Virus record (IMG/VR): IMGVR_UViG_3300018080_000111
DNA from: a virus
Lineage: Duplodnaviria; Heunggongvirae; Uroviricota; Caudoviricetes
Strand: one strand, 5' to 3'
Length of the DNA stretch: 64,000 nucleotides
Part shown: positions 1 to 64,000 of the stretch, piece after piece
How positions within the stretch are numbered: position 1 is the first letter of the stretch
How the letters are laid out: every line of letters begins with the position of its first letter
Notes under the pieces: model-generated
Seen by the model: the letters and a program-made list of their open reading frames with translations, nothing else
Databases searched by the model: none
Told to the model about the DNA's origin: nothing
Position numbers and translations under genes: made by a program

Positions 1-226
1 TTTTTGCTTTCCTAACTCTGTTTAAGGTTATGGATAGACCTTCCGCAATAAACCCAACAGTAGCATGTGCTTGATTTGTTTTTTGCCAATCGGAGGTGTA
101 AAGAATAAACATATACACGGATAATATGTCCGAAATATTTTTTACTTTATAGTCCCGCAAAGAAAGAATTTTATCAAAAGTACTCTTATGTGTGGCAATT
201 AGATTCTGGGTAGGACTACTCATTAT
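1..226 (-). CDS. hypothetical protein, partial (runs off the window start)
   Basis: Reverse-strand ATG at 226-224 and an open frame to position 1 (at least 75 codons, no stop). Not in the ORF track because it is truncated. Confidence 0.35.
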   Translation of the reverse strand, partial: MMSSPTQNLIATHKSTFDKILSLRDYKVKNISDILSVYMFILYTSDWQKTNQAHATVGFIAEGLSITLNRVRKAK

Positions 227-280
227 CTTCTACTCCTGGAAAAGTTAAAAAGCGAAAACATTATATCATCGCATTTCAAA

Positions 281-326
281 TTATTAGTCTATAAGCATTT
301 ATATTATTAGTCTATAAGCATTTATA
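281..326. repeat. 2 x 23-bp perfect tandem repeat (ttattagtctataagcatttata) in an intergenic region
   Basis: Read directly from the sequence. AT-rich, between two leftward genes. Confidence 0.8.
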
Positions 327-664
327 TGTTATTTCTTTGCCATCTTATTTTCCTACCATCAAAAATATGGCAGATCAAAACAGTCCAACACCTACACGGT
401 CTTTATCTTTTTAATCTCTTCAATATCCTCTTCAGAGAGGTCAAACCACTCTCCTTGTACTCTTTTGTCCTTAAATTCCTCATGAAAGGAGCTTTCTAAC
501 AAAGTACAATATTGACTTTTATCGAAGGAAGAAGTATTGGTGTGGGTTCTGGATAATTACAACCATTTAATTTTTTTACTCTAACTTCGGGATCTTGGGA
601 AGTTTCCCCGATTTTTACATACTTTCCTTTTTAGCAAAGTAGACATATCCTTTTTTCCTTTTAG

Positions 665-943
665 TTATGGATATTTTTGGGGTTTTGTTTCTTGGTTGTG
701 AATATCAATTTCTTTTTGAATTTTTAGAGTTATCTTATCGTTGTGTTCTTGAATTTCATCCGATCCGAAGCTTTTTAGTTCCTGTAAAGACTCTATAAGT
801 AAATTAATTTCTTCTGGAGTTGGCCAATACCCATAGCAATTGCCTACCGATACTCGCCCATCCTCGTATAGTGTAAATGAATATGATTCATTTACCCCTC
901 TGAAAGATTCAGCTATTTGCCCTCTGGATTTAATTCTATCCAT
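665..943 (-). CDS. hypothetical protein (92 aa)
   Basis: ORF in the leftward block. Its start overlaps the stop of the upstream leftward ORF (943), suggesting operon-like coupling. Confidence 0.5.
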   Translation of the reverse strand: MDRIKSRGQIAESFRGVNESYSFTLYEDGRVSVGNCYGYWPTPEEINLLIESLQELKSFGSDEIQEHNDKITLKIQKEIDIHNQETKPQKYP

Positions 944-1398
944 TACTCATCTCCCCCTTCCTCAAGGACTTTCTCAATATACTCCTGAACCCATTGGAGG
1001 CCTACGGCCCCTGCTTTTAGGTTTCGAAGGATTATTTTAAGGTGTTCTGTTTCGGCATCCATTCTAAGTCTCCTCTTCTGGAATTTCTTCAAAATTATTT
1101 GTGTGTAGTCCCCAGATAATTCTTCCGTCTCTGGTTGCGATTGTACAGTGGCCTTCCATATTTGGAATTTCTCCCAGGAATATGAATGGGCCTCTTTCCA
1201 CTCTCCAGTGATTGAGTTCAGGAGGAAAGCATCCCATATCTCCACAGTATCGAACAAGGGAGTATTGTCTTGGGGTTTTGAGGTTAGATAGATGTGTTTT
1301 ATAATACATTTTAATTCTGCTTCTTCTCTTGTGTCGAATGGACCAAATTTGCACGTCCATGTTTCATCCCAGAAGAACCATTCTTGGTTATTGAGCAT
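943..1398 (-). CDS. hypothetical protein (151 aa)
   Basis: Longest ORF in this interval. It overlaps and is preferred to the 1064..1360 alternative frame. Confidence 0.5.
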   Translation of the reverse strand: MLNNQEWFFWDETWTCKFGPFDTREEAELKCIIKHIYLTSKPQDNTPLFDTVEIWDAFLLNSITGEWKEAHSYSWEKFQIWKATVQSQPETEELSGDYTQIILKKFQKRRLRMDAETEHLKIILRNLKAGAVGLQWVQEYIEKVLEEGGDE

Positions 1399-1564
1399 TG
1401 TCGAATTGGGTCTGGATTATACGTCATATCTATTTTCCTAGTATATTGATTTTATCTAACATCTTTCGGGTAAATTCTCTCTTTAAAAAGCCGACTCGGT
1501 ATCTTTCGCCCTCTCAACCGATAGTTTACGTGAAAGTGTTGGACATCGGCTGCTCTACACCGCA

Positions 1565-1636
1565 CTAACCCCCCAGGACTCGAACCTGAATTGTGGGATC
1601 AAAACCTCCTGTGCTATCCATTACACTAAGGGGTTA
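1565..1636 (-). tRNA. tRNA-like gene (candidate anticodon UUG, Gln), non-canonical
   Basis: Reverse strand reads TAACCCC..TCAGG-TTCGAGT-CCTGG-GGGGTTA-G. The 7-bp acceptor stem is perfect and the T-arm carries the canonical GGTTCGAGTCC T-loop. The putative anticodon stem GGAGG/CCCAC has two internal mismatches. No encoded CCA. A TATAAT box lies about 12 nt upstream on the reverse strand. Confidence 0.5.
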
Positions 1637-1651
1637 TAATATTATACTGTT

Positions 1652-1903
1652 TTAGTCTCGTACTTCTCTTGCTTCTTCCTCTGCCGGATCATATTCAAGA
1701 ACCTGTCCAGTTCTATACGTCCCTGCAGGCAGTACAATTGTTTTATGCTCTTGATGGGTTACTTCACTTCCTTGTGGAGCATTTAATTGTAAACTATTAT
1801 CTCCGAATACTTCTTCAAAAACCACAACCTCTTTTCCTGCTGCTGCGTGATAGTGTCCTGTAACTTCTCCTTCTGCCAAATGATTGTTTTCTTTCTTCTT
1901 CAT
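1652..1903 (-). CDS. hypothetical protein (83 aa)
   Basis: ORF immediately downstream (on the leftward strand) of the tRNA. Confidence 0.45.
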   Translation of the reverse strand: MKKKENNHLAEGEVTGHYHAAAGKEVVVFEEVFGDNSLQLNAPQGSEVTHQEHKTIVLPAGTYRTGQVLEYDPAEEEAREVRD

Positions 1904-1918
1904 TTTTTACCCTTTCAA

Positions 1919-3457
1919 TTAAGTTAAAATAGTTGGAAGCGGTTTTATTGAACATTTTTCTTTTGGCGCTATTACAACATCTCCTTGTTGAAACCAATCT
2001 TTCCCGTTTGTATCAATTGGATATTCTTTAAACCAATTTGGTTTTCTAAAGTGTAATGCTTTTTCAACCGTACTACACTCGGGGGGTAATCCTTCAAGAT
2101 GATAGATCAGATTATTTTTGGTGGAAAGGGATGGATTAACCATTTTAAGTAAGGTCCACCCCTTTCCAATATTAAGATAAACTACTTCATAAAGATGTTT
2201 GAATATTTCTTTTCCATTGGAGATTAATAATTCCTTTTTATCCAGAACTTTCCCACCTAATTTATGGTGTAGTCTTTCATATCCTATCTTTCGGACAAAT
2301 TCCCTACGTTGTTCAGCATTTTTTAATTCATTTATTTTTCCTGGATCTATTTTGGTGTCTCTCGTTTCTGCCAACCATTGGGGAACTCTTACCCCGTTTA
2401 AGGACCAAATAGACCAACCGTTCTGATATGTGATTGCAGGACGACCTTCTTTATGCAGCCCATTTTCTCCCAAATGTATTTCTTTTGGTTTTTGGCAAAG
2501 AACACAGAAGTTTTCAAAAGGGTAGATTAAGGATAATTTAGTTGTGTCCCTCCAGGTTTCCCATAGTTTCTTTGGAAAAGAAATACCCAAAATTATATTA
2601 AAGTAGTCATAGAAGGATAAAATTGGGCTGGAAAATTGACCATCCAAATAAGGCCAAGTAAAGTTAGGTACTTGACTCCATACTTGACCCCCTACTTGAC
2701 TCTCTACTTGATCCCTTACTTGACTCCATACTTGATTCCATACTTGACTCCTTACTTGATCCACTACTTGACTCCATACTTGATTCCTTACTTGACTCTC
2801 TACTTGACTCTCTACTTGATTCCTTACTTGACTCCATACTTGACTCCATACTTGACTCCTTACTTGATTCCTTACTTGATTCCTTACTTGACTCTCTACT
2901 TGACCCCCTACTTGATCCACTACTTGATTCCTTACTTGATTCCTTACTTGATTCCTTACTTGACTCCCTACTTGACTCCCTACTTGACTCCCTACTTGAT
3001 TCCATACTTGACTCCCTACTTGACCCCTTACTTGACTCTCTACTTGACTCCATACTTGACTCCATACTTGACTCCATACTTGACCCCCTACTTGATTCCT
3101 TACTTGATTCCATACTTGACTCTCTACTTGATTCCTTACTTGACTCCCTACTTGATTCCTTACTTGACCCCTTACTTGACTCTCTACTTGACTGTCTACT
3201 TGACTCCATACTTGATTCCTTACTTGATCTCCTAGAGAATACAAATAGATTATCCCATACCAAGTTGTGATAGGACAATTAAAGATAAATATTGGAACTC
3301 TTTTCTTTTTTAGAATATTGTCGTATAAACTATAAATAATAGGGGTTGCTTCACTTAGGGTGAAGGGAGCAGTATTCAACCCTATTTTAATCCATTTGTC
3401 CCGAATAATAGGAATTTCTTTTTCTTTTTGTTCTGTTGTTAGTTTTTTAATCATCAA
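1919..3457 (-). CDS. repeat protein with about 47 tandem tetrapeptide [W/R/G/E][S/N]QV units between unique N- and C-terminal domains
   Basis: 512-aa ORF spanning the whole 12-bp repeat array in frame with unique flanks. A 170-aa C-terminal domain is non-repetitive and protein-like. Confidence 0.6.
2669..3233. repeat. 12-bp tandem repeat array, about 47 units (consensus TACTTGA[C/T][T/C]C[C/T]N), inside the CDS
   Basis: Direct reading. The period of 12 equals 4 codons. Most units contain GANTC (GACTC or GATTC). Confidence 0.9.
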
Positions 3458-3638
3458 ATATCCACCTATCTATATTATACTTTTAACCAGGGTTTGATTT
3501 GGGATTTTCCGAACCTCCTCCATTCTCTCGGTAACGTTTGACTAATATACACGTTTCATCCTTACAGTTTTCCGGACCAACACAGTAAGAATACTTTCTT
3601 TTTGGTCCATCACACAGATAAACTTTCATTTTAAGCTC

Positions 3639-3980
3639 CTACTTCAATCTCTTTCGATTCAAAGATCTAAGTTTATTGTAAAACTTGATGGGTTCTTGAA
3701 AAGAATCATATTCTGTATATCTACAATCAAACTCTGGATCAACCAGAGCACCTGGACAATTAGAACACATCGATCCATTCTCCTCTTGATCATATTTACA
3801 AAAGAAACATCCACAACATATATCTGATTCGACATATCCTTCCTTATTAAACCAGATCGACTTTAATTCATTAATATCCCTACTATTCCCTTTTCTCACT
3901 TGATCTGAGATCCATCTCCACATCCTTAGACATTCCTTCCATACATCATCTAACTTAGTTGGCACTTCTATATATTTCAT
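3639..3980 (-). CDS. Cys-rich putative zinc-binding protein (113 aa)
   Basis: Motif CCGCFFC...CSNC...C. Start abuts the stop of the HNH gene. Confidence 0.5.
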   Translation of the reverse strand: MKYIEVPTKLDDVWKECLRMWRWISDQVRKGNSRDINELKSIWFNKEGYVESDICCGCFFCKYDQEENGSMCSNCPGALVDPEFDCRYTEYDSFQEPIKFYNKLRSLNRKRLK

Positions 3981-3981
3981 T

Positions 3982-4491
3982 TTAAGCTCCTACTAGAACC
4001 AGTTCATTGCATGATTGTCTTTTTCTTTTCTTCCTCTTTTTGTAATGGTTTATCTCTTCTTTGGTTTTATTTCCTTTTTTCTGATTACAGGGTTGGCACA
4101 TAACTTGGTAATTGTCTTGATGATTTGGCCCCCTTTTTGATTTGGGAATAATATGATCTTTTGTCATTAAGGTGATTTCTTCCCCATCAATATGGTAGAG
4201 ATTAAGATGGAAAAGAGGTTTCCCATTTTCGGTTTCTCTTTGATCGACACTTAGTACATTTCCGATTTTTCCACAAGAGACACAAATAAGGCTTCTCTCA
4301 AATAGTCGATATCTCTGAGAGGTGATTTTAATTGGAACCAATCCTTTTTCCGATCCAATGAAGATCCTCCTCTTATTCCTATTGTTCTTAGCTGTCCGAA
4401 TATTCCAGAGAAAATGTTTTGGAACAAATCTTAGGATAGAGGTCAGTCCATTTTTCATTTGTATGTTACCAGTTTCATTAATTGGACTCAT
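3982..4491 (-). CDS. HNH endonuclease
   Basis: The C-terminus HIDGEE...DHIIPKSKRGPNHQDNYQVMCQPCNQKKG matches the HNH His-Asn-His/Cys pattern. Confidence 0.75.
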   Translation of the reverse strand: MSPINETGNIQMKNGLTSILRFVPKHFLWNIRTAKNNRNKRRIFIGSEKGLVPIKITSQRYRLFERSLICVSCGKIGNVLSVDQRETENGKPLFHLNLYHIDGEEITLMTKDHIIPKSKRGPNHQDNYQVMCQPCNQKKGNKTKEEINHYKKRKKRKRQSCNELVLVGA

Positions 4492-4817
4492 TTACGTTTC
4501 CTCTAAAACAGGTGAAGCAAAGGGGTTCGTCCTCATACCAGACAGTTTTTCCTGGCTCTAATTCCGTTTGACAGTTGGAACAATTCTCTCCCATAGAATG
4601 TAGTTTCTTTTCAACTTCTTCCAAGGTGGAGCACTTAAACCCCACTAAATTTTTGGAAGATAGATTGGAAAGTAAGAATCCCTCTTCTTGGATTTCAAGA
4701 ACTACAAGTCCTTTTTCACTTGCTCTTTTTCTCAGATTGAATAGTTTCGTAATCTCCCTTTCGCATTAAACCCTATATTTAAAATATAGCCCACTTTTCC
4801 GGGAAGGCCAAATAAAA

Positions 4818-4891
4818 TCTCCCAGGTCAGATTTGAATTGACAACTTCTCGGCCCCAAACCGAGCACTCTGCCAAGTTAAGCTACTGGGAG
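4818..4891 (-). tRNA. tRNA-Pro(UGG)-like
   Basis: Reverse strand reads CTCCCAG-TA-GCTT-AACTTGGCA-GAGT-G-CTCGG-TTTGGGG-CCGAG-AAGTT-GTCAA-TTCAAAT-CTGAC-CTGGGAG-A. The 7-bp acceptor and 5-bp anticodon stems are perfect, the loop is UU-UGG-GG, and the D-loop has A14/G18G19/A21. The T-stem has one A53/C61 mismatch. No encoded CCA. Confidence 0.6.
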
Positions 4892-5118
4892 AAAGAAGAG
4901 AAAAGCATTGAACTCCTAAAATCCAATAGGATCAAATCTCCTTCAGCATTTTCTCTTTTGCTCATATTTCCAATATTTCCCTAATTTTCTTCCATTTCTC
5001 TCCCATTTGTGATATCCGAAGACAGCCTATTAAATCTGTTATCTGGTTTTGTCCTAACATTCCAGGGTCCGACCCATGATACACTTGGCGATGGATAAAT
5101 TGACCATTTTTTCATCTC

Positions 5119-6006
5119 CTACATATCATCTGGGTGACGAAATCCATCAAATACTGGGAATCGGGGAGCCTCTTTCACCCCATAAGGTTGATACCTATAA
5201 CGTGCTATTTGTCCCAGGTACTTATCCGGATTCTCCCAAATTTCCTTTCTCTTCTCATCATCAAAGCCGGTTCCGATGGAGAATTCAATCCCCGTCTTGA
5301 GATCTCGAACCCTCAGATTCCCCAAAGTCCCCGCCGGAACCATTCCGTCTTTGTGGTGACTCCTTTCGGTATGTCCAAAGACATCCTCCTTAGCCTCGTT
5401 TTGGTTATGCATCTTCTCTTCGAACCCAAGTACTACTGCCTCTCCATGTTCAAAACGTTTGATTTTCAACAAATATCCTTCTTTCTCCGTGGATCGTCCA
5501 TTTTTATAGGGTCCTTTGGGGTCTCGGATTATTACTCCCTCATATCCTTCCTCAAGGCACTTCTCTTCAAAGGCATCCAAGACCTCTTGGTTATAGATCC
5601 AGACAGGAAGTACTTTTTTCAGGTGGGGGATACTGTTATTTAGAAGGTCCAGATTGTTCATTCTATCTCCATATGGGACTTCCGTCTTTCCCTGGACCAC
5701 ATAATCAAATACCCAATATTCAAAGTTCTCGGCGTCCTCTGGCTTCCCGGACTTACTTCTCATAATAGTTCCGGTAGCTTCCCCGAAGGCTTTTCCCGGG
5801 ATCATAAGTTCTCCATCACATCCATCCGGAAAGTTCTTTACAACCTCCTCTCGGATATATGGATTAGGAATAGGTTTGAACTTTCTGGAAACCGCCCGCC
5901 CATTGATAACCAGACAACGTACCCCATCCAGTTTAGGGGTCGCAAGGACTGGAAAATTAATAGGCCTATTCGTGTATCTTCCTGCAAGCATTGGTTTCGT
6001 AATCAT
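5119..6006 (-). CDS. ATP-dependent DNA ligase (compact, 295 aa)
   Basis: Motif I KLDGVR (TPKLDGVRC), motif III-like CDGELMI, motif IV-like EGYEGVIIRD, motif V-like LLKIKRFE. The size resembles minimal viral ligases. Confidence 0.75.
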   Translation of the reverse strand: MITKPMLAGRYTNRPINFPVLATPKLDGVRCLVINGRAVSRKFKPIPNPYIREEVVKNFPDGCDGELMIPGKAFGEATGTIMRSKSGKPEDAENFEYWVFDYVVQGKTEVPYGDRMNNLDLLNNSIPHLKKVLPVWIYNQEVLDAFEEKCLEEGYEGVIIRDPKGPYKNGRSTEKEGYLLKIKRFEHGEAVVLGFEEKMHNQNEAKEDVFGHTERSHHKDGMVPAGTLGNLRVRDLKTGIEFSIGTGFDDEKRKEIWENPDKYLGQIARYRYQPYGVKEAPRFPVFDGFRHPDDM

Positions 6007-6015
6007 TTTGTTTTC

Positions 6016-6690
6016 CTAAAGATCAGTCTTTTTGATTTTCTTTAATAATTTTCCTTCGTACCCAAAGAGATACCAGTCATCCCCATTGAATACAGGGATA
6101 ACTCCTCTTTCCCAAAGATCAATTCCAGATTGGTAGGGGTTTTTTCCTTCTGGATGCTTAATGTATTTCCATTTCTTTAGGTTGAAGAAAGAGGAAATAT
6201 AGGCCCCTACAGAATCCACTACAGAATCCCATACAGAAATCCAGGTTTTTAGAAGTTCAAGATCCTTTTTGGAAATTCTGGTTCTCTTTCTGTCTTTAAG
6301 CGGATGAACAATGGGCTTTAAAATTAGTTCCGGAGGAGCCAATTTGGAAAAGTCCAATTGGCAAATCTTCCGAAGAACCTGTTTTTGGTCATCCTCACAA
6401 TTAATTTGATCAACAATAAACCTTCTATCCAAAGGACGATATTCATATTTGTTGACCTTATCATCGTCAAGTCCAAAAAAAGCAGAGATTGAACTATGGG
6501 AATCCGGATAGAAGGTATTTCTGGACTTATCTACTAAAGTTCCTTCTTTGATTTCTTTTCTTTGTTCCCCATTGAAAAAGTAAACTTTTCCTTTTCCATT
6601 GGACACGCATGAAAACCAATTACACATAATTATTCTCCTAATTAATAAAGTCCCCGCACTTTTCCACTCTCCTCCGATAGTCCTCCACAA
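6016..6690 (-). CDS. hypothetical protein (224 aa)
   Basis: ORF in the leftward block. Confidence 0.5.
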   Translation of the reverse strand: MWRTIGGEWKSAGTLLIRRIIMCNWFSCVSNGKGKVYFFNGEQRKEIKEGTLVDKSRNTFYPDSHSSISAFFGLDDDKVNKYEYRPLDRRFIVDQINCEDDQKQVLRKICQLDFSKLAPPELILKPIVHPLKDRKRTRISKKDLELLKTWISVWDSVVDSVGAYISSFFNLKKWKYIKHPEGKNPYQSGIDLWERGVIPVFNGDDWYLFGYEGKLLKKIKKTDL

Positions 6691-6705
6691 AATGTCGTAG
6701 TATAT

Positions 6706-7299
6706 TCAGTCATTTTCAGTTTCCCTCTTCAAATTTGAAAAAGAGTCTCGGCGAATCAAGCCGATGGATTGTTTGTCGCCCCGAAGAGCCAGCGCAACTC
6801 GCTTGCGGCTCAACGGTTTTTTGAACCACGTGGGCGACAAGGATCGCCGTGGGTCTAATAGCTCCGCCGCGCACAACCGTTCGACCGCCTCCTCGATAGT
6901 TGACGGCTTTTCTGCGTCAAATCTCGCTTTTTCTAATAAGAGGTCATAAGCGTACTTTGCGGCCTGCTCGGCGGTTTGAAACCAGTTCTTTCCAAGGAGT
7001 TGTTCACGAACAAACCCTTTACGGCTCATGATGTGATTGGCGTGACCCTCGGATTTACACCCGATTCGTTTGCCTTCGACCGAATAAGCACTGCCTAATG
7101 TTGAGCCAGGAATGACTATATACCACATTAATTCCGGCTCGACCTCCAACTCATCTTCCACAGCTCTTCGCGTAAATATCTCACCCTCCATAATCCTCGC
7201 AGATCTCTTACATATCTCGGCAAACCCTTCGCCCACGTTTTTGGTTCGCCTTACAAACCCAGCGTAAATTGTTATCTTTGCTATTTTCCACCTCAACAA
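6706..7299 (-). CDS. hypothetical protein (197 aa) encoded on a GC-rich island
   Basis: Long ORF. Local GC is visibly higher than the flanks (runs such as gccccgaagagccagcgcaactcgcttgcggctc). Confidence 0.5.
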   Translation of the reverse strand: MLRWKIAKITIYAGFVRRTKNVGEGFAEICKRSARIMEGEIFTRRAVEDELEVEPELMWYIVIPGSTLGSAYSVEGKRIGCKSEGHANHIMSRKGFVREQLLGKNWFQTAEQAAKYAYDLLLEKARFDAEKPSTIEEAVERLCAAELLDPRRSLSPTWFKKPLSRKRVALALRGDKQSIGLIRRDSFSNLKRETEND

Positions 7300-7314
7300 T
7301 TCAAAAATGAACTT

Positions 7315-7557
7315 TTAATTCCAAAACCACCAATCTCGTATCGGTGCCCCATTATTATCACATTTGTGCCAGCCTTCGGATACTTTCTTCTTCCAGTACT
7401 TCTTGGCATCGTCCTTAGTAAGGACTTTATCAATGTAGGAGGTTGCTCCTAAACATCCGTGGATTCCAATAGAGCCAGCGTTCATGGAATAGAACTTGAT
7501 AAAAAGGATGGAAATATTATACCTTAAAGTCCCCATATGCTTTTGTGCCCCTATCAT
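7315..7557 (-). CDS. hypothetical protein (80 aa)
   Basis: First gene of the leftward block. The conserved promoter-like motif is about 30 nt upstream. Confidence 0.4.
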   Translation of the reverse strand: MIGAQKHMGTLRYNISILFIKFYSMNAGSIGIHGCLGATSYIDKVLTKDDAKKYWKKKVSEGWHKCDNNGAPIRDWWFWN

Positions 7558-7582
7558 CCTAAATCCCCCAAAAAGTTTCCCC

Positions 7583-7608
7583 CTTACATTTAAATTATAA
7601 CCTATTTT
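7583..7608 (-). promoter_or_regulatory. conserved 26-bp divergent-promoter motif (plus strand cttacatttaaattataacctatttt; TATAAT on the minus strand), copy 1
   Basis: Identical 26-mer recurs at 31615..31640. Both copies sit in AT-rich divergent intergenic regions, 13-38 nt upstream of a leftward gene's start. Confidence 0.45.
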
Positions 7609-7840
7609 AAAGGAAAAACAAACAAAAAATCCAGAATTTTTAAAATTTTTAGGTATCCAATAATACCCTAATTATTGAACTAAAAACAATTGGTTTCCTA
7701 ATACCATTCCTAAGGCCAAATTATTATACTAAAAAATCCATATTATTTATGCCATTTACTCAATATAATTAATGATATGTAGCAAGGAAGATCACTTTTA
7801 TAGTAAACCCCTTTTTTAATTCAAAAATAAAGGTTTTATA

Positions 7841-9634
7841 GTGGAGATATATAATCCATTTACCCTCCTTAGGGACTTAACCAAAAAGTCCCCAACCATT
7901 TCAGCAGACGTCCTGGATCAAGGAAAGCTCACCCAGAAGGAAAAGGAACTCATCCGAAGGGTGGGAATTACTTTCAGCCAATTGCAAAGGGATATCCAGG
8001 CTGATGTAAGTGTTACGTGGGACCGTCAACGTTACACTGCACAACTAAACCGATCACTTGACCATGCACTTATGGCAGCAGCAGTGAGACTTTACGCGAC
8101 GTCTTCCTGCACAATGTCGCCGATTCATAACGCGTCCGTCTGGGTAACGAGTGAAAGTTCAAAGTACCAAAAGATACTATCGAACTTCCTGGATGATATA
8201 GGTATAGAAGAAAAGATCTATGACTGGGCTTGGACAGTTGCGGCCTTTGGTGATTTGTTTGTAGAGGTAAAAGGACTTCCTAATCTAGGAGTAGTATCCA
8301 TTCAGGATGATAGGAATCCCATTGAAATTAGTAGGGTAGAGCATGATGGTATTTTAGTAGGATTTTATGATACTCCCTTAGGCCAGAGCTCAAATACAAG
8401 TGAACAGGCCTTAATTGAGCCCTGGAAGTATGTACATTTCCGCCTTTTGGGAGCCAAGCGAACCAGACCCCAGTTTGGGGATCCCTCCTACACAGAGTTC
8501 AAAACGATGTCCTTAATGTTAGGGCATGATACTAGACAGGCCTCAACCAGATATGGCACTTCCCTCATATTAGATGCACTTCCTACGTATAGAAGATTGA
8601 GGATGGCAGAGGATAGTTTACTTCTGGCCAGGATGACAAGAGGAATACTTAGGTACATTTATACACTGAAGGTTGATGCAAATAATGCGGAAATGCTTGA
8701 TTCCCTTATTGATCAAATAGCAAATACACTAAAAAGGGCCAGGACGATTAATACATCCGATAGTGACCCTAATTTTTCGTCAAAGGAAAATCCATTCGGA
8801 GTAACAGAAGATCTTTTCCTACCTCTTCCAGATACTAATGATTTGGCCATAGATGAGATAGGTGGGAATCCGGATATCCGTTGGATTGTGGATGTGGAAG
8901 AACTTAAGCAACAATTGGCTTGTGCTCTAAGTACACCACTTTCCTTACTGGGCGGATATGTGGATGAGGCCACCGGGTCCTTAGGATCTGAGGCCATTGA
9001 ACAATTGGACATTGGTTTCGCAAGAAACTCTCGTAGATTACAAAGAGCCCTTATTATGGGGATTAAGAGACTGTGTCAAATTCATCTGGCCTACCAGAAC
9101 TTAGATCCAGATCCAGCACTGTTTGAAGTGAACATGTCTAGTCCAAGTACGGCAGAGGAAAAGCAACTTCAAGAAAATCTGGCCGAAGGAACGGAAACCA
9201 TTGAACGATTTATGGATATGTTGGAAAAAGTGGACTCTGATTTGGACCAAGAAAAGATATTCAATTATCTAAATCAGAAGATCTTAAAGTTAGAGGACTT
9301 CGATCTATCTCAGTTCAAGAAGGGGGCTCAGACCATAATTGTGGGCGAAAGTAAGGAGAATGAGTATAAGAGGTATCCTATTTACAATACGGATTTAATG
9401 TCCTTCTTGCCTTTGACTACTAGGAAGTTACTTAAGGAAGGGAGAGATATTGGTCCATATCTGAGAGAAAGATCAACCCTACTTTTCCAGAACAGATGGG
9501 AGAAGGATTGGAAGGATCGATATGGAAGTGCAGTAATAAAGGAACATAAAAGAGATGAGAAGCCCTCTCGTCAAATGACACTTGAGGATGAACAGAGGAG
9601 AACGGAAGTATCCGAGATGGGGGATCCCAGGTAA
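7841..9634 (+). CDS. portal protein (T4 gp20-like)
   Basis: 597 aa. The segment DEIGGNPDIRWIVDVEELKQQLACALSTPLSLLGG parallels the T4 gp20 motif ...[25 protein letters not shown]. First gene of the rightward structural block. Confidence 0.7.
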   Translation: MEIYNPFTLLRDLTKKSPTISADVLDQGKLTQKEKELIRRVGITFSQLQRDIQADVSVTWDRQRYTAQLNRSLDHALMAAAVRLYATSSCTMSPIHNASVWVTSESSKYQKILSNFLDDIGIEEKIYDWAWTVAAFGDLFVEVKGLPNLGVVSIQDDRNPIEISRVEHDGILVGFYDTPLGQSSNTSEQALIEPWKYVHFRLLGAKRTRPQFGDPSYTEFKTMSLMLGHDTRQASTRYGTSLILDALPTYRRLRMAEDSLLLARMTRGILRYIYTLKVDANNAEMLDSLIDQIANTLKRARTINTSDSDPNFSSKENPFGVTEDLFLPLPDTNDLAIDEIGGNPDIRWIVDVEELKQQLACALSTPLSLLGGYVDEATGSLGSEAIEQLDIGFARNSRRLQRALIMGIKRLCQIHLAYQNLDPDPALFEVNMSSPSTAEEKQLQENLAEGTETIERFMDMLEKVDSDLDQEKIFNYLNQKILKLEDFDLSQFKKGAQTIIVGESKENEYKRYPIYNTDLMSFLPLTTRKLLKEGRDIGPYLRERSTLLFQNRWEKDWKDRYGSAVIKEHKRDEKPSRQMTLEDEQRRTEVSEMGDPR

Positions 9635-9929
9635 GTCCTCTTTCAACTAAACAAAGTGCGTTCCTGATTAAGTTCGGGGACGCCATATTTTCATCTTAGG
9701 AGAAGAAAAATGATTGATCTCACAAGAATAAAAACCAATATAGTCGAGGAGGACCCATATGTTCCTGCACGATTAATTGGTTTCCGAAAGGATGGGTCTA
9801 AGGTAGAGTCGGCGGATAGGTTCCTGGGATCCTCATTAATAACTCTATTCTCTCTCATAACAGGAGAACAATTAACTCTTAGGGCCATCTCAACCATTAT
9901 AAGGAAAAAGAAAATTAAGGTGGATAATC

Positions 9930-10181
9930 ATGTTTTATCAGTCCTCTAAAGTAGGGAATTCTCTTTTGAATATCTTACCCGCCCTATTTGGTGGCCTAAT
10001 TGGGATGTATCTCATATTTGTTGAGAAGGATATCCTTTTGGCCTTTATTTGTGTCGGACTGGGTAGTCTATTTCTTTTCTTTCGATATCATGTAGAACAG
10101 GAAGAGAAGAGGAAGACGGAGATCTGGAAATTATTGGAACAGAGAATAAAAGAAATTGAAAAGTTAGGAGAAGAAGAATGA
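9930..10181 (+). CDS. small membrane protein, holin-like (2 TM segments plus charged C-tail)
   Basis: Hydrophobic stretches LLNILPALFGGLIGMYLIFV and LLAFICVGLGSLFLFF, then an EEKRK-rich tail. Confidence 0.4.
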   Translation: MFYQSSKVGNSLLNILPALFGGLIGMYLIFVEKDILLAFICVGLGSLFLFFRYHVEQEEKRKTEIWKLLEQRIKEIEKLGEEE

Positions 10182-10375
10182 AATTACTTCTTTGGTGTAT
10201 CTTTTTAATCTCCCTTTGGGGAGTTTTTGGGGAGAGCTATTGGTTAGCTCGGATTGCTCCCTGGCATTGGTTGTCCATGATTTGCCAAAATATGCCGGAT
10301 AGGCTACAATACTATTCGATACCGATAATTATAGCCCTTTTGTTGACAAAGAATAAAAAAGGAGAAACAAAATGA
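10178..10375 (+). CDS. small membrane protein (65 aa)
   Basis: N-terminal TM segment. Translationally coupled to its neighbours. Confidence 0.35.
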   Translation: MKLLLWCIFLISLWGVFGESYWLARIAPWHWLSMICQNMPDRLQYYSIPIIIALLLTKNKKGETK

Positions 10376-11043
10376 AAAAGTTCTTAGTAATTTTGGTAAG
10401 TGCTTTAATGCTCGTTGTAGGAATTGGGTGTGCTACTCTTAGTCATCTTATGACCCCCACAGAAGTAGACCAGAGATCAAAGAATTATGTAATTGAAAAA
10501 GGAGCCGGAGAGGAAGGGGACTATCGCAGTTGGCTTTGGCCTAATCTTGCAGATGCCCAGAAGTTGGATGAAGATTTGGATATTGCCCATGATATGGAAC
10601 AGTTCCGTCTGGATCAGGCCAGGGCTAAGGATATAAAGGATTACTCTCATTGTAAGAAGGTTAGTTCTCATAATGTGAATTCTGGACTACAAAGAGAAGA
10701 GGCCTTATTTGGTGAAAAGGGATTACTTTCCTTAGGACTAAGTTTAGCTGGAATGGGTACTTTAACTGGACTTCTGGGTCTGATGAGAAAGAGGCCTGGT
10801 GATATGACTCCTCAAGATATGGAGAAGGCCTTAGCAGAAGCTACCGGAAAGACAGCAGAAGAGTTGTCTGCCAAACAGAAACAGTTTGTCCAAGTTATCT
10901 CTGGGGTTAGCACTTTGATGAAAGATTGGAAGACCAATAGCCCAGAATTGTATGAGAAGGCAAAGGCCGTCTTTAATACAACTCAGGATACGGAGACTCA
11001 GGTAGCGGTGGCAACAGCAAAGAAAGAAAGTTTGATAGGGTAA
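10372..11043 (+). CDS. putative lipoprotein (223 aa)
   Basis: Signal peptide with lipobox-like LVVGIGC-A. Confidence 0.5.
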   Translation: MKKFLVILVSALMLVVGIGCATLSHLMTPTEVDQRSKNYVIEKGAGEEGDYRSWLWPNLADAQKLDEDLDIAHDMEQFRLDQARAKDIKDYSHCKKVSSHNVNSGLQREEALFGEKGLLSLGLSLAGMGTLTGLLGLMRKRPGDMTPQDMEKALAEATGKTAEELSAKQKQFVQVISGVSTLMKDWKTNSPELYEKAKAVFNTTQDTETQVAVATAKKESLIG

Positions 11044-11237
11044 CCTCTTTTACTTTTAGGAGAACAAAATGTATGATGCGATAGCCAATGTAGATTGGTC
11101 TCAGTTTGGAAAGATAAAGGATAATTGGCATCCAAATGGAACTTGGGTACCACCAAAACCTTGTCTGCATCCACAACATAATCCTCCCGGAATGATGGTA
11201 GTGTAACTTTCATGTAATCTGTAATTGGAGAAGAAGC

Positions 11238-11873
11238 ATGGATAAATCAAACGTAACTAAATTGGCACGGCTACTGAAGAACTTTACAGAACTGGAATCC
11301 TCCTTCGTTCTAACTTCAGAAGTCAAGGCCATTTGTGCCCATAGGAATGATAAAGGGGAAATCGAAGGAATGGATGTGGTTACACCTCATGGAACTTTCC
11401 ATGATAGTATGGACTTTAATACTTTTAAAACCAGGGTAGGAGATATCCTGGAAGTCCTAAAAGATGAGATGCCCAGTCCTCCTGATCTTAATCAGAAGAA
11501 GAGTGGTAGGATAGTTCCAATATCTCCACCACCTCCCCAGGAAGGTATTCCAATCCAACAACCTAGTACCATCGCTCCGCCAATAGGAACAGTAGGTGAA
11601 GCACAGCCAAAGGAGTCCACTTTAAACCTTTCTGATAGTGGATTTACCGGGGACCTATTTACTGATCCTGGTTTGAAAATAGTGAACAGGGGCCAAATCA
11701 CAATTCATACTATGTCAGGTGAAGTAATTTCCACAGGCACTCCGGGTGGGAATATCCAAGGAGAAATGATCTCCGGTGTAATCTATGAGAATGGAAAGTG
11801 CCGATTGGCGGCCAAGAACTTTAATGGTGGAAATCAGGTAGTTGTAAAGTATCAAGTGGCACGAAAGGGATAG
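11238..11873 (+). CDS. hypothetical protein (211 aa), Pro-rich middle
   Basis: ORF with SD-like ggagaagaagc upstream. Confidence 0.5.
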   Translation: MDKSNVTKLARLLKNFTELESSFVLTSEVKAICAHRNDKGEIEGMDVVTPHGTFHDSMDFNTFKTRVGDILEVLKDEMPSPPDLNQKKSGRIVPISPPPPQEGIPIQQPSTIAPPIGTVGEAQPKESTLNLSDSGFTGDLFTDPGLKIVNRGQITIHTMSGEVISTGTPGGNIQGEMISGVIYENGKCRLAAKNFNGGNQVVVKYQVARKG

Positions 11874-11978
11874 TCGGTTCTTAATGGAGATCAACCCAAT
11901 TGAAAATTTATTGGTTGCTCTGGTTGTGCCCTACTATGTATATATGGTATTAAGGACTTGGGATTTATTTAGGGAGAA

Positions 11979-12371
11979 GTGATGTCCAACTGTTGGCCGA
12001 AAATCTGGGGAACGAATGACGAGATCTACAACAATGATCTCTGTAGCGTTAATGTACTAAAAATAAAGAAGGGTGGGACTTGTTCCCTACATACTCATAA
12101 AGCAAAGCATAATGTGTTCCATGTGATTTCAGGACAGTTGAAGATAAAGACAGATAAAGGCGACTCGGTCCTGTCACCTGGGCACAGTTTTACAGTCTTT
12201 GCCGGAACAAAGCATCAGTTTCAGGCCTCAGAGGAGACTATTTGCATTGAAGTGATGTTTGTAAGATATGATGAAAATGATATCCAAAGGGAATCAGTTG
12301 GATTTATAGGTAAGCTTGCTGGTAGGGTAGGACCAGTAATCTACGAAGATTTGGAGAAGAATGATGGGTGA
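11979..12371 (+). CDS. cupin-fold protein (130 aa)
   Basis: HTHKAKHNVFHVISGQLKIK...GHSFTVFAGTKHQF resembles cupin beta-barrel His motifs. Confidence 0.45.
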   Translation: MMSNCWPKIWGTNDEIYNNDLCSVNVLKIKKGGTCSLHTHKAKHNVFHVISGQLKIKTDKGDSVLSPGHSFTVFAGTKHQFQASEETICIEVMFVRYDENDIQRESVGFIGKLAGRVGPVIYEDLEKNDG

Positions 12372-12588
12372 AAAAGTATACTTAGAAGAGATGGATATAT
12401 TTAGTACCGTAGTCTGTAGGCAGATGAAGGATGAATCAGAAAAGCAAAGGGAAGAAAAAAGCCAACAAAATCAGGAAAAGTAACAAAACAAAAGGCCATT
12501 ATACAATATAAATAGAGGCACGCGGTACTATATTCCCTAGTTGAGATTCAGTCTTTCTTAGGGAAAGGAAGGGAGTAAGCTCAAGCCA

Positions 12589-12762
12589 ATGAACGATTTC
12601 TGTCTTTTTTGTACCTCCAAGGATGTGGAAGAAATTAAAGGGTGTGAGGACCGAAAATGCCCTTTTTGGACCTGCAGAATGTCAAATCTAGGTTATCAGC
12701 ACAGAAAAAGAAGGGATAAGGAAGTCCAATTACAAATTCCATTTGATGGGAATATAGCGTAA
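12589..12762 (+). CDS. small Cys-rich zinc-ribbon-like peptide (57 aa), not in the ORF track
   Basis: ATG at 12589 after a GGGAG SD-like sequence. CLFC...GCEDRKC...TC. Its stop overlaps the start of the downstream phosphoesterase gene (taATG). Confidence 0.4.
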   Translation: MNDFCLFCTSKDVEEIKGCEDRKCPFWTCRMSNLGYQHRKRRDKEVQLQIPFDGNIA

Positions 12763-13529
12763 TGCGTATCTTCATATCCGATATACATTTAGGCGATGGA
12801 ACTGGAATAGATGATTTCCATCGGGATGATCTTTTCCTCAACTTCCTGGACTATGCAGATAGGAGAGCCTCAGAGTTAATCATTCTTGGAGATCTATATG
12901 AACTCTGGCAATCGGATCTGGAAAAGATTTTCTGGTCCCATCCAGCAATCATTCAAAAACTTCAAGGCATGAAAAATGTCACCCATATCTATGGAAATCA
13001 TGACTATATCCCTTTCTCTAGACTATGTCCAGAAATATATGAGGGTGAAAAAATTGTGGCTCTCCATGGTCATCAGTATGATCAATTCAATAGATTCAAA
13101 AATCCGCTGTTCAACTTGAAGTGGCCCATCGGAAAGTATATCACAGTCTTAGTGGGGGAACTGGAACGATGGGTTCACCCAGATATGGATACTTGGTTAT
13201 TGAAGATGAAGGAGAAGTTCGGTGATTTTCTGGTAGAGTCCGCCACCATTCAAAATAATGCACATAGCCGAGGAGATTTAGATCAGTTAGCTCTGTCCAT
13301 TCAAAAGCAAAGAGACATCAATTTAGCTCCTATTAGTATCTTTGGTCATACCCATGAACCAGAACTTTCTGTTATTGAGGAAGAGGGTAAGAAAAGGATA
13401 TATGCAAATACGGGAGCATGGACGGATGAAGCATATCCCACTTTCATAGAACTTACTGACTCCAGAATCCGCCTTTGTGATGGAAATGATTTGGATGTTC
13501 TTGAAGAACTCCGATTGGATATTCTGTAA
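12762..13529 (+). CDS. calcineurin-like metallophosphoesterase
   Basis: Motifs DIHLGDG, GDLYELW and GNHD are present. Confidence 0.75.
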   Translation: MRIFISDIHLGDGTGIDDFHRDDLFLNFLDYADRRASELIILGDLYELWQSDLEKIFWSHPAIIQKLQGMKNVTHIYGNHDYIPFSRLCPEIYEGEKIVALHGHQYDQFNRFKNPLFNLKWPIGKYITVLVGELERWVHPDMDTWLLKMKEKFGDFLVESATIQNNAHSRGDLDQLALSIQKQRDINLAPISIFGHTHEPELSVIEEEGKKRIYANTGAWTDEAYPTFIELTDSRIRLCDGNDLDVLEELRLDIL

Positions 13530-13540
13530 GGAGTTATGTG

Positions 13541-13687
13541 ATGTCTTCTGGGAAAGGGGGCATGTATTGGGAAGTCCGAAAGGATTGGGTTTGCCCCAGA
13601 TGCGGTTATAAGGAGAATACATCTGGGCACTTTTGTATCCGATATTGTAAAAGATGTAGGGAAAGGATGAGAGAAGAAGATGATGCA
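13541..13687 (+). CDS. small Cys-rich zinc-ribbon-like peptide (48 aa), not in the ORF track
   Basis: Contains CPRCG...FCIRYCKRC. Overlaps the start of the next ORF. Confidence 0.35.
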
Positions 13688-14072
13688 GCAAGATGATGAA
13701 GGTAGATGGTTACCTACCAAAGTGTTCCCTTGCGATTGCGGATCGGAAGGAGTAGCTGTGTCGGTAGAAGATGATGAAGATTTCTGTGATTGTGCCGATG
13801 CTCCATTTATTAACTTAGCCTTCTGGGAACATTGTACTCCTTTGGAAAAGGATAAGGGATTGGCTTACAGGCAAAGGATTAAATATGCCTGGAGAATTTT
13901 GAGGGGTAAATCTTTATGGACTTCTATGGTATGTATGTCTGGATCAACCGCCAAAAATTTTGCACATCATATACTTTATATTATTAGTAAGTCCACTAAG
14001 AAGGAAGAATCAAAACCCTTAGTAGATTGGCCAAAGAATGAACAAATTCAGGAGGATGGTCCAGATGTCTAA
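13680..14072 (+). CDS. hypothetical Cys-containing protein (130 aa)
   Basis: ORF with a CDCGS...FCDC motif. Confidence 0.45.
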   Translation: MMQQDDEGRWLPTKVFPCDCGSEGVAVSVEDDEDFCDCADAPFINLAFWEHCTPLEKDKGLAYRQRIKYAWRILRGKSLWTSMVCMSGSTAKNFAHHILYIISKSTKKEESKPLVDWPKNEQIQEDGPDV

Positions 14073-14208
14073 GTTACTTTGTGCATGTAATGGAAAACTC
14101 TGTGATGGGATCTGTAAGGAAAAGAACCTCTACCGGAAAAGAAAGGATTTAGATAGGTGCCCAGCAGCTTTTGAAAAACAGAAAGAGAGAAGGAGAACCA
14201 ATCGATGA
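14065..14208 (+). CDS. small basic Cys-rich peptide (47 aa), not in the ORF track
   Basis: MSKLLCACNGKLCDGICKEK...RCP. SD GGAGGA upstream. Overlaps the protease gene start. Confidence 0.35.
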   Translation: MSKLLCACNGKLCDGICKEKNLYRKRKDLDRCPAAFEKQKERRRTNR

Positions 14209-15125
14209 GGAAGATAACCCAAATAGTTTTAGCATTGGTCCTTTTATTCGCTGCCTTTAATATCTGGAACATAAAAAAGGATGTAGTAAATCTCCAAGAG
14301 GAAATGATCCAAAGGGATCTTGATATAGCACATTTTGTATCTAAAGGTTTCTCTGCGGTCCATGAAATGAATCAGAGAAGTAAATTAGAAAGCAAAGCCC
14401 TCATAGAGTCAGTATCCAAAGGAGCTATTGAATACACAAATACAATGCTGGATCTTCAATCTGATCAGGTGAATAGAGTATATAAGGATACATACTTTTC
14501 CCTTGTTAGTATTGAGGGTTTGGTGGAGAAATGGGGTCAATATGGGTCCGCCGGAGAGTATGAATGGATGATTGGTGGAACCGGGGTTGTTTTAAACAAT
14601 CAAGGACTTATTCTTACTGCGGGACATATGTTGAATTTGGATATGGGTAGAGTAAAGGATATCCGTGTCCGAATGGCTGATGGGAGTATCCTGGAAATTT
14701 TGGATTCGTCCTACCTTAATTTGGAATCGGGTGAAGTCGATCTTGGAATAATAAAAGTGGATTTTCCAAAGGGTTGTCGTAAGTATACACCAATTTCCCT
14801 GGGCAACCTTACAGATCTGAATTTTGGTCAAGAAATGATTGTTATTGGAAACCCTCACGGATATGAGCATTCTGTAACTAAAGGAATTCTTAGTCGTCTT
14901 TGTCATGAAGGTTTTAGGGAGGGAAGAAAACAATTCTATATCCAGACAGATGCTCCAGTTAATGGAGGAAATTCTGGCGGTCCTGTTTTTGGTTTAGATG
15001 GAAGATGTTATGGAATATGTTCTTGGGGGGTCCTGAATTCTGATGGATTAAGTTTCTTTGTTCCAGTAAATGTAATCAAAAGGACAATACCCATACTAAT
15101 CAAGAAGATGTATGAGGACATTTAA
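14205..15125 (+). CDS. trypsin-like (S1/DegP-type) serine protease with N-terminal membrane anchor
   Basis: TAGHM (His), GNSGGPVF (catalytic Ser). N-terminal hydrophobic segment. Confidence 0.75.
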   Translation: MRKITQIVLALVLLFAAFNIWNIKKDVVNLQEEMIQRDLDIAHFVSKGFSAVHEMNQRSKLESKALIESVSKGAIEYTNTMLDLQSDQVNRVYKDTYFSLVSIEGLVEKWGQYGSAGEYEWMIGGTGVVLNNQGLILTAGHMLNLDMGRVKDIRVRMADGSILEILDSSYLNLESGEVDLGIIKVDFPKGCRKYTPISLGNLTDLNFGQEMIVIGNPHGYEHSVTKGILSRLCHEGFREGRKQFYIQTDAPVNGGNSGGPVFGLDGRCYGICSWGVLNSDGLSFFVPVNVIKRTIPILIKKMYEDI

Positions 15126-15145
15126 AGGTTTCACAGGAAGATAAA

Positions 15146-16384
15146 ATGGGATTTGGTGATAATAACGATTCCGTAATAAATCAAAGGACTTATTCGGACT
15201 TTGATCAAGACGGGAATGGGAAAGTTGATTTGCAGGCGGGTGGTGCCGATATTGATCTTTCTGGCCTTCTGGGCATGATGTATATCGAGGGAGGGGAATG
15301 TAATGTTTACTCGGGGGCCTCTGCGAGATCAAAGTTACAATTAGCAATTGGATCTGATATCCAAGCTTATGATTCTAATCTGACAACTTTAGCCGGATTA
15401 GATAGTTCTGATGGTAATTTTATTGTGGGCAGTGCTGCAGGATGGGTAGTCGAATTCGGATCTACTGCCAGAAACAGCTTGGGAGTAGGTGAGGGGGATA
15501 CTCCAACATTTACAAGCCAAATCTTGACGAATGCCAGTGGTACATGCTTTAATCAGGTAAATTCAGCAGTAGACTCTGCAGGATATTTCCGGTTTAGAGA
15601 TACGGGACCAACTAATGTTAATTTTTATCTGGGCTTTAATGGATCGCCTGGTACACTACCAGCAGGTAGTGTTGATTATTCTTTCTCTTTGTGTAATTTC
15701 GAAAATACACCAATCCACTTTGCCACCAGTAATGCTATAAGGATGACAGTAGAAGCTGGGGGTAATATTAACATACAAAACAGTCTTACGGATGGTAGTA
15801 ATTCACTCACTATAGCTAATGCAAAGACAGCATATGATCATTCTCAAATTGCAGGTGGTGATAGTGTTCATGTGTCCGTCGCAGAAAATTCAAATTGGGA
15901 TTCTGCTTTTACACATGTATCAAATAATGGGACCGATCATTCTTACATAGATCAGGATGTAACTCAAACTGGAACTCCTACATTTGCAGGTGGTGATCTA
16001 ACCAATATAACAGATGATTATATTCCTTATATTTCTTCTTCTGGATGGGCTAATTCTAGAGTTAAAGCAAATGGGTCAACGGCTACGCCAGAATTGCAGC
16101 TTTCTGGCACCTCCCAAGCTTCAATAAGTCTGTTTGATAGCGGGGCTACCGCTAATTCAAAAGAAGGACGTTTTATCGTGGACGGCGATCATTGGGAAGT
16201 GCAAACTATAAATGACGCACGAACCGTCGCTACCACAAGACTCGATGTAGATTTATCAAATGGTGACGTCGATGTCCCCGGTAACTTCACTGCTGGAACA
16301 ATAGAAGCTGATAATGGGGCTGATTTCAATGGATTGGTTACAAATATAACCGTTGTTGGTGGTATTGTCACAGCTATTTCTTAA
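15146..16384 (+). CDS. fibre-like structural protein sharing a domain with the 51962 tail fibre
   Basis: HVSNNGTDHSYIDQDVTQTGTPTF parallels SHVSSDGSDHSFIDQDVTATGDPQF in 51962..54232. Gly/Ser/Thr-rich. Confidence 0.55.
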   Translation: MGFGDNNDSVINQRTYSDFDQDGNGKVDLQAGGADIDLSGLLGMMYIEGGECNVYSGASARSKLQLAIGSDIQAYDSNLTTLAGLDSSDGNFIVGSAAGWVVEFGSTARNSLGVGEGDTPTFTSQILTNASGTCFNQVNSAVDSAGYFRFRDTGPTNVNFYLGFNGSPGTLPAGSVDYSFSLCNFENTPIHFATSNAIRMTVEAGGNINIQNSLTDGSNSLTIANAKTAYDHSQIAGGDSVHVSVAENSNWDSAFTHVSNNGTDHSYIDQDVTQTGTPTFAGGDLTNITDDYIPYISSSGWANSRVKANGSTATPELQLSGTSQASISLFDSGATANSKEGRFIVDGDHWEVQTINDARTVATTRLDVDLSNGDVDVPGNFTAGTIEADNGADFNGLVTNITVVGGIVTAIS

Positions 16385-16398
16385 ATAGGATTATAAAA

Positions 16399-16947
16399 TT
16401 GTTTATATTAGAATATAAGAACGGAAAAGATATGAAAATTATAGAAGAAAATGTTATTTTTGTTCGTCCTGAAAACGAGGAAACTTCATTCCTTCAAATT
16501 CAGGATTTTCAAGCTAATCCAACAGTTCAGGTTGATATTAATAACCGAAGAGTAGGAATTAATACGAATGCTCCAATATGCACATTTGAGGTTCAAAATC
16601 CTGAGGATTATCTTTGTGTTCGATTAGAATCTAAATCTGGAAAACATTGCTATATTAACTTTAGGGATGAGGGAGGCCAAGGTTCCAATACATATTTTGG
16701 TGTGGAAAATAGTGTTGGTGGTGGGATTAATCAAGGAACATCTCCACATGCTTGCGTGTTAACCGTACATCCGGACAACAGACCTTTTGAACTTTGTACG
16801 GGCAATGCCGTTCAAATAAGAGTCGCATCGGATGGTGGTGTGTATATGTTTAATCTTAAGTCTGGAACGAGTCAACAGGATGCTGGAGCATCTTCCAGCG
16901 AATTGTGGTTTGACTCTTCAAGTCAATCAGTTAAAATGGGAATTTAA
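16399..16947 (+). CDS. hypothetical protein (182 aa)
   Basis: ORF. Confidence 0.45.
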   Translation: MFILEYKNGKDMKIIEENVIFVRPENEETSFLQIQDFQANPTVQVDINNRRVGINTNAPICTFEVQNPEDYLCVRLESKSGKHCYINFRDEGGQGSNTYFGVENSVGGGINQGTSPHACVLTVHPDNRPFELCTGNAVQIRVASDGGVYMFNLKSGTSQQDAGASSSELWFDSSSQSVKMGI

Positions 16948-17002
16948 AGTTAAGTTCCTAAATTAATATAAACATTTATAATCCTGTTTAGGAGAGAAGA
17001 AG

Positions 17003-17422
17003 ATGTTAGTAGATTTCAGTAGAAAATTGTACACAGTAGGAAAAGAAGTAATTCAAGAAAGTTCTGGATCTAAGGAACTTATTTGTCCTCATTGTAATAA
17101 AGTTGTATTGGAATCAACTTCTCGTAAAGTAGATTTAACAATTCGATCGATCGTGTCTGCTGCTCTACAAACCCCAATGCAGGAGGACGCCAAAAAATCT
17201 CCAAAGGAAAGAGAAGAGATGTTTGACCTTCTTATGAGGATTCATGGAGATCCAGTTGTTGATTTAAGTTCGGAGGAACAAACCAAACTGAAAGATCGAG
17301 TATCCAAAGTCGCTTATAATAATCTTATTACTGGTCAGGTTCTTCGAGTTTTAGAAGGAAAAGAAAATCCATTTGAACCCAAAGAGGATACTACAGAGGT
17401 AGAAGATGGGACCAAGGAATAA
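17003..17422 (+). CDS. hypothetical protein with CPHC zinc-ribbon motif
   Basis: ORF. Confidence 0.45.
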   Translation: MLVDFSRKLYTVGKEVIQESSGSKELICPHCNKVVLESTSRKVDLTIRSIVSAALQTPMQEDAKKSPKEREEMFDLLMRIHGDPVVDLSSEEQTKLKDRVSKVAYNNLITGQVLRVLEGKENPFEPKEDTTEVEDGTKE

Positions 17423-17798
17423 AAAGAAAATTCATTTGAGAAATAGGATAGAGGAGTCCAAAAGATACTTTGCTACCGATCAGTATCAGACGGTCCTTTC
17501 TTTGGCGGAATCCTTTCTATCCCAGGGAAATCTGGTGTCCTGCTCAAATATGCTGGATAGGCTTCCCACTAAAGATCAACTCTTGGAGTCTTTGGTGGCT
17601 AAGTTAAAGGGGAAGTCAGTGTATAAGACTCTCCGCCAGATTCATGAGAAGGATGGGGTAAGTCCTCTTATCAAGATCAAGGGGATCTCCTCTCTATTGA
17701 CACATTGCATTATCGAGATGGAGTCAGGACGAAAAGAATATGGAATCCTCCTCCCTATTCTATTGGAAAAGCAGAGTGAATTGATTTACGGACTCTAG
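17406..17798 (+). CDS. hypothetical protein (130 aa)
   Basis: ORF. Confidence 0.45.
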   Translation: MGPRNKKKIHLRNRIEESKRYFATDQYQTVLSLAESFLSQGNLVSCSNMLDRLPTKDQLLESLVAKLKGKSVYKTLRQIHEKDGVSPLIKIKGISSLLTHCIIEMESGRKEYGILLPILLEKQSELIYGL

Positions 17799-17799
17799 T

Positions 17800-18042
17800 A
17801 TGTTTGAGGAAACCTTAAATGATATAAATAAAAAGTTGGAAGAGGAAGTGGATACTCAAAGTCTGGTCCGGAAGATTGACAAATTGCTGGATAAAATGAG
17901 TTTGGCCACTTTTGATGAAGATGAGTTAGGAAGAGCAATTGATGATCTTTCTGATGAAAGTAAATATGAATTGAAACAAGCAGTAAAGGAAAAGAATACG
18001 GAAAAGATATTTCATATTCTTGGGGTAGAGAATATTCAGTAG
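17800..18042 (+). CDS. hypothetical acidic protein (80 aa)
   Basis: ORF. Confidence 0.4.
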   Translation: MFEETLNDINKKLEEEVDTQSLVRKIDKLLDKMSLATFDEDELGRAIDDLSDESKYELKQAVKEKNTEKIFHILGVENIQ

Positions 18043-18050
18043 GAGATATT

Positions 18051-19241
18051 ATGGAAGGTCGAGACGCATTATTTGGTGATATGTTAGAAAGTATTTCTCA
18101 GAAGGTGGAAACTGCTGAGTCTAAGGACAGTAAAGCCAAGGATCCCTTGAAAACTAAAAGTCCGAAGGAACTCAAAGGGGATGGAAAGAAGGACACAAAA
18201 CTCCAAAAGATGGGAGAGAGGGAGGAATCGAAGGAGACAAAGACCGAGGAAGGTATTGATCCCACCAGCGATAAGAAGGGCGACTATGGTCAGGATGAGG
18301 CCGAAAAGATTAAAAAGCTGACAGAGGGCGAAGATGTGGCGGAGGAGGTCAAATCCCTTATCACGAAAGCAAAGGAAGCTTTGGACTCTGGTGACTATAT
18401 TGAAGCACAAGATTTGGTTTCTCGTCTGAGTCAAGTCAAGGCGGCCGTCTCGGAACCTGAGGAGGTTGAAACTGAGCCGGGAAATACGGGTTTGGGTATG
18501 CCTGCAGTTGATGTAGATGATGGGATGGAAGAGTCCAAAGTAAATGAATCTGAGGATATCTTTTATGTTTATTCTGCATTAGGTCAAAGATATGGTGGAA
18601 TCGAATCACAAAAGGAAGGAACAGCCACTTTACCGGAGATTGAAGAGGTTCTTCAGGAGGAGTCCGGGGATTTGGAGAATGATGCTTTACGGCTTGTCCA
18701 AGGAGCTATTTCATTTAATCCCGATTTAGGTGCAGATGAAATTATAAATACTCTAAAATCCGAAGGAGAGGTGACTCTTGAACATGAGGAGGGTGGAATT
18801 GGAATCTCTAGGGATGAAAAGAGAGCTAAGGAACTTGCTAAAATTGGATATGTAGATGATGAGATGGAAGAATCTAAAGAGGACCACTCTGAATTTATTA
18901 TGGACGATAACCTCCAAGAGATGATTGATACCGCCCTGGATTCTGATGTAGAATTTAAGATTGATGAAGCAAAGAAAGATCCAAAGGCAAAGACCCGGAA
19001 TCGGGGTGATGTGGTGTTTCCGGCCGAATCCCCCAAAGTGAAGGATGATAAGGACCACTTCCCTATTAATTCGGAAAAGCAGGCAAGGAATGCTTTAGCC
19101 CGAGCCAATCAATATAAATCTTCTCCTAAGTGGTACGATGGATCCTTAAAGACCTTGGTAACTAAGGTTGCCAATGCGGTTAAAAAGAAATATAAAGGAA
19201 TTGAGGTATCTAAAGAAGCTAAAACTCCTGGAAAAGGATAA
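18051..19241 (+). CDS. highly acidic protein with basic C-terminus (possible internal head or scaffold-type protein)
   Basis: Extreme Glu/Asp content, Lys-rich tail. Confidence 0.5.
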   Translation: MEGRDALFGDMLESISQKVETAESKDSKAKDPLKTKSPKELKGDGKKDTKLQKMGEREESKETKTEEGIDPTSDKKGDYGQDEAEKIKKLTEGEDVAEEVKSLITKAKEALDSGDYIEAQDLVSRLSQVKAAVSEPEEVETEPGNTGLGMPAVDVDDGMEESKVNESEDIFYVYSALGQRYGGIESQKEGTATLPEIEEVLQEESGDLENDALRLVQGAISFNPDLGADEIINTLKSEGEVTLEHEEGGIGISRDEKRAKELAKIGYVDDEMEESKEDHSEFIMDDNLQEMIDTALDSDVEFKIDEAKKDPKAKTRNRGDVVFPAESPKVKDDKDHFPINSEKQARNALARANQYKSSPKWYDGSLKTLVTKVANAVKKKYKGIEVSKEAKTPGKG

Positions 19242-19244
19242 AAG

Positions 19245-19739
19245 ATGAGTAGAAGAAATTACAAAATCAATGAATCTATAAAGGTGCTTTTTAAAGCGAC
19301 TAATGGATCTACATCTGTGAACATGGATGTGTTTGATGAGACGGATACCCAAGATGTTGCCCAATCGGGGGCAATGACCCAGTTAGGGGCATCTAATCGT
19401 TGGATAGCATCATTTACTCCGGATGCAAATGGCGATTGGTCCATCCTGTGTTCGGATAATAAAGGTGGAGAAGTAGTTAAGCATTTCTCTGTTGGGGACT
19501 ATAATATTCAGTCCATAGGCGCTAATGTCCAATCTGTTGAGACCAAAGTTGATAATTTAAATGATATTTCAGTTTCTGAGGTTAATAGTGAGGTTGATAC
19601 AGCACTTGCCGACTACGATGCTCCAACAAAAGCAGAACTCGATATTTCAGAGCAGAATATTCGGGGGACCGATGGTGATGATTTAAAATCTTTATCAGAT
19701 CAGATTGATGGTTTATCCTCTCCGCCTATGATAGGATAA
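19245..19739 (+). CDS. hypothetical protein (164 aa)
   Basis: ORF. Confidence 0.45.
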   Translation: MSRRNYKINESIKVLFKATNGSTSVNMDVFDETDTQDVAQSGAMTQLGASNRWIASFTPDANGDWSILCSDNKGGEVVKHFSVGDYNIQSIGANVQSVETKVDNLNDISVSEVNSEVDTALADYDAPTKAELDISEQNIRGTDGDDLKSLSDQIDGLSSPPMIG

Positions 19740-19757
19740 GCTGGTTCGATTTATCTT

Positions 19758-20060
19758 ATGGCTGAGAAATATAAAAGGGGTATCCAGAGATTATATTATC
19801 GATCTTCTTCTTTTAAGGAAGAGGTTGAAGTAACCATGGATATTTTAGATCCTTCCTTGGTTTGGTTTTCTGGATTTCAGTTCATAGAAGTTGGAAAGGG
19901 AGTGTACTTTTTGGATTTCAACTTTTCTATGTTGGGCAGCTATTATGCGATTTTATACGAGGATGGGGCAAAGAAAACTTCCACGAGTTATTACGTATTC
20001 GAGGATGATTTTGTATTACCAACGCCGATGGGAAAGGGACCTTCTGTAATTAATAATTAG
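19758..20060 (+). CDS. hypothetical protein (100 aa)
   Basis: ORF. Confidence 0.4.
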   Translation: MAEKYKRGIQRLYYRSSSFKEEVEVTMDILDPSLVWFSGFQFIEVGKGVYFLDFNFSMLGSYYAILYEDGAKKTSTSYYVFEDDFVLPTPMGKGPSVINN

Positions 20061-20323
20061 TGATGAACAGAAAAGAAAAGAAAAAGTTAGCTCTTTTAGT
20101 CTCCAAGGTTATCGACTGTTCAGAAATTTTACATGCTCCCTCTGGGGGCATTTTATTTGATAAGATTTCTGAAAGTTTGGATGAAGATATTCTAGATGTT
20201 CTCATGGATCATATGGATATGATCAAATTGTATCTGGTCTACGAAAGATTTAATCGGGAGGCATCCGCAAGGGACATAAGTAAGCTTATGTCAATTATTC
20301 GGGAATCCGGGAAAGGAAAGTGA
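20060..20323 (+). CDS. hypothetical protein (87 aa)
   Basis: ORF. Confidence 0.4.
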   Translation: MMNRKEKKKLALLVSKVIDCSEILHAPSGGILFDKISESLDEDILDVLMDHMDMIKLYLVYERFNREASARDISKLMSIIRESGKGK

Positions 20324-20324
20324 T

Positions 20325-20528
20325 ATGATGGAACAGGAGTCTAAGGAAAGAAGTGATCACGATCTCTTAATTGAAGCCATAACCATCTTAAGAGAAGTTA
20401 AGAAGGGACATGAAAACCACTTAGAGCATCATCGAAGACATGATTCGGTGATGTTGTCGGTGACTTTAGGATCTTTATTCACCGCAGTTATTGCGGTTGC
20501 AAGTTCAATACTAGCATACATGAAGTAA
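20325..20528 (+). CDS. small membrane protein (67 aa, C-terminal TM segment)
   Basis: ORF with a hydrophobic C-terminus. Confidence 0.4.
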   Translation: MMEQESKERSDHDLLIEAITILREVKKGHENHLEHHRRHDSVMLSVTLGSLFTAVIAVASSILAYMK

Positions 20529-20538
20529 GGGATACAAA

Positions 20539-20868
20539 ATGGGACTTAGCTATACTCACAGAATCTTATATGATTCCTTAGGACATACTGGAAATACTTA
20601 TTATTATCGATTAGTTCAGAAGAGAACCGGACTTATTTGGGATAATGTAAACGAGCAACTTTCTGCGAATCCAAATTGGGAGGATTCCGCTATTTCAATG
20701 ACGGAGACGGGAACGACCGGACAGTATCCTGTGATAGTTCCAGAGGATGTCCCAGCAGGTACATATGACTTCATTGCACATAAACAAGCGGGTAGCGTTC
20801 CTCAGAATACAGATGATATAGAATTACAATGGGACGCTCCTCCTATTGGTGGCGCTTTGGGATTTTAA
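20539..20868 (+). CDS. hypothetical protein (109 aa)
   Basis: ORF. Confidence 0.45.
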   Translation: MGLSYTHRILYDSLGHTGNTYYYRLVQKRTGLIWDNVNEQLSANPNWEDSAISMTETGTTGQYPVIVPEDVPAGTYDFIAHKQAGSVPQNTDDIELQWDAPPIGGALGF

Positions 20869-20889
20869 TACAAAAGGAAGGATAAAGAA

Positions 20890-22755
20890 ATGTACGAAGA
20901 TTTACTTCGAGCAACTTTAAAAGTGGTAAGTTCTGGGGATGAGATCCTAAAGAGGACTTCTCGAGTCAAGAAGGAAAGAAGGAAGTTGGATGAGAAGGTG
21001 GAGACCTTTCCTCTGGATTCCGTAGGAGTATTTTTTATTGGTGGTAAATATGAGATTGCCCTTTTCTCTTCTAAGAAGCCAGATGTCCAAAAGGATTATA
21101 TAGGATCTTCAACGGATGAAACTGAAGCAGTGGAAACTGCCCGAAAGCTCGCTTCTGCTCTAGATATCAACTTTAAGGGATTGGTCGAAGGAAAAGTCCC
21201 TGACGACTATAAGGACCCAGAGGATAAGAAAATTGAGAAGTTGACTGAGCAGGATGAAGTAGAAGATGAAGATATTGTTGAACCTCCTGAGGAAGAACCA
21301 GAAGAGGAGGAAGTTCCTGAGATAAAACGACCTGAGGAAAATGAAGCTCCAGAAATTACCAAAGAGTATATTGGGAATACAGAGGATATAAACTACTATC
21401 TTATCTCCGAAGAAAATGATGCTGGAGAAGTTTCTGATCTTAAGATCGTGGATCAGGAAGGCGTTGAAAAATTCTCAGCAAGGGCCAGTTCTATTCCTTT
21501 GGAGAATATTCCAGAATTCCTTTATGTGGGAATCCACGAATTGAAGATTGCGGATATTGAATTTGGTATCTTTGATAAATACCTCTACCCTGCTTATATT
21601 GAGGATGAGCGGGGGGAAGAGGAGGAAGCGGCTCCTGAGGAGATGGAGGAGTTGCCAGAGGAACCAGGCGAAGAGCCGGAGGAGCCCAGAGAGAGTAAGA
21701 AGAATGAATCAGTTGATGTAGTTGAAAATCTAAAATGTCCCGAATGTGGAGCCAAATTAGAACTTGTTAATGACTGGCTATCTTTGGCAGAAGATAAAAA
21801 GGAAGTGGGGGAATCCAAAAAGAATCTAAAGGAAATGAAATTTACGGACCACGAGAACAATTCCTTCAACGTATTCTTAGTGGATGACGGCTCTACAGAT
21901 ACTGTGATCGATGTCAATGGAAAAGAGTTCCGCTTCGATTCTGAATTTGCTTCCATGTGGAGAAATGAGGAAGGTGAGTTAACTGAGGAAGGTTTGAAAG
22001 AACTGGCCTTAGATGCCCTTTCCAATATGGAGGAAGATGATTATAATCAGTTAGTAGCAGCCAGTCCAGAAGAGGAGAATGCAGCTCTTCCTCCTGAGCC
22101 GATTAAGAAAGGCACGGAGTATGAGTCTAAAACAAATGAGGCTCTTTCAATCCAAGGGGTTCAGGAACTATTTGCCTCAATAGATCCGAACTTTGCTAAG
22201 TATATGACCAGTAAGTATGAAACTCCTCGAGAGGCTGCCCTTCTGGGTGAGGCAATGGGCTTAGAGTTATCTGATAAGGGGAGAGAGGCACTGGGTAGGA
22301 ATGAATCAAAATTAACCAAAGAAGAAGCAGCTAAGTATGGGTCTTTAGGTAAAAGAGGTAAAAAGAAAAAAGAGAATAATGATAAAGAATCCAAAACGGA
22401 TGAAGGATACAATAAACCCGGAGTTCGAACTGGAACTGGTCCTGCTAAACGTTCTTTGCAAAGGAAGAAAAAAGGTAATGTGGGTAAAAGGAAGGAACGA
22501 GGAGAAAAGTGTCCTAAGGAATCTAAAACTGATGAAAGAGGTGAAGACGTCAGTTTTATGAAGAAAGTCTTCCAAGTAGACTATGAAGAGGATGGAGAAA
22601 ATAAATCCACTAGAGTGATGGCCTTTGATGATTCTGACGCCAAGAAAGAAATGGAAAAGAAACCTGGAATTACTGTCGTAAAGGTTACAAAGGTTTCAAA
22701 GAATGAGTCCCGAGATATGAATCTAACCAGAGCTCTGTTGGAGATGTTAGACTAA
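20890..22755 (+). CDS. large acidic protein with CPECG zinc ribbon and Lys-rich C-terminal region (possible internal head protein)
   Basis: 621 aa. EPEEEEVPE-type acidic tracts. Confidence 0.5.
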   Translation: MYEDLLRATLKVVSSGDEILKRTSRVKKERRKLDEKVETFPLDSVGVFFIGGKYEIALFSSKKPDVQKDYIGSSTDETEAVETARKLASALDINFKGLVEGKVPDDYKDPEDKKIEKLTEQDEVEDEDIVEPPEEEPEEEEVPEIKRPEENEAPEITKEYIGNTEDINYYLISEENDAGEVSDLKIVDQEGVEKFSARASSIPLENIPEFLYVGIHELKIADIEFGIFDKYLYPAYIEDERGEEEEAAPEEMEELPEEPGEEPEEPRESKKNESVDVVENLKCPECGAKLELVNDWLSLAEDKKEVGESKKNLKEMKFTDHENNSFNVFLVDDGSTDTVIDVNGKEFRFDSEFASMWRNEEGELTEEGLKELALDALSNMEEDDYNQLVAASPEEENAALPPEPIKKGTEYESKTNEALSIQGVQELFASIDPNFAKYMTSKYETPREAALLGEAMGLELSDKGREALGRNESKLTKEEAAKYGSLGKRGKKKKENNDKESKTDEGYNKPGVRTGTGPAKRSLQRKKKGNVGKRKERGEKCPKESKTDERGEDVSFMKKVFQVDYEEDGENKSTRVMAFDDSDAKKEMEKKPGITVVKVTKVSKNESRDMNLTRALLEMLD

Positions 22756-22770
22756 GTTGAGGATATAGAT

Positions 22771-25700
22771 ATGAATATTATTGAAAATCTGAAGAATAAA
22801 CCAATAATTGAAGAGAAGGATCAGGGAAACCTTCCGGATGCTGTCCTTTGCCGGGTTACTTACAATATATGTAATCTGGGAGAAAGGAATGCAAACAATC
22901 GCATCTATGAGAGAGGGGTCTTTGATAAAGTCCTTGCCGATGAAACTCTTCAGGAAATGATTCAGAATCGAAGACTATTTGGTCAGGCGGAACATCCTAC
23001 GGAGACTCAATCTGATCTTCAACTTACTTCTCATGTTATCCATAAGATGTGGATGGATGAGAATAATGTTTGGCAGACCATGGACGTTCTGGATACTCCT
23101 ATGGGTAGAATTGTGGATAGTTTAATCCGGGCTGAGTGTGGTGTTGGTGTTAGCACTCGGGCAGAGGGAGACCTGGAAGAGTCTGAGGATGACACCGGAA
23201 AGTTCAGTAGGGTGATTCCGGAATCATATGTTTACCGCACGACTGATTTTACTGCGGACCCGAGCACGTTCGGAGTTTTACCTGCCTCTATTAAAAGGAA
23301 TGTACTACCTACGGTTCAGGCCGAGATGGAGAACAAGAGTGCTACATCGGCAGAGAGGGACTTTGCTAAGCAGTTGTTTGAGTCTATTTCTAAGACAGAG
23401 GAATCCAAGGAATCTAAAACCACCGTCGAATCCCTTCTTAAAGAAGATAAGATCAAAGAAGGAACAGAACTCCTTTATGGTGATCAGGAGGTCAAGATAA
23501 TTAAGATTGATGAAGGAAGAGTTCTGGTTGGACTCCCAGGAAAAGAAGGAGACATTGCTATCGAAGGTGCAGAGGTTGCTACTATAGAAGTAGACTCTGG
23601 AAAAGTTCATGTCTGGCCGAAGGAGGAGATGGATATAGATGTTCCTGAGGCAGAACCGGTTGGAGATTTTGAGCCTGAGATGGAGGAGAAAAAGGAGACT
23701 AAGGAGACGGTCAGCCATAAAGGAAGAATTGTCATAACTAAGGATGATTTGAAGTTTGCTGATTCTGAAGATCTTCAAAGATTCCGTAAGATGATGGAAT
23801 TGGATAGAGCGGATCTTGAGGATGGTTTAACTTTAGAGGATCTGGAAGAGAAATGTAGTAAGTCCCACCCCAAGAAGAAAAAGATGAAGGAAGGAATGGA
23901 TCAACTCGTGGCTCGTAAGGAAGAACTCCTGGCCAAAAAAGAAGCTGGAAAATGTACTGAGGATGAGCGAAAGGAGTTGGTAGATATTGAGTCCAAGTTG
24001 AAAGATATGGATGTTGATATTGAGGAAAAATCTCTTCCTACTGAAGGAGGAGTCAGCTCTAAGGTTGCACAAGGAAACGTTCTGAAGAAAGGTGAGGAAA
24101 CTTGGATTGTGAAAAATTCAGACGCTTCTGGAGTTACTGTAACACAACCAGGTGAACCCGCTTCTGAGAAACATATTTCATGGGAATCCTTAGATGATGA
24201 GGACTTCGTAAAGATTGGTGAGAAGGTTGAAATTACAGAAGGATTTGATGTAGGAGACATCGTTCAGATAAAGGATAAAGAAGGAAATACTACAGTTGTT
24301 CCTGAGGCTACCGTTGCTAAAAAAGAGGAACAACAGGAAGGAGTAATGGCGGTAGAAGTTACTGGATCGGATAATGAGGATGAAATGCAATGGTACTCTG
24401 AAGATGAATATCAGATTATTCCTTTGAATAGGAAGAAATGGGAATCTAAGGTAGATGAATCTATTGATGAGGGATTCAAAACTGATCTGAGGAATAAGGA
24501 CAAGGCGGCCATCAAGAAAAGAATTTCAAATATTACTGACAAGATTCTTGCTGGTGAAAAAGTATCTTCTTCTGATAAGAGGTATTGGGAGGACTTCCAC
24601 ACGGCTGTGGAGAAGGTGAAAGGGGATGAGCCTAAAAATGAATCTGTTAATGAAGCAAAGGATGGATTCCTTTGGAGTGACCCAATTTCTGGTGCAAAAT
24701 ATGAGTTGACCAAAGATGACGACGGTTATATCATTTATGCTGATGAACAAGAAATTCTTACAACTAAAGGTGGGGGAGTTAAAATTATTGATGAATTCCA
24801 GGTTGGGGATGGGTTTATTAATATTCTATCAGAAACTGGATCTCACCAATATAGTGAATCTAAAGAAAGTAAATTAATTAAAGAACAATCGGATGAGGGC
24901 ACTGTTTATAGATTTAGTTCTTCTTCCGGATATGATTACGTGGCCAGCTTTAAGGAAGATGGGAGTTTTACTATTGAGGATGAGGAAAATGTATTAGCTC
25001 AAGGAACTTGGTCTGGCGCTGGGGTTACCAAAGTTGGCATAAATGATCCAATAAAGATTATTAATTTCCTACAAGAGCTCCTGTTCGATGGGGGTTATGA
25101 GGAAAGACCGATAGAATCCAAAGACATTAAAATCCAAGAGGCCATCTCCAGAGCAGAAAAGGAAAAGGCCTTAGAAACCATTGAGGAACTTTCCAATGAG
25201 TTGGATTCACAAAAGAACGAAAGTTCGGATTCTAAATTGAGGCTCAAGATGCTTATGAAGAAGATGAAGGAATCCCTCCAGGTTTATGATGAGGTATCCG
25301 CTCTTCGGACTAAGTTGGAGGAAAAGGCCAAAGAGGCCCACAGTCTGAGAGAATCCTTGGAGGAATCTAAATCTAAGTTAGATGAGGAGAAAAAGAAAGG
25401 GAAAGAGCAAATCTTAACCATTTCAGAAACACATAAGAATAAAGTAAATGCTATTGTTGAAAGTAACCAAAATCGTATTAAGATAGTAAAGGAGGAATAT
25501 GAGGAAATAGTTGAAGAGTCTAAAGCGCTAGGTATCACTGAAGGAAAATCAAAGGTCCTCAGTGAATACATAGATCGTAGACTTGCTGAGATTGGTCTGA
25601 GTATTGGGGAAAATACTCGAGCACTTCTCGATGGATGCGAATCCATTGGTGACGTGGAGGATATCCTGGAAAAAACTAAGGATATCCAACGCCGGAATGC

Positions 25701-25812
25701 ACTTCATTCTGAAGGAATCAAGGAAGTTCGCATAAGGAACCATCGTCAGATTGATCCTGAACAGGCAAGGGTGAAAGATGATGTGGATAATGCACTCGAC
25801 GGTATGATGTAA
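22771..25812 (+). CDS. prohead protease (T4 gp21-like N-terminal domain) fused to a long acidic coiled-coil scaffold-like region
   Basis: N-terminal NANNRIYERGVFD...LFGQAEHPTE resembles the gp21-family N..R.Y and G..E.DHP motifs. The remaining 800 aa or so are E/K/D-rich. It lies between the portal and the capsid gene, as in T4. Confidence 0.6.
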   Translation: MNIIENLKNKPIIEEKDQGNLPDAVLCRVTYNICNLGERNANNRIYERGVFDKVLADETLQEMIQNRRLFGQAEHPTETQSDLQLTSHVIHKMWMDENNVWQTMDVLDTPMGRIVDSLIRAECGVGVSTRAEGDLEESEDDTGKFSRVIPESYVYRTTDFTADPSTFGVLPASIKRNVLPTVQAEMENKSATSAERDFAKQLFESISKTEESKESKTTVESLLKEDKIKEGTELLYGDQEVKIIKIDEGRVLVGLPGKEGDIAIEGAEVATIEVDSGKVHVWPKEEMDIDVPEAEPVGDFEPEMEEKKETKETVSHKGRIVITKDDLKFADSEDLQRFRKMMELDRADLEDGLTLEDLEEKCSKSHPKKKKMKEGMDQLVARKEELLAKKEAGKCTEDERKELVDIESKLKDMDVDIEEKSLPTEGGVSSKVAQGNVLKKGEETWIVKNSDASGVTVTQPGEPASEKHISWESLDDEDFVKIGEKVEITEGFDVGDIVQIKDKEGNTTVVPEATVAKKEEQQEGVMAVEVTGSDNEDEMQWYSEDEYQIIPLNRKKWESKVDESIDEGFKTDLRNKDKAAIKKRISNITDKILAGEKVSSSDKRYWEDFHTAVEKVKGDEPKNESVNEAKDGFLWSDPISGAKYELTKDDDGYIIYADEQEILTTKGGGVKIIDEFQVGDGFINILSETGSHQYSESKESKLIKEQSDEGTVYRFSSSSGYDYVASFKEDGSFTIEDEENVLAQGTWSGAGVTKVGINDPIKIINFLQELLFDGGYEERPIESKDIKIQEAISRAEKEKALETIEELSNELDSQKNESSDSKLRLKMLMKKMKESLQVYDEVSALRTKLEEKAKEAHSLRESLEESKSKLDEEKKKGKEQILTISETHKNKVNAIVESNQNRIKIVKEEYEEIVEESKALGITEGKSKVLSEYIDRRLAEIGLSIGENTRALLDGCESIGDVEDILEKTKDIQRRNALHSEGIKEVRIRNHRQIDPEQARVKDDVDNALDGMM

Positions 25813-25849
25813 AATATCTAGAGGCATTAATTTAAGGAGATTATTTATT

Positions 25850-26781
25850 ATGTTAGCTGGTAAGCAAATTGTTGAGTCTCGGATGAAACAAATCGAGACG
25901 GAACGGGACGCCCTTCTGAGTGATCCGACTATTAAGCGGTATCTTTCGGCAGTGAGCGAATCCGTTCAGGATAAGAAAGGCAGAGAGATGACTCTGCATG
26001 AGCAGCGTGTGGTTGCTCAGTGTCTCCGGAACGCTATTGATGATGCAGCCATGCGTTCCAGTAAACCGACCTTGTCAGAGACCACGACTGAGGATGCTGT
26101 AAGTTTCCTCGGGGTCCAATTGCCTGTGATAGCGGCACTACTTCCTTCCTTAGTGCTACCCGAGGTTGGAATTGTGCAGGCGATGGACCGGAGAACGGCC
26201 GCGGTCTTCTACTTCGACGTGAAGTATGGAAGCACCAAGGGTGCGGTTACTGCGGGTGACACGATGTTGTCGGCTACGACTGGCCATGCGACTTCAAAGT
26301 CCGGCCGGATGTATGCGATCGCTCGAGTGGTTGATGAGACTATTGGTACTAGTGACGGAACTAAGTCCGGTACCTTGGAGTACGCTCCTGGTCTGATTAA
26401 TCTTGAGAACATTAAGTTCGAGTCCGTTAGTGGATCGACGCGGACTACCCTGGGTACTTCTAATGCCAGCGGTACTGTTACTGGAGACTATGTCACTTCT
26501 GGTACGGTCACTGCGGCTGGAGTTTATAATGTGACGTTTTCAGGGTTGACGAGTGGAACGACCATTTATATTACGTACGACTATCAGTACGATAAACCGG
26601 TTGATTCGTATAACAATCGGGATGGTGTTCCTGAGGTCGATTTCTCGATTACCCAGAGCTCACTTGAAGCTATTGACTTCCCAGTGAGATCGCGGTATTC
26701 GGTTGGGGCGGCTTTGGATATGATGAAAGCTCACGGTGTAGATCTCGAAAAAGAGGTCGTAAAGTATCTTGGTCACGAGAT
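25850..26781 (+). CDS. major capsid protein (T4 gp23-like), exon 1
   Basis: AALDMMKAHGVDLEKEVVKYLGHEI aligns with T4 gp23 AQDLRAVHGMDADAELSGILATEI. GC is elevated, about 50%. The frame terminates at TAG 26792 just inside the intron. Confidence 0.7.
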
Positions 26782-27087
26782 TAGCTTAAATTAGTCTCGT
26801 AAGCAGCTCAATTCGGTGAAAACCTGATCAGAGAAATCTGAAGGCAATACCGAGCCAGATTATTAAAAAGAAGTATAATATGACTTTCCTAATTTGGACA
26901 GAGGATTTTCTTTTTAATAAAAATGGTGTAACGACTACTTTTCCTCAGGTGACTGGGGAAGATACGGCTGCCAACTCAATAGAGTTGAAGGGATAGTCTG
27001 AGCTGCATGGAAACATGCAGAGATGAGCAGAAATGACTCATCCGCCTATTAAATGATTTGGATAATAGGTTAACAAGCAACAGAATG
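26782..27087 (+). mobile_element. group I intron 1 (306 nt, ORF-less)
   Basis: P1: exon CGAGAU (26776-81) pairs with intron GUCUCG (26794-99) with a terminal U.G at the splice site. R-like aacgactac at about 26925. S-like gatagtctg at about 26993. P9 hairpin CTGCATG-GAAA-CATGCAG. P9.1 GATGAG...CTCATC. Candidate omega-G at 27087 in context aacagaatG. Length is a multiple of 3. Confidence 0.6.
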
Positions 27088-27271
27088 TAAATTCACAGTC
27101 GACCAAGTCGGGCTGGATTTAATCGACGAAGCTGCAAGTGGCAGCGGAGCTGCTACGGGAACCACAGTGTTCGATACTACTCTTTCAAATGGCGAGGCAT
27201 GGATTTGGCGTAAGCATATGTTGAAAGATAGGTTCGAAGAAGGTAAATATATTGCCTCTTTATTCAGCAAT
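27088..27271 (+). CDS. major capsid protein, middle exon (3' boundary uncertain, somewhere 27250-27289)
   Basis: Open frame 27074-27289 encodes ...KFTVDQVGLDLIDEAASGSGAATGTTVFDTTLSNGEAWIW..., matching the T4 gp23 segment VVDWINYSAQVGKSG..GSKAGVFDF..GARWAG that is absent from exons 1 and 3. Confidence 0.5.
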
Positions 27272-27529
27272 GAATATCGAAAATCTGCTTAAACGGAGAA
27301 ACTCCTAACAGATGATGCTGAGGACAATTCCGTACTAGAATATCGAAAATCCATTATGGATAGAACAGATATAAATAGTGTAGAGACTAAGTTGATGGAA
27401 GCGATTCCATTGGCCATGGCAGACATCCCAAGTGGATGAAGAAATAGTCCGAGCTGTATGGAAACATGCAGAGATGAGCAGAAATGACTCATCCGCCTAC
27501 TTAGGTAGGTCACAAAAAGTAACAGATTG
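27272..27529 (+). mobile_element. group I intron 2 (about 258 nt, ORF-less; 5' boundary uncertain)
   Basis: R-like tagagactaag at 27379-27389. S aagaaatagtccg at 27438-27450, a 12/13 match to AAGATATAGTCCG. P9 CTGTATG-GAAA-CATGCAG. P9.1. Candidate omega-G at 27529 in context aacagattG, paralleling intron 1. Confidence 0.55.
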
Positions 27530-27847
27530 AGTAACAACATCTTCGCAAAGACCAAGAGGGCAATCGCGAACTTTATCATTTGTGGCAACAATGTTGCTCG
27601 TGTCATTAAGCAACTTCAGCCTGATTTTGTTCCGGCACCGGGTCTGAATAAGACTCCGCCTACTGGTCCGATTAAGATTGGTGAGTTGAATGGACGTACG
27701 GTTATCCAGAATCCTTTCAAGTCAAGCAACTACTACACGATGGGTTATAAGGGTGATAATTACCTGATGGCTGGGTCAACACACATCAGGGAAATGGTAA
27801 AAGAACTTTGTTCAGATCAGTATAATAGTATGAACAAAGCTGCATAA
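27530..27847 (+). CDS. major capsid protein, exon 3
   Basis: NFIICGNNVARVI aligns with T4 NFIIASRNVVNVL, and YYTMGYKGDNYLMAG with YFTVGYKGPNEMDAG. The frame is open from 27509 and shared with exons 1 and 2. Confidence 0.7.
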   Translation, partial: SNNIFAKTKRAIANFIICGNNVARVIKQLQPDFVPAPGLNKTPPTGPIKIGELNGRTVIQNPFKSSNYYTMGYKGDNYLMAGSTHIREMVKELCSDQYNSMNKAA

Positions 27848-27878
27848 ACATGGGCCCAGTATAAAGGAATTAAATTCG

Positions 27879-28982
27879 GTGAAGGCTAAGGAAGAACGTA
27901 ATTTTGTGGAAAAGGATGGCAAGTGGATCTGCCTTCTTTGTGATCGGGAATTTAAAAGCAAGGCCAGTGTAGGAAGCCATTTGAGTTGGCATTCCAGCGG
28001 TCCCCGTTCCACGGATCATCTTGAGTATGCCAGATCTTGTGTTAATAAGGAAGAACAGATCAAGTCTATGCATAAGGCCTTACGAAAGAAGTTTGAGGAT
28101 AAGGAATGGGTTGAAGATAAGTATAAAAGGACTTCTGAAAGTATAAAGAGTTCTTTTTACTTTAGCGAAGAGAATAAGGAAGTAAGAATAGTTAATGCCA
28201 GGAAAGGCTCAGATTCCTTGTGGAGTAATCCAGAATCCAAGGATAAATGGATGGAAAGTCGGTTTGATAACCAATTTAAGCAGAACCATTACATCTATAA
28301 TGGAACTCATTTTAGAAGCACCTATGAAGTGAAGTTCGCTTATATTTTGGATGTTCTAGGTTTCAATTGGGAATATGAGACGGGATATTTTAATTATCAT
28401 CTGTATGGAAAAGAGAGAAAATACCTTCCAGATTTTTACCTTCCTGAGTTAGATATTTGGGTTGAGGTTTTTGGAAGATATACAGATGAGAAGGGATTAA
28501 AGATTTATCTTACTTCTAAGGAAAACAATATTACTATCTTCGCTACCACATTAGATGACTTTCACTCATTTGAGTTAAATGATCAAGATATCATTTTTTC
28601 TCAGGATGGGGAGAAGGAAAACTTCTTCTATGCTAATACCGAGCCAAGCCAAATAAGAAATTATTTGGAAGGTGTAGAGACTAGAATCGAAAGTCTAAGG
28701 AAATATATTATTTCTAGGGCAAGTAGATTCCACGAACAGTTCCTCGTAGATGAAAACTACGAAAGATATAGTCCGACCTTACAAGAAATTGTAAGAAATG
28801 AGGATAAAGAGCCTCATGATAACATAAATGTCATGTACTGTCCGTACATCCCCTTATTCGCTACTCCAACCTTAATTACCAGTGATCTTATCTCTCAGAA
28901 GGGCTTCTTAAGCTCGGCTGGATTTAAGGTGATCAACGCTGGTATGTTCTGTGAGGGGTACATCAGTGGTACGATTTCTTAA
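27879..28982 (+). CDS. C2H2 zinc-finger plus PD-(D/E)xK-like nuclease (candidate free-standing homing endonuclease)
   Basis: N-terminal CLLCDREFKSKASVGSHLSWH (C2H2). Core PDFYLPELDIWVEV resembles a PD...E.D restriction-like motif. Sits directly 3' of the intron-bearing capsid gene. Confidence 0.5.
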   Translation: MKAKEERNFVEKDGKWICLLCDREFKSKASVGSHLSWHSSGPRSTDHLEYARSCVNKEEQIKSMHKALRKKFEDKEWVEDKYKRTSESIKSSFYFSEENKEVRIVNARKGSDSLWSNPESKDKWMESRFDNQFKQNHYIYNGTHFRSTYEVKFAYILDVLGFNWEYETGYFNYHLYGKERKYLPDFYLPELDIWVEVFGRYTDEKGLKIYLTSKENNITIFATTLDDFHSFELNDQDIIFSQDGEKENFFYANTEPSQIRNYLEGVETRIESLRKYIISRASRFHEQFLVDENYERYSPTLQEIVRNEDKEPHDNINVMYCPYIPLFATPTLITSDLISQKGFLSSAGFKVINAGMFCEGYISGTIS

Positions 28983-29100
28983 TCGTATGTTTAGTTAACT
29001 AGGTTAAATTTTCAGGTATTTTCGAATAGTTGGAAACTCAGGGTAGGACTTCTAAGGAAAGGGGTTCTGCCCTGGGCCTTTAGTATTTTAGGAATGAATA

Positions 29101-29913
29101 ATGTTCAACGAACTATACGAAAACATTCCTACTGAAATCAGTAAATCTGAATTCGAAGAACTTTTTCAGCCCATTTCTCAAGAAGAAGTAGAATCCAGAT
29201 TAATGGACTACATCAAGTCCGTCTGTACTGAAAATCCAGATGGCACTTGGAGTGCCAGTGGAGATGTGGATTTATCCAAAAGGGGTCTAACTAAGTTACC
29301 CATCAAATTCAAGGAAGTAGGTGGAGGCTTTTATTGTTCTCATAATAATCTAACTTCTCTAGAAGGAGCACCTCAGACAGTAGGTGGAGGCTTTTATTGT
29401 TACAACAACTCTCTAACTTCTCTAGAAGGAGCACCTCAGGAAGTAGGTGGAAACTTTGATTGCTCCTTCAACTCTCTAACCTCTCTAGAAGGAGCCCCTC
29501 AGACAGTAGGTAGTTTCTTTGATTGTTATAACAACTCTCTAACTTCTCTAGAAGGAGCCCCTCAGACAGTAGGCGGAGGCTTTTTGTGTTCTGACAACAA
29601 ATTAACTTCTCTAGAAGGAGCACCTCAGACAGTAGGTGGAAACTTTTTGTGTTCTGACAACAAATTAACTTCTCTAGAAGGAGCACCTCAGACAGTAGGT
29701 GGTTTCTTTGATTGCTCCTACAACTTACTAACTTCTCTAGAAGGAGCACCTCAGACAGTAGGTGGTTTCTTTGAGTGTTCCTTCAACTCTCTAACTTCTC
29801 TAGAAGGAGCGCCCCAGGAAGTAGGTGGATCCTTTCATTGTTCCAACAACAAACTTTCAGTTGAAGAATTAAAGAAAACAATAGATAGACCTTATTTGGA
29901 TAGAATAGGATAA
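29101..29913 (+). CDS. leucine-rich-repeat (20-aa LTSLEGAPQxVGGxFxCSxN units) protein, paralog 1
   Basis: About 9 tandem 60-bp repeats. The N-terminal 60 aa are near-identical to ORFs 43661 and 45334. Confidence 0.6.
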   Translation: MFNELYENIPTEISKSEFEELFQPISQEEVESRLMDYIKSVCTENPDGTWSASGDVDLSKRGLTKLPIKFKEVGGGFYCSHNNLTSLEGAPQTVGGGFYCYNNSLTSLEGAPQEVGGNFDCSFNSLTSLEGAPQTVGSFFDCYNNSLTSLEGAPQTVGGGFLCSDNKLTSLEGAPQTVGGNFLCSDNKLTSLEGAPQTVGGFFDCSYNLLTSLEGAPQTVGGFFECSFNSLTSLEGAPQEVGGSFHCSNNKLSVEELKKTIDRPYLDRIG

Positions 29914-29934
29914 TATCGGAAGCGTAAATAATAA

Positions 29935-30405
29935 TTGGAGAAGATTATGATACAGGTAAAAGTAAAAGTTTTGAAAGATATGGAATTTAGAAATGTCTTA
30001 AATTCCTGCAATTTGGTTGAGGGAGATATTTGTACCCTTCGGTTTAAGAATGAGGCCGATTTGAACTCCCATTTGGATTTAGGTAACTTTGATATGGTAC
30101 TGGATGACATGGTTGAGGAAAGATCCATACCTATCATCCACCCAACAGAAAGGGGAGTGGCCAAGAACGAACTTCATGAAATATTGGATTTGTCTGGTAA
30201 TTTAGATAAACTTACATCTGTTGAGCCTGAAGCGGAAGAGGTTCCCGAGGAAGAGATGAACTTTGAGGAGGATCTTGGAGAGCGGCCCGAAACAGAAGTG
30301 GTCGAGGAAACTGAAGAGGTTGATATCCCAGAAAAGGATACGGAAGATGAAGACGAGGATCGAAGTAGACAAAGAAGAGGTACGGGATCTTTTGGGAGAG
30401 GTTAA
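29935..30405 (+). CDS. acidic hypothetical protein (156 aa)
   Basis: ORF. Confidence 0.45.
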   Translation: MEKIMIQVKVKVLKDMEFRNVLNSCNLVEGDICTLRFKNEADLNSHLDLGNFDMVLDDMVEERSIPIIHPTERGVAKNELHEILDLSGNLDKLTSVEPEAEEVPEEEMNFEEDLGERPETEVVEETEEVDIPEKDTEDEDEDRSRQRRGTGSFGRG

Positions 30406-30531
30406 CACCAAACTCTTCCTATTAGAAGGGGAGGAAGATTCAATGAAGAGACAGGTTATCCTAGACTATCTACTTGAATCTAAGGAAAGTCCAATAAAAT
30501 CTTTAGCAAGAATTCTTGAGGTACTTGCATA

Positions 30532-31227
30532 ATGGCTCGTAGTTACACATCTTTTTTGACTTGGATTGCAGCGGAATTCGCTCCTCGTACTTTGGCTACG
30601 CCAGAGGCTACTCTGAAGCAGATGTATGAAAATGCTATAAGGTACTGGAATACCCATTCAGGTTATAAAATTGCTGGGGTATATGATTATACGGCCGGTT
30701 CTTCCAGACTTCAGTTAAGTACAAGTTTTAAGACCGTGTCTGATGTTATGCCGACAAGTACTACGACCTATATTTGGAATGACCACCCTCTTTGGACCTT
30801 GACGGGCATAACAATCTTGGACAATGTGACTACTGACCTGATTATGATGTCCGAAGCATTCAGGAACTACCGAATTTATGTGGGAACAAATTTTCGGTGG
30901 CATTATGAGAAATCAGATGTTCCATCTGTTGCTGGGTATCTTTATGTAGAAAATGTTCCTAGTGGGGTTCAGAGTTTATATGTTGAGGGGACTCGAAGGA
31001 TTACTGAAGATGAGGATATCTCCACAGAACTGATTTTAAATTGGATTTACTACTATACAAAGGCCTTAGTGAAGCAGATAGAAGGACATACTCTAAGGGC
31101 TGCTGGAATGGTGGATATCCCCACAGACGGCCAAGTATTAGTAGATGAGGGGAGGGAAGAGCAGAAGGACTTACAGGAAACATTAAAGCGGGAGTCATGG
31201 TGGACGGTCTTCCCAAAGCGTTTCTGA
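30532..31227 (+). CDS. hypothetical structural protein (231 aa)
   Basis: ORF, moderately GC-enriched. Confidence 0.5.
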   Translation: MARSYTSFLTWIAAEFAPRTLATPEATLKQMYENAIRYWNTHSGYKIAGVYDYTAGSSRLQLSTSFKTVSDVMPTSTTTYIWNDHPLWTLTGITILDNVTTDLIMMSEAFRNYRIYVGTNFRWHYEKSDVPSVAGYLYVENVPSGVQSLYVEGTRRITEDEDISTELILNWIYYYTKALVKQIEGHTLRAAGMVDIPTDGQVLVDEGREEQKDLQETLKRESWWTVFPKRF

Positions 31228-31391
31228 GCTGTGTCGTATTTTGATAAGATCTCTCTTCCTGGTAGTGTTTGGGAAGGAATTAGAGAGATTTGGGCCGTTG
31301 TTTGGTAAGTTAATAGGAAAAGAAAAGCCGTCCGTGGCTAACGGGGATTTGCTTTTAGGAGAAGCAAGGGGAAAATTAGAAAATTTAAAAC

Positions 31392-31583
31392 TTAAACTCG
31401 GTTTTTGTAATCCTTCGGCAACCAGGATATATGTTCGATGGGAAGTTCGTTTCGGGTAAGAAAGGTTCGAACCGCTTCGGTTATCTCGATTCGATTCGTT
31501 GGATCGATAATAAATTCGGCTTCGATACTATTAAAGAATTTGTCACTGATTTCAGCGTGTTGTTCCAATGTTACGATATCCAT
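31392..31583 (-). CDS. small leftward-encoded protein (about 63 aa from ATG at 31583) isolated within the rightward block
   Basis: AAAGGG RBS-like sequence 8 nt upstream of the ATG. Conserved 26-bp motif copy 2 lies 30-57 nt upstream. Confidence 0.4.
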   Translation of the reverse strand: MDIVTLEQHAEISDKFFNSIEAEFIIDPTNRIEITEAVRTFLTRNELPIEHISWLPKDYKNRV

Positions 31584-31614
31584 TATCAACCCTTTCAAAA
31601 TATAGTTCCTTGTC

Positions 31615-31640
31615 TTACATTTAAATTATAACCTATTTTG
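31615..31640 (-). promoter_or_regulatory. conserved 26-bp divergent-promoter motif, copy 2
   Basis: Identical to 7583..7608. Confidence 0.45.
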
Positions 31641-31741
31641 GATAAAAGGCAAATAAAATACGGTGAAAAATCAATATAAATAAGGATAAAATAATACTTG
31701 TTTGTTGCCAATAATATCCTTGTTTTTGAAGGAAAAACTTA

Positions 31742-32275
31742 ATGTGGTTGGAAACCCTCCTAGAAAAAATAACCTCATTTATCCCTAGGATAATGATAAT
31801 CCGACCTGATGAAAGTGGATTCAGACAAACCATGAAGCCCTGGGGAGGTTGTTGGATCACGGAAACAAAACCAGGAAATTGGTACTGGCTTCTGCCTATA
31901 GTTATGGAAGAGGAAGTTTGTAAGATCAAACCACAGGTAGTTGATATCCGATCTCAATCTATTCTAACTAAGGATAATATCGATATAATGGTGAGTGCAT
32001 CGATCAGATATTATGTCAGGAATGCGGTGAAGGCACTTCTGGAAGTTCTCGATTATGATGAGAGCCTACAGACAACTGCACTGGTTGCAATTGAGGAATA
32101 TATAGAAGGCCACACCTTAGAAGAACTCAAGAATAGTAGAAGCACTCTTCGGGAAAATCTTTTGAAGGCAGTGAGGGAGGAGTCCAAGGGATGGGGATTA
32201 TGGGTTTCCAGTGTTGGAATCACGGATATTGGAAAGGCCAGAAACTTCCGATTGTTAGGAAATTTAGGATCTTAG
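31742..32275 (+). CDS. SPFH/band-7 (stomatin/prohibitin-like) domain protein
   Basis: QSILTKDNIDIMVSASIRYYV matches the stomatin-family core pattern. Confidence 0.55.
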   Translation: MWLETLLEKITSFIPRIMIIRPDESGFRQTMKPWGGCWITETKPGNWYWLLPIVMEEEVCKIKPQVVDIRSQSILTKDNIDIMVSASIRYYVRNAVKALLEVLDYDESLQTTALVAIEEYIEGHTLEELKNSRSTLRENLLKAVREESKGWGLWVSSVGITDIGKARNFRLLGNLGS

Positions 32276-32463
32276 GAAACAATAATGGTTCTTAATAATC
32301 CAGTGGCTATAGAGAAGATAAGAGGGATACAAAGAAAAGAAGGAAATGTGGATTGTTTTAGGACAGACAAACCTTTCTGTTGTGAAATGAATTGCTGTTG
32401 GAGAGAAATTTGCTTAGGTGAGTTTAAACCGAAGGCATTAGTTACTTTTAAAGTTGTCAAATA

Positions 32464-33138
32464 ATGGACCTATTCGATCAAATACATGAAGCAACTACAA
32501 AACAGTTGCAAAGGAAACAGAAGTCTATTACTCGTCTCTTCCCCACTTTTCCGGACAGGGTTCAGGCGGTAGCTTCAAATGGGGGAGTCCGCCTACAAGG
32601 AGTGGAGGATGAACTCTGGAAGTTTCGGATTAGTTCAGGAACGACAAAAGGCGTCTGGTATGATATTTATCTGAAGTTCTTGGATATCATTCCTACTCTA
32701 GTTAAGATAGTTAAGGATCGAAGATTGTGGATTAGGGATAAGTCTAGAATTGATCGAAGGAAGTTGGCACGAAAATTTTTGAATATTGTCAATGTTCAGT
32801 TGAAGTGTTCATGTCCTGCGGACCTTTATTATGGTGGGTATTACATAAGAAGTTTAGGAAAATATAATGCTCAATTTGGGAATCGGGAGATTCGGCCGCC
32901 TAGAATTAAGAACCCGAAACAGTACGGGGCACATTGCAAGCACATTGCTAATTTGATGAAGGTCCTCCCATTCTACACCGACACGATGATGAAATGGTTG
33001 GAAGACTTCTATGGGGATGATATTTCCCGGATTGAGAAGTCTACTCAGGATGAATTTAGTTGGGCCAAGAAGGCTGGAAAGGTTTTGAGAAGGAAAAAAG
33101 AGAAAACCCGGAAAGAGGATGAGGAGAAGGAAGAATAA
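32464..33138 (+). CDS. SWIM zinc-finger protein
   Basis: CSCPADLYYGG...AHCKHIANL fits the SWIM pattern CxCxnCxH. Confidence 0.5.
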   Translation: MDLFDQIHEATTKQLQRKQKSITRLFPTFPDRVQAVASNGGVRLQGVEDELWKFRISSGTTKGVWYDIYLKFLDIIPTLVKIVKDRRLWIRDKSRIDRRKLARKFLNIVNVQLKCSCPADLYYGGYYIRSLGKYNAQFGNREIRPPRIKNPKQYGAHCKHIANLMKVLPFYTDTMMKWLEDFYGDDISRIEKSTQDEFSWAKKAGKVLRRKKEKTRKEDEEKEE

Positions 33139-34022
33139 TGGGGTACTTTGAAACTCTAGATCGAATGGATAATCATTTCCGGAAAAAGGTGGAAACTTCC
33201 CCAATTTTTGAAACAACCACATCTGATGATGTTTCCTTCCTTCCGGCACATCTGGGGATGGTAAAAGCAAAAGTTGCGGATCTGGCCAAGAAGAAAAAAG
33301 ATTGGAAGATTGAAATTCTGGAGCAGGATGATGAAAGGGAGGTCCAATTTGAAAATGATCTTCGAGTTCTGGTCCCGAATGAACATTGGGAATCCTTCTG
33401 TTCCATTTTTGACAATACAATTAGCAATAATACATACCTTAATTTAGGGTTTCTTTTGAACGAAACCATGGAAGAGGAAATGAATGATCTCCGAGAAGAA
33501 CTCCGGGTAGCTCTGGCCAATATGTATGATCAGGCAGAGTTCCGAAAGTTAAATCTTTCTTCCGGAACTTGGAAATGGAGATTCGGTGTAGTTTCTTTTC
33601 ATTCAAAGAAGAATTTGAAGGTTGCCGTAACTCAGGAGAGGAGATCTAAGGACATACAAGAGTTATACTCCAGACTACTCGAAGTATATGGAAATGACAG
33701 AGGTAATCTGGAAATGATCATTGAGGCTATAAAGGATAAAAGTCCATTAAATACATATAGGGTTTTCAAGAATTATGATTATCTGTATGGGACAAGGATT
33801 CATAGCAGGTATCAGAAGGTAGATCTCTATTTTGAGGCCTTAGTGGATACAAATTACCATCTTACGGAAACAATTTTTTGTAATAATTCTGATCTTCTAA
33901 ATGCTATAGAAGAGGAGAGTAATGAAATAAAAAGGGTTCGATCTGTCATATATCCTAAAGGGGGGAAATTTACTAGTAGATTCTTTCGGGTTTTGGCAGA
34001 TACTATTGAGGATTTGGAGTAA
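33138..34022 (+). CDS. hypothetical protein (294 aa)
   Basis: ORF, translationally coupled. Confidence 0.5.
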   Translation: MGYFETLDRMDNHFRKKVETSPIFETTTSDDVSFLPAHLGMVKAKVADLAKKKKDWKIEILEQDDEREVQFENDLRVLVPNEHWESFCSIFDNTISNNTYLNLGFLLNETMEEEMNDLREELRVALANMYDQAEFRKLNLSSGTWKWRFGVVSFHSKKNLKVAVTQERRSKDIQELYSRLLEVYGNDRGNLEMIIEAIKDKSPLNTYRVFKNYDYLYGTRIHSRYQKVDLYFEALVDTNYHLTETIFCNNSDLLNAIEEESNEIKRVRSVIYPKGGKFTSRFFRVLADTIEDLE

Positions 34023-35044
34023 TGGCAGAATTCGTAAACCCGTTCTCTGGAATGACTCCAGATAGACGACTAACAAAAGAAGAGTTGATTAGGGCAATCC
34101 GTCTGGATATAGCAGCGGAGGAAGAAGCGGCCCACCTTTATGAAGCACAGGCCGATGCAACAGATGACCCAAGAGCAGCAGAAATTCTTAGAGATATAGC
34201 AAAGGAGGAGATAGTTCATGTTGGGGAGTTTCAAAAACTTCTTGTCCAATTGAATCCAGAAGAGTCAGATTTACTGAATAAGGGAGCTGGAGAAGTAGTT
34301 AATAAAGTGGGGATTACAGGATTTCCGGTGGAGAGAAAGATGAAGGAAGGAAAATCGATGGATTCCTATGTCGATCGATTCTTATATATGTGGCAGGAAG
34401 CCGGGGAACTTCCTAAGCCATTTGAAGAAGCAATACGAACCTATTGGAAGAATTGGAAAAAGAGTTGGTTAAGTGGGAAACTTCAGTTTTTGTCTGAGTT
34501 AGAAAAGAGAATCCCAGATTTTTCTGATGATATTGAAGATCTAAAGGATGATGTGATCAGATATTCTAGAAAACCTGAATCTTATAAATCACAACTCAAA
34601 TTGGAAAGAAGGAAGATGAATATATTCGAAGCAAAAGATATGCAAGTATACAAACTTCTTTTGAAAGTTCTTGGTGAATACAGCGATAAGTTCCCCGGAA
34701 CTGGGGTAGGTCGGATGTTTGATCAGTGCCTGGAACATGGAAAGAAGATACTTCCAAAGGAACAATTGGCAGTAAGTATACTTCATCACATTCTGAAAAG
34801 TAATTCTGTTCCTGCTGCGGTTCATAAGCTTTTGAATCTTAGATTTTCTGGACTTCCAATTGAACTTCGTCCCATAGTTAAGAACGGCAGGAGAAAGGAA
34901 GTCGCTCATTGGACTCGGGCGGCCTTGGTGAGTGATAAAATCAAGGATCTAATAGATTGGACTGGAACAGGAAAGAAGGGCCATTGGTCTGATGTGGATG
35001 GAGAAAAAGCCTCTCTTGTGGATATGTCGGTGGAGAAAGATTAA
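34022..35044 (+). CDS. protein with N-terminal ferritin-like (two ExxH) motif
   Basis: AAEEEAAHLYEAQ and AKEEIVHVGEF are about 35 aa apart. Confidence 0.45.
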   Translation: MAEFVNPFSGMTPDRRLTKEELIRAIRLDIAAEEEAAHLYEAQADATDDPRAAEILRDIAKEEIVHVGEFQKLLVQLNPEESDLLNKGAGEVVNKVGITGFPVERKMKEGKSMDSYVDRFLYMWQEAGELPKPFEEAIRTYWKNWKKSWLSGKLQFLSELEKRIPDFSDDIEDLKDDVIRYSRKPESYKSQLKLERRKMNIFEAKDMQVYKLLLKVLGEYSDKFPGTGVGRMFDQCLEHGKKILPKEQLAVSILHHILKSNSVPAAVHKLLNLRFSGLPIELRPIVKNGRRKEVAHWTRAALVSDKIKDLIDWTGTGKKGHWSDVDGEKASLVDMSVEKD

Positions 35045-35198
35045 TGTTTGGGGATCTGTTTGAAAATGTTTTTGGTCTTCGTCTTGTCGAAGTCCGGTTG
35101 GAGGAAAGCGAGAAAATATCCCGGACTATCCATAAAGATCGGGAAGGTGTTTCGGATCTGGAAGAGAATATACTTGAGAAAAATAAAAAGGAATAAAT

Positions 35199-36866
35199 AT
35201 GTTTCGTGATGGAATTTTCGATAACTTTGGTGAATTTTTAGATAGAATTAATGAATCTGTCCCTCGAATAGATGAGGAGGAAATACAAGAACAGACCAAA
35301 TCATATGTGGTAACCTGGCAAAATTTGGATGAACCCCAAAGAGATTTTCATTTTGTTACCGTTGATGCAAATAGTGAACTTCATGCGGAAGCAAAGGCGG
35401 AGGAGATATTAAAAAGAGATGGTATCCCAGAAGGGTTTATTGAGATAAAATATGTGGAACTTAAAGAATCTAAACTTCAAGAGCAGGAACGAAAAAAGGC
35501 TGAACAAACCGAACAACCCACAGAGGAAACTCCTAAGGATGATGCCGAAAGATTAAGCATGGAGGATTGGTCAGATACAGATAAGGGTGGTGTTCCTAAA
35601 AGGGTAGACAAAGTTGAACGTCCAACTGAGCTGAATCCAGTAAAGGATGAGGAATTGAGTCAGGAAGTGACATACGAAAGGAAATCTGACCCACTCTACC
35701 TATGTAATGAATGTTTTAAAACTTTCCGAGCCAGTTCTCCTGTTTGTAAATGTGGTAGTAAGGTTGTGGAGAGAATCGGGAAAGTAAAAGAATATCAGGA
35801 TATCACGGATAAATCTCCGTCAGATTACGTAGAGAAACAGCCAGGAAGATTCCGGGTAAACTTTTATGATGGAACGAAGTTGGAGGTAGAAGCAGATAGT
35901 AAATGGGATGCTAAACAAAAAGCGGAAAAAGAAACGGGAAAGAAGTCCGCTCAGATAAATCCTTTGTCTTCAAATGAAAGTAAAGTAAATGAAACCGTTC
36001 AAGAACTGGTGGGGGAAACCCCTGGAATAAATCGACACGCTCAGGAAATTCTAAATTGGGCTATTGAAAATAAGGTTATTCCAAATGAATGGCCTGAGTT
36101 ACAGGACATGATTGACGAAGTAATAGAAACGGATGTAACTGATAAATATTCAGTTGAGGATCTTGATCAATTGGATCTTGGGGATATTGAAGCAGTCTAT
36201 CTAAAATATGTTCTTTTACCTCAAGCTAAGAAAGAGTATAAAAAACAGGATGAAAGGGAACCTCTTCAGTGGACTAAAGAAGGAAAGGAAGAACTAACTG
36301 CTCCTAAGGTAAAAATGTCTACTGGACAAGGTTCTTCGTATTATGCTGACTGTCCTAATTGTAATACGACGAATTGGCTTTCTGTGGAGTTGAATACTGG
36401 AAGAGTTGTTTGTAAGAAATGTGGAACTTCTTTTACTCTGGGAGATGAAATAGAGCATGAAGTATATGTAGAGGAGATTCCTGAGAGTAAAGTTAATGAA
36501 GGAAATTGGTGGCAGGAATTGATTGACCAGATTCAGAAGGACAAGAAGTTTGAAAAGTTAATGTCCAAATATGGGGTGAAGAGTAAGGAAGTTCTGGACT
36601 ATTTTGGAAGGAAATACTGGTCTCAAACTGCGGATGAGAATTCGACTAAGGCGGCTCTGGAGAATGTGATTAATGATTTGAATCTTGAGGAGTCCAAACT
36701 TCAAGAGCAGGATGATGTGGAGGCTCTAAGGAAACGAAGAATGGACATCGAGCAGAAGATGTTGGACGCCGAAAAAAGATATCAGGAAGATCAGAATCGG
36801 ATGGCAGATGAGGTTGATCGTCTAAATCAGCAAATTAAAGCAAAGGAAGGATCCGGGAATAATTAA
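35199..36866 (+). CDS. acidic protein with two zinc-ribbon motifs
   Basis: CNECF...CKCG and CPNCN...CKKCG. Confidence 0.5.
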   Translation: MFRDGIFDNFGEFLDRINESVPRIDEEEIQEQTKSYVVTWQNLDEPQRDFHFVTVDANSELHAEAKAEEILKRDGIPEGFIEIKYVELKESKLQEQERKKAEQTEQPTEETPKDDAERLSMEDWSDTDKGGVPKRVDKVERPTELNPVKDEELSQEVTYERKSDPLYLCNECFKTFRASSPVCKCGSKVVERIGKVKEYQDITDKSPSDYVEKQPGRFRVNFYDGTKLEVEADSKWDAKQKAEKETGKKSAQINPLSSNESKVNETVQELVGETPGINRHAQEILNWAIENKVIPNEWPELQDMIDEVIETDVTDKYSVEDLDQLDLGDIEAVYLKYVLLPQAKKEYKKQDEREPLQWTKEGKEELTAPKVKMSTGQGSSYYADCPNCNTTNWLSVELNTGRVVCKKCGTSFTLGDEIEHEVYVEEIPESKVNEGNWWQELIDQIQKDKKFEKLMSKYGVKSKEVLDYFGRKYWSQTADENSTKAALENVINDLNLEESKLQEQDDVEALRKRRMDIEQKMLDAEKRYQEDQNRMADEVDRLNQQIKAKEGSGNN

Positions 36867-37774
36867 TGTATAATCGTCTTTTTGATAAAGTAGTTCAGGA
36901 AAGCAGTATTGATTTCCCACGAGCCGACCTCTCGGAAGATATTTGGGAAAAAGAAGACGGATTCTATTTTCTTCGAGAGGAAGTAAAGGACAAGATTCTG
37001 AATCTTCTGGATCAATATCCGGAGGAGGATCTCCTTCAGGAAGCCGGGGAAATTCGGATCGTGGGATCTCTCGGAAGTAACCTTTACGTGGATGATACTG
37101 ATTTGGATATTCATGTCATCCCGGAGGACTTCAGCAAATGGAATGAGGATAGAGTTAAAGAAGTGATGGATTGGTTTAAGGAGAATGAAGATCTGGATAA
37201 TTTTGTCGGGGAACATCCTATTGAAGTATATGTTCAAACGAACCCATCTCAGGATTTGATGTCTGTTGCTGTGTATGATGTTTTAGAGGATACCTGGTTG
37301 GTTGGGCCTAAATTGACTCCACTAAACTACGATCCATATACTGATTTTAGTTCGATTCTTCCTCAAGTAAATCAGATGGTTCAGGATGCAGACCTTCTTA
37401 TGGGGGAACTAAAAAGGGATGTTATCGACTATGACACAATTATAAATGCGGTTAAGCATCTTCCTAAGGAGCACCAAAAGAGACTCCTACTAAAGTCCAG
37501 AAATAAGTTGGGGGAGATAGAACAGGACATTAAGAAACTCTACCAGAAAAGGAAAGAGTGGGTAGATACCAGGCATGGTGCTTCCAGACCGAATAGTCCA
37601 GAAGAGGCAAAGAATGATGTTGAACTGGCAAAAAAATGGAAGGACATCAATGCCATGTTTAAGTTTGTCAACCGCTACCAATACCTTAGAATTATTAGGG
37701 ACCTCGAAAAGTTTGTAGAAGATGATAATGAAATAACTCCTAGTGAAGTTGATCTAATCAAAGGAATAATATAA
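36866..37774 (+). CDS. nucleotidyltransferase-fold protein (pol-beta superfamily)
   Basis: VGSLGSNLYVDDTDLDIHV fits the NTase motif GS-x(9-13)-DxD. A downstream acidic residue sits in EVYVQTN. Confidence 0.55.
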   Translation: MYNRLFDKVVQESSIDFPRADLSEDIWEKEDGFYFLREEVKDKILNLLDQYPEEDLLQEAGEIRIVGSLGSNLYVDDTDLDIHVIPEDFSKWNEDRVKEVMDWFKENEDLDNFVGEHPIEVYVQTNPSQDLMSVAVYDVLEDTWLVGPKLTPLNYDPYTDFSSILPQVNQMVQDADLLMGELKRDVIDYDTIINAVKHLPKEHQKRLLLKSRNKLGEIEQDIKKLYQKRKEWVDTRHGASRPNSPEEAKNDVELAKKWKDINAMFKFVNRYQYLRIIRDLEKFVEDDNEITPSEVDLIKGII

Positions 37775-38022
37775 TGAGTGAATTTGAAGATCTATTAGAG
37801 ATAACCACAAAAGTTCGGAATCAAAAAGTTTCCTTGGAAGAGCATGCAGATGCCCTGTCTAATATGATGGCTATTAAAGTAAACGGTGTTCTGGAACAAC
37901 ATCAGAAGGAGTTTATGGCCTTGGATGAAAAGATGAGGGAAAGGATTAAAGAATCTCTACGTTCTCGATTGGAAGAGACCTTTAAGAAAGTGGAAGACTA
38001 TCCTAAAGGGGGTATTCTGTAA
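37774..38022 (+). CDS. hypothetical protein (82 aa)
   Basis: ORF. Confidence 0.4.
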   Translation: MSEFEDLLEITTKVRNQKVSLEEHADALSNMMAIKVNGVLEQHQKEFMALDEKMRERIKESLRSRLEETFKKVEDYPKGGIL

Positions 38023-38510
38023 TGTCTCTAATGATACCTAGAGAGACAATCGATGCTCTTAGGCGAAACACAGATATCATTTTATCTTCGGTGGGGATCG
38101 ACTGTACAATATATATCCCAACTACTGCCTCCTTGAATGCGGATGAAGGTAATGATATCTTCGAACATCCGGATAATCTCACTTACCTATCTTATTCTGG
38201 AAAGTGCTTCATTGTCTGGAATCCGAGTAAGTATAGACTTCGGAAGTTTGGGATCTACGTGGAGAATGACCTTCCCATGGTCATTTGGATGCCAAATACT
38301 GCTACCGCTTTAGAGGGCTCGGAAGCGGGTACTGATGTATCCATTGATGTGGTCCAGAGAAGTTATATTAAGGTGAATCCGGAGTTTATTCCAAATAATA
38401 CGACGGATGTAACAGAATATGAATTGGTCGATCTAAGTGTGAGGGGTTTCCACGATGCAGTAGTGGTGAAAGCATTCAAAGGTGTCCCAAGAAGAATGGA
38501 GAGAATTTAA
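38022..38510 (+). CDS. hypothetical protein (162 aa)
   Basis: ORF. Confidence 0.45.
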   Translation: MSLMIPRETIDALRRNTDIILSSVGIDCTIYIPTTASLNADEGNDIFEHPDNLTYLSYSGKCFIVWNPSKYRLRKFGIYVENDLPMVIWMPNTATALEGSEAGTDVSIDVVQRSYIKVNPEFIPNNTTDVTEYELVDLSVRGFHDAVVVKAFKGVPRRMERI

Positions 38511-38940
38511 CGTGTTTGATGAAATATTTGAAAATGTGAGAAAAGTGAATGAAGAAGACACCATGTTTTCCAATCCAGTTCCCTTAGATTCCTGGTGGAA
38601 CTCTGCCATCGGCGAACTTAAGAGTGGGTATGAAGGTGAAGATGATCCTGGTCTTTTGAAAAAAGTTGAACAACTAGAATCCTTGGAGCCTGGGATTGAA
38701 AATCTTTTCCAGTGGATGAAGGGAGCTGGTTACGACCGCAACGCGGCGATACGAACCATCGCCAGGTTCATTTTCCCGAATGCAAAAGGATTAGAATGGG
38801 CTTCTCCAGTTGATTTATGGAGAGAATTTTCAGATCATGGTTTAGTCAGTTCTCCCCGTATTCCCCGTGGGGGTATCCCGGGTGGTTGGAATGAATCTAA
38901 AGGGACAAAAACTAATGAGAGTCAAAAAGATCAAAAATAA
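38482..38940 (+). CDS. hypothetical protein (152 aa)
   Basis: ORF. Confidence 0.45.
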   Translation: MSQEEWREFNVFDEIFENVRKVNEEDTMFSNPVPLDSWWNSAIGELKSGYEGEDDPGLLKKVEQLESLEPGIENLFQWMKGAGYDRNAAIRTIARFIFPNAKGLEWASPVDLWREFSDHGLVSSPRIPRGGIPGGWNESKGTKTNESQKDQK

Positions 38941-39083
38941 ATCTAACGAAGATGTCCAATTGAATGTTGGGGATGGATCTAAATTAACTCTATCTCCTGG
39001 ATCCTCCTTCAATAATCTTCGAGTGGAGAATCTGGATCAGATCAGATCCAAAGTTGAAATAACTTCCGATTTGGGAGAAATTT

Positions 39084-39344
39084 GTGAAACGAATAGTGGT
39101 CCGGTTAAATTGTACGACTGAGCAAGAATACTTTAAGATGCTTGGAATTCTCTTGGTGGCCCAGAAACTTTTGAATGATTACTTGGCCCGGGCCAGAGAT
39201 GAAGGAATAGGGCCAGAGGGATTTGCAGAAGGATGGATAAAGGATTTTGGGGGTACCGGACCGGATAAAGATCTGGTTCTTCAAGCATTCTTTACTTCTT
39301 TGGTAATTGTAGGAAAAGATGGCTTCAATCGGGAAAGAATATGA
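39084..39344 (+). CDS. hypothetical protein (86 aa)
   Basis: ORF. Confidence 0.4.
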   Translation: MKRIVVRLNCTTEQEYFKMLGILLVAQKLLNDYLARARDEGIGPEGFAEGWIKDFGGTGPDKDLVLQAFFTSLVIVGKDGFNRERI

Positions 39345-40227
39345 TACAGGTCTGAAATCCCTTCTATATAATAGATTTAAGACTATTTTGGAAGTGGATG
39401 ATTTAGCCCAGAAATATGCTATAGTTCAGGCTCCTCTCGAAGTCGCACAACGTGAGATGGCGGAGCATAGGCAGGAGAACTTCCTAGATTTTATTTCCTT
39501 CTACCGATCCTCTTTCGGTCCAAGTTGGTCAAGGCAGAGAACCCCCCTGGCTCGAAGAGGACTTTGGGTAGATAAGAATACTCACATAAAGGCACAGCCC
39601 ATCGATATCAATTACGATGTCTGGTTCTGGAGTAAGGATGTGGATAAACTTTATGAAGCAATAGAGCATTATATTTTTTGGCAGCAGGACTATCCAAAAA
39701 TATCCCTTACTTATTCAGATACATATGAAATAACTCCAGACCTTCATTTTGGCGATATCGTCGATGAGGGCACATATGGGGAGAAATACACGAAGGGCGT
39801 CATATTTAAGTTTAGAATGCCAATAAAGGTAGATGGTTGGATACTAAAATCCGATTCAGATGTGGGGGTTGTGGAGAAGATTCGGTTAACCGTATACGAT
39901 AAAGATGATTTGGAGAGTGGGGATTATTCCACTATAATTGTGGAGGACTCCTCCCAGGACACAGAATTAGAGCAGGCCTTGAGATTCTTTCGTCGGCATT
40001 TATATAATATATCTTCTATTGATCTGACGGGTAATTATATACTTATTGAGGGAGATTGGGTTAGTGAGTTTACGGTTGATGAGACTGTGAACATTCAGGG
40101 ATCTACCAACAATAATGGTCCATACACGGTTTCAGCAGTAGTCCTTTCTGGCGAATATACTAAATTGACTTTGTCAGAGTCATTAACAAGTACAACGGCA
40201 GATGGTGTGATTTATAGGAAAGATTAA
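39319..40227 (+). CDS. hypothetical neck/tail-terminator-region protein (302 aa)
   Basis: ORF immediately upstream of the sheath cluster. Confidence 0.45.
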   Translation: MASIGKEYDTGLKSLLYNRFKTILEVDDLAQKYAIVQAPLEVAQREMAEHRQENFLDFISFYRSSFGPSWSRQRTPLARRGLWVDKNTHIKAQPIDINYDVWFWSKDVDKLYEAIEHYIFWQQDYPKISLTYSDTYEITPDLHFGDIVDEGTYGEKYTKGVIFKFRMPIKVDGWILKSDSDVGVVEKIRLTVYDKDDLESGDYSTIIVEDSSQDTELEQALRFFRRHLYNISSIDLTGNYILIEGDWVSEFTVDETVNIQGSTNNNGPYTVSAVVLSGEYTKLTLSESLTSTTADGVIYRKD

Positions 40228-40646
40228 TGTTTGATCTCATTCAATCAACTCTGGAAAAACTCATCGAAGGTAGAATAGATGAGGTCTTCGATCTTGGAGA
40301 AGCAGTAGATCTGGTAGGTCTGGCTACTCCTGATCCTCGCCCCCTAACTTCGGAAAAGACCATCTTTGATTGGATAAGAAGAATTGAAAAATGGGGAGAT
40401 CTGGTTTTCTATCATAAGGATCCAGAAAACTTTTGGGGGAAGAAAAAAGTTAATAAAAGGGAATTTATTCGACGCCTTACGGATGAAGAAGTCAATAAAT
40501 TATTTGGACGATGGCAGATAAAAAAGAATTCCCTAACAAAGAAAATGTGGGGATGTACAATTCGAAGGGAGTATGTGAACTTTAAAGGGAAGAAATATAC
40601 AGAAACATTCATAGTGGAAATTCACTTGAAGAAGGATTTCAGATAA
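40227..40646 (+). CDS. hypothetical protein (139 aa)
   Basis: ORF. Confidence 0.45.
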   Translation: MFDLIQSTLEKLIEGRIDEVFDLGEAVDLVGLATPDPRPLTSEKTIFDWIRRIEKWGDLVFYHKDPENFWGKKKVNKREFIRRLTDEEVNKLFGRWQIKKNSLTKKMWGCTIRREYVNFKGKKYTETFIVEIHLKKDFR

Positions 40647-40666
40647 GAAGATGAGGAGAATTTAAT

Positions 40667-42304
40667 ATGTCAATTTACATGTCTCCGGGTGTGTACAGTC
40701 AGGAACTTGATCTTAGTGATATCGTCCCCCGGGTAGCAACAGCCCCTGCGGCAATAGTGGGATATTCGGTAAAGGGGGATGTAAATAATATTCGGTTGAT
40801 AACTAGCGATCAACAGTTTATTGAACAATACGGAGAACCAGATCCATCATCTGGACATTTCTTCCATTATTCGGCCTTAGCATACTTGAAGAAAGGGAAT
40901 GCCCTTTATTGTCTTCGGGTGCATAATGGAGCGCTTTGGGGTGGTGTCAATATTATGAAGAGCACATCTTCGTATAGCAATGCTGCTCTAAGTGCCGGAC
41001 AGGCCACGGACTCCTTTACAGCGGCTTCCGGGTATCTTAATGATACCTTGTTCCAGATTCTGGGTGCAGATCCTGGAGCTTGGGACAACCGGATAGGTAT
41101 TAAGATTCAGAATGTTAAGGATGGATCAGAAACGGTTGCTACCGATCAGTATACTTTTGAAATTGTTGTATACTGGCAAGATGATGATGGAAATTGGTCT
41201 CAAGTTGAGCTCTGGAAGGTATCTAGAAAAACGAAAGTCGATGGGTATGGAAAGCAGCTCAATCTTGAGGATAAGATCAACGGCTACAGCAACTATATTA
41301 TCGTTAAGGACAATACCGCTCTTGCTGATACTGTCGTTCCTAAGGCACAAGCTACCCGGTTAGATCTAGAAGGTGGAGATGACGGTAGTGATATTTCTGC
41401 TTCGGATTTGGTTACGGGTTGGGGTGAGTTTGAAAATCCAGATGATATAGATGTCCGCATCCTTATTAATGGAGGAGAGACCAGCGTCACGGTACAGACG
41501 GAGATAAGGGACGTTGCGGAAGCGAGGGCGGACTGTATTGCCGTTCTGGATATGCCCTACGCCAGCACGAATTCCTCAACTAGTATGCTGACTTTCCGGA
41601 ACACAACCCAGAACTTCAATACAAGCTATGCGGCCTTGTATACTATCTGGCCGCGGATTCATGATGAGTTTAATGATCTTTTGATCCGAGTTCCCCCGTC
41701 CGGATATGTTGCAGCCCAGTATGCCTACAATGATTATGTCCAGAATGTCTGGTTTGCTCCGGCTGGATTCAATCGAGGGGTTCTGGATGGTGTTCTTGAA
41801 TGTACGAAAACGGATGGAAAGCCTCTGTCTCAGGGGGATCGGGATGTCCTTTACCCGGCTCAGATAAATCCTTTGCAGACGTTTAGGGGAGAGGGCCATG
41901 TAATTTGGGGCCAGAAAACTCTACAGAAGAAAACTTCTGCTTTAAGTTCTGTTAATGTCCGAAGGCTCTTAATTGTTATTGAAAAATCGATGGCCATATC
42001 TTTACGGTCCTTTGTGATGGAACCCAACAACGATTTAACCCGGTTTAGAGTAGAAGCCTTGCTGAATGGATATTTAAGCGGATTATCTGCTCAAGGGGCT
42101 TTTCAGACCGAAGCTGGAGATCAAGGATTTCATGTGGTATGTGATACTACGAATAATACTTCAGAAGTTATTGATTCAGGGGAGCTTCGGGTGGATGTAT
42201 TTGTGAAGCCGTCCAGAGCTGCGGAGTATATCCGGCTCAGGACAATAATTACCACCAGTGGCGCAAGTTTTGAAGAACTTTCATCTAAAGGATTGCTTCT
42301 ATAA
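40667..42304 (+). CDS. tail sheath protein
   Basis: N-terminal MSIYMSPGVYSQELDLS, the SPGVY...E.D.S signature of contractile-tail sheath proteins. 545 aa. Confidence 0.8.
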   Translation: MSIYMSPGVYSQELDLSDIVPRVATAPAAIVGYSVKGDVNNIRLITSDQQFIEQYGEPDPSSGHFFHYSALAYLKKGNALYCLRVHNGALWGGVNIMKSTSSYSNAALSAGQATDSFTAASGYLNDTLFQILGADPGAWDNRIGIKIQNVKDGSETVATDQYTFEIVVYWQDDDGNWSQVELWKVSRKTKVDGYGKQLNLEDKINGYSNYIIVKDNTALADTVVPKAQATRLDLEGGDDGSDISASDLVTGWGEFENPDDIDVRILINGGETSVTVQTEIRDVAEARADCIAVLDMPYASTNSSTSMLTFRNTTQNFNTSYAALYTIWPRIHDEFNDLLIRVPPSGYVAAQYAYNDYVQNVWFAPAGFNRGVLDGVLECTKTDGKPLSQGDRDVLYPAQINPLQTFRGEGHVIWGQKTLQKKTSALSSVNVRRLLIVIEKSMAISLRSFVMEPNNDLTRFRVEALLNGYLSGLSAQGAFQTEAGDQGFHVVCDTTNNTSEVIDSGELRVDVFVKPSRAAEYIRLRTIITTSGASFEELSSKGLLL

Positions 42305-42350
42305 GGATTGAAGTGTTTGTACTCAGATGTTTATGGTGATAATTTAAATC

Positions 42351-43661
42351 ATGTTTGGATATTTATTTGAAAAATTATTCTGTTTGTTGGAATCTCCAGT
42401 AGAATCTCCTACGGAGACGCCAAAGAAGCTTCCGACGGAGGAACCCGGGAGGACGGTTCCTGTACCAAGAAGAAAGCGAAAGCATCCATTGGAGCCAGAG
42501 CCAGGAATTTCTCCTGAACCTAAGGGAATTTCTGCGGAGATAAATAAGTTTCTACAGTCCAGAAATCTTGGAATTGAGGAAGCTTTTGATCCTGGAAAAT
42601 ATCCTTCTTTTGTTCATCCGGATAAAGAGAACTGGATTTCTAGTGGGGATGATCAATTGAAGGAAATTCTTCCTAACCTTTCGGATTCAGAGCAGTCGTA
42701 CCTTGAGATGATAGCGAGTAATTCGTATCAGGAGATGTTGGGTAGATTAGAGAAATATACTTCGGTTCAAATTACCCAGGAATCTCTTCCAGGATTAGTT
42801 GGTTTGCTTCAAAGCACCCTGAGGAAGGTATTAGGTATAGAAGCTGACCGAAAGGACTACCTAGAACAATTGGCTCTATCTTCTGTTTTGGATTTACCGG
42901 AATTTGAGATGGTAAAGGACGCCTATGAAAATGGCCTTGTTGATTTTGATGTAAAATTAGATCAACCTGAGCTTAATTGGGATGTGGATATTGAGAAGGA
43001 AGAGGACCTTTCGGGAGAAGAAACTTTAAATTTGGAATTAGCAAAAGAGTTTGAGGAGGTTAGAACAGAAGAGGAACTTCGAAGAAGAATGGCAAATCTT
43101 CTAATTCAGGGATCAAGTGTTCTTAAATTGTATCTTTTTAATCTGGTTAATCCAGAATTGAAAGAAATTGATTCGAATCTTCCTAATATGTATGGAATAC
43201 TTGGAGCTCTTGCTCAATTGGGTTACTGGATAACCCCTGATGGGATAGAACAATCAGCTCGAGGAGAGGGTGAGGCAGGATCTGCCCAGGTAGTTCCCCA
43301 AGGGGACACTTACACTATAAAAGTTAGAGCAATCACTTTTCCATATCTAGTTCATGAATTAACAAAGGGAATATATGAATGGGTTTCTTTGGATCCAGAA
43401 CTTCGTAGAGTGATGAAGAAGGAGACTCCTGAAAGTGAAACAAAGGATATAATGATCGGATCAGAATTATTTAAGATCATTTCGTCCTATTTGGGGAAGG
43501 GAAAAGAATCTCTTCTACCCTTGGTTCATAAGAAGTTCCTGGGATTAAATAAAATGGAAAAGAGAGATATTTTATCTAAGAACTCTTCTGGGAAGGATAT
43601 AATGGATGATTTAATAGGAGAAGCTGAGGAGGAGTGGAAAGAGTATTTTAGGAACGAATAA
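42351..43661 (+). CDS. hypothetical protein (436 aa)
   Basis: ORF. Confidence 0.45.
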   Translation: MFGYLFEKLFCLLESPVESPTETPKKLPTEEPGRTVPVPRRKRKHPLEPEPGISPEPKGISAEINKFLQSRNLGIEEAFDPGKYPSFVHPDKENWISSGDDQLKEILPNLSDSEQSYLEMIASNSYQEMLGRLEKYTSVQITQESLPGLVGLLQSTLRKVLGIEADRKDYLEQLALSSVLDLPEFEMVKDAYENGLVDFDVKLDQPELNWDVDIEKEEDLSGEETLNLELAKEFEEVRTEEELRRRMANLLIQGSSVLKLYLFNLVNPELKEIDSNLPNMYGILGALAQLGYWITPDGIEQSARGEGEAGSAQVVPQGDTYTIKVRAITFPYLVHELTKGIYEWVSLDPELRRVMKKETPESETKDIMIGSELFKIISSYLGKGKESLLPLVHKKFLGLNKMEKRDILSKNSSGKDIMDDLIGEAEEEWKEYFRNE

Positions 43662-44164
43662 TGTTCAACGAACTATACGAAAACATTCTTACTGAGATCA
43701 GTAAATCTGAATTTGAGGACCTATTCCAGCCTATCTCTCAGGAGGAACTGGAATCCAGACTAATGGACTACATCAAGTCCGTCTGTACTGAAAATCCAGA
43801 TGGCACTTGGAGTGCCAGTGGAGATGTAGATGTAGATCTATATGGTAGAGGCCTAACTAAGTTACCCATCAAATTCAAGGAAGTAGGCGGACACTTTGAT
43901 TGTTCCAACAACTCTCTAACTTCTCTAGAAGGAGCACCTCAGAAAGTAGGTGGTTTCTTTATTTGTTCCCACAACTCCCTAACTTCTCTAGAAGGAGCCC
44001 CTCAGACAGTGGGTGGATCCTTTTATTGTTCCAACAACTCTCTAACTTCTCTAGAAGGAGCCCCTCAGACAGTAGGTGGTTTCTTTATTTGTTCCCGGAA
44101 CAAACTTTCAGTTGAAGAGCTAAAGAAAACAATTGATAGACCTTATTTGGATAGAATAGGATAG
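43661..44164 (+). CDS. leucine-rich-repeat protein, paralog 2
   Basis: Same N-terminal domain and 20-aa repeats as 29101. Confidence 0.6.
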   Translation: MFNELYENILTEISKSEFEDLFQPISQEELESRLMDYIKSVCTENPDGTWSASGDVDVDLYGRGLTKLPIKFKEVGGHFDCSNNSLTSLEGAPQKVGGFFICSHNSLTSLEGAPQTVGGSFYCSNNSLTSLEGAPQTVGGFFICSRNKLSVEELKKTIDRPYLDRIG

Positions 44165-44248
44165 TGGATTAATTTGGAAAGAAGTTAAATAATCCAACAT
44201 AATAAAGTCCAAAATTTGGATTAAAAATCAGAAATTGGAGATTAACTT

Positions 44249-44761
44249 ATGTCAATGAGTGCAGATAATTTAAAACAAGATCTCAGCAATGCCGCACGGT
44301 TATATCTGTGGGATATTGTCCTTTCTAGTTTGCCAGGTGGGGGGGATCGAGATCATCTGGAAGTACGTGCACAAAGCGCGGCGATTCCGGGAAGAAGTTT
44401 TGGCGAGATCCTGGTTCCCTTTAAGGGAACCCCTGGAATAAAACTACCAGGGAAACTTACCATGACACATACCTGGCCGGCAGTTTTTATCGAAGGAACC
44501 GATCAGGCGGTATTCGATGCGATTTACGGATGGAAGCAGCTTATCCAGGATGCCCAAAGTGGTATAGGGTCTCTGGACTTGGACATAAAGACTGATATAT
44601 ACCTGCGTCTTTTGAATCCTATGGATACTGTGGTCAAAAAATTCAAGTTGGTGGGTTGTTACCCCCAGGCGATGGATGATACTCCCGTAGCATATGACGA
44701 TGAAGGAGTTATCATGTATGCTGTCACATTTTCATATGATTATTGGACCGCGGAGGATTAA
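44249..44761 (+). CDS. tail tube protein
   Basis: 170 aa, immediately after the sheath cluster. Similar to the downstream paralog (C-terminal D[DE]GV[LI]M.A.[IV]T[LF]S.D). Confidence 0.65.
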   Translation: MSMSADNLKQDLSNAARLYLWDIVLSSLPGGGDRDHLEVRAQSAAIPGRSFGEILVPFKGTPGIKLPGKLTMTHTWPAVFIEGTDQAVFDAIYGWKQLIQDAQSGIGSLDLDIKTDIYLRLLNPMDTVVKKFKLVGCYPQAMDDTPVAYDDEGVIMYAVTFSYDYWTAED

Positions 44762-45291
44762 TGCCTTTTGGGTTGGATATATCTGGTTTAGGTTTCTTTC
44801 TATCTTCGAAGACTTGGAACCTACAGAGGGCCTACAATTGGTCTCTAATGATGCCCAGTGATTTTTCTGGGGTCTTGGGATATTTGGTCTCTCAATATTG
44901 TCAGGACGTAACCTTTGGAGACTATAGTATTTCCGAGTTGTCCGTGATGAAGTCTGGAGCCTTCCAAAAGTTCTATGCTGGATTACAGACGATAGATACT
45001 GTCACCTTACTCTTTTTGGTCCCTTCCGATAACTCCTTGCGGGAATACTTCTACGGATGGTATGAGAGGATGATCGATAAGGAGGGCTACTACTACCCCA
45101 AATTGAATTATAAGAGGGATGTATATTTGATGTTTTACGATCAAAGTGGCCTTGAAAATGTTCGGTTTTTAATGAAGGGATGTTTTCCGAAGACCCACCT
45201 TGTCGAGCATCCCTCATATACTGATGACGGAGTTCTAATGGCTCAAATTACTTTGAGTATTGATAAAATTGAACCTACTGGGGGGCTTTAA
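44743..45291 (+). CDS. tail tube protein paralog
   Basis: Shares the C-terminal pattern with 44249. Confidence 0.55.
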   Translation: MDRGGLMPFGLDISGLGFFLSSKTWNLQRAYNWSLMMPSDFSGVLGYLVSQYCQDVTFGDYSISELSVMKSGAFQKFYAGLQTIDTVTLLFLVPSDNSLREYFYGWYERMIDKEGYYYPKLNYKRDVYLMFYDQSGLENVRFLMKGCFPKTHLVEHPSYTDDGVLMAQITLSIDKIEPTGGL

Positions 45292-45333
45292 GTTTTGTTC
45301 GATCAACTATTTCAGGAGCTTTAGGATTTTAAC

Positions 45334-46578
45334 ATGTTCAACGAACTATACGAAAACATTCTTACTGAAATCAGTAAATCTGAATTTGAAGACCTTTTCC
45401 AACCCGCTTCAGAGGAGGAACTGGAATCCAGATTAATGGACTACATCAAGTCCGTCTGTACTGAAAATCCAGATGGCACTTGGAGTGCCAGTGGAGATGT
45501 AGATCTATTTGAAAGAGGTCTAACTAAGTTACCCGTTCAGTTTAAGGAAGTAGGTGGTTTCTTTGAGTGTTCCTTCAACTCTCTAACTTCTCTAGAAGGA
45601 GCGCCCCAGGAAGTAGGTGGATCCTTTTATTGTTCCAACAACTTACTAACTTCTCTAGAAGGAGCACCCCAGAAAGTAGGTGGAACCTTTGATTGTTCCT
45701 TCAATTCTCTAACTTCTCTAGAAGGAGCCCCTCAGACAGTAGGTAGAAACTTCGATTGTTCCCACAACTCTCTAACTTCTCTAGAAGGAGCCCCTCAGAC
45801 AGTAGGTGGTTTCTTTATTTGTTCCCACAACTCCCTAACTTCTCTAGAAGGAGCCCCTCAGACAGTAGGTGGAACCTTTTGGTGTTCTGACAACAAAAAA
45901 CTTTCAGTTGAAGAGCTAAAGAAAACAATTGATAGACCTTATTTGGATAGAATAAAAGAATCCACCCTAAAAGAAGGAAAGAAGGAGGATCTCCATAAGC
46001 AATTTGTGGAAACAAATAAAGTTCCAGAAAAGGTATTTCACGATTTAGTTAAGTCTGATCGAACCGGAAAACAGAAGTATCTTTCTTGGATGTTGAAACA
46101 GTATGTTCTTAATCCAAGAAGACATACTCATATAAAAGACGTGGTCGAGTTATTTCATAAATTGGTCTCTAAAGGAAAAATCAGAGGATCTGATTCAGAT
46201 ATCTTTCTGTATGATTTAGAATCTTTAGATCAAAAGATTTCTGAAATTCCGGAAGAGAAAAGTAAAAGTGAAATCAAAAGAGAAAAAAAATCTGAATCGG
46301 AAAAAATTAAAGAAACAGATAGATACTTAATTGTTGTTCCCAAAAACCATGAAGCTTCCTGCTTCTACGGGTCAAATACTAAATGGTGTATCTCATCAAG
46401 AACCTCAGAGTATTGGGATAGGTATTGGAATATGGGATCCATTATCTACATCGTCATAGATAAGAAGGAAAACAAGAAGTATGCTGTGGCGACCTATCCG
46501 GATGGAACAAGGGAGGTTTATAATGAGAAGGACGAAACAATTCCCTTTAGTTCTTTGGTTAAAAAATTAGGAATGTAG
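45334..46578 (+). CDS. leucine-rich-repeat protein, paralog 3, fused to a C-terminal 200-aa domain
   Basis: Same N-terminus and repeats, with a C-terminal extension (..CFYGSNTKWCISSRTSEYWDRYWNMG..). Confidence 0.6.
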   Translation: MFNELYENILTEISKSEFEDLFQPASEEELESRLMDYIKSVCTENPDGTWSASGDVDLFERGLTKLPVQFKEVGGFFECSFNSLTSLEGAPQEVGGSFYCSNNLLTSLEGAPQKVGGTFDCSFNSLTSLEGAPQTVGRNFDCSHNSLTSLEGAPQTVGGFFICSHNSLTSLEGAPQTVGGTFWCSDNKKLSVEELKKTIDRPYLDRIKESTLKEGKKEDLHKQFVETNKVPEKVFHDLVKSDRTGKQKYLSWMLKQYVLNPRRHTHIKDVVELFHKLVSKGKIRGSDSDIFLYDLESLDQKISEIPEEKSKSEIKREKKSESEKIKETDRYLIVVPKNHEASCFYGSNTKWCISSRTSEYWDRYWNMGSIIYIVIDKKENKKYAVATYPDGTREVYNEKDETIPFSSLVKKLGM

Positions 46579-46602
46579 GTTTATTTTATCAGGAGAAGAA
46601 GA

Positions 46603-47352
46603 ATGGATGATTTTGTACCCATCAATTTACCATCGAAGTGTCTGACTTATTCTAATCAGGATGGTTCAAAAGTAGATCCTGGTTCAGTTTTAGCCAGATC
46701 ATATCAAGGTAGAGATGAACTCTATCTTTCTCAAATCAATCCAATAAACTTAGAGAGAAACTATCTCGAGGTTCTAAAATCCGTCCTACAAGGAGTAGAT
46801 CCTCTTCAATTAACTTTGGGGGATCGTCTGTATTTAATCCTATGGGAATACGTGAACTCCTATGATTGTATGATGACGGTCAAATCTGTCTGTTCTCATT
46901 GCCTTTCAGATATCGAAGTTCAGGTTGATTTGAGAAATCTGGAGACGGTGGATCTTCCGGATAACTATAAACAACCTTATGAGGTTCCTCTTCCGGTTTC
47001 TGGGGAGAAGATACAATTGAGGCTGCTTACTGTTGGAGATGAGGTAGAGGTTGAGCGATACGCAAAAAAGAATAAGAATGATGTGGACCTATACCGCTAT
47101 GCCCGAACGATAGTTGATTCTTCCTTGGATGTGGTCGCTCGGATGAAAAAATTAGCTTCTATGAAAGCCAAGGATTATCTGACAGTAGTTTCTTTTCAGG
47201 ATAGGTTTTTCCACGGTCCAGAAATGAAGACGAAGTTTAAATGTACAGATGATGCTTGTGGGGAGGAGGATATTTTGGATATTCCCTTTCGATCTAGTTT
47301 CTTTGTACCGGAGATCTCCCAGTTTTCGAACTTTGATGGAGAGGGAGTTTAA
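46603..47352 (+). CDS. tail assembly chaperone candidate (gpG/E-like position)
   Basis: Located between tube and tape measure. Overlapped at its 3' end by a +1-frame ORF that ends exactly at the tape-measure start. Confidence 0.45.
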   Translation: MDDFVPINLPSKCLTYSNQDGSKVDPGSVLARSYQGRDELYLSQINPINLERNYLEVLKSVLQGVDPLQLTLGDRLYLILWEYVNSYDCMMTVKSVCSHCLSDIEVQVDLRNLETVDLPDNYKQPYEVPLPVSGEKIQLRLLTVGDEVEVERYAKKNKNDVDLYRYARTIVDSSLDVVARMKKLASMKAKDYLTVVSFQDRFFHGPEMKTKFKCTDDACGEEDILDIPFRSSFFVPEISQFSNFDGEGV

Positions 47353-47479
47353 CTTATTGTATTACCTGCATTTAAGTGTTTCGGATCAAAGAAAAATGGA
47401 TGTTCGGATGCTGGAATGTCATTACAATAGAATATACGAGCAAAAGAAATCCGAGAAGGAAAATAAGGAAAGAAGTTAA
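47249..47479 (+). CDS. +1-frame overlapping ORF (possible GT/E'-like extension, or a small independent gene from ATG 47336)
   Basis: Overlaps 46603..47352 by 104 nt in the +1 frame. SD-like GGAGAGGGAG immediately precedes the UUU-UAA stop context. Confidence 0.35.
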   Translation: MMLVGRRIFWIFPFDLVSLYRRSPSFRTLMEREFNLLYYLHLSVSDQRKMDVRMLECHYNRIYEQKKSEKENKERS

Positions 47480-49053
47480 TGTATCAAAAGCGTAAGTATA
47501 GATATGAAAAAGATGCTTTTGGCAAGAAACACCGAAAGTATTTTTTGGAGAATATCTTTGGGGTAGATGTCTTTGATATGAAGACCTTCCGGGCCTTAAA
47601 GTTGAAACTCTCTCGCGATTATGTGACGTTCTTTCGTTCTTTAGGGGATCTATATAAAAGGGGGGAGTTTAAAAGGATTACTAATGAATCGGTTTTATTG
47701 GCTCTAGAGACAATAAATCTTCTAGAAAATCTGATAGAATCTGGGACTTTTAATAAGAATGATGTAAACCTTTTGGTAGAGAATGTAGATAAGTTGAATT
47801 CCAGAAGAGATATTTTGTTGGAGAAGTCCAACCAGGTTCAAGCTTTGAAAGATCGGATGAATAGGGTTAGAAATGAAACCGGGATCGATCCAAAGAATTT
47901 AAATATTACCCGGGAGATTATCCGAAAAGGAGCCCGAGGAGAGATGAAGAAAAAGAAGGAGGGGGTTTTCCCATTTTTGAAACGAACAGCTCCTCGGACA
48001 GTAGAGACGATTCGGGATGTTTTTGGTGGTGTAGCAACTGGACTTCTTGGTCCTCTTACCCCCTTTGCTGAGATGGGAAAGGATATCTTTGGAGTTGGAA
48101 AAGGTATTTTTCAGAAGTTGGGAGAAAGAAAAGAGGAAAGACTGGGCAGACTCTTGTCACCATTATCCCCTCAGGGATCGGTAGGTGGTGCTTTTGGTGG
48201 GTCTCCTGGGATAATGGCCGGGGGGGCCACATCTTCCGCAAGTAGAAGAGCCGGATCAAATGTTCTTTTAGATTTCTTCAACAGAGGGGCATATAAAGCA
48301 AAGTGGACTAAAGAACTCCTTAAAAGAATGAAGGGTTTTGGGACGGCCAAATCCGGATTTTCATTCGGGGGAATTCTTAGTGGGGTAGTTGAAAAATTTA
48401 AAGATCTTTCTTTATCTTTAGTCCCCTTAATTGGTCCAGCAGGAAAACTTATGCTACTTGCCGGGGCAATTGCTTTCGCCTCGGATAGAATTTATACCCT
48501 TATGGGGAAATTTGAAGAGTGGAGAAAAACTAAAGAGGATGTTGAAAAAGAAATAGAGAAATACAAAAAAATTCAGAAAGAACAAGAAGGAAGACTTCAA
48601 TCAGCCTTGGGGAAGAAATTACAAAAGGGAGCTAAGGGGGATGAGTCTAGTAGGGTAGATGCACTAAAAATGATCCATTCCGTTGAGATGGAAAGGGCAA
48701 AGAAAGTTGAGGAAGAGTCTTTAACGTGGGGGGAAAGATTAGTATCCCCCCTCACCAAACCATTCTATAAAGAACCAAGGAAAACGTTTTGGCCGCAGGC
48801 AGAGGAAAAGAGCCGGGTTTTTCCATCTGTTCCTGAATTTTTCCAGAGGCAGGGAAAGGGAAAACAAGAAATTGAACAAGAACTTTTACGGGCCATAAAA
48901 AAATTAGATGAGACTGCTCTTGGTCTGCATAAGGGGGTCGACAGAATGAATAGGAAACAACAAATGGGAGAACCGGGATTAGGGAATCCGTATGACTCTA
49001 GTGATCCGTGGGTTAATGCTTTGGCTTCATCTGAATTGGAATTAGAGGACTAA
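47479..49053 (+). CDS. tape measure protein candidate
   Basis: 524 aa, in the tape-measure slot of the tail module. Gly-rich hydrophobic core (GGILSGVV..GPAGKLMLLAGAIAFA) and coiled-coil-like charged regions. Confidence 0.55.
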   Translation: MYQKRKYRYEKDAFGKKHRKYFLENIFGVDVFDMKTFRALKLKLSRDYVTFFRSLGDLYKRGEFKRITNESVLLALETINLLENLIESGTFNKNDVNLLVENVDKLNSRRDILLEKSNQVQALKDRMNRVRNETGIDPKNLNITREIIRKGARGEMKKKKEGVFPFLKRTAPRTVETIRDVFGGVATGLLGPLTPFAEMGKDIFGVGKGIFQKLGERKEERLGRLLSPLSPQGSVGGAFGGSPGIMAGGATSSASRRAGSNVLLDFFNRGAYKAKWTKELLKRMKGFGTAKSGFSFGGILSGVVEKFKDLSLSLVPLIGPAGKLMLLAGAIAFASDRIYTLMGKFEEWRKTKEDVEKEIEKYKKIQKEQEGRLQSALGKKLQKGAKGDESSRVDALKMIHSVEMERAKKVEEESLTWGERLVSPLTKPFYKEPRKTFWPQAEEKSRVFPSVPEFFQRQGKGKQEIEQELLRAIKKLDETALGLHKGVDRMNRKQQMGEPGLGNPYDSSDPWVNALASSELELED

Positions 49054-49057
49054 TAAA

Positions 49058-49969
49058 GTGGCAGATAATTTTGTTCCTAGAAATACTGAAAAAAATCCGA
49101 AATGGTACTCAACCAGACTTTCTAATGAGGAAAGGAAAAAGAAACGCCTTCTTCATCGAACTCATAGGTTGTCCTCCGGATTCACCGAATACGGGTATGT
49201 GGTTTCTGATGGGGATAGGGTTCCTCCTGAATATCTTATACGAATAACAAGCTATCGGAACAATTGTACCGTGATCTCACCATTCCAGGAGGATGGAATT
49301 TCCATGACGGTAGAATCTCAATGGGAACCGATTCTACCAACTTCCATTTTGAGAAGAGCTAATATTTTTGTTCAGGCCACAACCCAAAGGTCCGCAATAA
49401 CCAGCTCTACTACCAGGAGGTTGTGGTCGGGAACCACTCCTATGGGTATCTCAATAAAAATGAAATTTGAGGCGGTTAATGATCCATTTGTTGAAGTTGT
49501 TGAACCCTGCAGACTTCTTCAGTTAATGGCTCTTCCATCTAATCCATCTGGAAAAAGTGGTCCGGATGTATCTGGGATTGCTGAAGCTGTTGGAGAACTC
49601 CGTTTCGGGGATGCATATAGTATGACTAAGGAGGCAATTACAAATCTACCCATGTTGCAACCACCAGGACCGTCCCCATTTACCTGGGATAGCCTTTTAT
49701 CGGGGCAAGTCAATTATCCGGATAGAACCAGATCGGATATAGATAATGCTAGAAAAGGTGGAGATTTTATCATCTTGGAGTTAGGAACCTTCTTGACTTT
49801 CTGGAATGTGATTGTCCGGGAAGATCTGGTTAACTTCAAGACAAAATTTGGTCCGGATGGTTTGCCCATTTCGGCCGAAGCAGAAATTCGTTTTGAAACC
49901 TATGAGATGCCGACGAAGGAAAGTTTGGATCATTCCTATACTCAGATAGAAACACCTTCAGGAGGGTAA
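49058..49969 (+). CDS. tail protein (P2 gpU-like or DNA-circularisation-like position)
   Basis: Position after the tape measure, 303 aa. Confidence 0.4.
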   Translation: MADNFVPRNTEKNPKWYSTRLSNEERKKKRLLHRTHRLSSGFTEYGYVVSDGDRVPPEYLIRITSYRNNCTVISPFQEDGISMTVESQWEPILPTSILRRANIFVQATTQRSAITSSTTRRLWSGTTPMGISIKMKFEAVNDPFVEVVEPCRLLQLMALPSNPSGKSGPDVSGIAEAVGELRFGDAYSMTKEAITNLPMLQPPGPSPFTWDSLLSGQVNYPDRTRSDIDNARKGGDFIILELGTFLTFWNVIVREDLVNFKTKFGPDGLPISAEAEIRFETYEMPTKESLDHSYTQIETPSGG

Positions 49970-49970
49970 G

Positions 49971-50282
49971 ATGAGAAGGACTTTATTCTATAAGAAATTT
50001 ATTACAGATGGGGTGGAGGAGTTGGATTTTTTATATAATTCCCTTTCCGAATTCACCATGAAATACTCTCCAACTTATTATCGGGTAGAAGAATCTGATC
50101 TTCCGGATCCAGCGCTGATTAGTTTTCGAAATTATGGAGATGCTTGTTTTTGGTGGGTGATTTTATCTGTGAATGGAATACAGAATCCATTTGATGAGTT
50201 AACTGCTGGACTTATTTTAATAATTCCAAATATTTTGGATATTTACAATTTTCAAAGAAAAAGTAGGGTTCGTAGGTCCTAA
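49971..50282 (+). CDS. tail protein X-like (LysM-like)
   Basis: 103 aa between the gpU-like and gpD-like genes. YRVEESDLPDPALISFRNYGD resembles tail-X LysM-like proteins. Confidence 0.45.
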   Translation: MRRTLFYKKFITDGVEELDFLYNSLSEFTMKYSPTYYRVEESDLPDPALISFRNYGDACFWWVILSVNGIQNPFDELTAGLILIIPNILDIYNFQRKSRVRRS

Positions 50283-51460
50283 TGGAAATAGTTGGAAATT
50301 ATAATCTGGAAATTCAGATAGGTAAGAATATCGTCCCAGCTACTCCTCAAATGATAGAGGAATTGACAATATCTCAGGATATTGAACGCCTTGTTCCCAC
50401 CTTCAAAATGCGTCTGAAGGATAATACAGGAATTCTGGGAAATATTATGCCATATGACAGGGAGTCTAATGAAGTAACTTTATCCTTTTACCGAGTAGGA
50501 AGTTCTCCTGACAAAAGAAATGTGTTCGTATTTTATGTAAAGAGAAGAAGATATCTTTCTGATGGATCTTATGAGGTTGATGGACTTCTAAAAACTGAGG
50601 GACTATTCTCCCCTTATCGGAATAGGGCCGTCTCTGGCAATCTAAAAACTCAAATAGAAACAATTGCATCAGGAGAGTTGGGATTAGAAAATCATGAAAT
50701 AGGGGATTCCCTGTCCTACGTAAAAACGGTTCTTCAGCCTTATTGGGATAATGGTTTTTTCCTTCGCTACCTGAAGGATAGAATAGAAGGAAAGACCGGC
50801 GAAACCTGCTATTATTGTTTTATTAAGAATGTTCAGGGAGATCCCATTCTAGTTTTTAAGAGTATTGATGAGATCCTTCTTTCTGAGATAACTTATAGAT
50901 TCATTGTGGGAGCTTCCCCATACGAAGGACTCTATCCGGTTTCTGACTTTAGGATTTTTGATAATTCCCAATTTCGGGCTTCTTTTTGTTCCAGAAAGGC
51001 AGACTATAGATATTTTGATTACGAAACTGGAACATATACGTCTTCACAATCAATAGAACTTGAGGGATGCCCCTCGCTTTCTGAATACTATTTGGTGGAT
51101 AAGGAAGATGATACGAATATGTCCGTTTGTTATCTGGGACGGAGTAATGATTTCACATCAGATTTTTCTGGGAGGGTAGGACAAAAGTTTTACGATGCTT
51201 TATCCAATTCAATATATATGTGGATATCAACATGGGGAATTGAAAACATTGCCCCCGGCGATATCACCCAAGTTCTTTTTTCAGAAGCATTGAATCGAGG
51301 TAAAGTTTTTGTTTATCAACATTCGGGGTTCTGGATGGTAAAAAGAGTTGTCCATATTTTGGGAAGCTCTTTTATGACCAACCTACTTTTGGTCCGTTGT
51401 GGGGTTGATACGGATATAGAAACCTCCTTAACCCAGGCAAAGGAGGTTCGAAAGGTTTAA
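50282..51460 (+). CDS. late control D-like tail/baseplate hub protein
   Basis: 392 aa in the P2 gpD position. Confidence 0.5.
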   Translation: MEIVGNYNLEIQIGKNIVPATPQMIEELTISQDIERLVPTFKMRLKDNTGILGNIMPYDRESNEVTLSFYRVGSSPDKRNVFVFYVKRRRYLSDGSYEVDGLLKTEGLFSPYRNRAVSGNLKTQIETIASGELGLENHEIGDSLSYVKTVLQPYWDNGFFLRYLKDRIEGKTGETCYYCFIKNVQGDPILVFKSIDEILLSEITYRFIVGASPYEGLYPVSDFRIFDNSQFRASFCSRKADYRYFDYETGTYTSSQSIELEGCPSLSEYYLVDKEDDTNMSVCYLGRSNDFTSDFSGRVGQKFYDALSNSIYMWISTWGIENIAPGDITQVLFSEALNRGKVFVYQHSGFWMVKRVVHILGSSFMTNLLLVRCGVDTDIETSLTQAKEVRKV

Positions 51461-51461
51461 G

Positions 51462-51950
51462 ATGTTGGGCCTGAAAAAATCAAAATTGGATAACTATACT
51501 GGGTTTTACCGGGGAAAGGTTTTATCTAATTCCGATTCAAGTCAACTGGGAAGAATAAAGGTGAATATCCATGGGGTCTATGATGGGATTGATTCTTCTG
51601 ATCTTCCATGGGCAGTTCCAGCATCTTCCGTTTTTGTGGGTGCAGGATCCGATCAGGGTTGTTTTTGCGTTCCGGATGTAGGAACCTATGTTTGGTGTTT
51701 CTTTGAAGCAAATAATTTATATCAGCCGGTATATTTTGCCTCTGCTCCATCCGGCGTGCACGGGCTTCCTTCCGAGAGAACGACTAATTACCCAAATCGA
51801 AGAGTTCTAAAGACTGGAGCGGGTATAGTAGTTTTAATCGATGATTCAGCAGAATTAATAAAGGTTGATCATCCTTCTGGAGCATTTGTAAGTATAGATA
51901 ACGCTGGAAATATATCAATAAGCGGAACAAAAGTGGAAATCAATCCATAA
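51462..51950 (+). CDS. baseplate spike protein (gpV/gp5 N-terminal OB-fold family)
   Basis: CVPDVGTYVWCFFEANNLYQPVYFASAP resembles the gpV/VgrG OB-fold motif. Confidence 0.65.
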   Translation: MLGLKKSKLDNYTGFYRGKVLSNSDSSQLGRIKVNIHGVYDGIDSSDLPWAVPASSVFVGAGSDQGCFCVPDVGTYVWCFFEANNLYQPVYFASAPSGVHGLPSERTTNYPNRRVLKTGAGIVVLIDDSAELIKVDHPSGAFVSIDNAGNISISGTKVEINP

Positions 51951-51961
51951 GATAGGAAACA

Positions 51962-54232
51962 ATGTCTTTTATTCGTAAGAATTTTGCCAGGGGAACATTA
52001 GCTTCAGATCTAGGAGCTGGTGCTGTCCAACTAGAAGTCCAGGCAGGACATACCCTCCCTACTTCGGTAGGAAGTTTCCGTCTTGTCATTTGGGACAATA
52101 CAAATTTTCCCGATCCAGCGGACGACCCTCTTTTGGAAATAGTCACGGCATCTTATTCTGGAACCCCCAATTTTTATGACATTGTACGTGCTCAGGAGGA
52201 TACTTCAGACGTAGCACATTCTACTGGAAACAGAGCCGCATTACACTATACGGCCGGAATGTCAGAAGATGATATTTATACTTCCTCTGATTTTGATACT
52301 GATTTCGCTGGAAAGGATCTGGATGATCTTGCTGCTGGGGTCACAAATATCCATTTAACTGTAGCATTAAAATTGGAGTATGATGCAGCATACTCCCATG
52401 TTTCCAGCGATGGCAGCGATCATAGTTTTATAGACCAGGATGTAACAGCTACAGGGGATCCCCAATTTAATTCTATATCTTCTTTGTCCACTCCATTATC
52501 CGTTTCTAATGGTGGTACTGGTGCAGCCACGTTTACAGATCATTCGTTACTTGTTGGTTCTGGTACAGATGCTTTTACAGCTTTAGGTGCAGCCACTAAT
52601 GGCCAACTGCCTATTGGTTCTACTGGTGCTGATCCAGTTCTTGCTACCTTAACTGAAGGGGCAAATATTACAATCACAAATGGAGCAGGTAGTATCACTA
52701 TTGCTGCGGATGTAGATTTCGCTACAGGTATTGATGGAACAACTAATCAGATTACTGTAACAGATGATGGGGATGACACTATTACTCTATCTCTTCCACA
52801 AGATTATGACACTGGTGCAACACCTACTCTTGGTAATCTTACTCTTAGTGGTACTGAGAATGTAGGACTTGATCTATCTGGTGGTACGTGGGCCAATGCT
52901 AATATTAATCTTGCAGCTAATCCAGTTATTCAACATGGTGGTATTCAACTATTGAAAGTTGACGACACAAATTCTAATTTCTTCCTTGGTTCCGATGTGT
53001 TTCAAAATGACAATGGACAATACAATGTAGGAATTGGATACCAAGCCGGTTATTATAATGATACTACCGGAGGAGTAAATAATGGAGACCACAACACTTA
53101 TATTGGATATTGGGCTGGATATGGTAGTGGTAGCTCTAATAAAGGAGCAAACAACACAGCTATTGGGTCCTCTGCATTAAAAAATAATACCACTGGTCAA
53201 AATAATTTAGGGCTTGGAAAGGAAGCTTGTTACTATAATACAACAGGTATTTATAATACTGCAATTGGTACATTTGCCAGCCGAGCAAACAGAACAGGTA
53301 GTTACAACGTAGCTATCGGATCATCGGCGTTACTCAATAATACATCAAGTGTTAATTTAGGAATTGGTTACTCGGCATTAGGTAGTGAAGCTACAAATGG
53401 TGAAAACATTGCTATTGGTACATATGCTGGCAGGTATCAAAATGGCGGCTCATATAATACTATTATTGGTCGAGACGCCTCTTACCGAAATGTGACGGGA
53501 GATCGAAATGTAATTATAGGCCACTCATCCGCGTATGGTGTAGCAGCACAATCGCACTCCAGAAATGTGTTTATTGGTGAAAGATCGGCTTATTCAAATA
53601 CAACTGGTTCAGACAATGTATTTCTTGGGTATCGGTCAGGTTATCGTCAAACCACCAACTCTAATCTTCTTATTATTGATAATCAAGACCGTGGTTCGGC
53701 AGCTAACGAAGCCGCTAATTCATTGTTATATGGTGTGTTTAACGCAGCACCCTCCAGTCAATATCTAAAGGTAAACGGTGATCTATACCTAAGCGGTGAC
53801 AACCGTAAGATATATATGGGTGCTGGCAATGATGCTGAGATTTATTATGATGGCACTAATCTTATACTTAGTACCAAAGTAGTGGGCACAGGTGGATTAT
53901 CCATTACTGGTGGTTTTATAGCAACACCGGATGAGATTACTGCTACAGACGCCGGAGTAGCTGCTTCGATATATACAACCAATACTGAAGTCACAACAAA
54001 TGGAGACAGTGACCTTGATAATGTTACATTAGCAAATGGAACAAGCGGACAAGTCAAACATATTTATTGTGTAGCCCAAGGCAATGCGGCAGACACGTGG
54101 AAGATTACACCAGCCAATATGGTAGGCGGAACACAGATTACCTTTTCCGGTGCTGGCGAAGGCTGCACTTTAGTCTATGCCGACAACGAAGGGTGGGTTG
54201 TGGTTGCAAACAATGGCGGAACAATAACATAA
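51962..54232 (+). CDS. tail fibre/spike with extensive short NxxIGxxAL-type beta-helical repeats
   Basis: 756 aa. Repeats ...NTAIGSSALKNNTTGQNN.G.G... N-terminal domain shared with 15146. Confidence 0.6.
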   Translation: MSFIRKNFARGTLASDLGAGAVQLEVQAGHTLPTSVGSFRLVIWDNTNFPDPADDPLLEIVTASYSGTPNFYDIVRAQEDTSDVAHSTGNRAALHYTAGMSEDDIYTSSDFDTDFAGKDLDDLAAGVTNIHLTVALKLEYDAAYSHVSSDGSDHSFIDQDVTATGDPQFNSISSLSTPLSVSNGGTGAATFTDHSLLVGSGTDAFTALGAATNGQLPIGSTGADPVLATLTEGANITITNGAGSITIAADVDFATGIDGTTNQITVTDDGDDTITLSLPQDYDTGATPTLGNLTLSGTENVGLDLSGGTWANANINLAANPVIQHGGIQLLKVDDTNSNFFLGSDVFQNDNGQYNVGIGYQAGYYNDTTGGVNNGDHNTYIGYWAGYGSGSSNKGANNTAIGSSALKNNTTGQNNLGLGKEACYYNTTGIYNTAIGTFASRANRTGSYNVAIGSSALLNNTSSVNLGIGYSALGSEATNGENIAIGTYAGRYQNGGSYNTIIGRDASYRNVTGDRNVIIGHSSAYGVAAQSHSRNVFIGERSAYSNTTGSDNVFLGYRSGYRQTTNSNLLIIDNQDRGSAANEAANSLLYGVFNAAPSSQYLKVNGDLYLSGDNRKIYMGAGNDAEIYYDGTNLILSTKVVGTGGLSITGGFIATPDEITATDAGVAASIYTTNTEVTTNGDSDLDNVTLANGTSGQVKHIYCVAQGNAADTWKITPANMVGGTQITFSGAGEGCTLVYADNEGWVVVANNGGTIT

Positions 54233-54246
54233 GAAAGGTAAATAAA

Positions 54247-54558
54247 ATGGCAGAAGCAAGTGATTGCAAAAGACAGTTGGTTAAGATTGCAGAGAACAAT
54301 GTAGAGTTGCAGTATTATCTGTTGTCCCCTGTAACCGGGGAAAAGGTTGTTCTTTCTGAGTATACTGTATCGTATGGCCAACAAAAGATTGATGATGATC
54401 GTGCTGTTGCGGATCAGGAATGGGCTTTCTGGGAAGGGTTGGATGCCAGAGGCATTGCGGATAAAATTGCATTAGCGGCAAAAGAAGTAGAATACTATGA
54501 TAAAGTACAAAACATAATGGGTGCAGTAGATGGAACAATAGTTAATCTGGAGGATTAA
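54247..54558 (+). CDS. hypothetical protein (about 103 aa, start re-assigned to ATG 54247)
   Basis: The ORF-track start lies inside the previous gene. An internal ATG follows that gene's stop. Confidence 0.45.
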   Translation: MAEASDCKRQLVKIAENNVELQYYLLSPVTGEKVVLSEYTVSYGQQKIDDDRAVADQEWAFWEGLDARGIADKIALAAKEVEYYDKVQNIMGAVDGTIVNLED

Positions 54559-54559
54559 T

Positions 54560-54889
54560 ATGAAGATATCATTTGAAATTCCGGAAAGTAGAAAAGATCT
54601 TGTATTAGAGATGCTGAAAAAATCTTCTGGGAAGGTTGTGACTCTTTCTTCGGATTTGGTAGATTCTCAAGGTAATTTTAATTATTCTTGGAAAGGAGAA
54701 GAGGAATCAGAGGAAGATTTCGTTCTTAGATCAATTCAATCTATTATTGAAGGGGTAGTAAAGTGGGGTCTTCTGGTAAAGGACACCAATAGATTTAATT
54801 TAGAATTAGAGTCTAAAAGAAAAGAAGTCGTACCCATTGTTGTTGACATCCCCCCTAATTTATTTTTAAGAGTTAAAAATGTACGGTAG
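54560..54889 (+). CDS. hypothetical protein (109 aa)
   Basis: ORF. Confidence 0.45.
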   Translation: MKISFEIPESRKDLVLEMLKKSSGKVVTLSSDLVDSQGNFNYSWKGEEESEEDFVLRSIQSIIEGVVKWGLLVKDTNRFNLELESKRKEVVPIVVDIPPNLFLRVKNVR

Positions 54890-55214
54890 TTTTGGATCTA
54901 AGACTTTTGCATCCCCTTGGATTATTCTTGAGGAACCACCTGGAGGTAAGCGGATAGCTTTGCTGGGGGACCGTTCAAGTCACCAGGGGACCATTATAAC
55001 AACAAATCAGGATGGTAGATTTAAAGTTTCTGGTAATGAAGTTGCTGTAAATGGGGCACTTCATTCTTGCCCTTTGCCGGGACATGGGATTACTCAAATT
55101 ACGGCGGTTACAGTTATAAGTTTTTGTAATGGAAAGTTGATCCTAACTAAGGGAGCGGTTGCAGGTTGTGGAGCTGTAATATCTCCCCCAGATAGAAACG
55201 TATATGTAGAGTAA
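54879..55214 (+). CDS. PAAR-repeat spike-tip protein
   Basis: LLGDRSSHQGTIIT...LHSCPLPGHG fits the PAAR GD..H.G and Cys/His metal-site pattern. 111 aa. Confidence 0.65.
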   Translation: MYGSFGSKTFASPWIILEEPPGGKRIALLGDRSSHQGTIITTNQDGRFKVSGNEVAVNGALHSCPLPGHGITQITAVTVISFCNGKLILTKGAVAGCGAVISPPDRNVYVE

Positions 55215-55217
55215 AAT

Positions 55218-55610
55218 ATGGCGACAAAAATATCTACAATCTGGTCGGAAATTGATCCAAACTTTGTTCCAGACTCTAAAGGTCTTTTAAAGACAGTTAC
55301 AAATGTGGACTCCGTGAAGGCAGCGATAAATAATATCCTGAAGACTCGGAAGGGTGAGCGGGTAATGATTCCTTCCTTTGGGTCCTCTCTTCAGGATATT
55401 CTTTTTGAACCCTTAAATTCTACTGGGATTAAATTGCTTTCTAGAACAATAAAAGAGGACATCGAAAGATGGGACGATCGGGTGGTGATAGAGAATGTGG
55501 AGATTTATCCAAACCCAGATGAATCTAGTTTATCCTTAACAATTGGATTCCGAATAAAGGGATTTACAAATATATTCAGCCATTCGGTTGATTTTGGAGG
55601 TGAGATGTAA
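55218..55610 (+). CDS. baseplate wedge protein gpW/gp25 family
   Basis: ILKTRKGERVMIPSFGSSLQDILFEP matches the GPW_gp25 core. Confidence 0.7.
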   Translation: MATKISTIWSEIDPNFVPDSKGLLKTVTNVDSVKAAINNILKTRKGERVMIPSFGSSLQDILFEPLNSTGIKLLSRTIKEDIERWDDRVVIENVEIYPNPDESSLSLTIGFRIKGFTNIFSHSVDFGGEM

Positions 55611-57343
55611 TGACAGCTAATCCTCTAAGTTACGTGGCATATGATTTCGATCAACTTGTAAGTCAAATACAGAATCGACTTTCTGCCCAGGATGCCTGGA
55701 AGGATATTTATAGAGACGGCGCTGGGCAGATGTTAATTGAGTTCTTAGCGTATGTGGCAAATTTAGGACTTTATTATACAGAGAGAAGAGCAGAGGAGAC
55801 ATATCTCCCGACTGCAAAATTGCTTTCTAGTGTTAAGAATATTGTAGCAGTTTTGAACTATCAGGCTCGGAGGAAAACCTCCTCGACTGGAGTTCTGACT
55901 TTTAGTATTGATACAGCTCTTAGTAAGATAGTATATATTCCAAAATATACTGAGTGCCAAACAACTGGGGGAACTAAATTTGTTACGAATGAATCTGCGG
56001 CAATAGAAAAAGGTCAGACATCTGTAGACGTTAATGCGGTTCAGGGGGAGCTTGTTCAGAAACAGGTTACTTCGGATGGTTCCACAGAACAAGAATATCT
56101 TGTGAATGATGAGGATGTGGAGAATTCCGCGGATACAGATAATCCAACTTTTCGAGTCATTATTGATGGAACAGAATGGACAAAAGTTTCGTCCTTTTTA
56201 TACTCCACATCAACTTCAGAACATTTTCGAGTGATCAATGAGCCCGAAGGAACCATTAGCGTTCTTTTTGGGGATGATGTGAATGGAAAATCTCCTGAGG
56301 CGGGATCCACTATTGTGATACAGTATATTCGAACAGATGGAGCAGATGGAAATGTGACCTATTCTGGATCTCCCTCTATAACGACGGTCAATTCAACCAT
56401 CTATGATGAGGATGGGGATATAGTTACCGTCTCAGTAACCCACGACTCCTCTTTTTTGGGAGGAAGTGATGAGGAGACCATTGAGGAAATTCGGTACAAT
56501 GCTCCTCGGGTATTCAGTACCGGAGAGCGTGCGGTAACAAAGGACGATTTTATCGCAATTTTGGAGAACTACTCTAGCGTTGCCAGTGCAAATGTTTGGG
56601 GAGAAAATGAGGAGGCCGAAGCTTCGGGGGAAACCGCAGACTACGAAATGCTAAATAAGGTGAAGATGTGCCTAGTTTTACAGAGCTGGGAGCTACCAGA
56701 TGCAACATTTAAGTCGACCTTATCAGATTACATTTACGAGTTATCTATGTTGACGGTAAAGTATGAATTTATTACCCCCACCTTCTTGTTAGTAATTCCC
56801 CGTCTTAATGTGAAGGTCAGTCAGGGATACTCTTTATCTCAAACCCAGGCGGACATTGAAGAGGAATTAGCAGACCAGTTTCTTCTAGGAACTACCACCA
56901 AATTAGGAACCAGGATCAAGTATAGCAATGTTCTTTCTGCAGTGGATGATCTGGAGGGTGTTTCGTATACTTCCATGGTTCTAGAGATAAAAAAGGTTCT
57001 CAGCAGTTCATACGATTCATCCTATGATTGGGGAGCCGCTTTGGACGCGGTTGATATTCTTCCAGAAACAGCCCGGGTATTTATTGATGGTACATATGTT
57101 ACTGTGGATGAAAATGGGGGATCTGGAACGGGTTCTTTTGATGGAACTTCTGGCGGATATACTATATCAGGAAGTAGTATAAATTATTCCACAGGAGTGG
57201 TTCTTATGAATATCTCCCCTACTCCAAGTTCAGTTTATATTTTGTATCAGCAAGATGAGGAGAGTCAGTCGATTGTTCCATCTTTCAACCAGATTTGTCG
57301 GTTGTCCGATGTTAATATTGAATCCATTTCCATGGAATCTTAG
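55610..57343 (+). CDS. baseplate J-like protein
   Basis: 577 aa immediately after gpW, as in P2/Mu-type baseplates. Confidence 0.55.
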   Translation: MTANPLSYVAYDFDQLVSQIQNRLSAQDAWKDIYRDGAGQMLIEFLAYVANLGLYYTERRAEETYLPTAKLLSSVKNIVAVLNYQARRKTSSTGVLTFSIDTALSKIVYIPKYTECQTTGGTKFVTNESAAIEKGQTSVDVNAVQGELVQKQVTSDGSTEQEYLVNDEDVENSADTDNPTFRVIIDGTEWTKVSSFLYSTSTSEHFRVINEPEGTISVLFGDDVNGKSPEAGSTIVIQYIRTDGADGNVTYSGSPSITTVNSTIYDEDGDIVTVSVTHDSSFLGGSDEETIEEIRYNAPRVFSTGERAVTKDDFIAILENYSSVASANVWGENEEAEASGETADYEMLNKVKMCLVLQSWELPDATFKSTLSDYIYELSMLTVKYEFITPTFLLVIPRLNVKVSQGYSLSQTQADIEEELADQFLLGTTTKLGTRIKYSNVLSAVDDLEGVSYTSMVLEIKKVLSSSYDSSYDWGAALDAVDILPETARVFIDGTYVTVDENGGSGTGSFDGTSGGYTISGSSINYSTGVVLMNISPTPSSVYILYQQDEESQSIVPSFNQICRLSDVNIESISMES

Positions 57344-57359
57344 ATTTAGAGGTAGAAAT

Positions 57360-57872
57360 ATGAGTTGGCGTGATGCTTATGAATGTTTGTGGACATTCCA
57401 ACATATTCGGGATGGAAAAGTAATTTACGAATTTAGGGACAAGAAAAATATACTTGTAGATGAAGGGGAACTTGCAACCATCGACACCTTTTTTAGGGAC
57501 AATGCTTCTCTATATTTTCCAGGGGATTACTTCTATATTGGGCTATATAAAGGGACAGTGGTGGAAACTAGTACCTTGGCCACAATACCAAATGAACCCG
57601 CAGCAGCAAATGGATATGCCAGAATTGCTGTCGAAAGATCCTCGGTGGGATTCCCTACAATTGAGCAGAATGAGGATGGGAATTGGCAGGTTGTGTCTAA
57701 GGAGGTCACATTTACTGCGTCTGGTGGGAATATTGGACCAGTTAATGGGGCGTTTCTCTGCACCTCATCAGATAATACCGGATCTCTTATTGGGGCCGTG
57801 GCGGCAAGTGTGGAAAGAACCATATTGTCTGGTGATAATTCAAAACTTTCCTTAACGTTTAGGCAAAAGTAA
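57360..57872 (+). CDS. tail-fibre-associated adaptor-like protein, paralog A (start re-assigned to ATG 57360)
   Basis: GAGGT RBS 7 nt upstream. Related to 59027..59422 (NGYAR motif). Its C-terminus AVAASVERTILSGDNSKLSLTFRQK is echoed by the remnant at 58921. Confidence 0.5.
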   Translation: MSWRDAYECLWTFQHIRDGKVIYEFRDKKNILVDEGELATIDTFFRDNASLYFPGDYFYIGLYKGTVVETSTLATIPNEPAAANGYARIAVERSSVGFPTIEQNEDGNWQVVSKEVTFTASGGNIGPVNGAFLCTSSDNTGSLIGAVAASVERTILSGDNSKLSLTFRQK

Positions 57873-57875
57873 TTT

Positions 57876-58934
57876 ATGGCTTCAATTTACGATTATTATA
57901 ATACAGGGAATGATAGTTTTCATTCATTAAAAGGATCTGATAATTTAGCAGCACAAATTTTTACTGCCTCTGATGATTACAAGATTTTGTCTGTTAAGTT
58001 GCTATTGCAGCGTAGAACAGGAGATCCGGGGACTGTTACTGTTGAATTGCAAGGGGTGGGAGACTTTGGATCTGGAGAAGTGCCTGATGGTAATGTATTT
58101 GCAACTGGGTCGATTGCAGGAGGGGGTATTACACTTGCTGATGGAGGGGAGTGGGTAGAAATAACTTTTGATTCTGAATATTCATTAACTTCAGGATCTA
58201 AATACTCGATTGTATTGTCAATTTCAGTTGATCAATTTTATCTTAGATGGTTGAATGATAGTTCCTCTCCTTCCTATGCTGGCGGAGCAGCTGCGGTATA
58301 TGCTTTGGGTTCCTGGTCAACAGCAGCTACCCGGGATGAGTTGTTTGAAACTTGGGGAAACCCTGCTGGTACCCCTCCAACTATCACCGATCAAACATCT
58401 TCTCCCCAAGATGCAGATTATGAAGATGATATAACATTCTCTGTCACAGTTACAGGCACTGAACCTATAACATACCAATGGTATAAAGATGGTAGTCCAA
58501 TTTCTGGGGAGACAAATTCTACCTTATCCCTTTCTTCCGTAGACGCAGATGATGGGGGAACTTATTATTGCATAGCAACAAATGCAGGGGGATCTGCTCA
58601 ATCATCTGATATAGATCTTAGAATTATACCCTATATAACTGCACAATCCTCCAGTACTTCTTTTTCTTTGGGGGCATTATCCTCTATCTCAGTTACGGCG
58701 GATGGTTTTCCTTCAGTAACTTATCAATGGTATAAAAATGGAAGTCCTATTTCTGGAGCTACTTCTTCAACATATTCTTTTTATGCAGCATCTTCAGATG
58801 CAGGAACGTATAAATGTATCGCAACAAATGCGGCTGGATCCGCAACTTCTAGTGATATTGTTTTAACTATTGTTTCTAATCCTTATGTATATAGCTTCTT
58901 TAATCTTCCACATGATATAACAAGGGAGCAGTAG
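57876..58934 (+). CDS. receptor-binding/fibre protein with two Ig-like domains and conserved C-terminal FFNLPHDITREQ
   Basis: TYQWYKDGSPISGE..GGTYYCIATNAGGSA appears twice (Ig I-set-like). Confidence 0.55.
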   Translation: MASIYDYYNTGNDSFHSLKGSDNLAAQIFTASDDYKILSVKLLLQRRTGDPGTVTVELQGVGDFGSGEVPDGNVFATGSIAGGGITLADGGEWVEITFDSEYSLTSGSKYSIVLSISVDQFYLRWLNDSSSPSYAGGAAAVYALGSWSTAATRDELFETWGNPAGTPPTITDQTSSPQDADYEDDITFSVTVTGTEPITYQWYKDGSPISGETNSTLSLSSVDADDGGTYYCIATNAGGSAQSSDIDLRIIPYITAQSSSTSFSLGALSSISVTADGFPSVTYQWYKNGSPISGATSSTYSFYAASSDAGTYKCIATNAAGSATSSDIVLTIVSNPYVYSFFNLPHDITREQ

Positions 58935-58994
58935 CATCTTCGGTTGAGAGAACAATTCTTTCTGGGGATAGTTTAATAATTTCATTAAAGATTC
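58921..58994 (+). pseudogene. remnant 3' end of an adaptor-like gene (paralog of 57360..57872)
   Basis: Translates AVASSVERTILSGDSLIISLKIRQK*, against the C-terminus of 57360..57872, AVAASVERTILSGDNSKLSLTFRQK*. Confidence 0.55.
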
Positions 58995-59026
58995 GACAGA
59001 AGTAGTAACTACGATTGGAGATATAA

Positions 59027-59422
59027 ATGGCTGGTTTTTCTAATTATTTAAGAAATGAACTTTTGGACCATCTTTTTGGAAAAGATACATACTCTTCTCC
59101 ATCCAATATATATGTTGCTCTTTCAACTACTGCACCTTCTGGGGATGGGTCTGGGGTCACAGAACCTTCCGGAAATGGATATGCAAGAGCATCTACAGAT
59201 TCTGCGGATTGGTCTTCTGCATCTTCTTTTGAAATACAGAATACCTCAGAAATCTCATTTCCGGAATCCACCGGATCTTGGGGAACAATAACTCATTTTG
59301 TATTATATGATGCTGCGTCTGGTGGGAATATGTTGGCGTATGGTTCTCTTTCTGCCTCGCAAAGTGTAGCTGCTGGGAAAACCGCAAGATTTTCATCGGG
59401 GGCCTTATCGGTAACCCATTAG
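59027..59422 (+). CDS. tail-fibre-associated adaptor-like protein, paralog B
   Basis: 131 aa. Shares ..P.GNGYAR...and overall pattern with 57360..57872. Confidence 0.5.
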   Translation: MAGFSNYLRNELLDHLFGKDTYSSPSNIYVALSTTAPSGDGSGVTEPSGNGYARASTDSADWSSASSFEIQNTSEISFPESTGSWGTITHFVLYDAASGGNMLAYGSLSASQSVAAGKTARFSSGALSVTH

Positions 59423-59431
59423 GATTTATAA

Positions 59432-61090
59432 ATGCCCATCGAAGATTTTACAACATACAGTGAAACTGATCCAGGATCCACTGTTACAAAAACCAGTGAT
59501 ACAATCACCTGGGCCCTTCTCTCTACTAGGAATACAAGCAGTTATGTCTATAAGGATTTTGGCGCGGGTTACTTTGGTGGAGATTTTTCTCATAGGTTTG
59601 AAGTAACCGCCACTGGGTATGGGGGAGTCACCCCTTATGCCTCCGTTTGGGGACTTGCAAATGCGGTTGATGATTTTCAAGGGATAGATGACTCAGGGGG
59701 GGATTATCAGTCGGTAGTTCTAGTAAACAGCGGTGGTACGTACTTTCTGCAGCTGAGGATTTGTGAGGATGGCGGGGTATCCTTATCCAATCAAGCAATC
59801 TCAGTTAGCACTAAGTACTATGTAACCGTTGAGAGGGATGATGATGGTGGAACAAATGGAACCGGTAGATTGACCTTGCGGGTATACACAGGAAATTACT
59901 ATGGGGAATCCGGGGCGGTAGAAATAGGAACGGTTACCTTGGATTGTGGGGTTGGTGAGCAGAATGATTTCCGATATCTATATGCGACATCCTCATTCAA
60001 TACCGGAGACGCTGGAAAAACCCTAAATGCAACCATAGAGAATTTGGATCTACTTCTTGTAGTTGAGCTAGAATCTGCTTTTCCAACCGCAACGGCGTTA
60101 ACGAATATTCCAGAACCAAAGGAACAATTTGGATTTGAAGAGTTAAATGGCGTCTTATATGCAGTCGCTGGGATAACCACTGGGGACACCCATTCAAAAA
60201 CAACTTACGCATTCGATATTTCAGCCGGAACATGGTCTCAAAAAACTGATGCTCCGGTCTCCTTACAGAGTCCAGTTTTAAGGGCTGTAAATGGAAAACT
60301 ATATTTAATAGGTGGGTATAGGAGTGATTTAGGAACTTATTACGACACAGTCTATGAATATGATCCGGATCTGGATTCTTGGACCGCGAAAACTTCTATG
60401 CCGGTAGCGAGAGAAGATCATGCATCCGCCGTTATTAATGATAAGATTTATATTTTTGGTGGTCTGAAATCTCCTCCCCACACCCTGGTTCCTTATGTCG
60501 ATATATATGATCCGGCACTGGATACCTGGGGAACCAGAAGGGCTTGGGCCGCCCCCAGGGCTTTAGGGGATTATGCCTGCTCCTATGAATATAATGGGAA
60601 GATCTATATAGTAAGTTCTACAGCGGACATGTCTGGATACTCCGCTGATTTGAAAGCTACCACAGAAGTATTTGAATACGATCCAGAAACAGATATATTT
60701 ACAGCAAAAACAAATTGTCCTGAGGCAGTTTGTTATAAAGAAGTTTCAAATATAGATGGGGTTCTATATGTGGTAAGTGGGGCTACTGACGATACTGTGA
60801 CATATTCTTTATATGATCAGGTTTATGACATATCCTTAGATTTATGGAAGAAGAGACCCACCTCTTCCTACTCGGCAAGAGGAATCAGCATGGCGGCTTA
60901 TAGTGGAAGTATTTATATCTGTGGTGGATTTGATAATGATTCTGGTCAGTTGGATAGTTTTTACCGATTGACGCCCCCACCAGCTTCCTCTATTTCGGGT
61001 GCTTCTGGAACTTTATCTTTGGTTTCTCGGGTTGATCCGGTAAGCTCCCACTTTTTTAATTTGCCATATGACATAACGAGGGAACAGTAG
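59432..61090 (+). CDS. receptor-binding protein with Kelch-type beta-propeller and C-terminal FFNLPYDITREQ
   Basis: Repeated GKLYLIGGY, DKIYIFGGL, GKIYIVSS, GVLYVVSG and GSIYICGGFD blades. Confidence 0.6.
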   Translation: MPIEDFTTYSETDPGSTVTKTSDTITWALLSTRNTSSYVYKDFGAGYFGGDFSHRFEVTATGYGGVTPYASVWGLANAVDDFQGIDDSGGDYQSVVLVNSGGTYFLQLRICEDGGVSLSNQAISVSTKYYVTVERDDDGGTNGTGRLTLRVYTGNYYGESGAVEIGTVTLDCGVGEQNDFRYLYATSSFNTGDAGKTLNATIENLDLLLVVELESAFPTATALTNIPEPKEQFGFEELNGVLYAVAGITTGDTHSKTTYAFDISAGTWSQKTDAPVSLQSPVLRAVNGKLYLIGGYRSDLGTYYDTVYEYDPDLDSWTAKTSMPVAREDHASAVINDKIYIFGGLKSPPHTLVPYVDIYDPALDTWGTRRAWAAPRALGDYACSYEYNGKIYIVSSTADMSGYSADLKATTEVFEYDPETDIFTAKTNCPEAVCYKEVSNIDGVLYVVSGATDDTVTYSLYDQVYDISLDLWKKRPTSSYSARGISMAAYSGSIYICGGFDNDSGQLDSFYRLTPPPASSISGASGTLSLVSRVDPVSSHFFNLPYDITREQ

Positions 61091-61092
61091 AA

Positions 61093-62361
61093 ATGAGTGA
61101 ATGGCGATTTGATGGTGGCTATCGTTATGACGCTTCCGCAGCTGCTGTGATCGAAGCGGAGATGGAGGTGGAAATCACCTGGCAGTATACTCACCGCCCC
61201 TTTGATGGTTTGGCCGTCGAAATGGAAATGGAGATTGATGTAAATTGGGTCCATGCGGTTTCCCTAGATCTTCTTCGCCTCCTTCCTGAATGGTTCCACA
61301 ACAAACAGATTCTACAAGATTATGTGGATGAGGTTGAACTAGAGGTTGGTAGTTGGTTAACTTATGTCCGAGATATGGTAAAGTTGAACAATCCGAATTC
61401 GGTAGCAGATAGAGAATATCTAAAGAATTTGGCTTCTCTAATTGGTTTGGACATTCCTCCGGAGGATGACTCTACTGAGGATGAAATACGTAGAACAATA
61501 GCTCAGGCAATTGATTGGTATAAGATAAAAGGTACCTATGAATCCATATTAGTTATAGCTCTGATACAAAAGTTTTCAGTCAATATATATGATATGTATA
61601 CTAATGACTATGAAACCTTTTATCTTACAGATTGGTTTGTAGGTGAAGAAGATGAGAATCCCCCCGGGTTCGACTCGACATACTATAAGAGTCCTCATTT
61701 TGGGATTGAGATTCTTTTAAACCAGGTATATACATCGGGCTCTGGATCCGGGGGTTCTGGTGGTAGTGGTTCTGGGGGTTCTTCGGCCAATCATTTATGG
61801 AGAACCACATACCTGGATAACTTTTATGATAACGTGGAACTAACTAGACCGGTTCATACGGTTCCTCATTATATTTTATATTTGAACCCAAAGACGGATG
61901 AGTTTGGGCATGTTATTGAGGTCGATGGAAATATCCAAACCCGGGTTTTAGATGGTTGGGAATTTGCTACAAAATATTTTGATTCCGTTGTAGATAGTTC
62001 TGCTTGGTATTTTGATGATCTGATTTCCTACTTTGATGATTCGGCTACCTCCTTTTTAAATAGCATTACGAAATGGGTGTTAGGTACTGGAAGTGGGGAT
62101 ATTAATCAATCTACTTGGACCCCAGTGTCCCCGGCTCTTACGGGAGCGGTGGATAGTGGAGATATTGAGGTGGATGATGAGAAGATAAGTATTTCCTTCT
62201 TGGTCCCTAAGAATGTGTCTCAAAATGGGATTCGTGAATTAGCGCTTTATACGAATACAGATGTAATTGTATTGGGGGGTACCTTCCCATCGATTGACAA
62301 GGATTCGAGGGTAGAATTAAAGGTAACCATCCAAATTTATAAAGAAGATTTGAGAACATAA
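61093..62361 (+). CDS. tail fibre/baseplate protein with internal GSGSGGSGGSGSGGSS linker
   Basis: 422 aa. Gly/Ser linker at 61738-61790. Confidence 0.5.
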   Translation: MSEWRFDGGYRYDASAAAVIEAEMEVEITWQYTHRPFDGLAVEMEMEIDVNWVHAVSLDLLRLLPEWFHNKQILQDYVDEVELEVGSWLTYVRDMVKLNNPNSVADREYLKNLASLIGLDIPPEDDSTEDEIRRTIAQAIDWYKIKGTYESILVIALIQKFSVNIYDMYTNDYETFYLTDWFVGEEDENPPGFDSTYYKSPHFGIEILLNQVYTSGSGSGGSGGSGSGGSSANHLWRTTYLDNFYDNVELTRPVHTVPHYILYLNPKTDEFGHVIEVDGNIQTRVLDGWEFATKYFDSVVDSSAWYFDDLISYFDDSATSFLNSITKWVLGTGSGDINQSTWTPVSPALTGAVDSGDIEVDDEKISISFLVPKNVSQNGIRELALYTNTDVIVLGGTFPSIDKDSRVELKVTIQIYKEDLRT

Positions 62362-62371
62362 GAGGTAAGAA

Positions 62372-63499
62372 ATGGCCACTAATATTGGAAATCAGGTCGT
62401 GAACTTGTTGTATCACTCTCGTGCCGATAGTGGTACAGTGAATAAAAGATTCGTTGGAATACGAAAGACTGGAATATATTCTGGGGGATATCTCTCTATT
62501 GTGGACAATTCTCATGCAAGTTTATCCACTTTAGTATGTGAGATTACTGATGGGACATATCAAGTAAAAATCTTAACTGGATCTGCGGTAAGTATAGCGG
62601 TAGCTTCTGCGACCCCCTATCTGGTTTTGAGGTGGGTGTATACTGGAAGCGCAACGGCGGATTACATGTCTATTCTGGCGGTTGCTTCTCCGGCAACAAA
62701 TGATTTAGTTGTTGGTATGTGTACCTTCACTGGAGGTGGGAATTTACAAGGATTCGATTACTCCGAAAGAACGTCCCCAAATACCCAGGACCTGTTTTTG
62801 AAGGTCGAGCCAACTGAGGATACCGAACTCCGGGTTCGTGTCAGAGCCGGCCGGATTCAAAATGGAAAAGAAACTATCAGTATTCCTGACCAAAAAACAA
62901 GTCTATTTACTCTTCCATCGTCGAATAGCAAAATTTATTTGGTTTATGTAAATCGAGCAACCGGGGCGATATCAATTGATAGTTCTGGAACTGCTGCGGC
63001 ATCTCCGGTAGCTCCTAATTACGACGGAAAATTGGTCCTTGCTGAGATAACTCTAACATCTACTGCTACAAATATCACATCAAGCAATATTCAGGATGTT
63101 CGGGATTTTACAAACAACTCATATGACCCGGACGATTCCACCCTTGAGGTGAATAGTAATGGAAAATTATCTCTAAAAGATTCTGGTATTCCTTCCACAA
63201 AGTTTAAAACATACGATAGTGGTTGGTTTGCGGTGAGCACCGGAACTACCTATACGAAGGCACACGGGTTGGGATATGAGCCTTTTATGGTCCAGTTGTG
63301 GTTAAGTGATTCTCCCTTTGGAACTGATTTAGTTCTTCCTCCACCACATGGGAGGCAATTTCTTTATGGGATGTGCGTCGTAGATTTGGATTCCACAAAT
63401 ATTAGAGTCCGGGGATCTGGAAGGATCTTTGATTGTATCGACAAAGATGGAAATGTGAAATCGGTATCATCCGGATACGCCAGAATAAAGGCCATATAA
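62372..63499 (+). CDS. tail fibre protein, tandem paralog 1
   Basis: PYLVLRW..Y.......Y..I.A.AS....NDL..G.C.F.G.....FDYS.R paralogous to the next ORF. Confidence 0.5.
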   Translation: MATNIGNQVVNLLYHSRADSGTVNKRFVGIRKTGIYSGGYLSIVDNSHASLSTLVCEITDGTYQVKILTGSAVSIAVASATPYLVLRWVYTGSATADYMSILAVASPATNDLVVGMCTFTGGGNLQGFDYSERTSPNTQDLFLKVEPTEDTELRVRVRAGRIQNGKETISIPDQKTSLFTLPSSNSKIYLVYVNRATGAISIDSSGTAAASPVAPNYDGKLVLAEITLTSTATNITSSNIQDVRDFTNNSYDPDDSTLEVNSNGKLSLKDSGIPSTKFKTYDSGWFAVSTGTTYTKAHGLGYEPFMVQLWLSDSPFGTDLVLPPPHGRQFLYGMCVVDLDSTNIRVRGSGRIFDCIDKDGNVKSVSSGYARIKAI

Positions 63500-63522
63500 T
63501 AGGGGAAGGATAATGGGAACAA

Positions 63523-64000
63523 CTAATCATGGAACACAATCTATTTCGGTAGCATATTACGAGGAAGCTACTTCTTTAGAGGCCAATAAACGTAATTTAG
63601 ATATAGTCCCTAGGGGGATATACTCTGGAGGATATCTAACTCGGGTATCCGATGTAGCAGTCACTTTATCTACCTTTACCGCGGAGTTGGGAGATGATAG
63701 TTCTCAGATTAGTGTGAAAACATCCTCTTCAGCAACCTTAAATGCCTCGACATTGGATTCTGGGGATATTGATCCTAGCACTCCCTACTTGGTTTTGCGA
63801 TGGTCCTATGCTGCGGCACAGAATAATTATGTAGAGATTCATGCCATTGCTTCTGTCAGTGCGGCTCAGGATAATGATCTTATTATTGGAAAATGTGTCT
63901 TCTCTGGGGCTACCCTAACAAGCTTTGACTATTCCGATAGAAGTTTTTTAAATGTTCAGGATTTAATTCTAAAAGTTATTGATGATAGTGGGCTGTATGT
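63523..64000 (+). CDS. tail fibre protein, tandem paralog 2 (partial, runs off the window end)
   Basis: ATG 63523. Same conserved blocks as 62372..63499. Confidence 0.45.

Follow-up and report, generated by a model that had tools for sequence, protein, structure and literature searches.

A 47-unit tetrapeptide-repeat array within a phage DUF6745 protein, and its likeness to length-variable repeats of other phages

Why would a phage gene carry several dozen copies of a 12-nucleotide unit, and does such an array act as a protein, act as DNA, or simply persist? The question is raised by a locus in what we call the window, that is, the whole stretch of DNA analysed here, 64,000 nucleotides of a tailed phage. 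From the letters alone, an initial annotation had noticed there a perfectly phased array of about 47 units, within a leftward ORF of 512 codons that has unique N- and C-terminal domains. It proposed that the unit variants are under selection at the protein level, suspected a length-variable locus, and drew attention to the many GANTC sites that the units contain. In this report, we examined the composition of the array, the relatives of the gene, its neighbours and the predicted structure of its product, and compared the locus with repeat genes known from other phages.

The repeat gene and its array

The window is that of a myovirus, with genes for a T4 gp20-like portal, a tail sheath and a prohead protease; near the repeat gene lie those for an ATP-dependent DNA ligase and an HNH endonuclease. 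The parts of this gene, together with a neighbouring partner gene, are located in Table 1. The ORF yields 512 aa when read from the TTG at 3457 and 511 aa when read from the ATG at 3454. The ATG is the likelier start because it is better spaced, six bases after a GGTGGA ribosome-binding site.

Table 1. Position of the repeat gene, its parts and the partner gene in the window
Feature	Position	Strand	Evidence
Tetrapeptide-repeat protein gene	1919..3457	minus	ORF list and sequence; stop codon 1919-1921
N-terminal domain, aa 1-75	3233..3457	minus	AlphaFold2 pLDDT 85-98; family conservation
Array of 47 x 12 nt, aa 76-263, [W/R/G/E/V/D][S/N/G/D]-Q-V	2669..3232	minus	Tandem Repeats Finder, unit parsing, codon homogeneity
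C-terminal DUF6745 domain, aa 264-512	1922..2668	minus	Pfam PF20530; pLDDT >90
C-terminal stretch, aa ~472-512, with '[21 protein letters not shown]' insert before conserved PxILT end	1922..2044	minus	Occurrence across loci
Partner gene, 83-aa His-rich protein (LAEGEvTGHyH ... HQEH ... D..D), phrog_27831	1652..1903	minus	PHROG match, neighbourhood

Codon-by-codon parsing of the minus-strand ORF resolved the array into exactly 47 in-frame units with zero indels, and Tandem Repeats Finder reported 46.9 copies of period 12 (score 686); the phasing noticed initially is exact. Every one of the 47 units closes with QV. Twelve unit types occur, the commonest being RNQV (11 units), WSQV (9), ESQV (7) and GSQV (5), with the others rarer. 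Both flanking domains were also confirmed. The N-terminal one carries a family motif, LTxxQ...DKWxxIGL...P...W, which is present also in gp174 of Microcystis phage Ma-LMM01 and in gp38 of the Mycobacterium prophage prophiGD102-1, and the C-terminal one matches Pfam DUF6745 over aa 311-409 (48.2 bits for a cutoff of 27, E = 1e-12). A PHROG search matched the protein to phrog_31813. The matches that fall within the array in Pfam, NCBIfam and PADLOC searches (COMPASS-Shg1, YpjP, Trigger_C, GvpQ, REase_II, PDC-S29/S32) are low-complexity artefacts, and the Pfam search gave no pentapeptide match for the repeat protein. Another ORF of the window (6016..6690), which holds a mini-array of three units (WISV/WDSV/VDSV), was considered as a paralogue of the repeat gene and rejected (hhalign probability 0.2%).

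At the nucleotide level, positions 6 to 12 of the unit (T CAA GTA) are the same in all 47 copies. Variation falls at nt 1 (G in 19 units, A in 16, T in 12) and at nt 2, 4 and 5, and all changes at these four sites alter the amino acid; of the third codon positions, nt 6, 9 and 12 never change and nt 3 deviates in 2 of the 47 units. Codon use is correspondingly uniform when set against the phage background: CAA 47/47 (49% in the background), GTA 47/47 (29%), AGT 24/24 (19%) and AGG 16/16 (23%). Glutamate is encoded by GAG in 7 of 7 cases within the array, versus GAA in 21 of 22 in the flanking domains of the same gene. The frozen synonymous sites imply that the units share recent DNA ancestry, and that the differences persisting among them are the protein-changing ones. 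The array is both selected as a protein and homogenised as DNA; protein-level selection alone does not account for it.

The same distribution was obtained for 13 arrays: nt 1 and nt 5 are highly variable (1.4 and 1.1 bits, respectively), nt 2 and nt 4 are so to a moderate degree, and values for nt 3 and nt 6 to 12 are near zero, variation being confined to non-synonymous sites in all 13. Each of them has an NGG-like first codon, so that one-base changes interconvert W (TGG), R (AGG/CGG) and G (GGG), and reach E via GAG. In the window array, the first two positions of the unit are linked, R going with N, and W, E and G with S, which suggests that whole units have been copied. Adjacent identical units, counted as a test of single-unit slippage, number 9 versus 5.6 expected, a difference that is not significant (P = 0.086), and no higher-order period was found in the array.

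Codons change from one array to another. Valine is encoded by GTA in the window, by GTG in three related loci (L001, L002 and L053) and by GTT in a fourth (L003), and gp38 of prophiGD102-1, a Mycobacterium abscessus prophage, contains about 50 [W/R/G][G/D]QL units written with CAG-CTC codons. Other cores were also found, namely [W/G/R][A/G/N/D]SV in a Marinacidobacterales element and x-D-A-A in a Clostridia MAG. Because relatives retain x-x-Q-[V/I/L] with different codons, the frame is taken to be coding and the Q-V core to be under protein-level selection. The initial proposal of such selection on the unit variants was thus sound as regards the peptide core, which is kept despite codon change in relatives, and incomplete in that synonymous sites are frozen too, so that shared DNA ancestry is needed as well.

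Relatives, insertion site and predicted structure

A search with the whole protein returned more than 700 relatives, the best full-length homologues being 43-50% identical. In each of the top 120 matches, an x-x-Q-[V/I] run of 7-71 units (median 29) begins near residue 78, and protein length follows unit number closely among them (r = 0.91). In these 120 proteins, the main residues are R (24%), W (20%), G (16%) and E (12%) at position 1, and S (32%), N (27%) and D (20%) at position 2; Q occupies position 3 in 92%, and position 4 is V (88%) or I (9%). This search is biased toward arrays, as shared repeat words favour repeat-bearing proteins. When only the C-domain was used as query, 3971 representatives of 50%-identity clusters were found at E <= 1e-3 (1316 at E <= 1e-10), in phages and in MAG contigs whose assigned lineages are bacterial in many cases and archaeal in a few; of the 3971, the best 150 include only about 40% with an array of at least 5 units. 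Related proteins thus do retain the repeat, whichever search is considered, and since about 60% of close members have none, the array is unnecessary for the core activity of the family.

The place of the array in the protein can be read from these relatives. Two array-less members (P0226 and P0219) have about 10 residues between the N- and C-domains, and a third (P0244) has a long non-repetitive insert at the array site. Ma-LMM01 gp174, which belongs to DUF6745/phrog_31813 and is homologous in both domains, has there a non-repetitive linker, unlike the window protein, and prophiGD102-1 gp38, homologous in both domains as well, has its array at this same site. Because relatives have either a short joint or an unrelated insert at this point, the array is to be seen as inserted into a single permissive loop between the two domains of the protein. 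The consensus of the family alignment spans both domains. In the searchable literature, the term 'DUF6745' does not occur, and the repeat is not described there either.

The suspicion that such an array is length-variable was borne out by the arrays of relatives, as distinct from that of the window phage itself: comparison of copy number across related genomes revealed near-identical relatives that differ only in unit count. Members of a 90%-identity cluster have flanking domains that are 100% identical as protein, and their total lengths differ by multiples of 4 aa, with alleles of 598/582/550/538/494/414/410/398/394 aa on contigs of ~49 kb, and further sets of 511/507/431/407/403 aa, 339/323 aa and 430/410 aa. 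In phages that are otherwise identical, unit number ranges between about 17 and 68. Each of the 598-aa and 414-aa alleles is present on 4-5 contigs, and one pair of loci that represents them (L053 and L054, respectively) shows 99.3-99.9% DNA identity in the flanks. Exact repeats within these two arrays reach at most 81 and 55 nt; the name of L054 marks it as a k = 141 contig, and since this k far exceeds 55 nt, collapse is unlikely there. The length variants in relatives are probably real alleles.

Two known sources of variation were considered for the locus and rejected. A target of a diversity-generating retroelement does not fit, the window having a single 12-bp array whose variable sites (G/A/T at nt 1, G/A at nt 2, 4 and 5) are not adenine-specific. 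Nor does a frameshift-based on/off contingency locus, given a unit of 12 nt and length alleles in relatives that all differ by multiples of 4 aa.

AlphaFold2, run on the window protein with a 108-sequence alignment, gave a pLDDT of 79 and a pTM of 0.66, with values above 90 for the N-domain (aa 1-75) and the C-domain (aa 270-512), which together form one predicted globular unit. The array is modelled entirely as helix, with a confidence of ~85 at its ends and below 50 over aa 123-220. In the model of a homologue with 13 units (P0009, pTM 0.76), helices at 79-95 and 103-125 are separated by a break, the pLDDT of the array being 46-63. Taken with the array-less homologues, the two models suggest that the domains dock and that the array runs out and back, as a helical hairpin predicted with low confidence. 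A beta-solenoid, which was among the folds envisaged initially, receives no support, as AlphaFold2 gives helix, albeit with low confidence. A period of exactly 4.0 residues misfits canonical coiled-coil packing, and G, S, N and V, in which the window units are rich, are poor helix formers. Foldseek matched the window protein over its whole length to Ma-LMM01 gp174 (E = 9e-18); among solved structures, none was found that resembles the N- or the C-domain.

A partner gene and the genomic setting

The ORF of the 83-aa His-rich protein lies 15 nt downstream of the stop of the repeat gene, on the same strand. A homologue of it is adjacent to the DUF6745 gene and on the same strand, either upstream or downstream, in 36 of 49 DUF6745 loci, Ma-LMM01 gp175 included; the partner gene is conserved, and no earlier description of it was found in the literature. 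The 83-aa protein has no match in Pfam and no sequence match in the PDB. In an alignment of partners, the invariant residues are LAEGE-G-H...H-EH...D..D, which look like a putative metal-binding site.

Full-length partners, of about 100-125 aa, start with 'YQQGDVLL...LP..AK'. In the window and in three other loci (L012, L020 and L021), the partner is devoid of this QQGDV segment, and the DUF6745 protein has the 21-letter insert before its PxILT end (Table 1). The insert matches the N-terminal segment of full-length partners, as exemplified by the small proteins of P0203 and L013, and was detected by motif search in 20 of 120 DUF6745 homologues. Across loci, the QQGDV segment is thus on one protein or the other and never on both, which is good indirect evidence for binding: the DUF6745 protein probably contacts its partner physically through this segment. 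A read-through fusion of the two genes was rejected, as two in-frame stops intervene and, in L012, L020 and L021, the genes are in different frames. A tRNA-Gln(UUG) next to the module, which might have served the 47 CAA codons, was discarded as well, since the pairing was not kept across 23 related loci.

The wider setting differs between phages. The DUF6745 gene lies between the terminase large subunit and the portal genes in L053, a phage of ~49 kb, beside DNA polymerase and UDG genes in Ma-LMM01, and after RepA in prophiGD102-1. The neighbours of the module change from phage to phage, as would be the case for a mobile accessory cassette.

Known repeat genes, alternative readings and possible function

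A 12-bp array of the same kind is known in gp54 of mycobacteriophage Tweety, whose counter-defence role was reportedly established by Dedrick et al. in 2017, as relayed by reviews. According to PMC9262239 and PMC8549241, gp54 acts against two defences, the (p)ppGpp-synthetase-like one of Phrann gp29/gp30 and that of MichelleMyBell, and escape mutants gain or lose repeats, thereby 'tuning' specificity. The gene is dispensable, and its array consists of 48 units of 12 bp encoding A-A-[G/W/Q]-[S/Y], with 26 and 15 units in relatives (PMC2884959). Like Che8 gp57 and PMC gp51 (Pham et al. 2007, PMC2884959), gp54 has its units, roughly 15-48 in this group, set between unique N- and C-terminal sequences, and the likeness to the window gene extends to the units themselves: each has two constant and two variable residues, with an NGG-type codon for the first variable one (G/W/Q in Tweety, W/R/G/E in the window), and third codon positions are invariant with variation at the first and second (PMC2884959). 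Parsing of the Tweety array by the procedure applied to the window reproduced this profile. Copy number differs between close relatives in both cases (for DUF6745, between family relatives), and both genes are accessory. One DUF6745 member (in L020) has an x-D-A-A core that resembles the A-A core of Tweety. The differences are as clear, since gp54 has A-A in place of the Q-V of the window, an N-terminal part of ~140 aa with only ~45 aa after the array, and no homologue of the partner gene beside it. Its flanks are not homologous to those of the window protein (BLASTP E = 0.14, no DUF6745 match), and a tblastn search with prophiGD102-1 gp38 did not find Tweety. The window gene is like gp54 in architecture and evolutionary behaviour, yet it is a member of DUF6745, not of the gp54 phamily; because the flanking domains are not homologous, function is transferred from gp54 by analogy only.

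Other repeat proteins are less similar. In the dispensable gene bbp36 of Bordetella phage BMP-1, PMC2884959 describes a region, VR2, with an in-frame tandem repeat of 9-20 copies depending on the isolate; compared by this description only, it shares a variable-number in-frame repeat with the window gene and differs in its 24-bp unit (a 19-bp repeat plus a 5-bp spacer). Pentapeptide-repeat proteins of the Qnr/MfpA type have short tandem repeats in which one given position is hydrophobic, as here, but their period is 5 instead of 4, and they form a beta-helix where AlphaFold2 predicts helix for the array.

These comparisons suggest an explanation in which the array encodes a repeat projection, carried by an accessory protein of the phage at the single permissive loop between its two domains. 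The 188 array residues would run out and back because the array ends must lie close, the domains being joined by ~10 residues in array-less relatives, and they may do so as two helical arms, as AlphaFold2 suggests, with the invariant Q and V building a stalk and positions 1 and 2 (W/R/G/E, S/N) decorating its surface. Identical 12-nt units would be gained and lost by replication slippage or unequal recombination, and since 12-nt changes always keep the frame, phage alleles would differ only in stalk length and surface pattern. The DUF6745 protein would work with the adjacent His-rich partner, and the module might serve in counter-defence or host interaction, with changes in repeat number retuning its specificity, by analogy with Tweety gp54. 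Taken whole, that is, as a length-tuned projection at the DUF6745 loop that acts with a partner in counter-defence or host interaction, we consider this explanation evenly poised between right and wrong. Its anatomy, the family, the place of the insertion, the linkage to the partner gene and the length variation of relatives are established by the data; the helical hairpin, the contact with the partner and the counter-defence role are proposals. For function in itself, counter-defence tuned by repeat number is the best-supported hypothesis, and a tentative one, its chances falling somewhat short of even. A wider proposal, according to which an x-x-Q-[V/I/L] array (or x-x-A-A, or x-x-S-V) is a portable 'tunable stalk' in phages of many bacterial phyla, with an NGG-type first codon that lets one-base changes swap W, R and G (and E via GAG) and a copy number altered by slippage, and in DUF6745 arms a two-protein counter-defence module with the phrog_27831 partner, seems doubtful.

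Alternative readings must be weighed against this explanation, beginning with the soundness of the array. In an independent assembly (run SRR6963352), two Logan contigs match the window at 100% over 1..2698 and 3198..8980, and both end 30 nt inside the array, as k = 31 predicts; the array edges are therefore independently confirmed at 100% identity, a confirmation that covers the edges and not the unit count in 2699..3197. The break of this k = 31 assembly of the same phage at both edges, and the fact that no record of the exact 511-aa protein was found though the proteins of its neighbours are on record, could point to an artefact. However, the longest exact repeat inside the array is 38 nt, which any k-mer above 38 resolves, and arrays are present in all 120 top whole-protein matches and in about 40% of relatives by C-domain search. 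That the array is an assembly artefact is unlikely, and to the reading in which either it or its unit count is one we give next to no credence. No near DNA match to the window was found among deposited phages, and no second complete copy of its array; a 29-nt flank sequence is absent from viral and JGI metagenome contig collections. It could also be supposed that the function resides in the DNA, as a block of GANTC (CcrM/HinfI-type) methylation sites or as protein-binding iterons for replication or packaging, the ORF being secondary. Of the roughly 40 GANTC sites at 12-bp spacing that had been announced, 37 are present, one in each of 37 of the 47 units, and the position of the gene between terminase and portal in L053 would suit such a role. 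But GANTC is at chance frequency in the window (338 observed versus 336 +/- 16 expected), the array owes its sites to G|AGT|C and G|AAT|C, related arrays that use AGC/AAC/GAC lack them, the peptide and not the DNA word is conserved between genomes, and the genomic position of the gene varies. The sites are an incidental by-product of codon choice; the methylation idea does not hold, and a function in DNA is improbable in the extreme.

The remaining alternatives concern the protein. The same location in L053, together with weak PHROG matches to tape-measure and virion proteins inside the repeat, would agree with a virion or assembly component in which the repeat serves as a molecular ruler or a fibre. 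These matches, however, are low-complexity artefacts confined to the array, the span of unit numbers in otherwise identical phages is hard to reconcile with a ruler, and the gene is among early or DNA-metabolism genes in the window, Ma-LMM01 and prophiGD102-1, which makes this reading very unlikely. It is also conceivable that the array is a tolerated by-product, namely a slippage-prone 12-nt microsatellite in a permissive surface loop, whose length and surface are nearly neutral and on which selection acts only for a soluble, in-frame insert. Most relatives have no array or have unrelated inserts at the same site, copy number spans the wide range given above, AlphaFold2 confidence in the array is low, and frozen synonymous sites denote recent DNA-level amplification, all of which this reading would accommodate. 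It is less at ease with the same four-position pattern (Q 92%, V/I 97%) being found with different codons in phages of very different G+C content and hosts, with variation that is only non-synonymous in 13 of 13 arrays, and with the selectable phenotype that repeat number has in Tweety according to the reviews cited. Overall, a by-product is unlikely in our view, though less so than the virion, DNA or artefact readings.

Few phage counter-defence proteins have been reported to be retuned by repeat gain or loss, Tweety gp54 being one of them, and the same repeat logic is now found in an unrelated and far larger family, of about 4000 50%-identity clusters. If the analogy with gp54 holds, the family would offer many natural variants from which to learn how repeat number sets specificity, and a new candidate anti-defence module; if the proposal of a 'tunable stalk' also proves true, Tweety gp54 would be one case of a widespread, rapid retuning against host immunity. 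Should the analogy fail, the family would still exemplify cleanly how an in-frame minisatellite inside a phage gene can be hypervariable and evolve in concert. Whatever their role, such arrays break short-k assemblies, and they leave ORFs in other frames that could mislead gene callers.

Occurrence and possible mobility of the repeat module

The x-x-Q-V repeat also exists outside the DUF6745 family, as predicted stand-alone mini-proteins, since two IMG/VR contigs (L004 and L006) carry clusters of very small ORFs made almost wholly of such units (for example, MKRFIDQVRSQVLNQVGNQVGNQVWNQV...). Within these clusters, adjacent arrays lie in differing reading frames. The 224-aa mini-array ORF of the window was considered as a possible relative of the DUF6745 protein, but no relationship was detectable (hhalign probability 0.2%), and this ORF has no Pfam match.

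In the MAG CBDFHB01 (Candidatus Marinacidobacterales), at least eight copies of one phage-like element are dispersed over two contigs of 5.9 Mb and 0.66 Mb. These copies share up to approximately 9 kb, mostly at 93-99% identity, with two copies closer to 88-92%. Among the genes of the element are the partner gene, a DUF6745 gene whose array has x-x-S-V units, an HNH gene and three ORFs resembling DNA methyltransferases. Such dispersal suggests that the element is a prophage, either transposable or integrating repeatedly.

In the window, tRNA-Gln(UUG) lies next to the module and tRNA-Pro(UGG) further upstream. The array contains 47 CAA codons, the cognate codon of tRNA-Gln(UUG); none of 23 related loci showed a tRNA-Gln beside the module, and its adjacency is therefore probably coincidental or lineage-specific.

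Features of the window and of two IMG/VR contigs discussed in this part
Feature	Position	Strand	Remark
Open frame across array, 199 aa	2636..3235	+	
Open frame across array, 204 aa	2664..3278	-	
tRNA-Gln(UUG)	1565..1636	-	15 nt downstream of partner gene
tRNA-Pro(UGG)	4817..4892	-	further upstream
224-aa ORF	6016..6690	-	three-unit 12-bp mini-array WISV-WDSV-VDSV at 6207..6243
Three genes with 63-bp (21-aa) tandem repeats	29316..29850, 43900..44095, 45549..45879	+	
Short tandem repeats, 22-23 bp	271..327, 31640..31691, 48070..48111		2.0-2.4 copies
1013-aa ORF	22771..25812	+	prohead core protease (Peptidase_S77) domain
Clusters of tiny ORFs	L004:5980-8400, L006:5950-7500		IMG/VR contigs

Reading frames and sites within the array

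Besides the true gene, two further frames are open across the array. The true 511-aa product has no record in a large protein collection where the products of its neighbours are recorded; automated pipelines may therefore miscall the repeat gene or drop it where contigs break. GATC (Dam-type) sites in the array (2669..3232) come from the four units whose second residue is Asp (GD, VD twice, and RD) and, like the 37 GANTC sites, are a consequence of codon choice.

Other repeats and the prohead protease

The three genes with 63-bp repeats share the motif LTSLEGAPQxVGGxFxCxxN and match Pfam LRR_4 weakly; they seem to form a small leucine-rich-repeat-like protein family, encoded in the structural or late region of the phage. 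Short tandem repeats are found at three further places. In the 1013-aa ORF, the Peptidase_S77 domain covers only residues 40-141, the remainder being unannotated, and the protein is exceptionally long for a prohead protease.

Follow-up and report, generated by a model that had tools for sequence, protein, structure and literature searches.

The uncultured T4-type myovirus represented by our window (the whole 64,000-nt stretch analysed) very probably makes its major capsid protein from a single gene, split by three IA-like group I introns and spliced to an mRNA for a 495-aa gp23-family protein (Table 1). A preliminary description of the window had recognized a gp23-like gene with compact ORF-less group I introns, and the sequence features that it listed were all found where it placed them, but its three exons and two introns have to be replaced by four and three. 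That model took exon 3 to 27847, whereas the last nucleotide of the exon is U27776 (..YLMAG) and a third intron opens with 27777-27847; the model also lacked the last 50 codons of the gene (28831-28982); since the capsid gene continues to 28982, the interval first described covers only ~64% of it. Intron 2, previously started at 27250, begins at 27245, following GGU 27242-44. The lengths of introns 1 and 2 are multiples of 3, as had been said, but the exons do not all lie in a single genomic frame, because intron 3 shifts the frame.

Table 1. Coordinates of the capsid gene, its introns and associated features in the window
Feature	Coordinates	Strand	Remarks
Major capsid protein gene (gp23-family), interrupted, complete	25850..28982	+	four exons, three group I introns
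Shine-Dalgarno sequence	upstream of ATG 25850	+	AGGAG
Exon 1	25850..26781	+	932 nt; ..KYLGHE, then AU of an Ile codon
Intron 1, group I	26782..27087	+	306 nt; no intact ORF; RF00028
Intron 1 P1	26775-81/26794-800	+	ACGAGAU/GUCUCGU, 7/7 pairs; U26781.G26794
Intron 1 P10	26788-93 with exon 2 27088-93	+	5/6 pairs
Intron 1 P3; P4	26803-08/26966-71; 26813-18/26848-53	+	
Intron 1 P7; P7.1	26933-37/26994-98; 26939-48/26953-62	+	P7.1 with GUGA loop
Intron 1 P8; P9	26973-77/26982-86; 27003-09/27014-20	+	P9 with GAAA loop
Intron 1 P9.1; P9.2	27022-27/27037-42; 27045-51/27063-69	+	
Intron 1 terminal G	27087	+	
ORF in intron 1, putative remnant	26880..26996	+	38 codons; MTFLIWTEDFLFNKNGVTT..
3' module of intron 1	26993..27050	+	58 nt; P7 3' strand, P9, P9.1
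Exon 2	27088..27244	+	157 nt; U, then KFTVDQVG...KDRFEEG
Intron 2, group I	27245..27529	+	285 nt; ORF-less; RF00028
Intron 2 P1	27238-46/27252-60	+	U27244.G27254
Intron 2 P2	27261-66/27271-76	+	GCAA loop
Intron 2 P3; P4; P7	27284-88/27419-23; 27293-98/27328-33; 27385-89/27445-49	+	
Intron 2 P7.1; P8; P9	27393-400/27405-12; 27424-28/27434-38; 27454-60/27465-71	+	
Intron 2 P9.1; P9.2	27473-78/27488-93; 27496-500/27505-09	+	
Intron 2 terminal G	27529	+	
Exon 3	27530..27776	+	247 nt; SNNIFAKT...GDNYLMAG, then U
Intron 3, group I	27777..28830	+	1054 nt; ORF in P5 loop; missed in the first description
Intron 3 P1; P1a	27771-76/27854-59; 27806-14/27831-39	+	P1 6/6 pairs; U27776.G27854
Intron 3 P10	27848-53 with exon 4 28831-36	+	6/6 pairs
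Intron 3 P3; P4; P5	27866-71/28738-43; 27876-81/28637-42; 27884-86/28632-34	+	
Intron 3 P6; P6a; P7	28643-45/28671-73; 28649-56/28661-68; 28679-83/28769-73	+	
Intron 3 P7.1; P8; P9	28699-705/28709-15; 28745-49/28757-61; 28778-84/28789-95	+	
Intron 3 P9.1	28798-803/28812-17	+	
Intron 3 terminal G	28830	+	
SD-like sequence of intron-3 ORF	27864-68	+	AAGGA; overlaps P3 5' strand
Intron-3 ORF	27879..28982	+	367 codons; GUG start inside P4 5' strand
Exon 4	28831..28982	+	152 nt; UC, then MYCPYIPLFATPTLITSDL...GTIS*
Capsid stop codon	28980-82	+	TAA
Terminator-like hairpin	29037..29086	+	17 pairs, T-rich tail; 55 nt past capsid stop

Four exons and their predicted product

Joined at these boundaries, the four exons form a 1488-nt CDS with no internal stops. 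Its product matches the Pfam family Gp23 (PF07068) in a single stretch (residues 90-473, E 3.4e-38, 132.5 bits against a cut-off of 24.4) and is 87% identical, at 99% coverage, to an intact 498-aa homologue (P0001). Many such intact homologues of ~498 aa align at 74-87% identity with zero indels at all three junctions: EEG|SNNIF (exon 2/exon 3) is colinear with them, and MAG|FMYCPY (exon 3/exon 4) is ungapped against their AGFIYAPY and against AGIYYAPY in T4 gp23. The colinearity with T4 gp23 asserted at the outset is upheld by these ungapped alignments; the T4 protein (PDB 6uzc/5vf3) matches residues 261-458 in one stretch spanning all junctions (E 1.7e-14). In intron-less alleles (L157, L161, L162 and others) the DNA is uninterrupted precisely at the predicted junctions, reading GGTCACGAGAT|TAAATT at exon 1/exon 2; the sequence of the L157 allele is GATAATTACCTGATGGCAGGGTTTATTTATGCTCCGTAT.

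Gene callers split the locus into ORFs of 314, 38, 106 and 367 aa, and this annotation of the pieces as separate ORFs is what could be cited for reading the interruptions as inteins, as separate genes between capsid fragments, or as assembly chimeras, to which we give practically no credence. The upstream frame meets a stop 10-69 nt into each segment (at 26792 and 27290, the TAG and TAA already recognized, and at 27845), and these stops together with the frame change by intron 3 make protein splicing impossible; that is, there is no stop-free in-frame insertion as an intein would require, and the length of intron 3 is not divisible by 3. Readings as separate genes or as an assembly artefact are effectively refuted by the covariance-model matches and covariation described below, which show structured RNA, and by three independent assemblies (two contigs of ~145 kb and one of 24 kb) that are base-for-base identical at the locus.

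The loss of endonuclease genes from introns 1 and 2 might also suggest that the gene is decaying into a pseudogene, the genome being defective or a dead end, and that the introns have ceased to splice, leaving the virus without full-length capsid protein. We judge this extremely unlikely, because the exons are fully open and free of frameshifts, with 74-87% identity to uninterrupted homologues, because the introns retain their ribozyme cores, P1 and terminal G, and because three samples yielded the identical sequence. Accessions of the source samples are ERZ27256796 and ERZ27256773 (ENA) and SRR6963352. This is, moreover, the sole capsid gene within an otherwise intact morphogenesis module: no second gp23-like gene was found in the 64-kb window, in line with the original gene assignment, which had named an intact capsid gene elsewhere as the finding that would speak against it. 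The interrupted gene is further delimited by a terminator-like hairpin, present after exon 4 only, with none after 27847, the gene end first assigned.

The G+C content is 44-50% in the exons and 36-39% in the introns, and all three introns of the window sit in the capsid gene. The window carries the structural module of the virus, and the morphogenesis genes around the capsid gene are otherwise intact.

Three group I ribozymes

The Rfam model RF00028 (Intron_gpI, gathering score 50 bits) matches intron 1 at 26759-27020 (54.4 bits, E 4.7e-11) and intron 2 at 27235-27471 (64.3 bits, E 5.1e-14), both above the gathering score, which bears out the early assignment of these two to group I. Other elements of that assignment were likewise recovered: P1 of intron 1 with U.G at the splice site, R and S core elements, P9 GAAA hairpins and P9.1 hairpins in both introns, and AACAGA(A/U)UG| at both 3' splice sites. 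Intron 3 scores 34 bits, over its 3' half only (E 6.4e-5 window-wide, 1.4e-6 locally), falling below the Rfam threshold because its core is divided by a 737-nt loop that bears the ORF; an orthologue without the ORF, found at this site in a relative (L014), scores 69.6 bits. Helix complementarity was checked by script, and in each of the three introns P1 places a U.G pair at the 5' splice site, while a guanosine is the last nucleotide before the 3' splice site. Their P7.1 and P9.1/9.2 extensions make the introns IA-like, the subgroup being judged by eye.

Covariation among relatives agrees with these folds. In an alignment of 20 homologous 3' halves of the intron-1/2 type (A3), 97.1% of cells were paired, against just 35-45% in a control with the partners slid, and compensatory double changes occurred in 33 of the 40 pairs, a level reached by 0 of 500 shuffles. 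For six introns of the intron-3 type with the ORF deleted (A5), 95.9% of cells were paired and 24 of the 62 pairs had compensatory changes, including five of the six in long-range P3. P1 itself shows a compensatory change, CAGGGU/GCCCUG, in the relative L226.

We propose that the late capsid pre-mRNA is spliced three times, each time through guanosine attack after the U of the P1 U.G pair followed by exon ligation after the terminal G; this splicing is probably autocatalytic and, in vivo, efficient. For the T=13 capsid of mycobacteriophage LittleE, 775 copies of the capsid protein are predicted (PMC3706429); the need for hundreds of copies per particle implies that three serial introns would have to be spliced very efficiently late in infection.

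Genuine group I introns may also be removed in vivo with at least one of them needing a protein cofactor, whether a maturase-like product, a host chaperone or ribosome passage, in which case they would not be strictly self-splicing. Such a need might be suspected for intron 2, where P1 is short (six contiguous pairs, then a mismatch and two pairs) and no P10 was evident in the helix check, P10 pairing being seen for introns 1 and 3; in addition, site-C introns keep a translatable frame through their core even without a nuclease, which could hint at a role of translation or of a peptide. We nonetheless consider cofactor dependence decidedly improbable, given that the core helices are all intact and covarying, that the core ORF lacks codon-position bias, making a conserved maturase peptide unlikely, and that many phage group I introns of such architecture self-splice in vitro.

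Introns 1 and 2 share a 3' module in which 26993-27050 and 27444-27501 are identical at 55 of 58 positions, the remainder of the two introns being ~65% identical; these 3' parts may have been exchanged recently or may have a common origin.

Reading frames within the introns

The 38-codon ORF of intron 1 appears to be what remains of the C-terminal end of a TnsA-like homing endonuclease after deletion of the enzyme's body: by-eye comparison with the homologous intron of L004 places the end (..MVFLVWTENFLFNENSVTTMFSQVT..) of an intact 314-aa TnsA-like ORF over the same P6-P7-P8 nucleotides.

The ORF of intron 3 combines an N-terminal C2H2 zinc finger, for which Pfam matches are weak, with a T7-endonuclease-I-like PD-(D/E)XK domain, an architecture shared by homologues P0122-P0127. 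Its match to Pfam Phage_endo_I (28.3 bits) is just under the cut-off of 29.1, that to the PHROG endonuclease family phrog_15137 has E 1.2e-13, and a profile of the ORF family aligns with the core of T7 endonuclease I (PDB 2pfj/1m0d, E 5e-6 to 8e-6) at FRS..E ... PDF ... VE. Unlike T7 endonuclease I, the family adds the finger and has VEVFG or VEVTG in place of VETKG; this non-conservation of the catalytic lysine makes nuclease activity uncertain. The product, a putative nuclease, may be an active homing endonuclease. The PD-(D/E)XK homing endonuclease I-Ssp6803I is a precedent for intron-encoded enzymes of this class.

The ORF differs from T7 endonuclease I also in having no stop of its own: it runs through the 3' half of the ribozyme, in frame into exon 4, and ends at the capsid stop. 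Site-445/446 introns without a nuclease still keep this frame open (0 stops vs 4-14 in the other frames), and indels in it are multiples of 3. Substitutions in the ribozyme-overlapping ORF are spread evenly over codon positions (e.g. 14/16/19 and 15/15/15) and thus give no sign of selection on the peptide. The persistence of a stop-less frame into exon 4, even in nuclease-less relatives, is puzzling, and we found nothing specific in the literature on ORFs fused to a downstream exon; the overlap offers a testable case of translation versus ribozyme folding, in conflict or coupled. A 15-mer, AATACCGAGCCAAGC, was scanned against IMG/VR as a marker of the site-C family and rejected, since many viral group I introns have it as part of their core; its 68 matches with R/S motifs at the correct spacing served only as a control in the open-frame test.

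Relatives, possible hosts and precedents

In divergent relatives the same sites hold homologous introns: L014, L035, L212, L225 and L226 have one at site 445/446, and L036, L211, L214 and L216 have one at site 310-313. Across the clade, sites are found empty, with a nuclease-bearing intron or with a nuclease-less one, and some micro-exons measure ~15 nt. Introns of some relatives carry ~1-kb insertions, in which endonuclease ORFs were confirmed where examined (L004, L036, L225, L226). Rfam gave no match at E <= 1e-3 in L025, L034 or L036; nhmmer with the window's intron halves revealed homologous introns split by ~1-kb ORFs in L034 and L036, and L025 has a 510-nt insertion with R/S-like motifs seen by eye only. 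These patterns are consistent with mobile elements of two related lineages colonising conserved capsid-gene sites across the virus clade, probably spreading by homing. Introns 1 and 2 would then be endonuclease-less derivatives, the former retaining a TnsA-like stump, and intron 3 would retain its zinc-finger and PD-(D/E)XK ORF of homing-endonuclease type; the clade thus offers a natural series for the homing-intron life cycle. About one-fifth of related metagenomic capsid loci are likewise split by gene callers. Automatic annotation here hides the capsid protein as four unrelated-looking ORFs and inflates counts of 'hypothetical' genes.

Only three homologues had organism labels, on separate contigs in Thorarchaeota, Hodarchaeota and Borrarchaeum MAGs, the Borrarchaeum-binned contig being 179 kb long, and a scan of GTDB genomes gave one locus (the Borrarchaeum MAG), too little for host assignment. 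Two further readings, that the site-445/446 introns link translation and splicing and that Asgard archaea may be hosts of these viruses as a clade, seem to us, taken jointly, conceivable if rather doubtful. The link would be built into the intron: its ORF starts in P4, the Shine-Dalgarno sequence of that ORF overlaps P3, and the frame runs on into the capsid exon. Our literature search found no description of a translation-splicing link of the site-445/446 type and nothing specific on large T4-type Asgard viruses. An Asgard host, if true, would place group I introns in a structural gene of an archaeal virus.

The locus holds mobile elements of a known type at unusual density. The preliminary description overstated matters in calling it uncommon for a phage structural gene to have several group I introns, as capsid-gene introns of this group have been published for phages, and so has a gene with three of them. 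Twort orf142 contains three group I introns, all self-splicing (Landthaler & Shub 1999, as cited in PMC6669764 and PMC11878797), and, as cited there, resembles our gene in that number and in its short exons between compact introns; ours differs in being a gp23-family capsid gene from another virus lineage, with one endonuclease-type ORF. In LittleE, as here, the major capsid gene of a tailed phage is interrupted by a group I-type intron, in that case with a homing-endonuclease gene and shown by RT-PCR to be spliced late in infection (PMC3706429). The LittleE ORF lies on the opposite strand (HNH in the figure legend, LAGLIDADG similarity in the text; PMC3706429), whereas ours runs in the direction of the capsid gene and overlaps the ribozyme. 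Lactococcal phage Tuc2009, as cited in the same paper, also has a capsid-gene intron; by that account these two phages have one intron per gene, in contrast to three in a gp23-type gene here.

With the td, nrdB and nrdD introns of T4 ours share compactness, IA-like form and P7.1 and P9.1/9.2 extensions, here within a T4-type head module, and with T4-related introns generally they share endonuclease ORFs in peripheral loops and truncated remnants, as in nrdB (PMC2993671, PMC2988022). T4-related phage introns lie in nucleotide-metabolism and DNA polymerase genes (PMC2993671), and our literature search turned up no g23 intron for T4-like phages; their endonucleases are GIY-YIG or HNH (PMC2993671, PMC2988022), in contrast to PD-(D/E)XK here. 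In the Bastillevirinae, DNA polymerase and terL genes have two or three introns (PMC11878797), and the Jug phages have ~18.5 introns per genome, terL included (PMC12880540). In these groups, too, essential genes (DNA polymerase, terL, nrdD) are split by 2-3 group I introns, many of them small and ORF-less, with PDDEXK-type endonucleases among those found, and detection followed the same logic of Infernal matches and restored ORFs (PMC11878797; PMC12880540). Unlike in those phages, where terL, polymerase and nrdD are split, the hot spot in this unrelated virus clade is the capsid gene.

Gene model and predicted spliced product

The gp23-like capsid gene had been described in a preliminary account as three exons (25850-27847) split by two compact, ORF-less group I introns; this is right in kind but incomplete, as the gene has four exons, three introns and one endonuclease-type ORF. 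The two compact introns were borne out by an Rfam search of the whole window, in which RF00028 matches spanning the full model lie on the + strand at 26759-27020 (54.4 bits, E = 4.7e-11) and 27235-27471 (64.3 bits, E = 5.1e-14), both clearing the gathering score of 50. Apart from these, only two tRNA genes in the window exceed their model's gathering score. We placed the 5' end of each intron after the U of the U.G pair and the 3' end at the terminal G, a rule that moves the start of intron 2 from 27250, as first proposed, to 27245. The P1 described for intron 1 is exact (ACGAGAU 26775-81 with GUCUCGU 26794-800, 7/7 paired, U26781.G26794 at the splice site), and the GAAA-looped P9 and the P9.1 hairpins, stops at 26792 and 27290, and a 3' context AACAGA(A/U)UG| common to introns 1 and 2 are likewise present as claimed.

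Exon 3 does not run to 27847, after which a terminator-like hairpin was looked for and none found. The ORF list contains a 367-codon frame (27879-28982) ending ..NVMYCPYIPLFATPTLITSDL.., the conserved C-terminal part of gp23-type proteins that the three-exon model lacked, and with permissive settings Rfam matched RF00028 a third time, at 28586-28795 (34 bits; E = 6.4e-5 window-wide, 1.4e-6 locally); exon 3 therefore ends at U27776 (..DNYLMAG). P1 of intron 3 (CUGGGU 27771-76 with GCCCAG 27854-59) is paired at 6/6 positions, as is P10, formed by ACAUGG 27848-53 and the six bases that open exon 4, and the terminal G is G28830.

Features of the capsid locus and tRNA genes of the window
Feature	Position	Strand	Remarks
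tRNA-Gln(UUG)	1565-1636	-	
tRNA-Pro(UGG)	4817-4892	-	
Exon 1	25850-26781	+	
Intron 1	26782-27087	+	306 nt, by the boundary rule
Exon 2	27088-27244	+	
Intron 2	27245-27529	+	285 nt, by the boundary rule
Exon 3	27530-27776	+	
Intron 3	27777-28830	+	1054 nt; P1, P10, terminal G
Exon 4	28831-28982	+	last part of capsid gene
Terminator-like hairpin	29037	+	17 pairs and T-rich tail, after exon 4

Joining the four exons yields a 495-aa coding frame of 1488 nt, free of internal stops. The conceptually spliced product hits Pfam Gp23 (PF07068) as one uninterrupted match over residues 90-473 (E = 3.4e-38) and also matches PHROG 138, major head protein; the alignment to T4 gp23 reported earlier was recovered with structures 6uzc and 5vf3 as one stretch spanning all three junctions (residues 261-458, E = 1.7e-14). 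Dozens of uninterrupted homologues of ~498 aa occur in a 5.8-billion-protein collection, the best being 87% identical over 99% of the length, and the protein alignment is gap-free at all junctions (HEI|KF, EEG|SN, MAG|FM). The DNA of intron-less alleles is continuous exactly at the window's intron positions, reading GGTCACGAGAT|TAAATT and ATGGCAGGGT|TTATTT at L157, one such allele. No second gp23-like gene was found in the 64-kb window, and G+C is 44-50% in exons and 36-39% in introns. We consider it very probable that these are group I introns whose splicing is required for capsid protein; splicing itself we infer.

An assembly artefact is ruled out, since the capsid locus is base-for-base identical in three independent assemblies (two ~145-kb ENA contigs and one Logan contig). 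One of these, L001, differs from the window beyond the capsid gene, from 29640 onward, with 745 mismatches in ungapped comparison that probably reflect an indel within the next gene, which encodes 249 aa in L001 and 270 aa in the window. The neighbourhood is a T4-type morphogenesis module, with a Gp20-like portal, an S77 prohead protease plus scaffold-like fusion, tail sheath and baseplate J. The fusion gene (22771-25812), upstream of the capsid gene, joins a T4 gp21-type prohead protease (Peptidase_S77) to a very long Glu/Lys-rich scaffold-like region in 1013 aa; in relatives the fusion has 754-898 aa or more.

Fold and covariation of the introns

Helices of all three introns were checked by script. 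Each has an extra hairpin, P7.1, inserted between P7 and the P3 3' strand, and extensions after P9 (P9.1 and P9.2 in introns 1 and 2, only P9.1 identified in intron 3), a layout that we assign by eye to subgroup IA, the subgroup of the T4 introns. P2 is absent from intron 1 and has 6 bp with a GCAA loop in intron 2; P10 has 5/6 pairs in intron 1, and none was found when looked for in intron 2.

For 20 intron-1/2-type 3' halves, scored with helices P7, P7.1, P8, P9, P9.1 and P9.2 derived from intron 1, 97.1% of cells were paired and 33 of the 40 pairs had both-side changes; none of 500 shuffles reached the observed covariation, and slid partners were 35-45% paired. When the ORF loop was taken out of six intron-3-type introns, 95.9% of cells were paired and double changes occurred in 24 of 62 pairs, including five of the six pairs of P3, which bridges a 737-nt ORF-bearing loop. 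Both types evolve as structured RNAs.

Introns 1 and 2 are ~65% identical, except for a 58-nt stretch of P7 3' strand, P9 and P9.1 (26993-27050 and 27444-27501) with 55 of 58 positions identical. This near-identity suggests a recent exchange between the neighbouring introns, which may have occurred by gene conversion; the shared module might also permit exon-2 skipping, with the resulting frame shift.

Interrupted capsid genes among relatives

Scans with the capsid alignment yielded 27 IMG/VR loci, 67 metagenome loci (the sets partly overlap) and one GTDB genome locus, and tblastn mapping showed the capsid gene interrupted in about one fifth of loci (5/27 and 14/67). Interruptions recur at positions 89/90, ~297, 310-313, 350/351 and 445/446 of the window protein; among mapped loci, 363/364 is interrupted in the window only. 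An nhmmer search with the window's intron halves found homologous 5' halves that directly follow the upstream exon and homologous 3' halves that run right up to the downstream exon. The introns are presumably mobile. An independent Rfam search scored the L014 intron at 69.6 bits against RF00028 and gave three matches of 53-67 bits in L035, two counted above the gathering score of 50. L212 and L220 have three or more interruptions of ~1 kb each, and in L035 (5340-6080) and L212 (4640-5381) a micro-exon of ~15 nt (UCAUUUACGCGCCCU in L035) is all that lies between two group I introns; the second of these in L035 can be read in the exon frame throughout, for ~100 codons, without a stop. The last exon base is a near-universal U, except for A in L212 (4683-4689) and, in the same sequence, L223, where it lies opposite the guide-sequence G (GCUGGGA|CGG) of the site-445/446 intron.

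Intron-1-type 3' halves also lie just downstream of uninterrupted capsid genes (L016:5651-6090, L026:5542-5697; nhmmer E 1e-12 to 1e-17), so that some relatives carry the intron-1 lineage in or near the adjoining gene(s) as well. An insertion of 510 nt in L025 (4240-4753), at capsid residue ~90, had no Rfam match at E<=1e-3 and is probably a further group I intron of greater divergence. By eye it has core-like motifs AGAGACUAAG and GAUAUAGUCCG and a small Cys-rich ORF, and the capsid genes of L212 and L220 also have an interruption there.

That phage genes can harbour group I introns is well established. Twort orf142 is cited as having three in one gene (PMC6669764, PMC11878797), the DNA polymerase and terL genes of Bastillevirinae carry two or three (PMC11878797), and Jug phages have ~18.5 introns per genome, terL included, with metatranscriptome support (PMC12880540). 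A capsid-gene intron was demonstrated in mycobacteriophage LittleE (PMC3706429, which also cites one in Tuc2009). For T4-related phages, introns are listed in td, nrdB, nrdD and DNA polymerase genes (PMC2993671; also PMC2988022), and our literature search found no g23 intron in that group. What is new here is the host gene family, the intron density and the clade-wide colonisation of one gene.

The nearest cultured-phage capsid proteins, of Listeria phage LIS04 and Bacillus phage HSE3, are <30% identical. The only three organism-labelled homologues (P0015, P0052 and P0038/L224; ~60% identical, on separate contigs) were binned in Asgard archaeal MAGs, of Thorarchaeota, Hodarchaeota and Candidatus Borrarchaeum (179-kb contig), a possible sign that the clade has an archaeal host, or of mis-binning, and a lead rather than evidence of host.

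Endonuclease-type genes and the stop-less frame of intron 3

Intron-1 homologues in L004 (site ~297) and L036 (310-313) have a ~310-codon ORF in the P6 region (314 codons with a TnsA-like Pfam match in L004), whose last ~40 codons double as ribozyme P6-P7-P8. The 38-codon ORF of intron 1 (26880-26996, MTFLIWTEDFLFN..) is an AUG fused to those last codons only; intron 1 is therefore a deletion derivative, and its ORF the stump of a TnsA-like homing endonuclease gene. The intron-3 ORF combines a C2H2-like finger with a T7-endonuclease-I-like PD-(D/E)XK core (Pfam Phage_endo_I, 28.3 bits, under the 29.1 cut-off; PHROG endonuclease, 1.2e-13; family profile against PDB 2pfj/1m0d, E 5e-6 to 8e-6). 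The nuclease motif has its acidic residues (..FRSTYE.., PDF, VEV) and lacks its canonical lysine, so that nuclease activity, which we infer, is unproven.

This ORF starts at GUG 27879, within the P4 5' strand, and an SD-like AAGGA (27864-68) overlaps the P3 5' strand; folding of the ribozyme would thus conceal the start site, and a ribosome initiating there would unfold the core. The ORF lacks its own stop, running through P5'-P9.1 and in frame into exon 4 to end at the capsid stop, a design shared by six of the seven nuclease-bearing homologues, the exception having UAA 11 nt before the splice site. It may be that only unspliced precursor can yield the nuclease, since the intron once excised would be a non-stop RNA, or that the long precursor is protected by being translated.

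The site-445/446 family includes window 27864-28982, L014:5265-5493, L212:4760-5015, L035:5436-5727, L219:2184-2344 and L225:3501-4625. In its nuclease-less members L014, L212, L219 and L035 the frame is open from the same GUG to the exon, without a single stop over 53-97 codons, where the two alternative frames have 4-8 and 9-14 (from composition, the probability of a stop-free frame is 0.0004-0.012 for each member). In 68 unrelated viral group I introns sharing a 15-nt core word, taken as a control, the same frame stays open for a median of 13 codons. Within the family, loops and P8 differ in length by multiples of three, and substitutions in the ribozyme-overlapping frame fall evenly over codon positions; the openness of the frame, not the peptide, appears to be what is kept.

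Follow-up and report, generated by a model that had tools for sequence, protein, structure and literature searches.

T4-type phages recombine intensively and make heavy use of recombination-dependent replication. Domain shuffling among the group I introns of the T4 genes td, nrdB and nrdD (sunY) was reportedly described by Bryk and Belfort in Nature in 1990. Recombination at short conserved core sequences is said to have produced chimeric introns that were still able to splice, and the crossovers, reportedly selected in the laboratory, are said to have taken place between distant genes with deletion of the intervening DNA.

[quoted passage not shown] The same summary describes introns 2 and 3 of Twort as similar throughout and as flanking a 23-nt exon (PMC10136302). 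Group I introns in capsid and late genes of phages were also reported for the Cluster J mycobacteriophages (PMC3706429) and in a survey of the Bastillevirinae (PMC11878797). Furthermore, introns devoid of an endonuclease can be mobilised by a nearby endonuclease through trans homing and co-conversion (PMC2790892, PMC2988022).

The locus analysed here belongs to a tailed phage (Caudoviricetes; IMG/VR record IMGVR_UViG_3300018080_000111), from which a stretch of 64,000 nts was analysed, hereafter called the window. It shares with the known phage introns the interruption of conserved structural or replication genes, often together with homing endonuclease genes, and with Twort orf142 the presence of several putative group IA introns close together in one phage gene.

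A capsid gene interrupted by three group I introns

The gene located at 25850-28982 codes for a major capsid protein distantly similar to gp23 of T4 (PF07068, phrog_138) and lies directly downstream of the gene for a prohead-protease fusion protein. It is interrupted by three group I introns, termed I1, I2 and I3:

25850..26781, + strand: exon 1; PF07068 and phrog_138, colinear with the intron-less homologues P0001-P0011; DNA junction set against the relative L135
26782..27087, + strand: I1, 306-nt group I intron without intact ORF; RF00028, 54.4 bits
27088..27244, + strand: exon 2, 157 nts; T + KFTVDQVGLDLIDEAAS...DRFEEG; homologue alignment and L135
27245..27529, + strand: I2, 285-nt group I intron without ORF; RF00028, 64.3 bits
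27530..27776, + strand: exon 3; SNNIFAKTKR...GDNYLMAG + T; homologue alignment and L135
27777..28830, + strand: I3, 1054-nt group I intron assigned to another lineage, with an endonuclease ORF
28831..28982, + strand: exon 4; TC + MYCPYIPLFATPTL...GTIS, stop; homologue alignment and L135

The splice junctions were set by aligning the assembled spliced product with 15 homologues from the protein collection. The product measures 495 aa and can be aligned over its full length with P0001 (86% identity) and with 14 further homologues; the closest homologues are full-length, intron-less and 75-86% identical. In L135, the nearest intron-less relative (77% nucleotide identity), the DNA is uninterrupted at all three intron sites. 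The initial annotation had recommended a comparison with relatives that lack introns at these positions, and both L135 and the protein homologues are colinear with the spliced gene across all sites. At the sequence level, the three splice junctions are fixed by these intron-less homologues. Exon 2 encodes 52 conserved capsid residues, colinear with the intron-less homologues, which excludes the scenario of one ancestral intron whose middle segment is non-coding.

Each intron follows a U that pairs with a G in P1, and each ends in G. Placing the 5′ splice site of I1 after U26769, as in the Rfam alignment of P1, proved to be wrong, because the intron-less homologues have four more residues (GHEI) at this point, which moves the site to U26781; exon 1 hence ends with ...VVKYLGHE followed by the AT of an Ile codon. 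No group I intron beyond I1-I3 was found in the 64-kb window, and none there could be the source of the 5′ part of I2. With exon 1 alone as query, no related locus was found in the viral contig collection, and searches of cultured phages (tblastn, blastn) returned merely capsid proteins of 25-27% identity and short matches to intron cores.

Three assemblies from different runs (two MEGAHIT contigs of 144.8 kb from ENA and one Logan contig) are identical over 25850-28985, hence the gene structure with I1-I3 is not an assembly artefact. The sequence does come from a metagenome, in which a repeat such as the one shared by I1 and I2 (see below) could have been collapsed or copied. Besides the agreement of the three assemblies, the repeat measures 63 nts, far under the k = 141 implied by the 'k141' prefix of the ENA contigs, its copies carry private differences, and the capsid reading frame needs both introns removed, all of which make such an artefact extremely unlikely.

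Two different ribozymes

I1 and I2 belong to the same large subfamily of phage introns, each being a complete group I ribozyme distinct from the other. Both exceed the gathering score of RF00028 (50) in Rfam and cover positions 1-253 of the model. Their MFE folds show P1, P3-P6, P7.1, P8, P9, P9.1 and P9.2, with z = -7.5 for I1 and -5.1 for I2. In I1, P1 is formed by 8 bp between 26776-26783 and 26792-26799, with U26781.G26794 at the 5′ splice site, and the terminal G is 27087. In I2, U27244 pairs with the G of GCCUCUUU at the 5′ splice site and the terminal G is 27529, a junction backed by L002, L135 and the A2 alignment. A P2 is present in I2 and absent from I1, and P5, P7.1 and P8 differ between them. 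The IA2 subgroup, to which the td and nrdD introns of T4 belong, is characterised by two additional helices, P7.1 and P7.2, located between P7 and the 3′ strand of P3, and by P9.1/P9.2 extensions. Between P7 and P3′, each intron has one predicted hairpin (P7.1) and no evident P7.2; P9.1 and P9.2 are both present. Similarity to the T4-type nrdD intron is confined to P8-P9.

I1 also contains a short reading frame:

26880..26996, + strand: 38-codon ORF, endonuclease remnant; P6-P8 of I1, similarity to the ORF of the L002 site-A intron

This ORF is 66% identical over 32 aa (E = 2e-11) to the C-terminus of the ORF carried by the site-A intron of the relative L002, which matches PF08722, as does the ORF of the L129 intron. 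Judged by this alignment, its start codon has been joined to the C-terminal end of a TnsA-like PD-(D/E)XK homing endonuclease, and the L002 site-A and L129 introns still possess this endonuclease gene in intact form. The part of the endonuclease gene that was kept in I1 doubles as the 3′ strand of P6, P7, P7.1 and P3′. P7 forms the guanosine-binding site of group I introns. The 5′ part of I1 is 73-75% identical to the L129 and L002 site-A introns, and its P8-J8/7-P7-P9 stretch shares 83% identity with the nrdD intron of EC128, a T4-like phage.

The 3′ domain shared by I1 and I2

Near their 3′ ends, the two introns carry a 63-nt direct repeat (94% identity, spacing 451):

26986..27048, + strand: shared 3′ domain, copy 1, in I1; J8/7, 3′ strand of P7, P9.0, P9, P9.1 and 5′ strand of P9.2
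27437..27499, + strand: shared 3′ domain, copy 2, in I2; P9 27454-27471, P9.1 27473-27493 and P9.2 27495-27510

In copy 1, P9 spans 27003-27020, P9.1 spans 27022-27042 and P9.2 spans 27044-27070; in the shared block, both P9 and P9.1 carry a GAAA loop, and P9.1 a bulged A. The initial annotation had described near-identical 3′ domains joined to unrelated 5′ halves, and both halves of that description hold. In register, 26992-27048 and 27443-27499 differ at three positions (26992, 26999 and 27006), the number given by the initial annotation; its interval for the second copy, 27441-27500, was off by 1-2 nts. A 56-nt pattern with two variable positions allowed has just these two matches in the window and 0 in shuffles. 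Pairwise alignment of the introns, which had been suggested as a check, gives 92-94% identity (59/63-59/64) in the shared block, against 49-56% over P1-P8 upstream and 55-57% in the tail. The 5′ parts have the common group I core alone in common, with a best local alignment score of 22, equal to that of random family pairs. A maximum-chi-square scan of I1 against I2 delimits the segment 26993-27048, with an identity of 0.96 inside and 0.56 outside (permutation p <= 0.003).

Within I1 and I2, no complement of the P9.1 loop was seen by eye. It is better interpreted as a GAAA tetraloop that closes a C-G/A-U stem top, with a bulged A, and this interpretation is supported by the L129 variant GGAGAAAUCAC, in which that C-G pair is flipped to G-C.

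It is worth noting that the 63-nt direct repeat now flanks exon 2, and that a crossover between the copies would delete 451 nts including the 157-nt exon. The products of such crossovers should be lethal and purged, because exon 2 would be lost with a shift of the reading frame.

The similarity of the 3′ domains had been proposed to reflect a recent duplication or transposition of a whole intron within the gene. By reverse splicing or ectopic homing, such an event would have to be followed by fast divergence of the 5′ two-thirds. Duplication does occur in the subfamily, since L023 has twin introns, in a capsid gene of the unrelated HK97 type, whose sequences are related throughout and identical over the last ~103 nts. 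For I1 and I2, this origin is nevertheless rejected as very unlikely: their 5′ parts are no more alike than those of random family members, P2 is found in I2 alone and the endonuclease remnant in I1 alone, and the architecture differs in P5, P7.1 and P8. Moreover, closer relatives of each 5′ part are found in other contigs: for I1 these are L129 and the L002 site-A intron, and for I2 the orthologue L140 described below (93% identity), which the tail of I2 resembles again after the patch.

An orthologue of I2 and a probable conversion patch

When the exon-3 ORF was used as query against the protein collection, short fragments of capsid proteins from relatives with introns were retrieved. One of these, P0122, is encoded on L140, a 576-nt contig from another metagenome. 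L140 carries an intron exactly at the I2 site, ending in GUAACAGAUUG before AAC AAC AAC AUC UUC, and, at the I3 site, the first part of an intron resembling I3. It is a single contig of ~2x coverage and provides the one I2 orthologue used in the comparison. No second orthologue of I2 was found, and a junction pattern of the I2 site for any intron of the family had no match in the viral contig collection. A pattern of the P5-P4-P6-J6/7 region of I2 matched just L002 and the unrelated GC-rich, HNH-bearing intron L139, and was set aside as generic core sequence. Along I2, identity to L140 and to I1 is distributed as follows:

P1b-P4: I2 vs L140 82/88 (93%); I2 vs I1 56%
J6/7-P8: I2 vs L140 54/65 (83%); I2 vs I1 51%
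J8/7 to start of P9.2: I2 vs L140 49/63 (78%); I2 vs I1 59/63 (94%)
Tail: I2 vs L140 22/30 (73%); I2 vs I1 57%

The sites that are informative in the three-way comparison, i.e., at which I2 agrees with either L140 or I1, show the same pattern (58:10, 1:12 and 6:1; Fisher p = 1e-7) and delimit a candidate patch:

27245-27450: 58 sites with L140, 10 with I1
27451-27499: 1 site with L140, 12 with I1
27500-27529: 6 sites with L140, 1 with I1
27453..27492 (minimal; maximal 27451-27500), + strand: candidate conversion patch in I2; 12/13 informative sites I1-like, flanks L140-like

Since the sites inside are I1-like and both flanks are L140-like, I2 has probably received a short gene-conversion patch (~40-50 nts) of I1-type sequence. 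An exchange of 3′ domains through recombination had been among the options of the initial annotation, and the comparison with L140 narrows it to 27451/53-27492/27500. The upstream end of the patch falls in the block GAAGNNAUAGUCYGA, of which AUAGUCYGA is common to I1, I2 and L140. At the downstream end, GCAGAAAUGACUC and CCGCCUA are common to all three, and GCAGAAAUGAC is shared by I1 and I2. The patch differs from I1 at 1 of 49 nts. In P9/P9.1, I2 and L140 show 12 differences, five of which are compensatory changes affecting both partners of a pair. From 5′ to 3′, I2 and L140 become somewhat more divergent (93, 83, 78 and 73% identity), hence the incongruence rests mainly on the 13 sites of the patch.

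The transfer would have run from I1 to I2, because the patch is closest to introns related to the 5′ part of I1. The L002 site-A intron, which is one of these, has a P9.1 and a start of P9.2 identical to those of I1. The donor was probably either I1 itself or, in a co-infecting relative, an allele resembling I1.

Conservation or exchange within the subfamily

The subfamily was delimited with a pattern consisting of AUAGUCYG, a variable P9 and the P9.1 top GCAGAAAUGAC, which has matches in at least 120 IMG/VR contigs. The 126 distinct 3′ domains compared (~125 IMG/VR contigs) have a median pairwise identity of 0.70 and a 99th percentile of 0.875. Those of I1 and I2 are 0.96 identical and mutual nearest neighbours among the 126, the next nearest being those of L001 and of the L002 site-A intron (0.86-0.90). 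In an ungapped alignment of 44 members, 99.1% of the cells of P9 and P9.1 are paired, with a covariation score of 0.748 compared to 0.162 in shuffles and at most 0.15 with slid partners. The P9.1 stem exists in 64 variants, the variant of the window being found in 7/126.

A different explanation involves no exchange at all and assumes that purifying selection acts far more strongly on the 3′ domain than on the remaining intron. In most pairs of this small clade, the 3′ block is indeed somewhat more conserved (0.77-0.88) than the 5′ part (0.57-0.70), and the P9.1 loop is conserved in more than 120 contigs, but this loop was the search criterion. Such selection is a highly improbable explanation, as ten stem pairs vary with compensation across the family, at which I1 and I2 agree save for one G-C to G.U. 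The orthologue of I2 has moreover accumulated the 12 differences in the patch that were described above, five of them compensatory on both sides. In the control comparison of I1 with the L129 intron, identity is even (0.72-0.74) in every segment after P1, which argues that the 3′ domain is not intrinsically slow in the clade of I1 and L129. Because P9 and P9.1 covary freely across ~125 contigs, constraint does not explain the identity of I1 and I2. Part of this identity is a common family state, since the same P9 stem, CUGCAUG/CAUGCAG, is present in the T4-type nrdD intron and in the L002 site-B intron.

It could also be supposed that the mosaic was made elsewhere, either because I2 arrived with a window-type 3′ domain or because the donor was an I1-like intron of another phage. 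The similarity to I1 would then reflect a shared pool of modules and not an exchange between these two copies. The same P9.1 and start of P9.2 are found in the L002 site-A intron, and the same P9.1 in L001 and L003-L005 beside other 5′ parts, which suggests circulating modules; the habitat of the phage is also poorly sampled in the collections that were scanned. On the other hand, the two copies are mutual nearest neighbours with 1 difference per 49 nts, 451 nts apart in one gene, and neither 2.9 million viral contigs nor the JGI metagenome set yielded a closer donor. The 24-mer of the window P9.1 occurs in five IMG/VR contigs, none of which pairs it with the P9 of the window, and the 27-mer covering P9.1/P9.2 occurs in zero JGI metagenome contigs. 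An origin of the mosaic outside this pair of introns is thus considered unlikely, and conversion of I2 by I1-type sequence is the preferred reading.

Apparent mosaic pairs between other contigs (L019, L041, L094, L087 and L088) were rejected: their sequence upstream of J8/7 is an endonuclease ORF in P8, hence the comparison of the upstream 100 nts is invalid in these contigs.

L023 represents a second, independent tandem-intron case, in which the sequence upstream of the identical 3′ ends is ~70% identical. A broader proposal is that homogenisation of 3′ modules between tandem introns is recurrent and selected or, alternatively, that the 3′ module acts as a spreading cassette. This is quite doubtful, and homogenisation is not general, as the intron pairs of L002, L141, L067 and L074 keep different 3′ domains. 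If it were true, the 5′ core of the upstream intron and the 3′ domain of the downstream intron could, owing to their common P7 3′ strand and P9-P9.1 domain, form a large ribozyme that skips the middle exon, which would provide the phage or its introns with a switch throttling the production of capsid protein.

A 14-mer repeated within I2

The 14-mer GAATATCGAAAATC has exactly two occurrences (0.04 expected):

27272..27285, + strand: 14-mer, copy 1; end of P2, J2/3 and start of P3 of I2
27338..27351, + strand: 14-mer, copy 2; distal P6 of I2, with the 5′ strand of P6a, an internal loop and the start of P6b

The probability of a repeat this long in a 285-nt sequence of the composition of I2 is ~5.5e-4. 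The initial annotation had given both positions correctly but had assigned copy 1 to the middle exon, which ends at 27244; both copies are internal to I2, and the repeat marks neither a 5′ junction nor a scar in the exon. The L140 orthologue retains copy 1 with one mismatch, hence this copy is ancestral, while the P6 segment corresponding to copy 2 is different in L140. Copy 2 is best read, from this alignment, as a lineage-specific remodelling of P6, possibly templated from J2/3.

I3 and a possible route of conversion

I3 is preceded by U27776 and has G28830 as its terminal G. Its Rfam match (34 bits, E = 2.8e-6) covers the 3′ part, 28586-28795, and lies below the threshold because the core is split by the endonuclease ORF. 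This ORF starts with the GTG at 27879, is inserted after P4/P5 and continues in frame into exon 4. It contains a C2H2 zinc finger and a PD-(D/E)XK-like domain, and matches phrog_15137 (E = 1.6e-13) as well as PF05367 at 28 bits, which is under the cut-off. The endonuclease is apparently intact. The core blocks that I3 has in common with I1 and I2 are the repeats D3, D8 and D10. Its 3′ end is devoid of the conserved P9.1 loop sequence of I1 and I2 and is 86% identical to Bacillus phage introns. On these comparisons, I3 is of a different lineage from I1 and I2.

In the proposed mechanism, P9.0, P9 and P9.1 of I2 would have been overwritten with I1-type sequence through homologous recombination. 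The route would be either the conversion of a short tract or template switching, in the course of double-strand-break repair or of replication. In mixed infections, breaks in this gene would be made by the endonuclease of I3 and, at an earlier time, by that of I1. Similar to introns that are mobilised by trans homing, I1 and I2 are without an endonuclease and lie 250-1000 nts from the insertion site of I3. By analogy, repair of a break at this site could co-convert the ORF-less I1 and I2, and template switching would be possible between their homologous blocks.

In group I introns, the core is stabilised by the docking of GNRA loops, carried by P9-type extensions, on helical receptors of the 5′ half. 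All members of the subfamily have conserved terminal loops, hence a P9/P9.1 from another intron is expected to remain compatible and 3′ modules should be interchangeable.

Comparison with known systems

The relatives of this capsid gene differ in their sets of introns. In L002, the I1 site and a site further upstream (after MQKA) are occupied, L129 has one intron located eight bases downstream of the L002 site-A position, and L141 has at least three endonuclease-bearing introns. Protein fragments reveal further intron sites, between those of I1 and I2 and past that of I3. Across the relatives, introns are found at at least seven distinct sites in the second half of the gene, and most of those for which the 3′ end could be read belong to one subfamily with a conserved P9.1 loop. 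This number of sites, occupied mostly by one subfamily, distinguishes the lineage from the surveyed phage introns.

This lineage of uncultivated, distantly T4-like phages of ~145 kb could serve as a system for the study of intron gain and loss, endonuclease decay and co-conversion. As far as could be found, a natural exchange of domains between group I introns that is resolved to the nucleotide is rare; in this case, donor, recipient and unconverted orthologue can be aligned together. The exchange supports the view of the 3′ peripheral domain as a plug-in module, and I2 with either an L140-type or an I1-type P9/P9.1 represents a natural pair for studying the compatibility of such modules. Existing knowledge of how group I introns work is unchanged, and the locus is not a new kind of element.

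Compared to Twort orf142, the similarity of neighbouring introns may likewise allow one intron to contribute its 5′ part and the following intron its 3′ part to a single large ribozyme. Unlike in Twort, the similarity of I1 and I2 is limited to 63 nts, with 5′ parts that are 49-56% identical, the intervening exon measures 157 nts and its skipping shifts the reading frame.

The closest parallel in mechanism is the shuffling among the T4 td, nrdB and nrdD introns, which likewise involves DNA recombination between different introns of one phage genome. In contrast to the T4 chimeras, the exchange proposed here is natural and non-deleting: it would be a patch of 40-50 nts limited to P9/P9.1, copied within a single essential gene, with both introns and the exon between them kept.

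Intron positions in the capsid gene of relatives

Across the relatives (contigs L002, L129, L140, L141 and L143; proteins P0123-P0130), group I introns occupy at least seven different positions in the second half of the gp23-like capsid gene, and in L141 three introns within this gene carry an endonuclease. Many translated capsid fragments from relatives start with ...SNRL or ...VTEC, which are in-frame readings of the conserved intron 3′ end (GUAACAGAUUG / GUAACAGAAUG). In NCBI, two further capsid homologues, P0015 and P0052 (approximately 57-62% identity), belong to MAGs labelled Candidatus Thorarchaeota and Candidatus Hodarchaeota. These labels could reflect mis-binned phage contigs or could point to the hosts that phages of this group infect.

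Endonuclease genes of introns 1 and 3

The 38-aa ORF of intron 1 (window 26880-26996) is what an in-frame deletion has left of a TnsA-like homing endonuclease gene, which is intact in two relatives:

L002, 6562-7476, minus strand: intact TnsA-like endonuclease ORF
L129, 5029-5973: intact TnsA-like endonuclease ORF

In both relatives, the ORF shares its last ~35 codons with the ribozyme core, from the 3′ strand of P6 to J8/7, and this stretch is therefore a dual-use sequence. The endonuclease ORF of intron 3 (window 27879-28982) is without a stop codon of its own; its frame stays open through the 3′ part of the ribozyme, crosses the 3′ splice site and continues in exon 4 up to the stop codon of the capsid gene. 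If unspliced RNA served as template, the intron 3 endonuclease would bear the last 50 capsid residues.

Intron 3′ ends and repeats

The top of the GAAA-capped 3′ hairpin P9.1 reads GGAGAAAUCAC in L129 (5990-6015) and GCAGAAAUGAC in the others. This compensatory exchange of a C-G for a G-C pair supports a closing pair beneath a GAAA tetraloop, with a bulged A. Twin introns were also found in the contig L023, an unrelated GC-rich phage:

L023, ~3900-4603 of the reverse complement (plus-strand 9704-10400), minus strand: twin group I introns

They lie approximately 40 nts apart in the 5′-terminal region of a capsid gene of the HK97 type, and are 100% identical over their last ~103 nts, versus approximately 70% further upstream.

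Intron 2 contains an exact 14-nt direct repeat (27272-27285 and 27338-27351), the copies of which occupy different structural contexts, J2/3 and P6a. Either copy could pair with the P6a 3′ strand GAUAU, so that an alternative fold of intron 2 is conceivable. Most other close direct repeats of the window come from the DNA encoding a 270-aa leucine-rich repeat protein.

Other features of the window

1566-1635, minus strand: tRNA gene (Rfam RF00005, 36.3 bits)
4818-4891, minus strand: tRNA gene (Rfam RF00005, 50.7 bits)
22771-25812: 1013-aa protein with a prohead serine protease domain at its N-terminus (PF03420, phrog_207)
29101-29913: 270-aa protein composed of approximately nine tandem leucine-rich repeats (GGxFxCxxNxLTSLEGAPQxV)

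The 1013-aa protein is encoded directly 5′ of the capsid gene. Its protease domain is followed by approximately 800 Glu/Lys-rich residues, and the protein is far longer than gp21 of T4.

Follow-up and report, generated by a model that had tools for sequence, protein, structure and literature searches.

Genes and reading frames at the locus

The analysed window, the whole 64,000-nucleotide stretch of viral DNA, contains a run of tail genes in which two overlapping reading frames lie between the tail tube genes and a putative tape measure gene:

40667..42304, plus strand: tail sheath gene (PF04984 and PF17482; phrog_23, E = 4e-87)
44249..44761, plus strand: tail tube gene (phrog_45, E = 2e-27)
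44743-45291: second gp19-like tube paralogue (phrog_45, E = 7e-10)
46603..47352, plus strand: ORF1, the 0-frame product of 249 aa, stop TAA 47350-47352; residues 1-229 are common to both predicted products
Open from 47228, first ATG 47249, stop TAA 47477-47479, plus strand: ORF2, in the +1 frame relative to ORF1
47479..49053, plus strand: downstream gene of 524 aa, putative tape measure protein, assigned from position and composition only
49058-49969: PmgG/gp48-like gene, next after the 524-aa gene

The gene order is sheath, tube, second tube paralogue, ORF1/ORF2, the 524-aa gene (Gly-rich/coiled) and the gp48/PmgG-like gene. Two leucine-rich-repeat genes are scattered within this stretch. The stop codon of ORF2 and the ATG (47479) of the 524-aa gene overlap as TAATG (47477-47481), as an earlier note on this DNA had observed. 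The 524-aa gene has no Pfam, PHROG or NCBIfam match, and tblastn against phages was also empty. Its position is that of the annotated tape measure gene in Bacillus phage HSE3 and of sit in P1, both of which show synteny with an annotated tape measure gene; SP-15 has the same order, but its downstream gene is annotated only as a putative tail protein. A DNA similarity search against known phages matched nothing, tblastn with ORF1 matched 8 distant phage records and no others, and a genome collection scan matched two MAG contigs and nothing more.

The overlapping pair reported in the earlier note is real: in 73/73 related loci with a complete 3' end the +1 frame runs without a stop from at least 19 codons before the ORF1 stop to 21-60 codons past it, which is more than chance would produce. 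The note was also right that the change of frame is +1 rather than -1, the -1 frame being short, unconserved and closed within 5-7 codons either side of the ORF1 stop, and that the pair occupies the tail-chaperone slot between the tube and the putative tape measure gene, the latter identified by position.

ORF1 belongs to the T4 gp26 and P1 PmgB family

No Pfam chaperone family matches ORF1; the match obtained is to T4_baseplate (PF12322, gp26), with 29.3 bits against a cutoff of 24.5 over residues 47-234, and PF12322 is carried by 74/74 ORF1 homologues. ORF1 also matches the P1 PmgB family (phrog_1854, E = 1.9e-8; hhalign probability 93.3%, E = 2.7e-7, 207 columns). Four cysteines (C97, C100, C214 and C219), in two CxxC-type pairs, form a Cys4 motif that is invariant in an 18-sequence alignment, and the corresponding pairs in T4 gp26 are CTC and CPEC. 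The best PDB matches to the ORF1 model are the tail assembly chaperones HK97 2ob9 and YqbN 3klu. The fold of ORF1 extends to about residue 230, where the candidate shift site described below lies; in a structure model from a mixed alignment the N-domain is confident and the +1 extension has low confidence. These matches point to ORF1 as a putative tail assembly chaperone of the T4 gp26 / P1 PmgB family from a large myophage.

An invariant heptamer marks the start of the +1 extension

The following features lie around the junction of the two frames:

47260..47270, plus strand: SD-like GGGGAGGAGGA, 14-24 nt upstream of the heptamer, doubling as codons of a conserved C-G-E-E-D
47284..47292, plus strand: candidate +1 shift site CCC_UUU_CGA, ORF1 codons P228-F229-R230; the heptamer is 47284-47290
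47290..47352, plus strand: dual-coding overlap, the ORF1 0-frame C-terminal tail RSSFFVPEISQFSNFDGEGV and the start of the +1 extension
47291..47479, plus strand: +1 extension DLVSLYRRSPSFRTLMEREFNLLYYLHLSVSDQRKMDVRMLECHYNRIYEQKKSEKENKERS, 62 codons and stop TAA 47477-47479; first codon GAU 47291-47293

The heptamer CCCTTTC is invariant in 60/60 distinct relatives with 26-65% protein identity, and entropy is 0 at all 7 of its positions (57 sequences), while the codon directly before it varies freely. UUU is in frame in 57/57 sequences and is followed by CGN in 52 of them, otherwise by CAA, CAC or CUC. CCC is the rarest Pro codon, accounting for 9% of Pro codons in the genes of the ORF1 homologues. 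CGA, a codon that I:A wobble may make slow to decode, is not rare: it makes up 14% of the window's Arg codons and 16% of those in the homologues. Unlike the heptamer, the invariant control motif TLGD uses all synonymous codons. Among the 46 long plus-strand ORFs of the window, in-frame CCC_TTT_C has a single occurrence, and Pro-Phe is read there in both frames at the same spot. RNAalifold predicted no pairs in a search for conserved RNA structure from -30 to +100 around the site.

The +1 peptide is conserved from the heptamer to the stop over its whole length (58 distinct relatives). The extension measures 60-75 aa and has the pattern PFDLTSFFRM..PL..LLEREF.LCY..., starting at the heptamer. 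The ORF1 stop lies 18 to 25 codons past the heptamer and so shifts by up to 7 codons among relatives. The normalised synonymous-codon entropy of conserved 0-frame codons is 0.85 upstream versus 0.25 from P228 onward (Mann-Whitney p = 3e-7), and the codons after the drop are frozen: TTT in 57/57, CGA in 49/52, CTT in 46/49, TTT in 47/47 and GGA in 51/51. The most variable codon position is the frame-0 third position upstream of the site and the +1-frame third position after it. The invariant 0-frame residue P236 uses three synonymous codons, and the +1 residue that overlaps it is variable, so both frames are under protein-level selection. Arg changes between AGG and CGT keep the +1 amino acid and change or terminate frame 0. 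Both dual coding and +1-frame amino-acid conservation start at the heptamer, 20 codons upstream of the ORF1 stop.

ORF2 has no conserved start of its own. An ATG, GTG or TTG at or before PF is absent in 24/60 relatives, and in about half of the loci a +1-frame stop stands 1-3 codons ahead of PF. Gene callers hardly ever call ORF2, and when they do the starts are inconsistent; likewise, the ORF2 profile matches only proteins of 36-95 aa with inconsistent starts among 1.84 billion representative proteins. The profile does pick up +1 ORFs in cultured phages of Bacillus, Streptococcus and Alishewanella. No natural in-frame ORF1-ORF2 fusion was found with this profile in 5.8 billion proteins and then in the 1.84 billion representatives, and a fused ORF1-ORF2 query matches only homologues of 235-255 aa, which cover 85% of it.

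The predicted trans-frame protein would consist of ORF1 residues 1-229 and the extension, 291 aa in all, with the junction ...DILDIPF/DLVSLYRR... (the slash marks the change of frame). Its predicted junction peptide is CTDDACGEEDILDIPFDLVSLYR, and the 0-frame counterpart would be CTDDACGEEDILDIPFR.

Alternative routes to the +1 frame

The earlier note had placed the shift at the ORF1 stop itself, in the manner of prfB: an SD-like string, GGAGAGGGAG, would drive a slip from GUU to UUU just ahead of UAA. The junction would then be ...DGEG/FNLLYY, with the peptide ...NFDGEGFNLLYY. The string is indeed there (47338-47347), directly before GUU_UAA_C, the +1 reading being TTT AAC and the frame-0 reading GTT TAA, and many relatives likewise end in ...GGAGAGGGAATT TAA. 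It is not, however, a conserved nucleotide element. It consists of codons of the conserved +1 peptide (L/M)-E-R-E-F, and relatives keep the peptide with other Arg and Glu codons, for example as GGAGCGTGAGTTC or GGAAAGAGAATTC, the Arg being AGG, CGT, CGG or AGA and the Glu GAA or GAG. Of the conservation that the note had looked to in relatives, the overlap is kept and the proposed GGAGAGGGAG/GUU-UAA site is not. The fixed in-frame stop of a prfB-type shift is missing, since the ORF1 stop moves and often falls inside or before the LEREF codons; nor is there a conserved SD about 3 nt upstream of the shift codon, as GGAGAGGGAG overlaps the last sense codon. In prfB the SD ends 3 nt upstream of the shift codon, whereas here it would overlap the P-site codon, and tRNA-Val is unable to re-pair from GUU to UUU. 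Judged from the aligned relatives, a prfB-like shift at the ORF1 stop is already contradicted, and we consider it highly improbable. Because dual coding and +1 conservation start at the heptamer, the junction is expected at ...DILDIPF/DLVSLYRR... and not at ...DGEG/FNLLYY.

Alternatively, ORF2 might be a separate small gene that is translated by internal initiation within the end of ORF1 and never yields a fusion protein. Its start could lie near PF, with GGAGGAGGA (47260-47270) as the ribosome binding site, or at ATG 47336 or TTG 47357. GGAGG does occur within -30..-7 of the heptamer in 51/60 loci versus 8/1523 control windows, with strong enrichment 15-20 nt upstream, and the Glu codons at this element are GAG in 74% of cases versus 43% elsewhere. 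An ATG or TTG stands 2-5 codons before PF, well spaced from GGAGG, in about 26/60 loci, so that internal initiation could contribute in some lineages. The failure to find an in-frame fused homologue among the 1.84 billion representative proteins also fits a separate gene, and in the window TTG 47357 follows GGAGAGGGAG by 10 nt. Against this stand the 24 loci without any canonical start up to and including PF, and the window itself, which has none within reach of the SD-like element. No base of the region varies more than position -4, the middle one of the would-be start codon (entropy 1.98), so ATG is under no selection there. The distance of the SD-like string to the site is not kept in the Bacillus and P1 clades, the string being far away or absent. 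Initiation at ATG 47336, the outcome that the earlier note had named as refuting its proposal, is disfavoured as well: this ATG has no SD, in relatives its place is taken by ATG, TTG, TTA or another codon, and conservation of the +1 peptide extends over the 17 codons that precede it. Internal initiation also leaves unexplained the invariance of the rare CCC and of TTT, as well as the Pro-Phe read in both frames at the same spot. Overall, we regard a separate gene as unlikely. The same frame would be reached by a -2 ribosomal shift, or by RNA polymerase slippage on the C3T3 run, and SP-15 does have a T6 run at the site. But a -2 shift on CCC_UUU has no re-pairing available, runs of 3 nt are far shorter than those known for transcriptional slippage (PMC5009743 describes longer ones), and the common denominator of the clades is an in-frame UUU_C rather than a homopolymer. 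Either route is barely conceivable here. For a +1 shift at the heptamer, the SD-like GGAGG is a possible stimulator or pause element.

The site in other clades, P1 and T4

An in-frame UUU_C with a conserved +1 ORF reaching the tape measure gene is seen in independent clades, P1-like elements among them:

Bacillus HSE3 and Streptococcus GXN1: UUC_UUU_CGU
SP-15: UUU_UUU_CAC
Alishewanella: CCC_UUU_CAA
P1: CCC_UUU_CGG
D6: CCC_UUU_CUC
JK004: CAG_UUU_CGG
Xenorhabdus plasmid: CCA_UUU_CGG
Vibrio plasmid: CCC_UUU_CGG

P1 PmgB is essential for tail formation, is absent from virions and has been proposed as a tape measure chaperone (PMC9024508). It is homologous to ORF1, and its gene likewise adjoins the tape measure gene (sit), directly upstream. 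In pmgB, around position 44596 on the minus strand of NC_005856, the sequence GTG_CCC_TTT_CGG is in frame, and the +1 ORF continues for 55 further codons and ends 11 nt before sit; the would-be trans-frame peptide is predicted to be LWVPFGLPISFHR, as opposed to LWVPFR in frame 0. Unlike in the window, the extension is too diverged for a match to the ORF2 profile of the window. A frameshift in pmgB is neither annotated in the P1 record nor discussed in PMC9024508. The literature search found no frameshift in pmgB or the gp26 family and no UUU_CGN in bacterial phages, although an earlier mention (e.g. in Xu et al. 2004) is possible.

T4 gp26, the founder of PF12322, shares the Pfam family and the Cys4 pattern with ORF1; it is a baseplate hub assembly protein and is regarded as an assembly factor, not a located virion component (PMC9024508). 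In contrast to ORF1, T4 gene 26 lacks both CCCTTT and a +1 extension, and it is followed by gene 25 instead of the tape measure gene 29. The T4 product 26' arises from an internal in-frame start and not from a frameshift. T4 gene 26 was thus ruled out as a frameshift precedent, having neither the site nor the extension.

Proposed mechanism and implications

A +1 shift at CCC_UUU_CGA very probably extends the putative chaperone encoded by ORF1, and the likeliest products of the ORF pair resemble G/GT: a short form and one lengthened by frameshifting. That the shift occurs is inferred, as are its efficiency and the roles of both forms. Most ribosomes would stay in frame 0 and produce the 249-aa protein, while a fraction would slip one base forward at CCC_UUU_CGA (47284-47292). 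With CGA waiting in the A site, the P-site tRNA-Phe (anticodon GAA) on UUU would re-pair with UUC, and the tRNA-Pro before it could do the same, moving from CCC to CCU. GAU would be read next, and translation would go on in the +1 frame, 62 codons in all, up to the stop that overlaps the putative tape measure start, giving 291 aa. If lambda G/GT is a guide, the N-terminal domain that both forms share would coat the tape measure protein, and the +1 extension would contribute another binding function, with the tube protein as its probable target. Slip efficiency would set the ratio between the forms.

Few recoding events in biology are as conserved as frameshifting in tail chaperones. It is taught in its -1 form, with T4-like tails named as the exception. 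The present data point to a whole family of contractile-tail phages that would reach the G/GT-type outcome by a +1 slip instead, at a site as sharply defined as the -1 heptamer and with a core that is the one proven for influenza PA-X. If so, thousands of phage genomes would be mis-annotated, with a 'baseplate hub' gene and an orphan or missing small ORF, and frameshift predictors would have a concrete +1 motif to use. The mechanism would be testable in E. coli via phage P1, whose pmgB has a known essential role in forming the tail, and T4 gp26 would acquire a functional hypothesis as a tape-measure chaperone. More tentatively, and with the balance slightly against it, the gp26/PmgB family could be the tail assembly chaperone of a very large myophage group, from uncultured giants to coliphage P1, its long form arising throughout from +1 slippage at an in-frame UUU_C(GN). 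In that case UUU_CGN would be a frameshift signal on bacterial, archaeal and eukaryotic ribosomes. P1 pmgB would then code for a trans-frame protein of 316 aa, essential and so far unrecognised, with the junction ...LWVPF/GLPISFHR.... T4, a phage long quoted as the G/GT exception, would have in gp26 a homologue of the chaperone that lost the frameshift. A tRNA-Pro(UGG) encoded by the phage itself might modulate slippage on the rare CCC.

Comparison with known recoding systems

The tail assembly chaperones of lambda (G/GT) and P2 (E/E+E') are made by frameshifts (Xu, Hendrix and Duda 2004, as summarised in PMC5009743). As in these phages, two overlapping ORFs lie between the tube and tape measure genes, the second without a dependable start or a conserved initiation signal, and the short and extended forms predicted here from the genes would have a common N-terminal domain, as in G/GT. 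The canonical -1 slippery heptamer is absent: the G/GT type shifts -1 on X_XXY_YYZ, whereas here the shift would be +1 on UUU_C(GN). ORF1 further differs from G in being about twice as long and in its Cys4 motif, and the overlap comprises 20 truly dual-coding codons.

Phage precedents for +1 shifts come from the Listeria phages PSA, A118 and A500, which use CCC_UGA or CCC_UCC (PMC5009743). As proposed for the window, the +1 shift there falls in structural genes of low-GC phage genomes and involves the rare Pro codon CCC. They differ in the genes concerned, which are those of the major capsid and tail shaft and gain decoration domains, in having a stop codon or pseudoknot as stimulator, and in lacking UUU_C. 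The chaperone pair of the HF1-group and HSTV-2 haloarchaeal myoviruses, for which a +1 shift is needed and a conserved TTT-CGC has been proposed as the site (PMC7230728; PMC5009743), is arranged as in the window, with two CDS between tube and tape measure. HF1 also carries a tRNA-Pro(UGG), and its site is AAG_TTT_CGC; unlike in the window, two codons separate this site from the stop, which leaves hardly any dual-coding stretch, and the host is archaeal. The first CDS of HF1 (156 aa) showed no detectable homology to ORF1, with an hhalign probability of 0.5% against the ORF1 profile.

The UUU_CGN motif itself has so far been proven in eukaryotic systems only: experimentally as a +1 site in influenza A virus PA-X, UCC_UUU_CGU (PMC3498833), with a further proposal for amalgaviruses (PMC5052127). 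Those systems involve eukaryotic ribosomes and rare CGN codons, whereas the host here is bacterial and CGA is not a rare Arg codon. The window further differs in the invariant CCC that precedes the motif, itself able to re-pair, and in the SD-like element upstream. The likeness lies in the core: an in-frame UUU directly ahead of a CGN Arg codon, a downstream ORF in the +1 frame, a proposed P-site tRNA-Phe slip from UUU to UUC, no obvious RNA structure, and a motif frozen at its synonymous positions.

Gene order in the tail module

The window, the structural module of a large myophage, also holds portal, protease and gp6-like wedge genes. An overlapping ORF pair had been assigned by the earlier note to the tail chaperone slot, and the gene order bears this out: the pair follows the sheath and tube genes and precedes a 524-aa gene, a putative tape measure judging by position and composition.

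Features of the tail module
40667-42304, tail sheath gene
42351-43661, 436-aa ORF
43661-44164, leucine-rich-repeat (LRR) gene, 167 aa
44249-44761, gp19-type tube gene
44743-45291, second gp19-like tube paralogue, 182 aa, TTG start
45334-46578, LRR gene, 414 aa
46603-47352 (+), ORF1, 249 aa
47228 (first ATG 47249) to TAA 47477-47479, second frame offset +1 (ORF2)
directly after the pair, 524-aa Gly-rich/coiled protein gene
thereafter, in order, PmgG/gp48-like, LysM/gp53-like and spike-like genes

The ORF2 stop codon shares bases with the ATG that begins the next gene (TAATG). The second tube paralogue starts before the first tube gene has ended, within its final 19 nt. The two LRR genes are paralogous insertions, the shorter between sheath and tube and the longer between tube and chaperone; they share 90% identity over 188 nt at their 5' ends, a 63-nt (21-aa) repeat is present in three and five copies, respectively, and the longer gene has an extra C-terminal domain. 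The 436-aa ORF that separates the sheath gene from the first LRR gene has a Pro/Glu-rich N-terminus and no match in Pfam or PHROG searches.

ORF1 exceeds the Pfam gathering score for T4_baseplate (PF12322, the T4 gp26 family), matches the 'baseplate hub' and 'PmgB-like' PHROG families, and aligns to P1 PmgB over 207 columns with 93% probability in profile comparison. Its AlphaFold model (75 sequences) has a pLDDT of 93 to about residue 230 and decays beyond. PmgB is needed for P1 tail formation, is not in virions, and has been proposed from its position to be a tape measure chaperone (PMC9024508).

A conserved candidate shift site and dual coding

Protein searches returned 74 ORF1 homologues, all of 222-259 aa and none in the extended form (0/74), and no in-frame fusion of the ORF1 and ORF2 parts was found among the relatives searched. 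Scanning viral contigs yielded 75 loci with 26-65% identity, in which the overlap proves conserved: wherever the 3' end of the locus is complete, the +1 frame stays open past the end of ORF1 and codes for a homologous 60-75-residue peptide (consensus PFDLxSFFRMxxPLxxLLEREFxLCYxxxGFxxxDxRxxDxRxLDWxYxRLxKQ), usually ending at or adjoining the start of the following gene. One relative (L067 1795-1911) keeps CCC_TTT_CGA with a +1 ORF of just 39 codons lacking the conserved C-terminal half, which could reflect decay of this copy or an error in sequencing.

The +1 peptide always starts at ORF1 codons P228-F229, and both frames read Pro-Phe there because the DNA is CCCTTTC (CCC_UUU_C, 47284-47290). 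This heptamer is identical in 60/60 distinct sequences, although CCC is the rarest Pro codon of these genes (9%), whereas all synonymous codons occur in TLGD, a control motif that is just as invariant. The codon that follows is CGA in 49/57 and CGC in 3/57; CGA is not rare in the window. Normalised synonymous-codon entropy drops from a mean of 0.85 in the 83 conserved-residue columns before P228 to 0.25 in the 10 columns from P228 on (Mann-Whitney p = 3e-7), and the most variable codon position changes from the frame-0 third before the heptamer to the +1-frame third after it. Frame 0 remains under selection within the overlap: its invariant P236 is encoded by three synonymous codons, and the +1 residue that overlaps it varies. 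The 20 codons that follow the heptamer are therefore genuinely dual-coding, with both products of importance.

The earlier note had placed a prfB-like shift at the ORF1 stop, where SD-like GGAGAGGGAG (47338-47347) is directly followed by GUU-UAA in frame 0 (UUU-AAC in the +1 frame). That site lies too far 3', as dual coding starts 20 codons upstream of the stop. Among relatives, the stop varies from 18 to 25 codons after the heptamer, sometimes falling inside the codons of the conserved +1-frame motif LEREF (e.g. GGA GCG TGA, read as GAG CGT GAG in +1), and variation in GGAGAGGGAG amounts to synonymous Glu-Arg-Glu codons of the +1 frame. On these grounds we place the junction of the predicted 291-aa trans-frame product at ...DILDIPF|DLVSLYRR...

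Translation of ORF2 from its own start would dispense with a frameshift, but about half of the loci have a +1-frame stop 1-3 codons before the Pro-Phe, and in 24/60 distinct sequences the +1 ORF offers no ATG, GTG or TTG up to and including that point. Where an ATG is present two codons before the Pro-Phe, it is a by-product of the frame-0 Asp-Val codons (GAT GTN), and no other position of the region varies as much as its middle base. The nearest +1 starts in the window, upstream ATG 47249 and 47252 and downstream ATG 47336, lack an SD. Gene callers rarely call ORF2, and the starts picked for the called proteins fall in six different places; among 5.8 billion proteins the ORF2 profile matches only 8 clusters, versus 74 for the ORF1-containing query.

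Proposed mechanism

The case for the +1 shift is, as a whole, comparative. On UUU followed by C, tRNA-Phe (anticodon GAA) would exchange a G:U wobble on UUU for a G:C pair on UUC. A second re-pairing, of the preceding codon from CCC to CCU, would be open to the window's clade and would account for the invariance of CCC. A search for conserved RNA structure around the site in relatives found none. SD-like GGGGAGGAGGA lies at 47260-47270, 14-24 nt upstream of the slip site; GGAGG occurs about 15-20 nt upstream in 51/60 relatives versus 8/1523 control windows, and GAG is preferred to GAA in this region. The GGAGG falls on the codons of a conserved Cys-Gly-Glu-Glu, and other clades do not preserve its distance. 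Candidate roles for GGGGAGGAGGA are stimulator, pause site, occasional internal ribosome binding site, or just Gly-Glu-Glu codons.

The window encodes tRNA-Pro(UGG) and tRNA-Gln(UUG) at 4817-4892 (-) and 1565-1636 (-), and halovirus HF1 likewise encodes tRNA-Pro(TGG) (L086 42858-42928). That a phage tRNA-Pro on the rare CCC could influence slippage at CCC_UUU_C is pure speculation.

Comparison with known systems

The ORF2 profile detects +1 ORFs after a gp26-like gene in four cultured phages, and an in-frame UUU_C is the common denominator of all clades.

In-frame sites in other phages and plasmids
Bacillus phage HSE3, UUC_UUU_CGU, ORF2 profile match
Streptococcus phage GXN1, UUC_UUU_CGU, ORF2 profile match
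Bacillus phage SP-15, UUU_UUU_CAC, ORF2 profile match
Alishewanella phage Slickus01, CCC_UUU_CAA, ORF2 profile match
P1, CCC_UUU_CGG
D6, CCC_UUU_CUC
JK004, CAG_UUU_CGG
Xenorhabdus plasmid, CCA_UUU_CGG
Vibrio plasmid, CCC_UUU_CGG

P1 pmgB has an in-frame GTG_CCC_TTT_CGG (L083 19423-19597 (-); NC_005856 around 44596), and an unannotated +1 ORF continues for 55 further codons to a point 11 nt short of sit, the tape measure gene; the trans-frame product is predicted to have 316 aa. This arrangement is mentioned neither in the NC_005856 record nor in PMC9024508. The P1-clade extension has no match to the ORF2 profile. Within that clade the +1 peptide (GW..NL.LYG.QP) is kept at PmgB identities as low as 33%.

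Our literature search turned up no description of frameshifting in pmgB or the gp26 family and none of UUU_CGN use by bacterial phages; an earlier mention of either is possible. UUU_CGN is the proposed motif in amalgaviruses (PMC5052127). For haloarchaeal myoviruses, a chaperone-slot +1 shift has already been proposed, with a conserved TTT-CGC for the chaperone pair of the HF1 group (PMC7230728), and we confirmed AAG_TTT_CGC in the HF1 sequence. We infer the efficiency of the shift and the roles of the two forms from the lambda chaperone pair G/GT (PMC5009743). T4 gene 26 (L076 7803-8429 (-)) has neither slip site nor extension, and gene 25 comes next. It has two annotated products, gp26 and 26' (95 aa, from an internal in-frame start), so that T4 obtains two related proteins from this gene by a route other than the frameshift proposed for ORF1.
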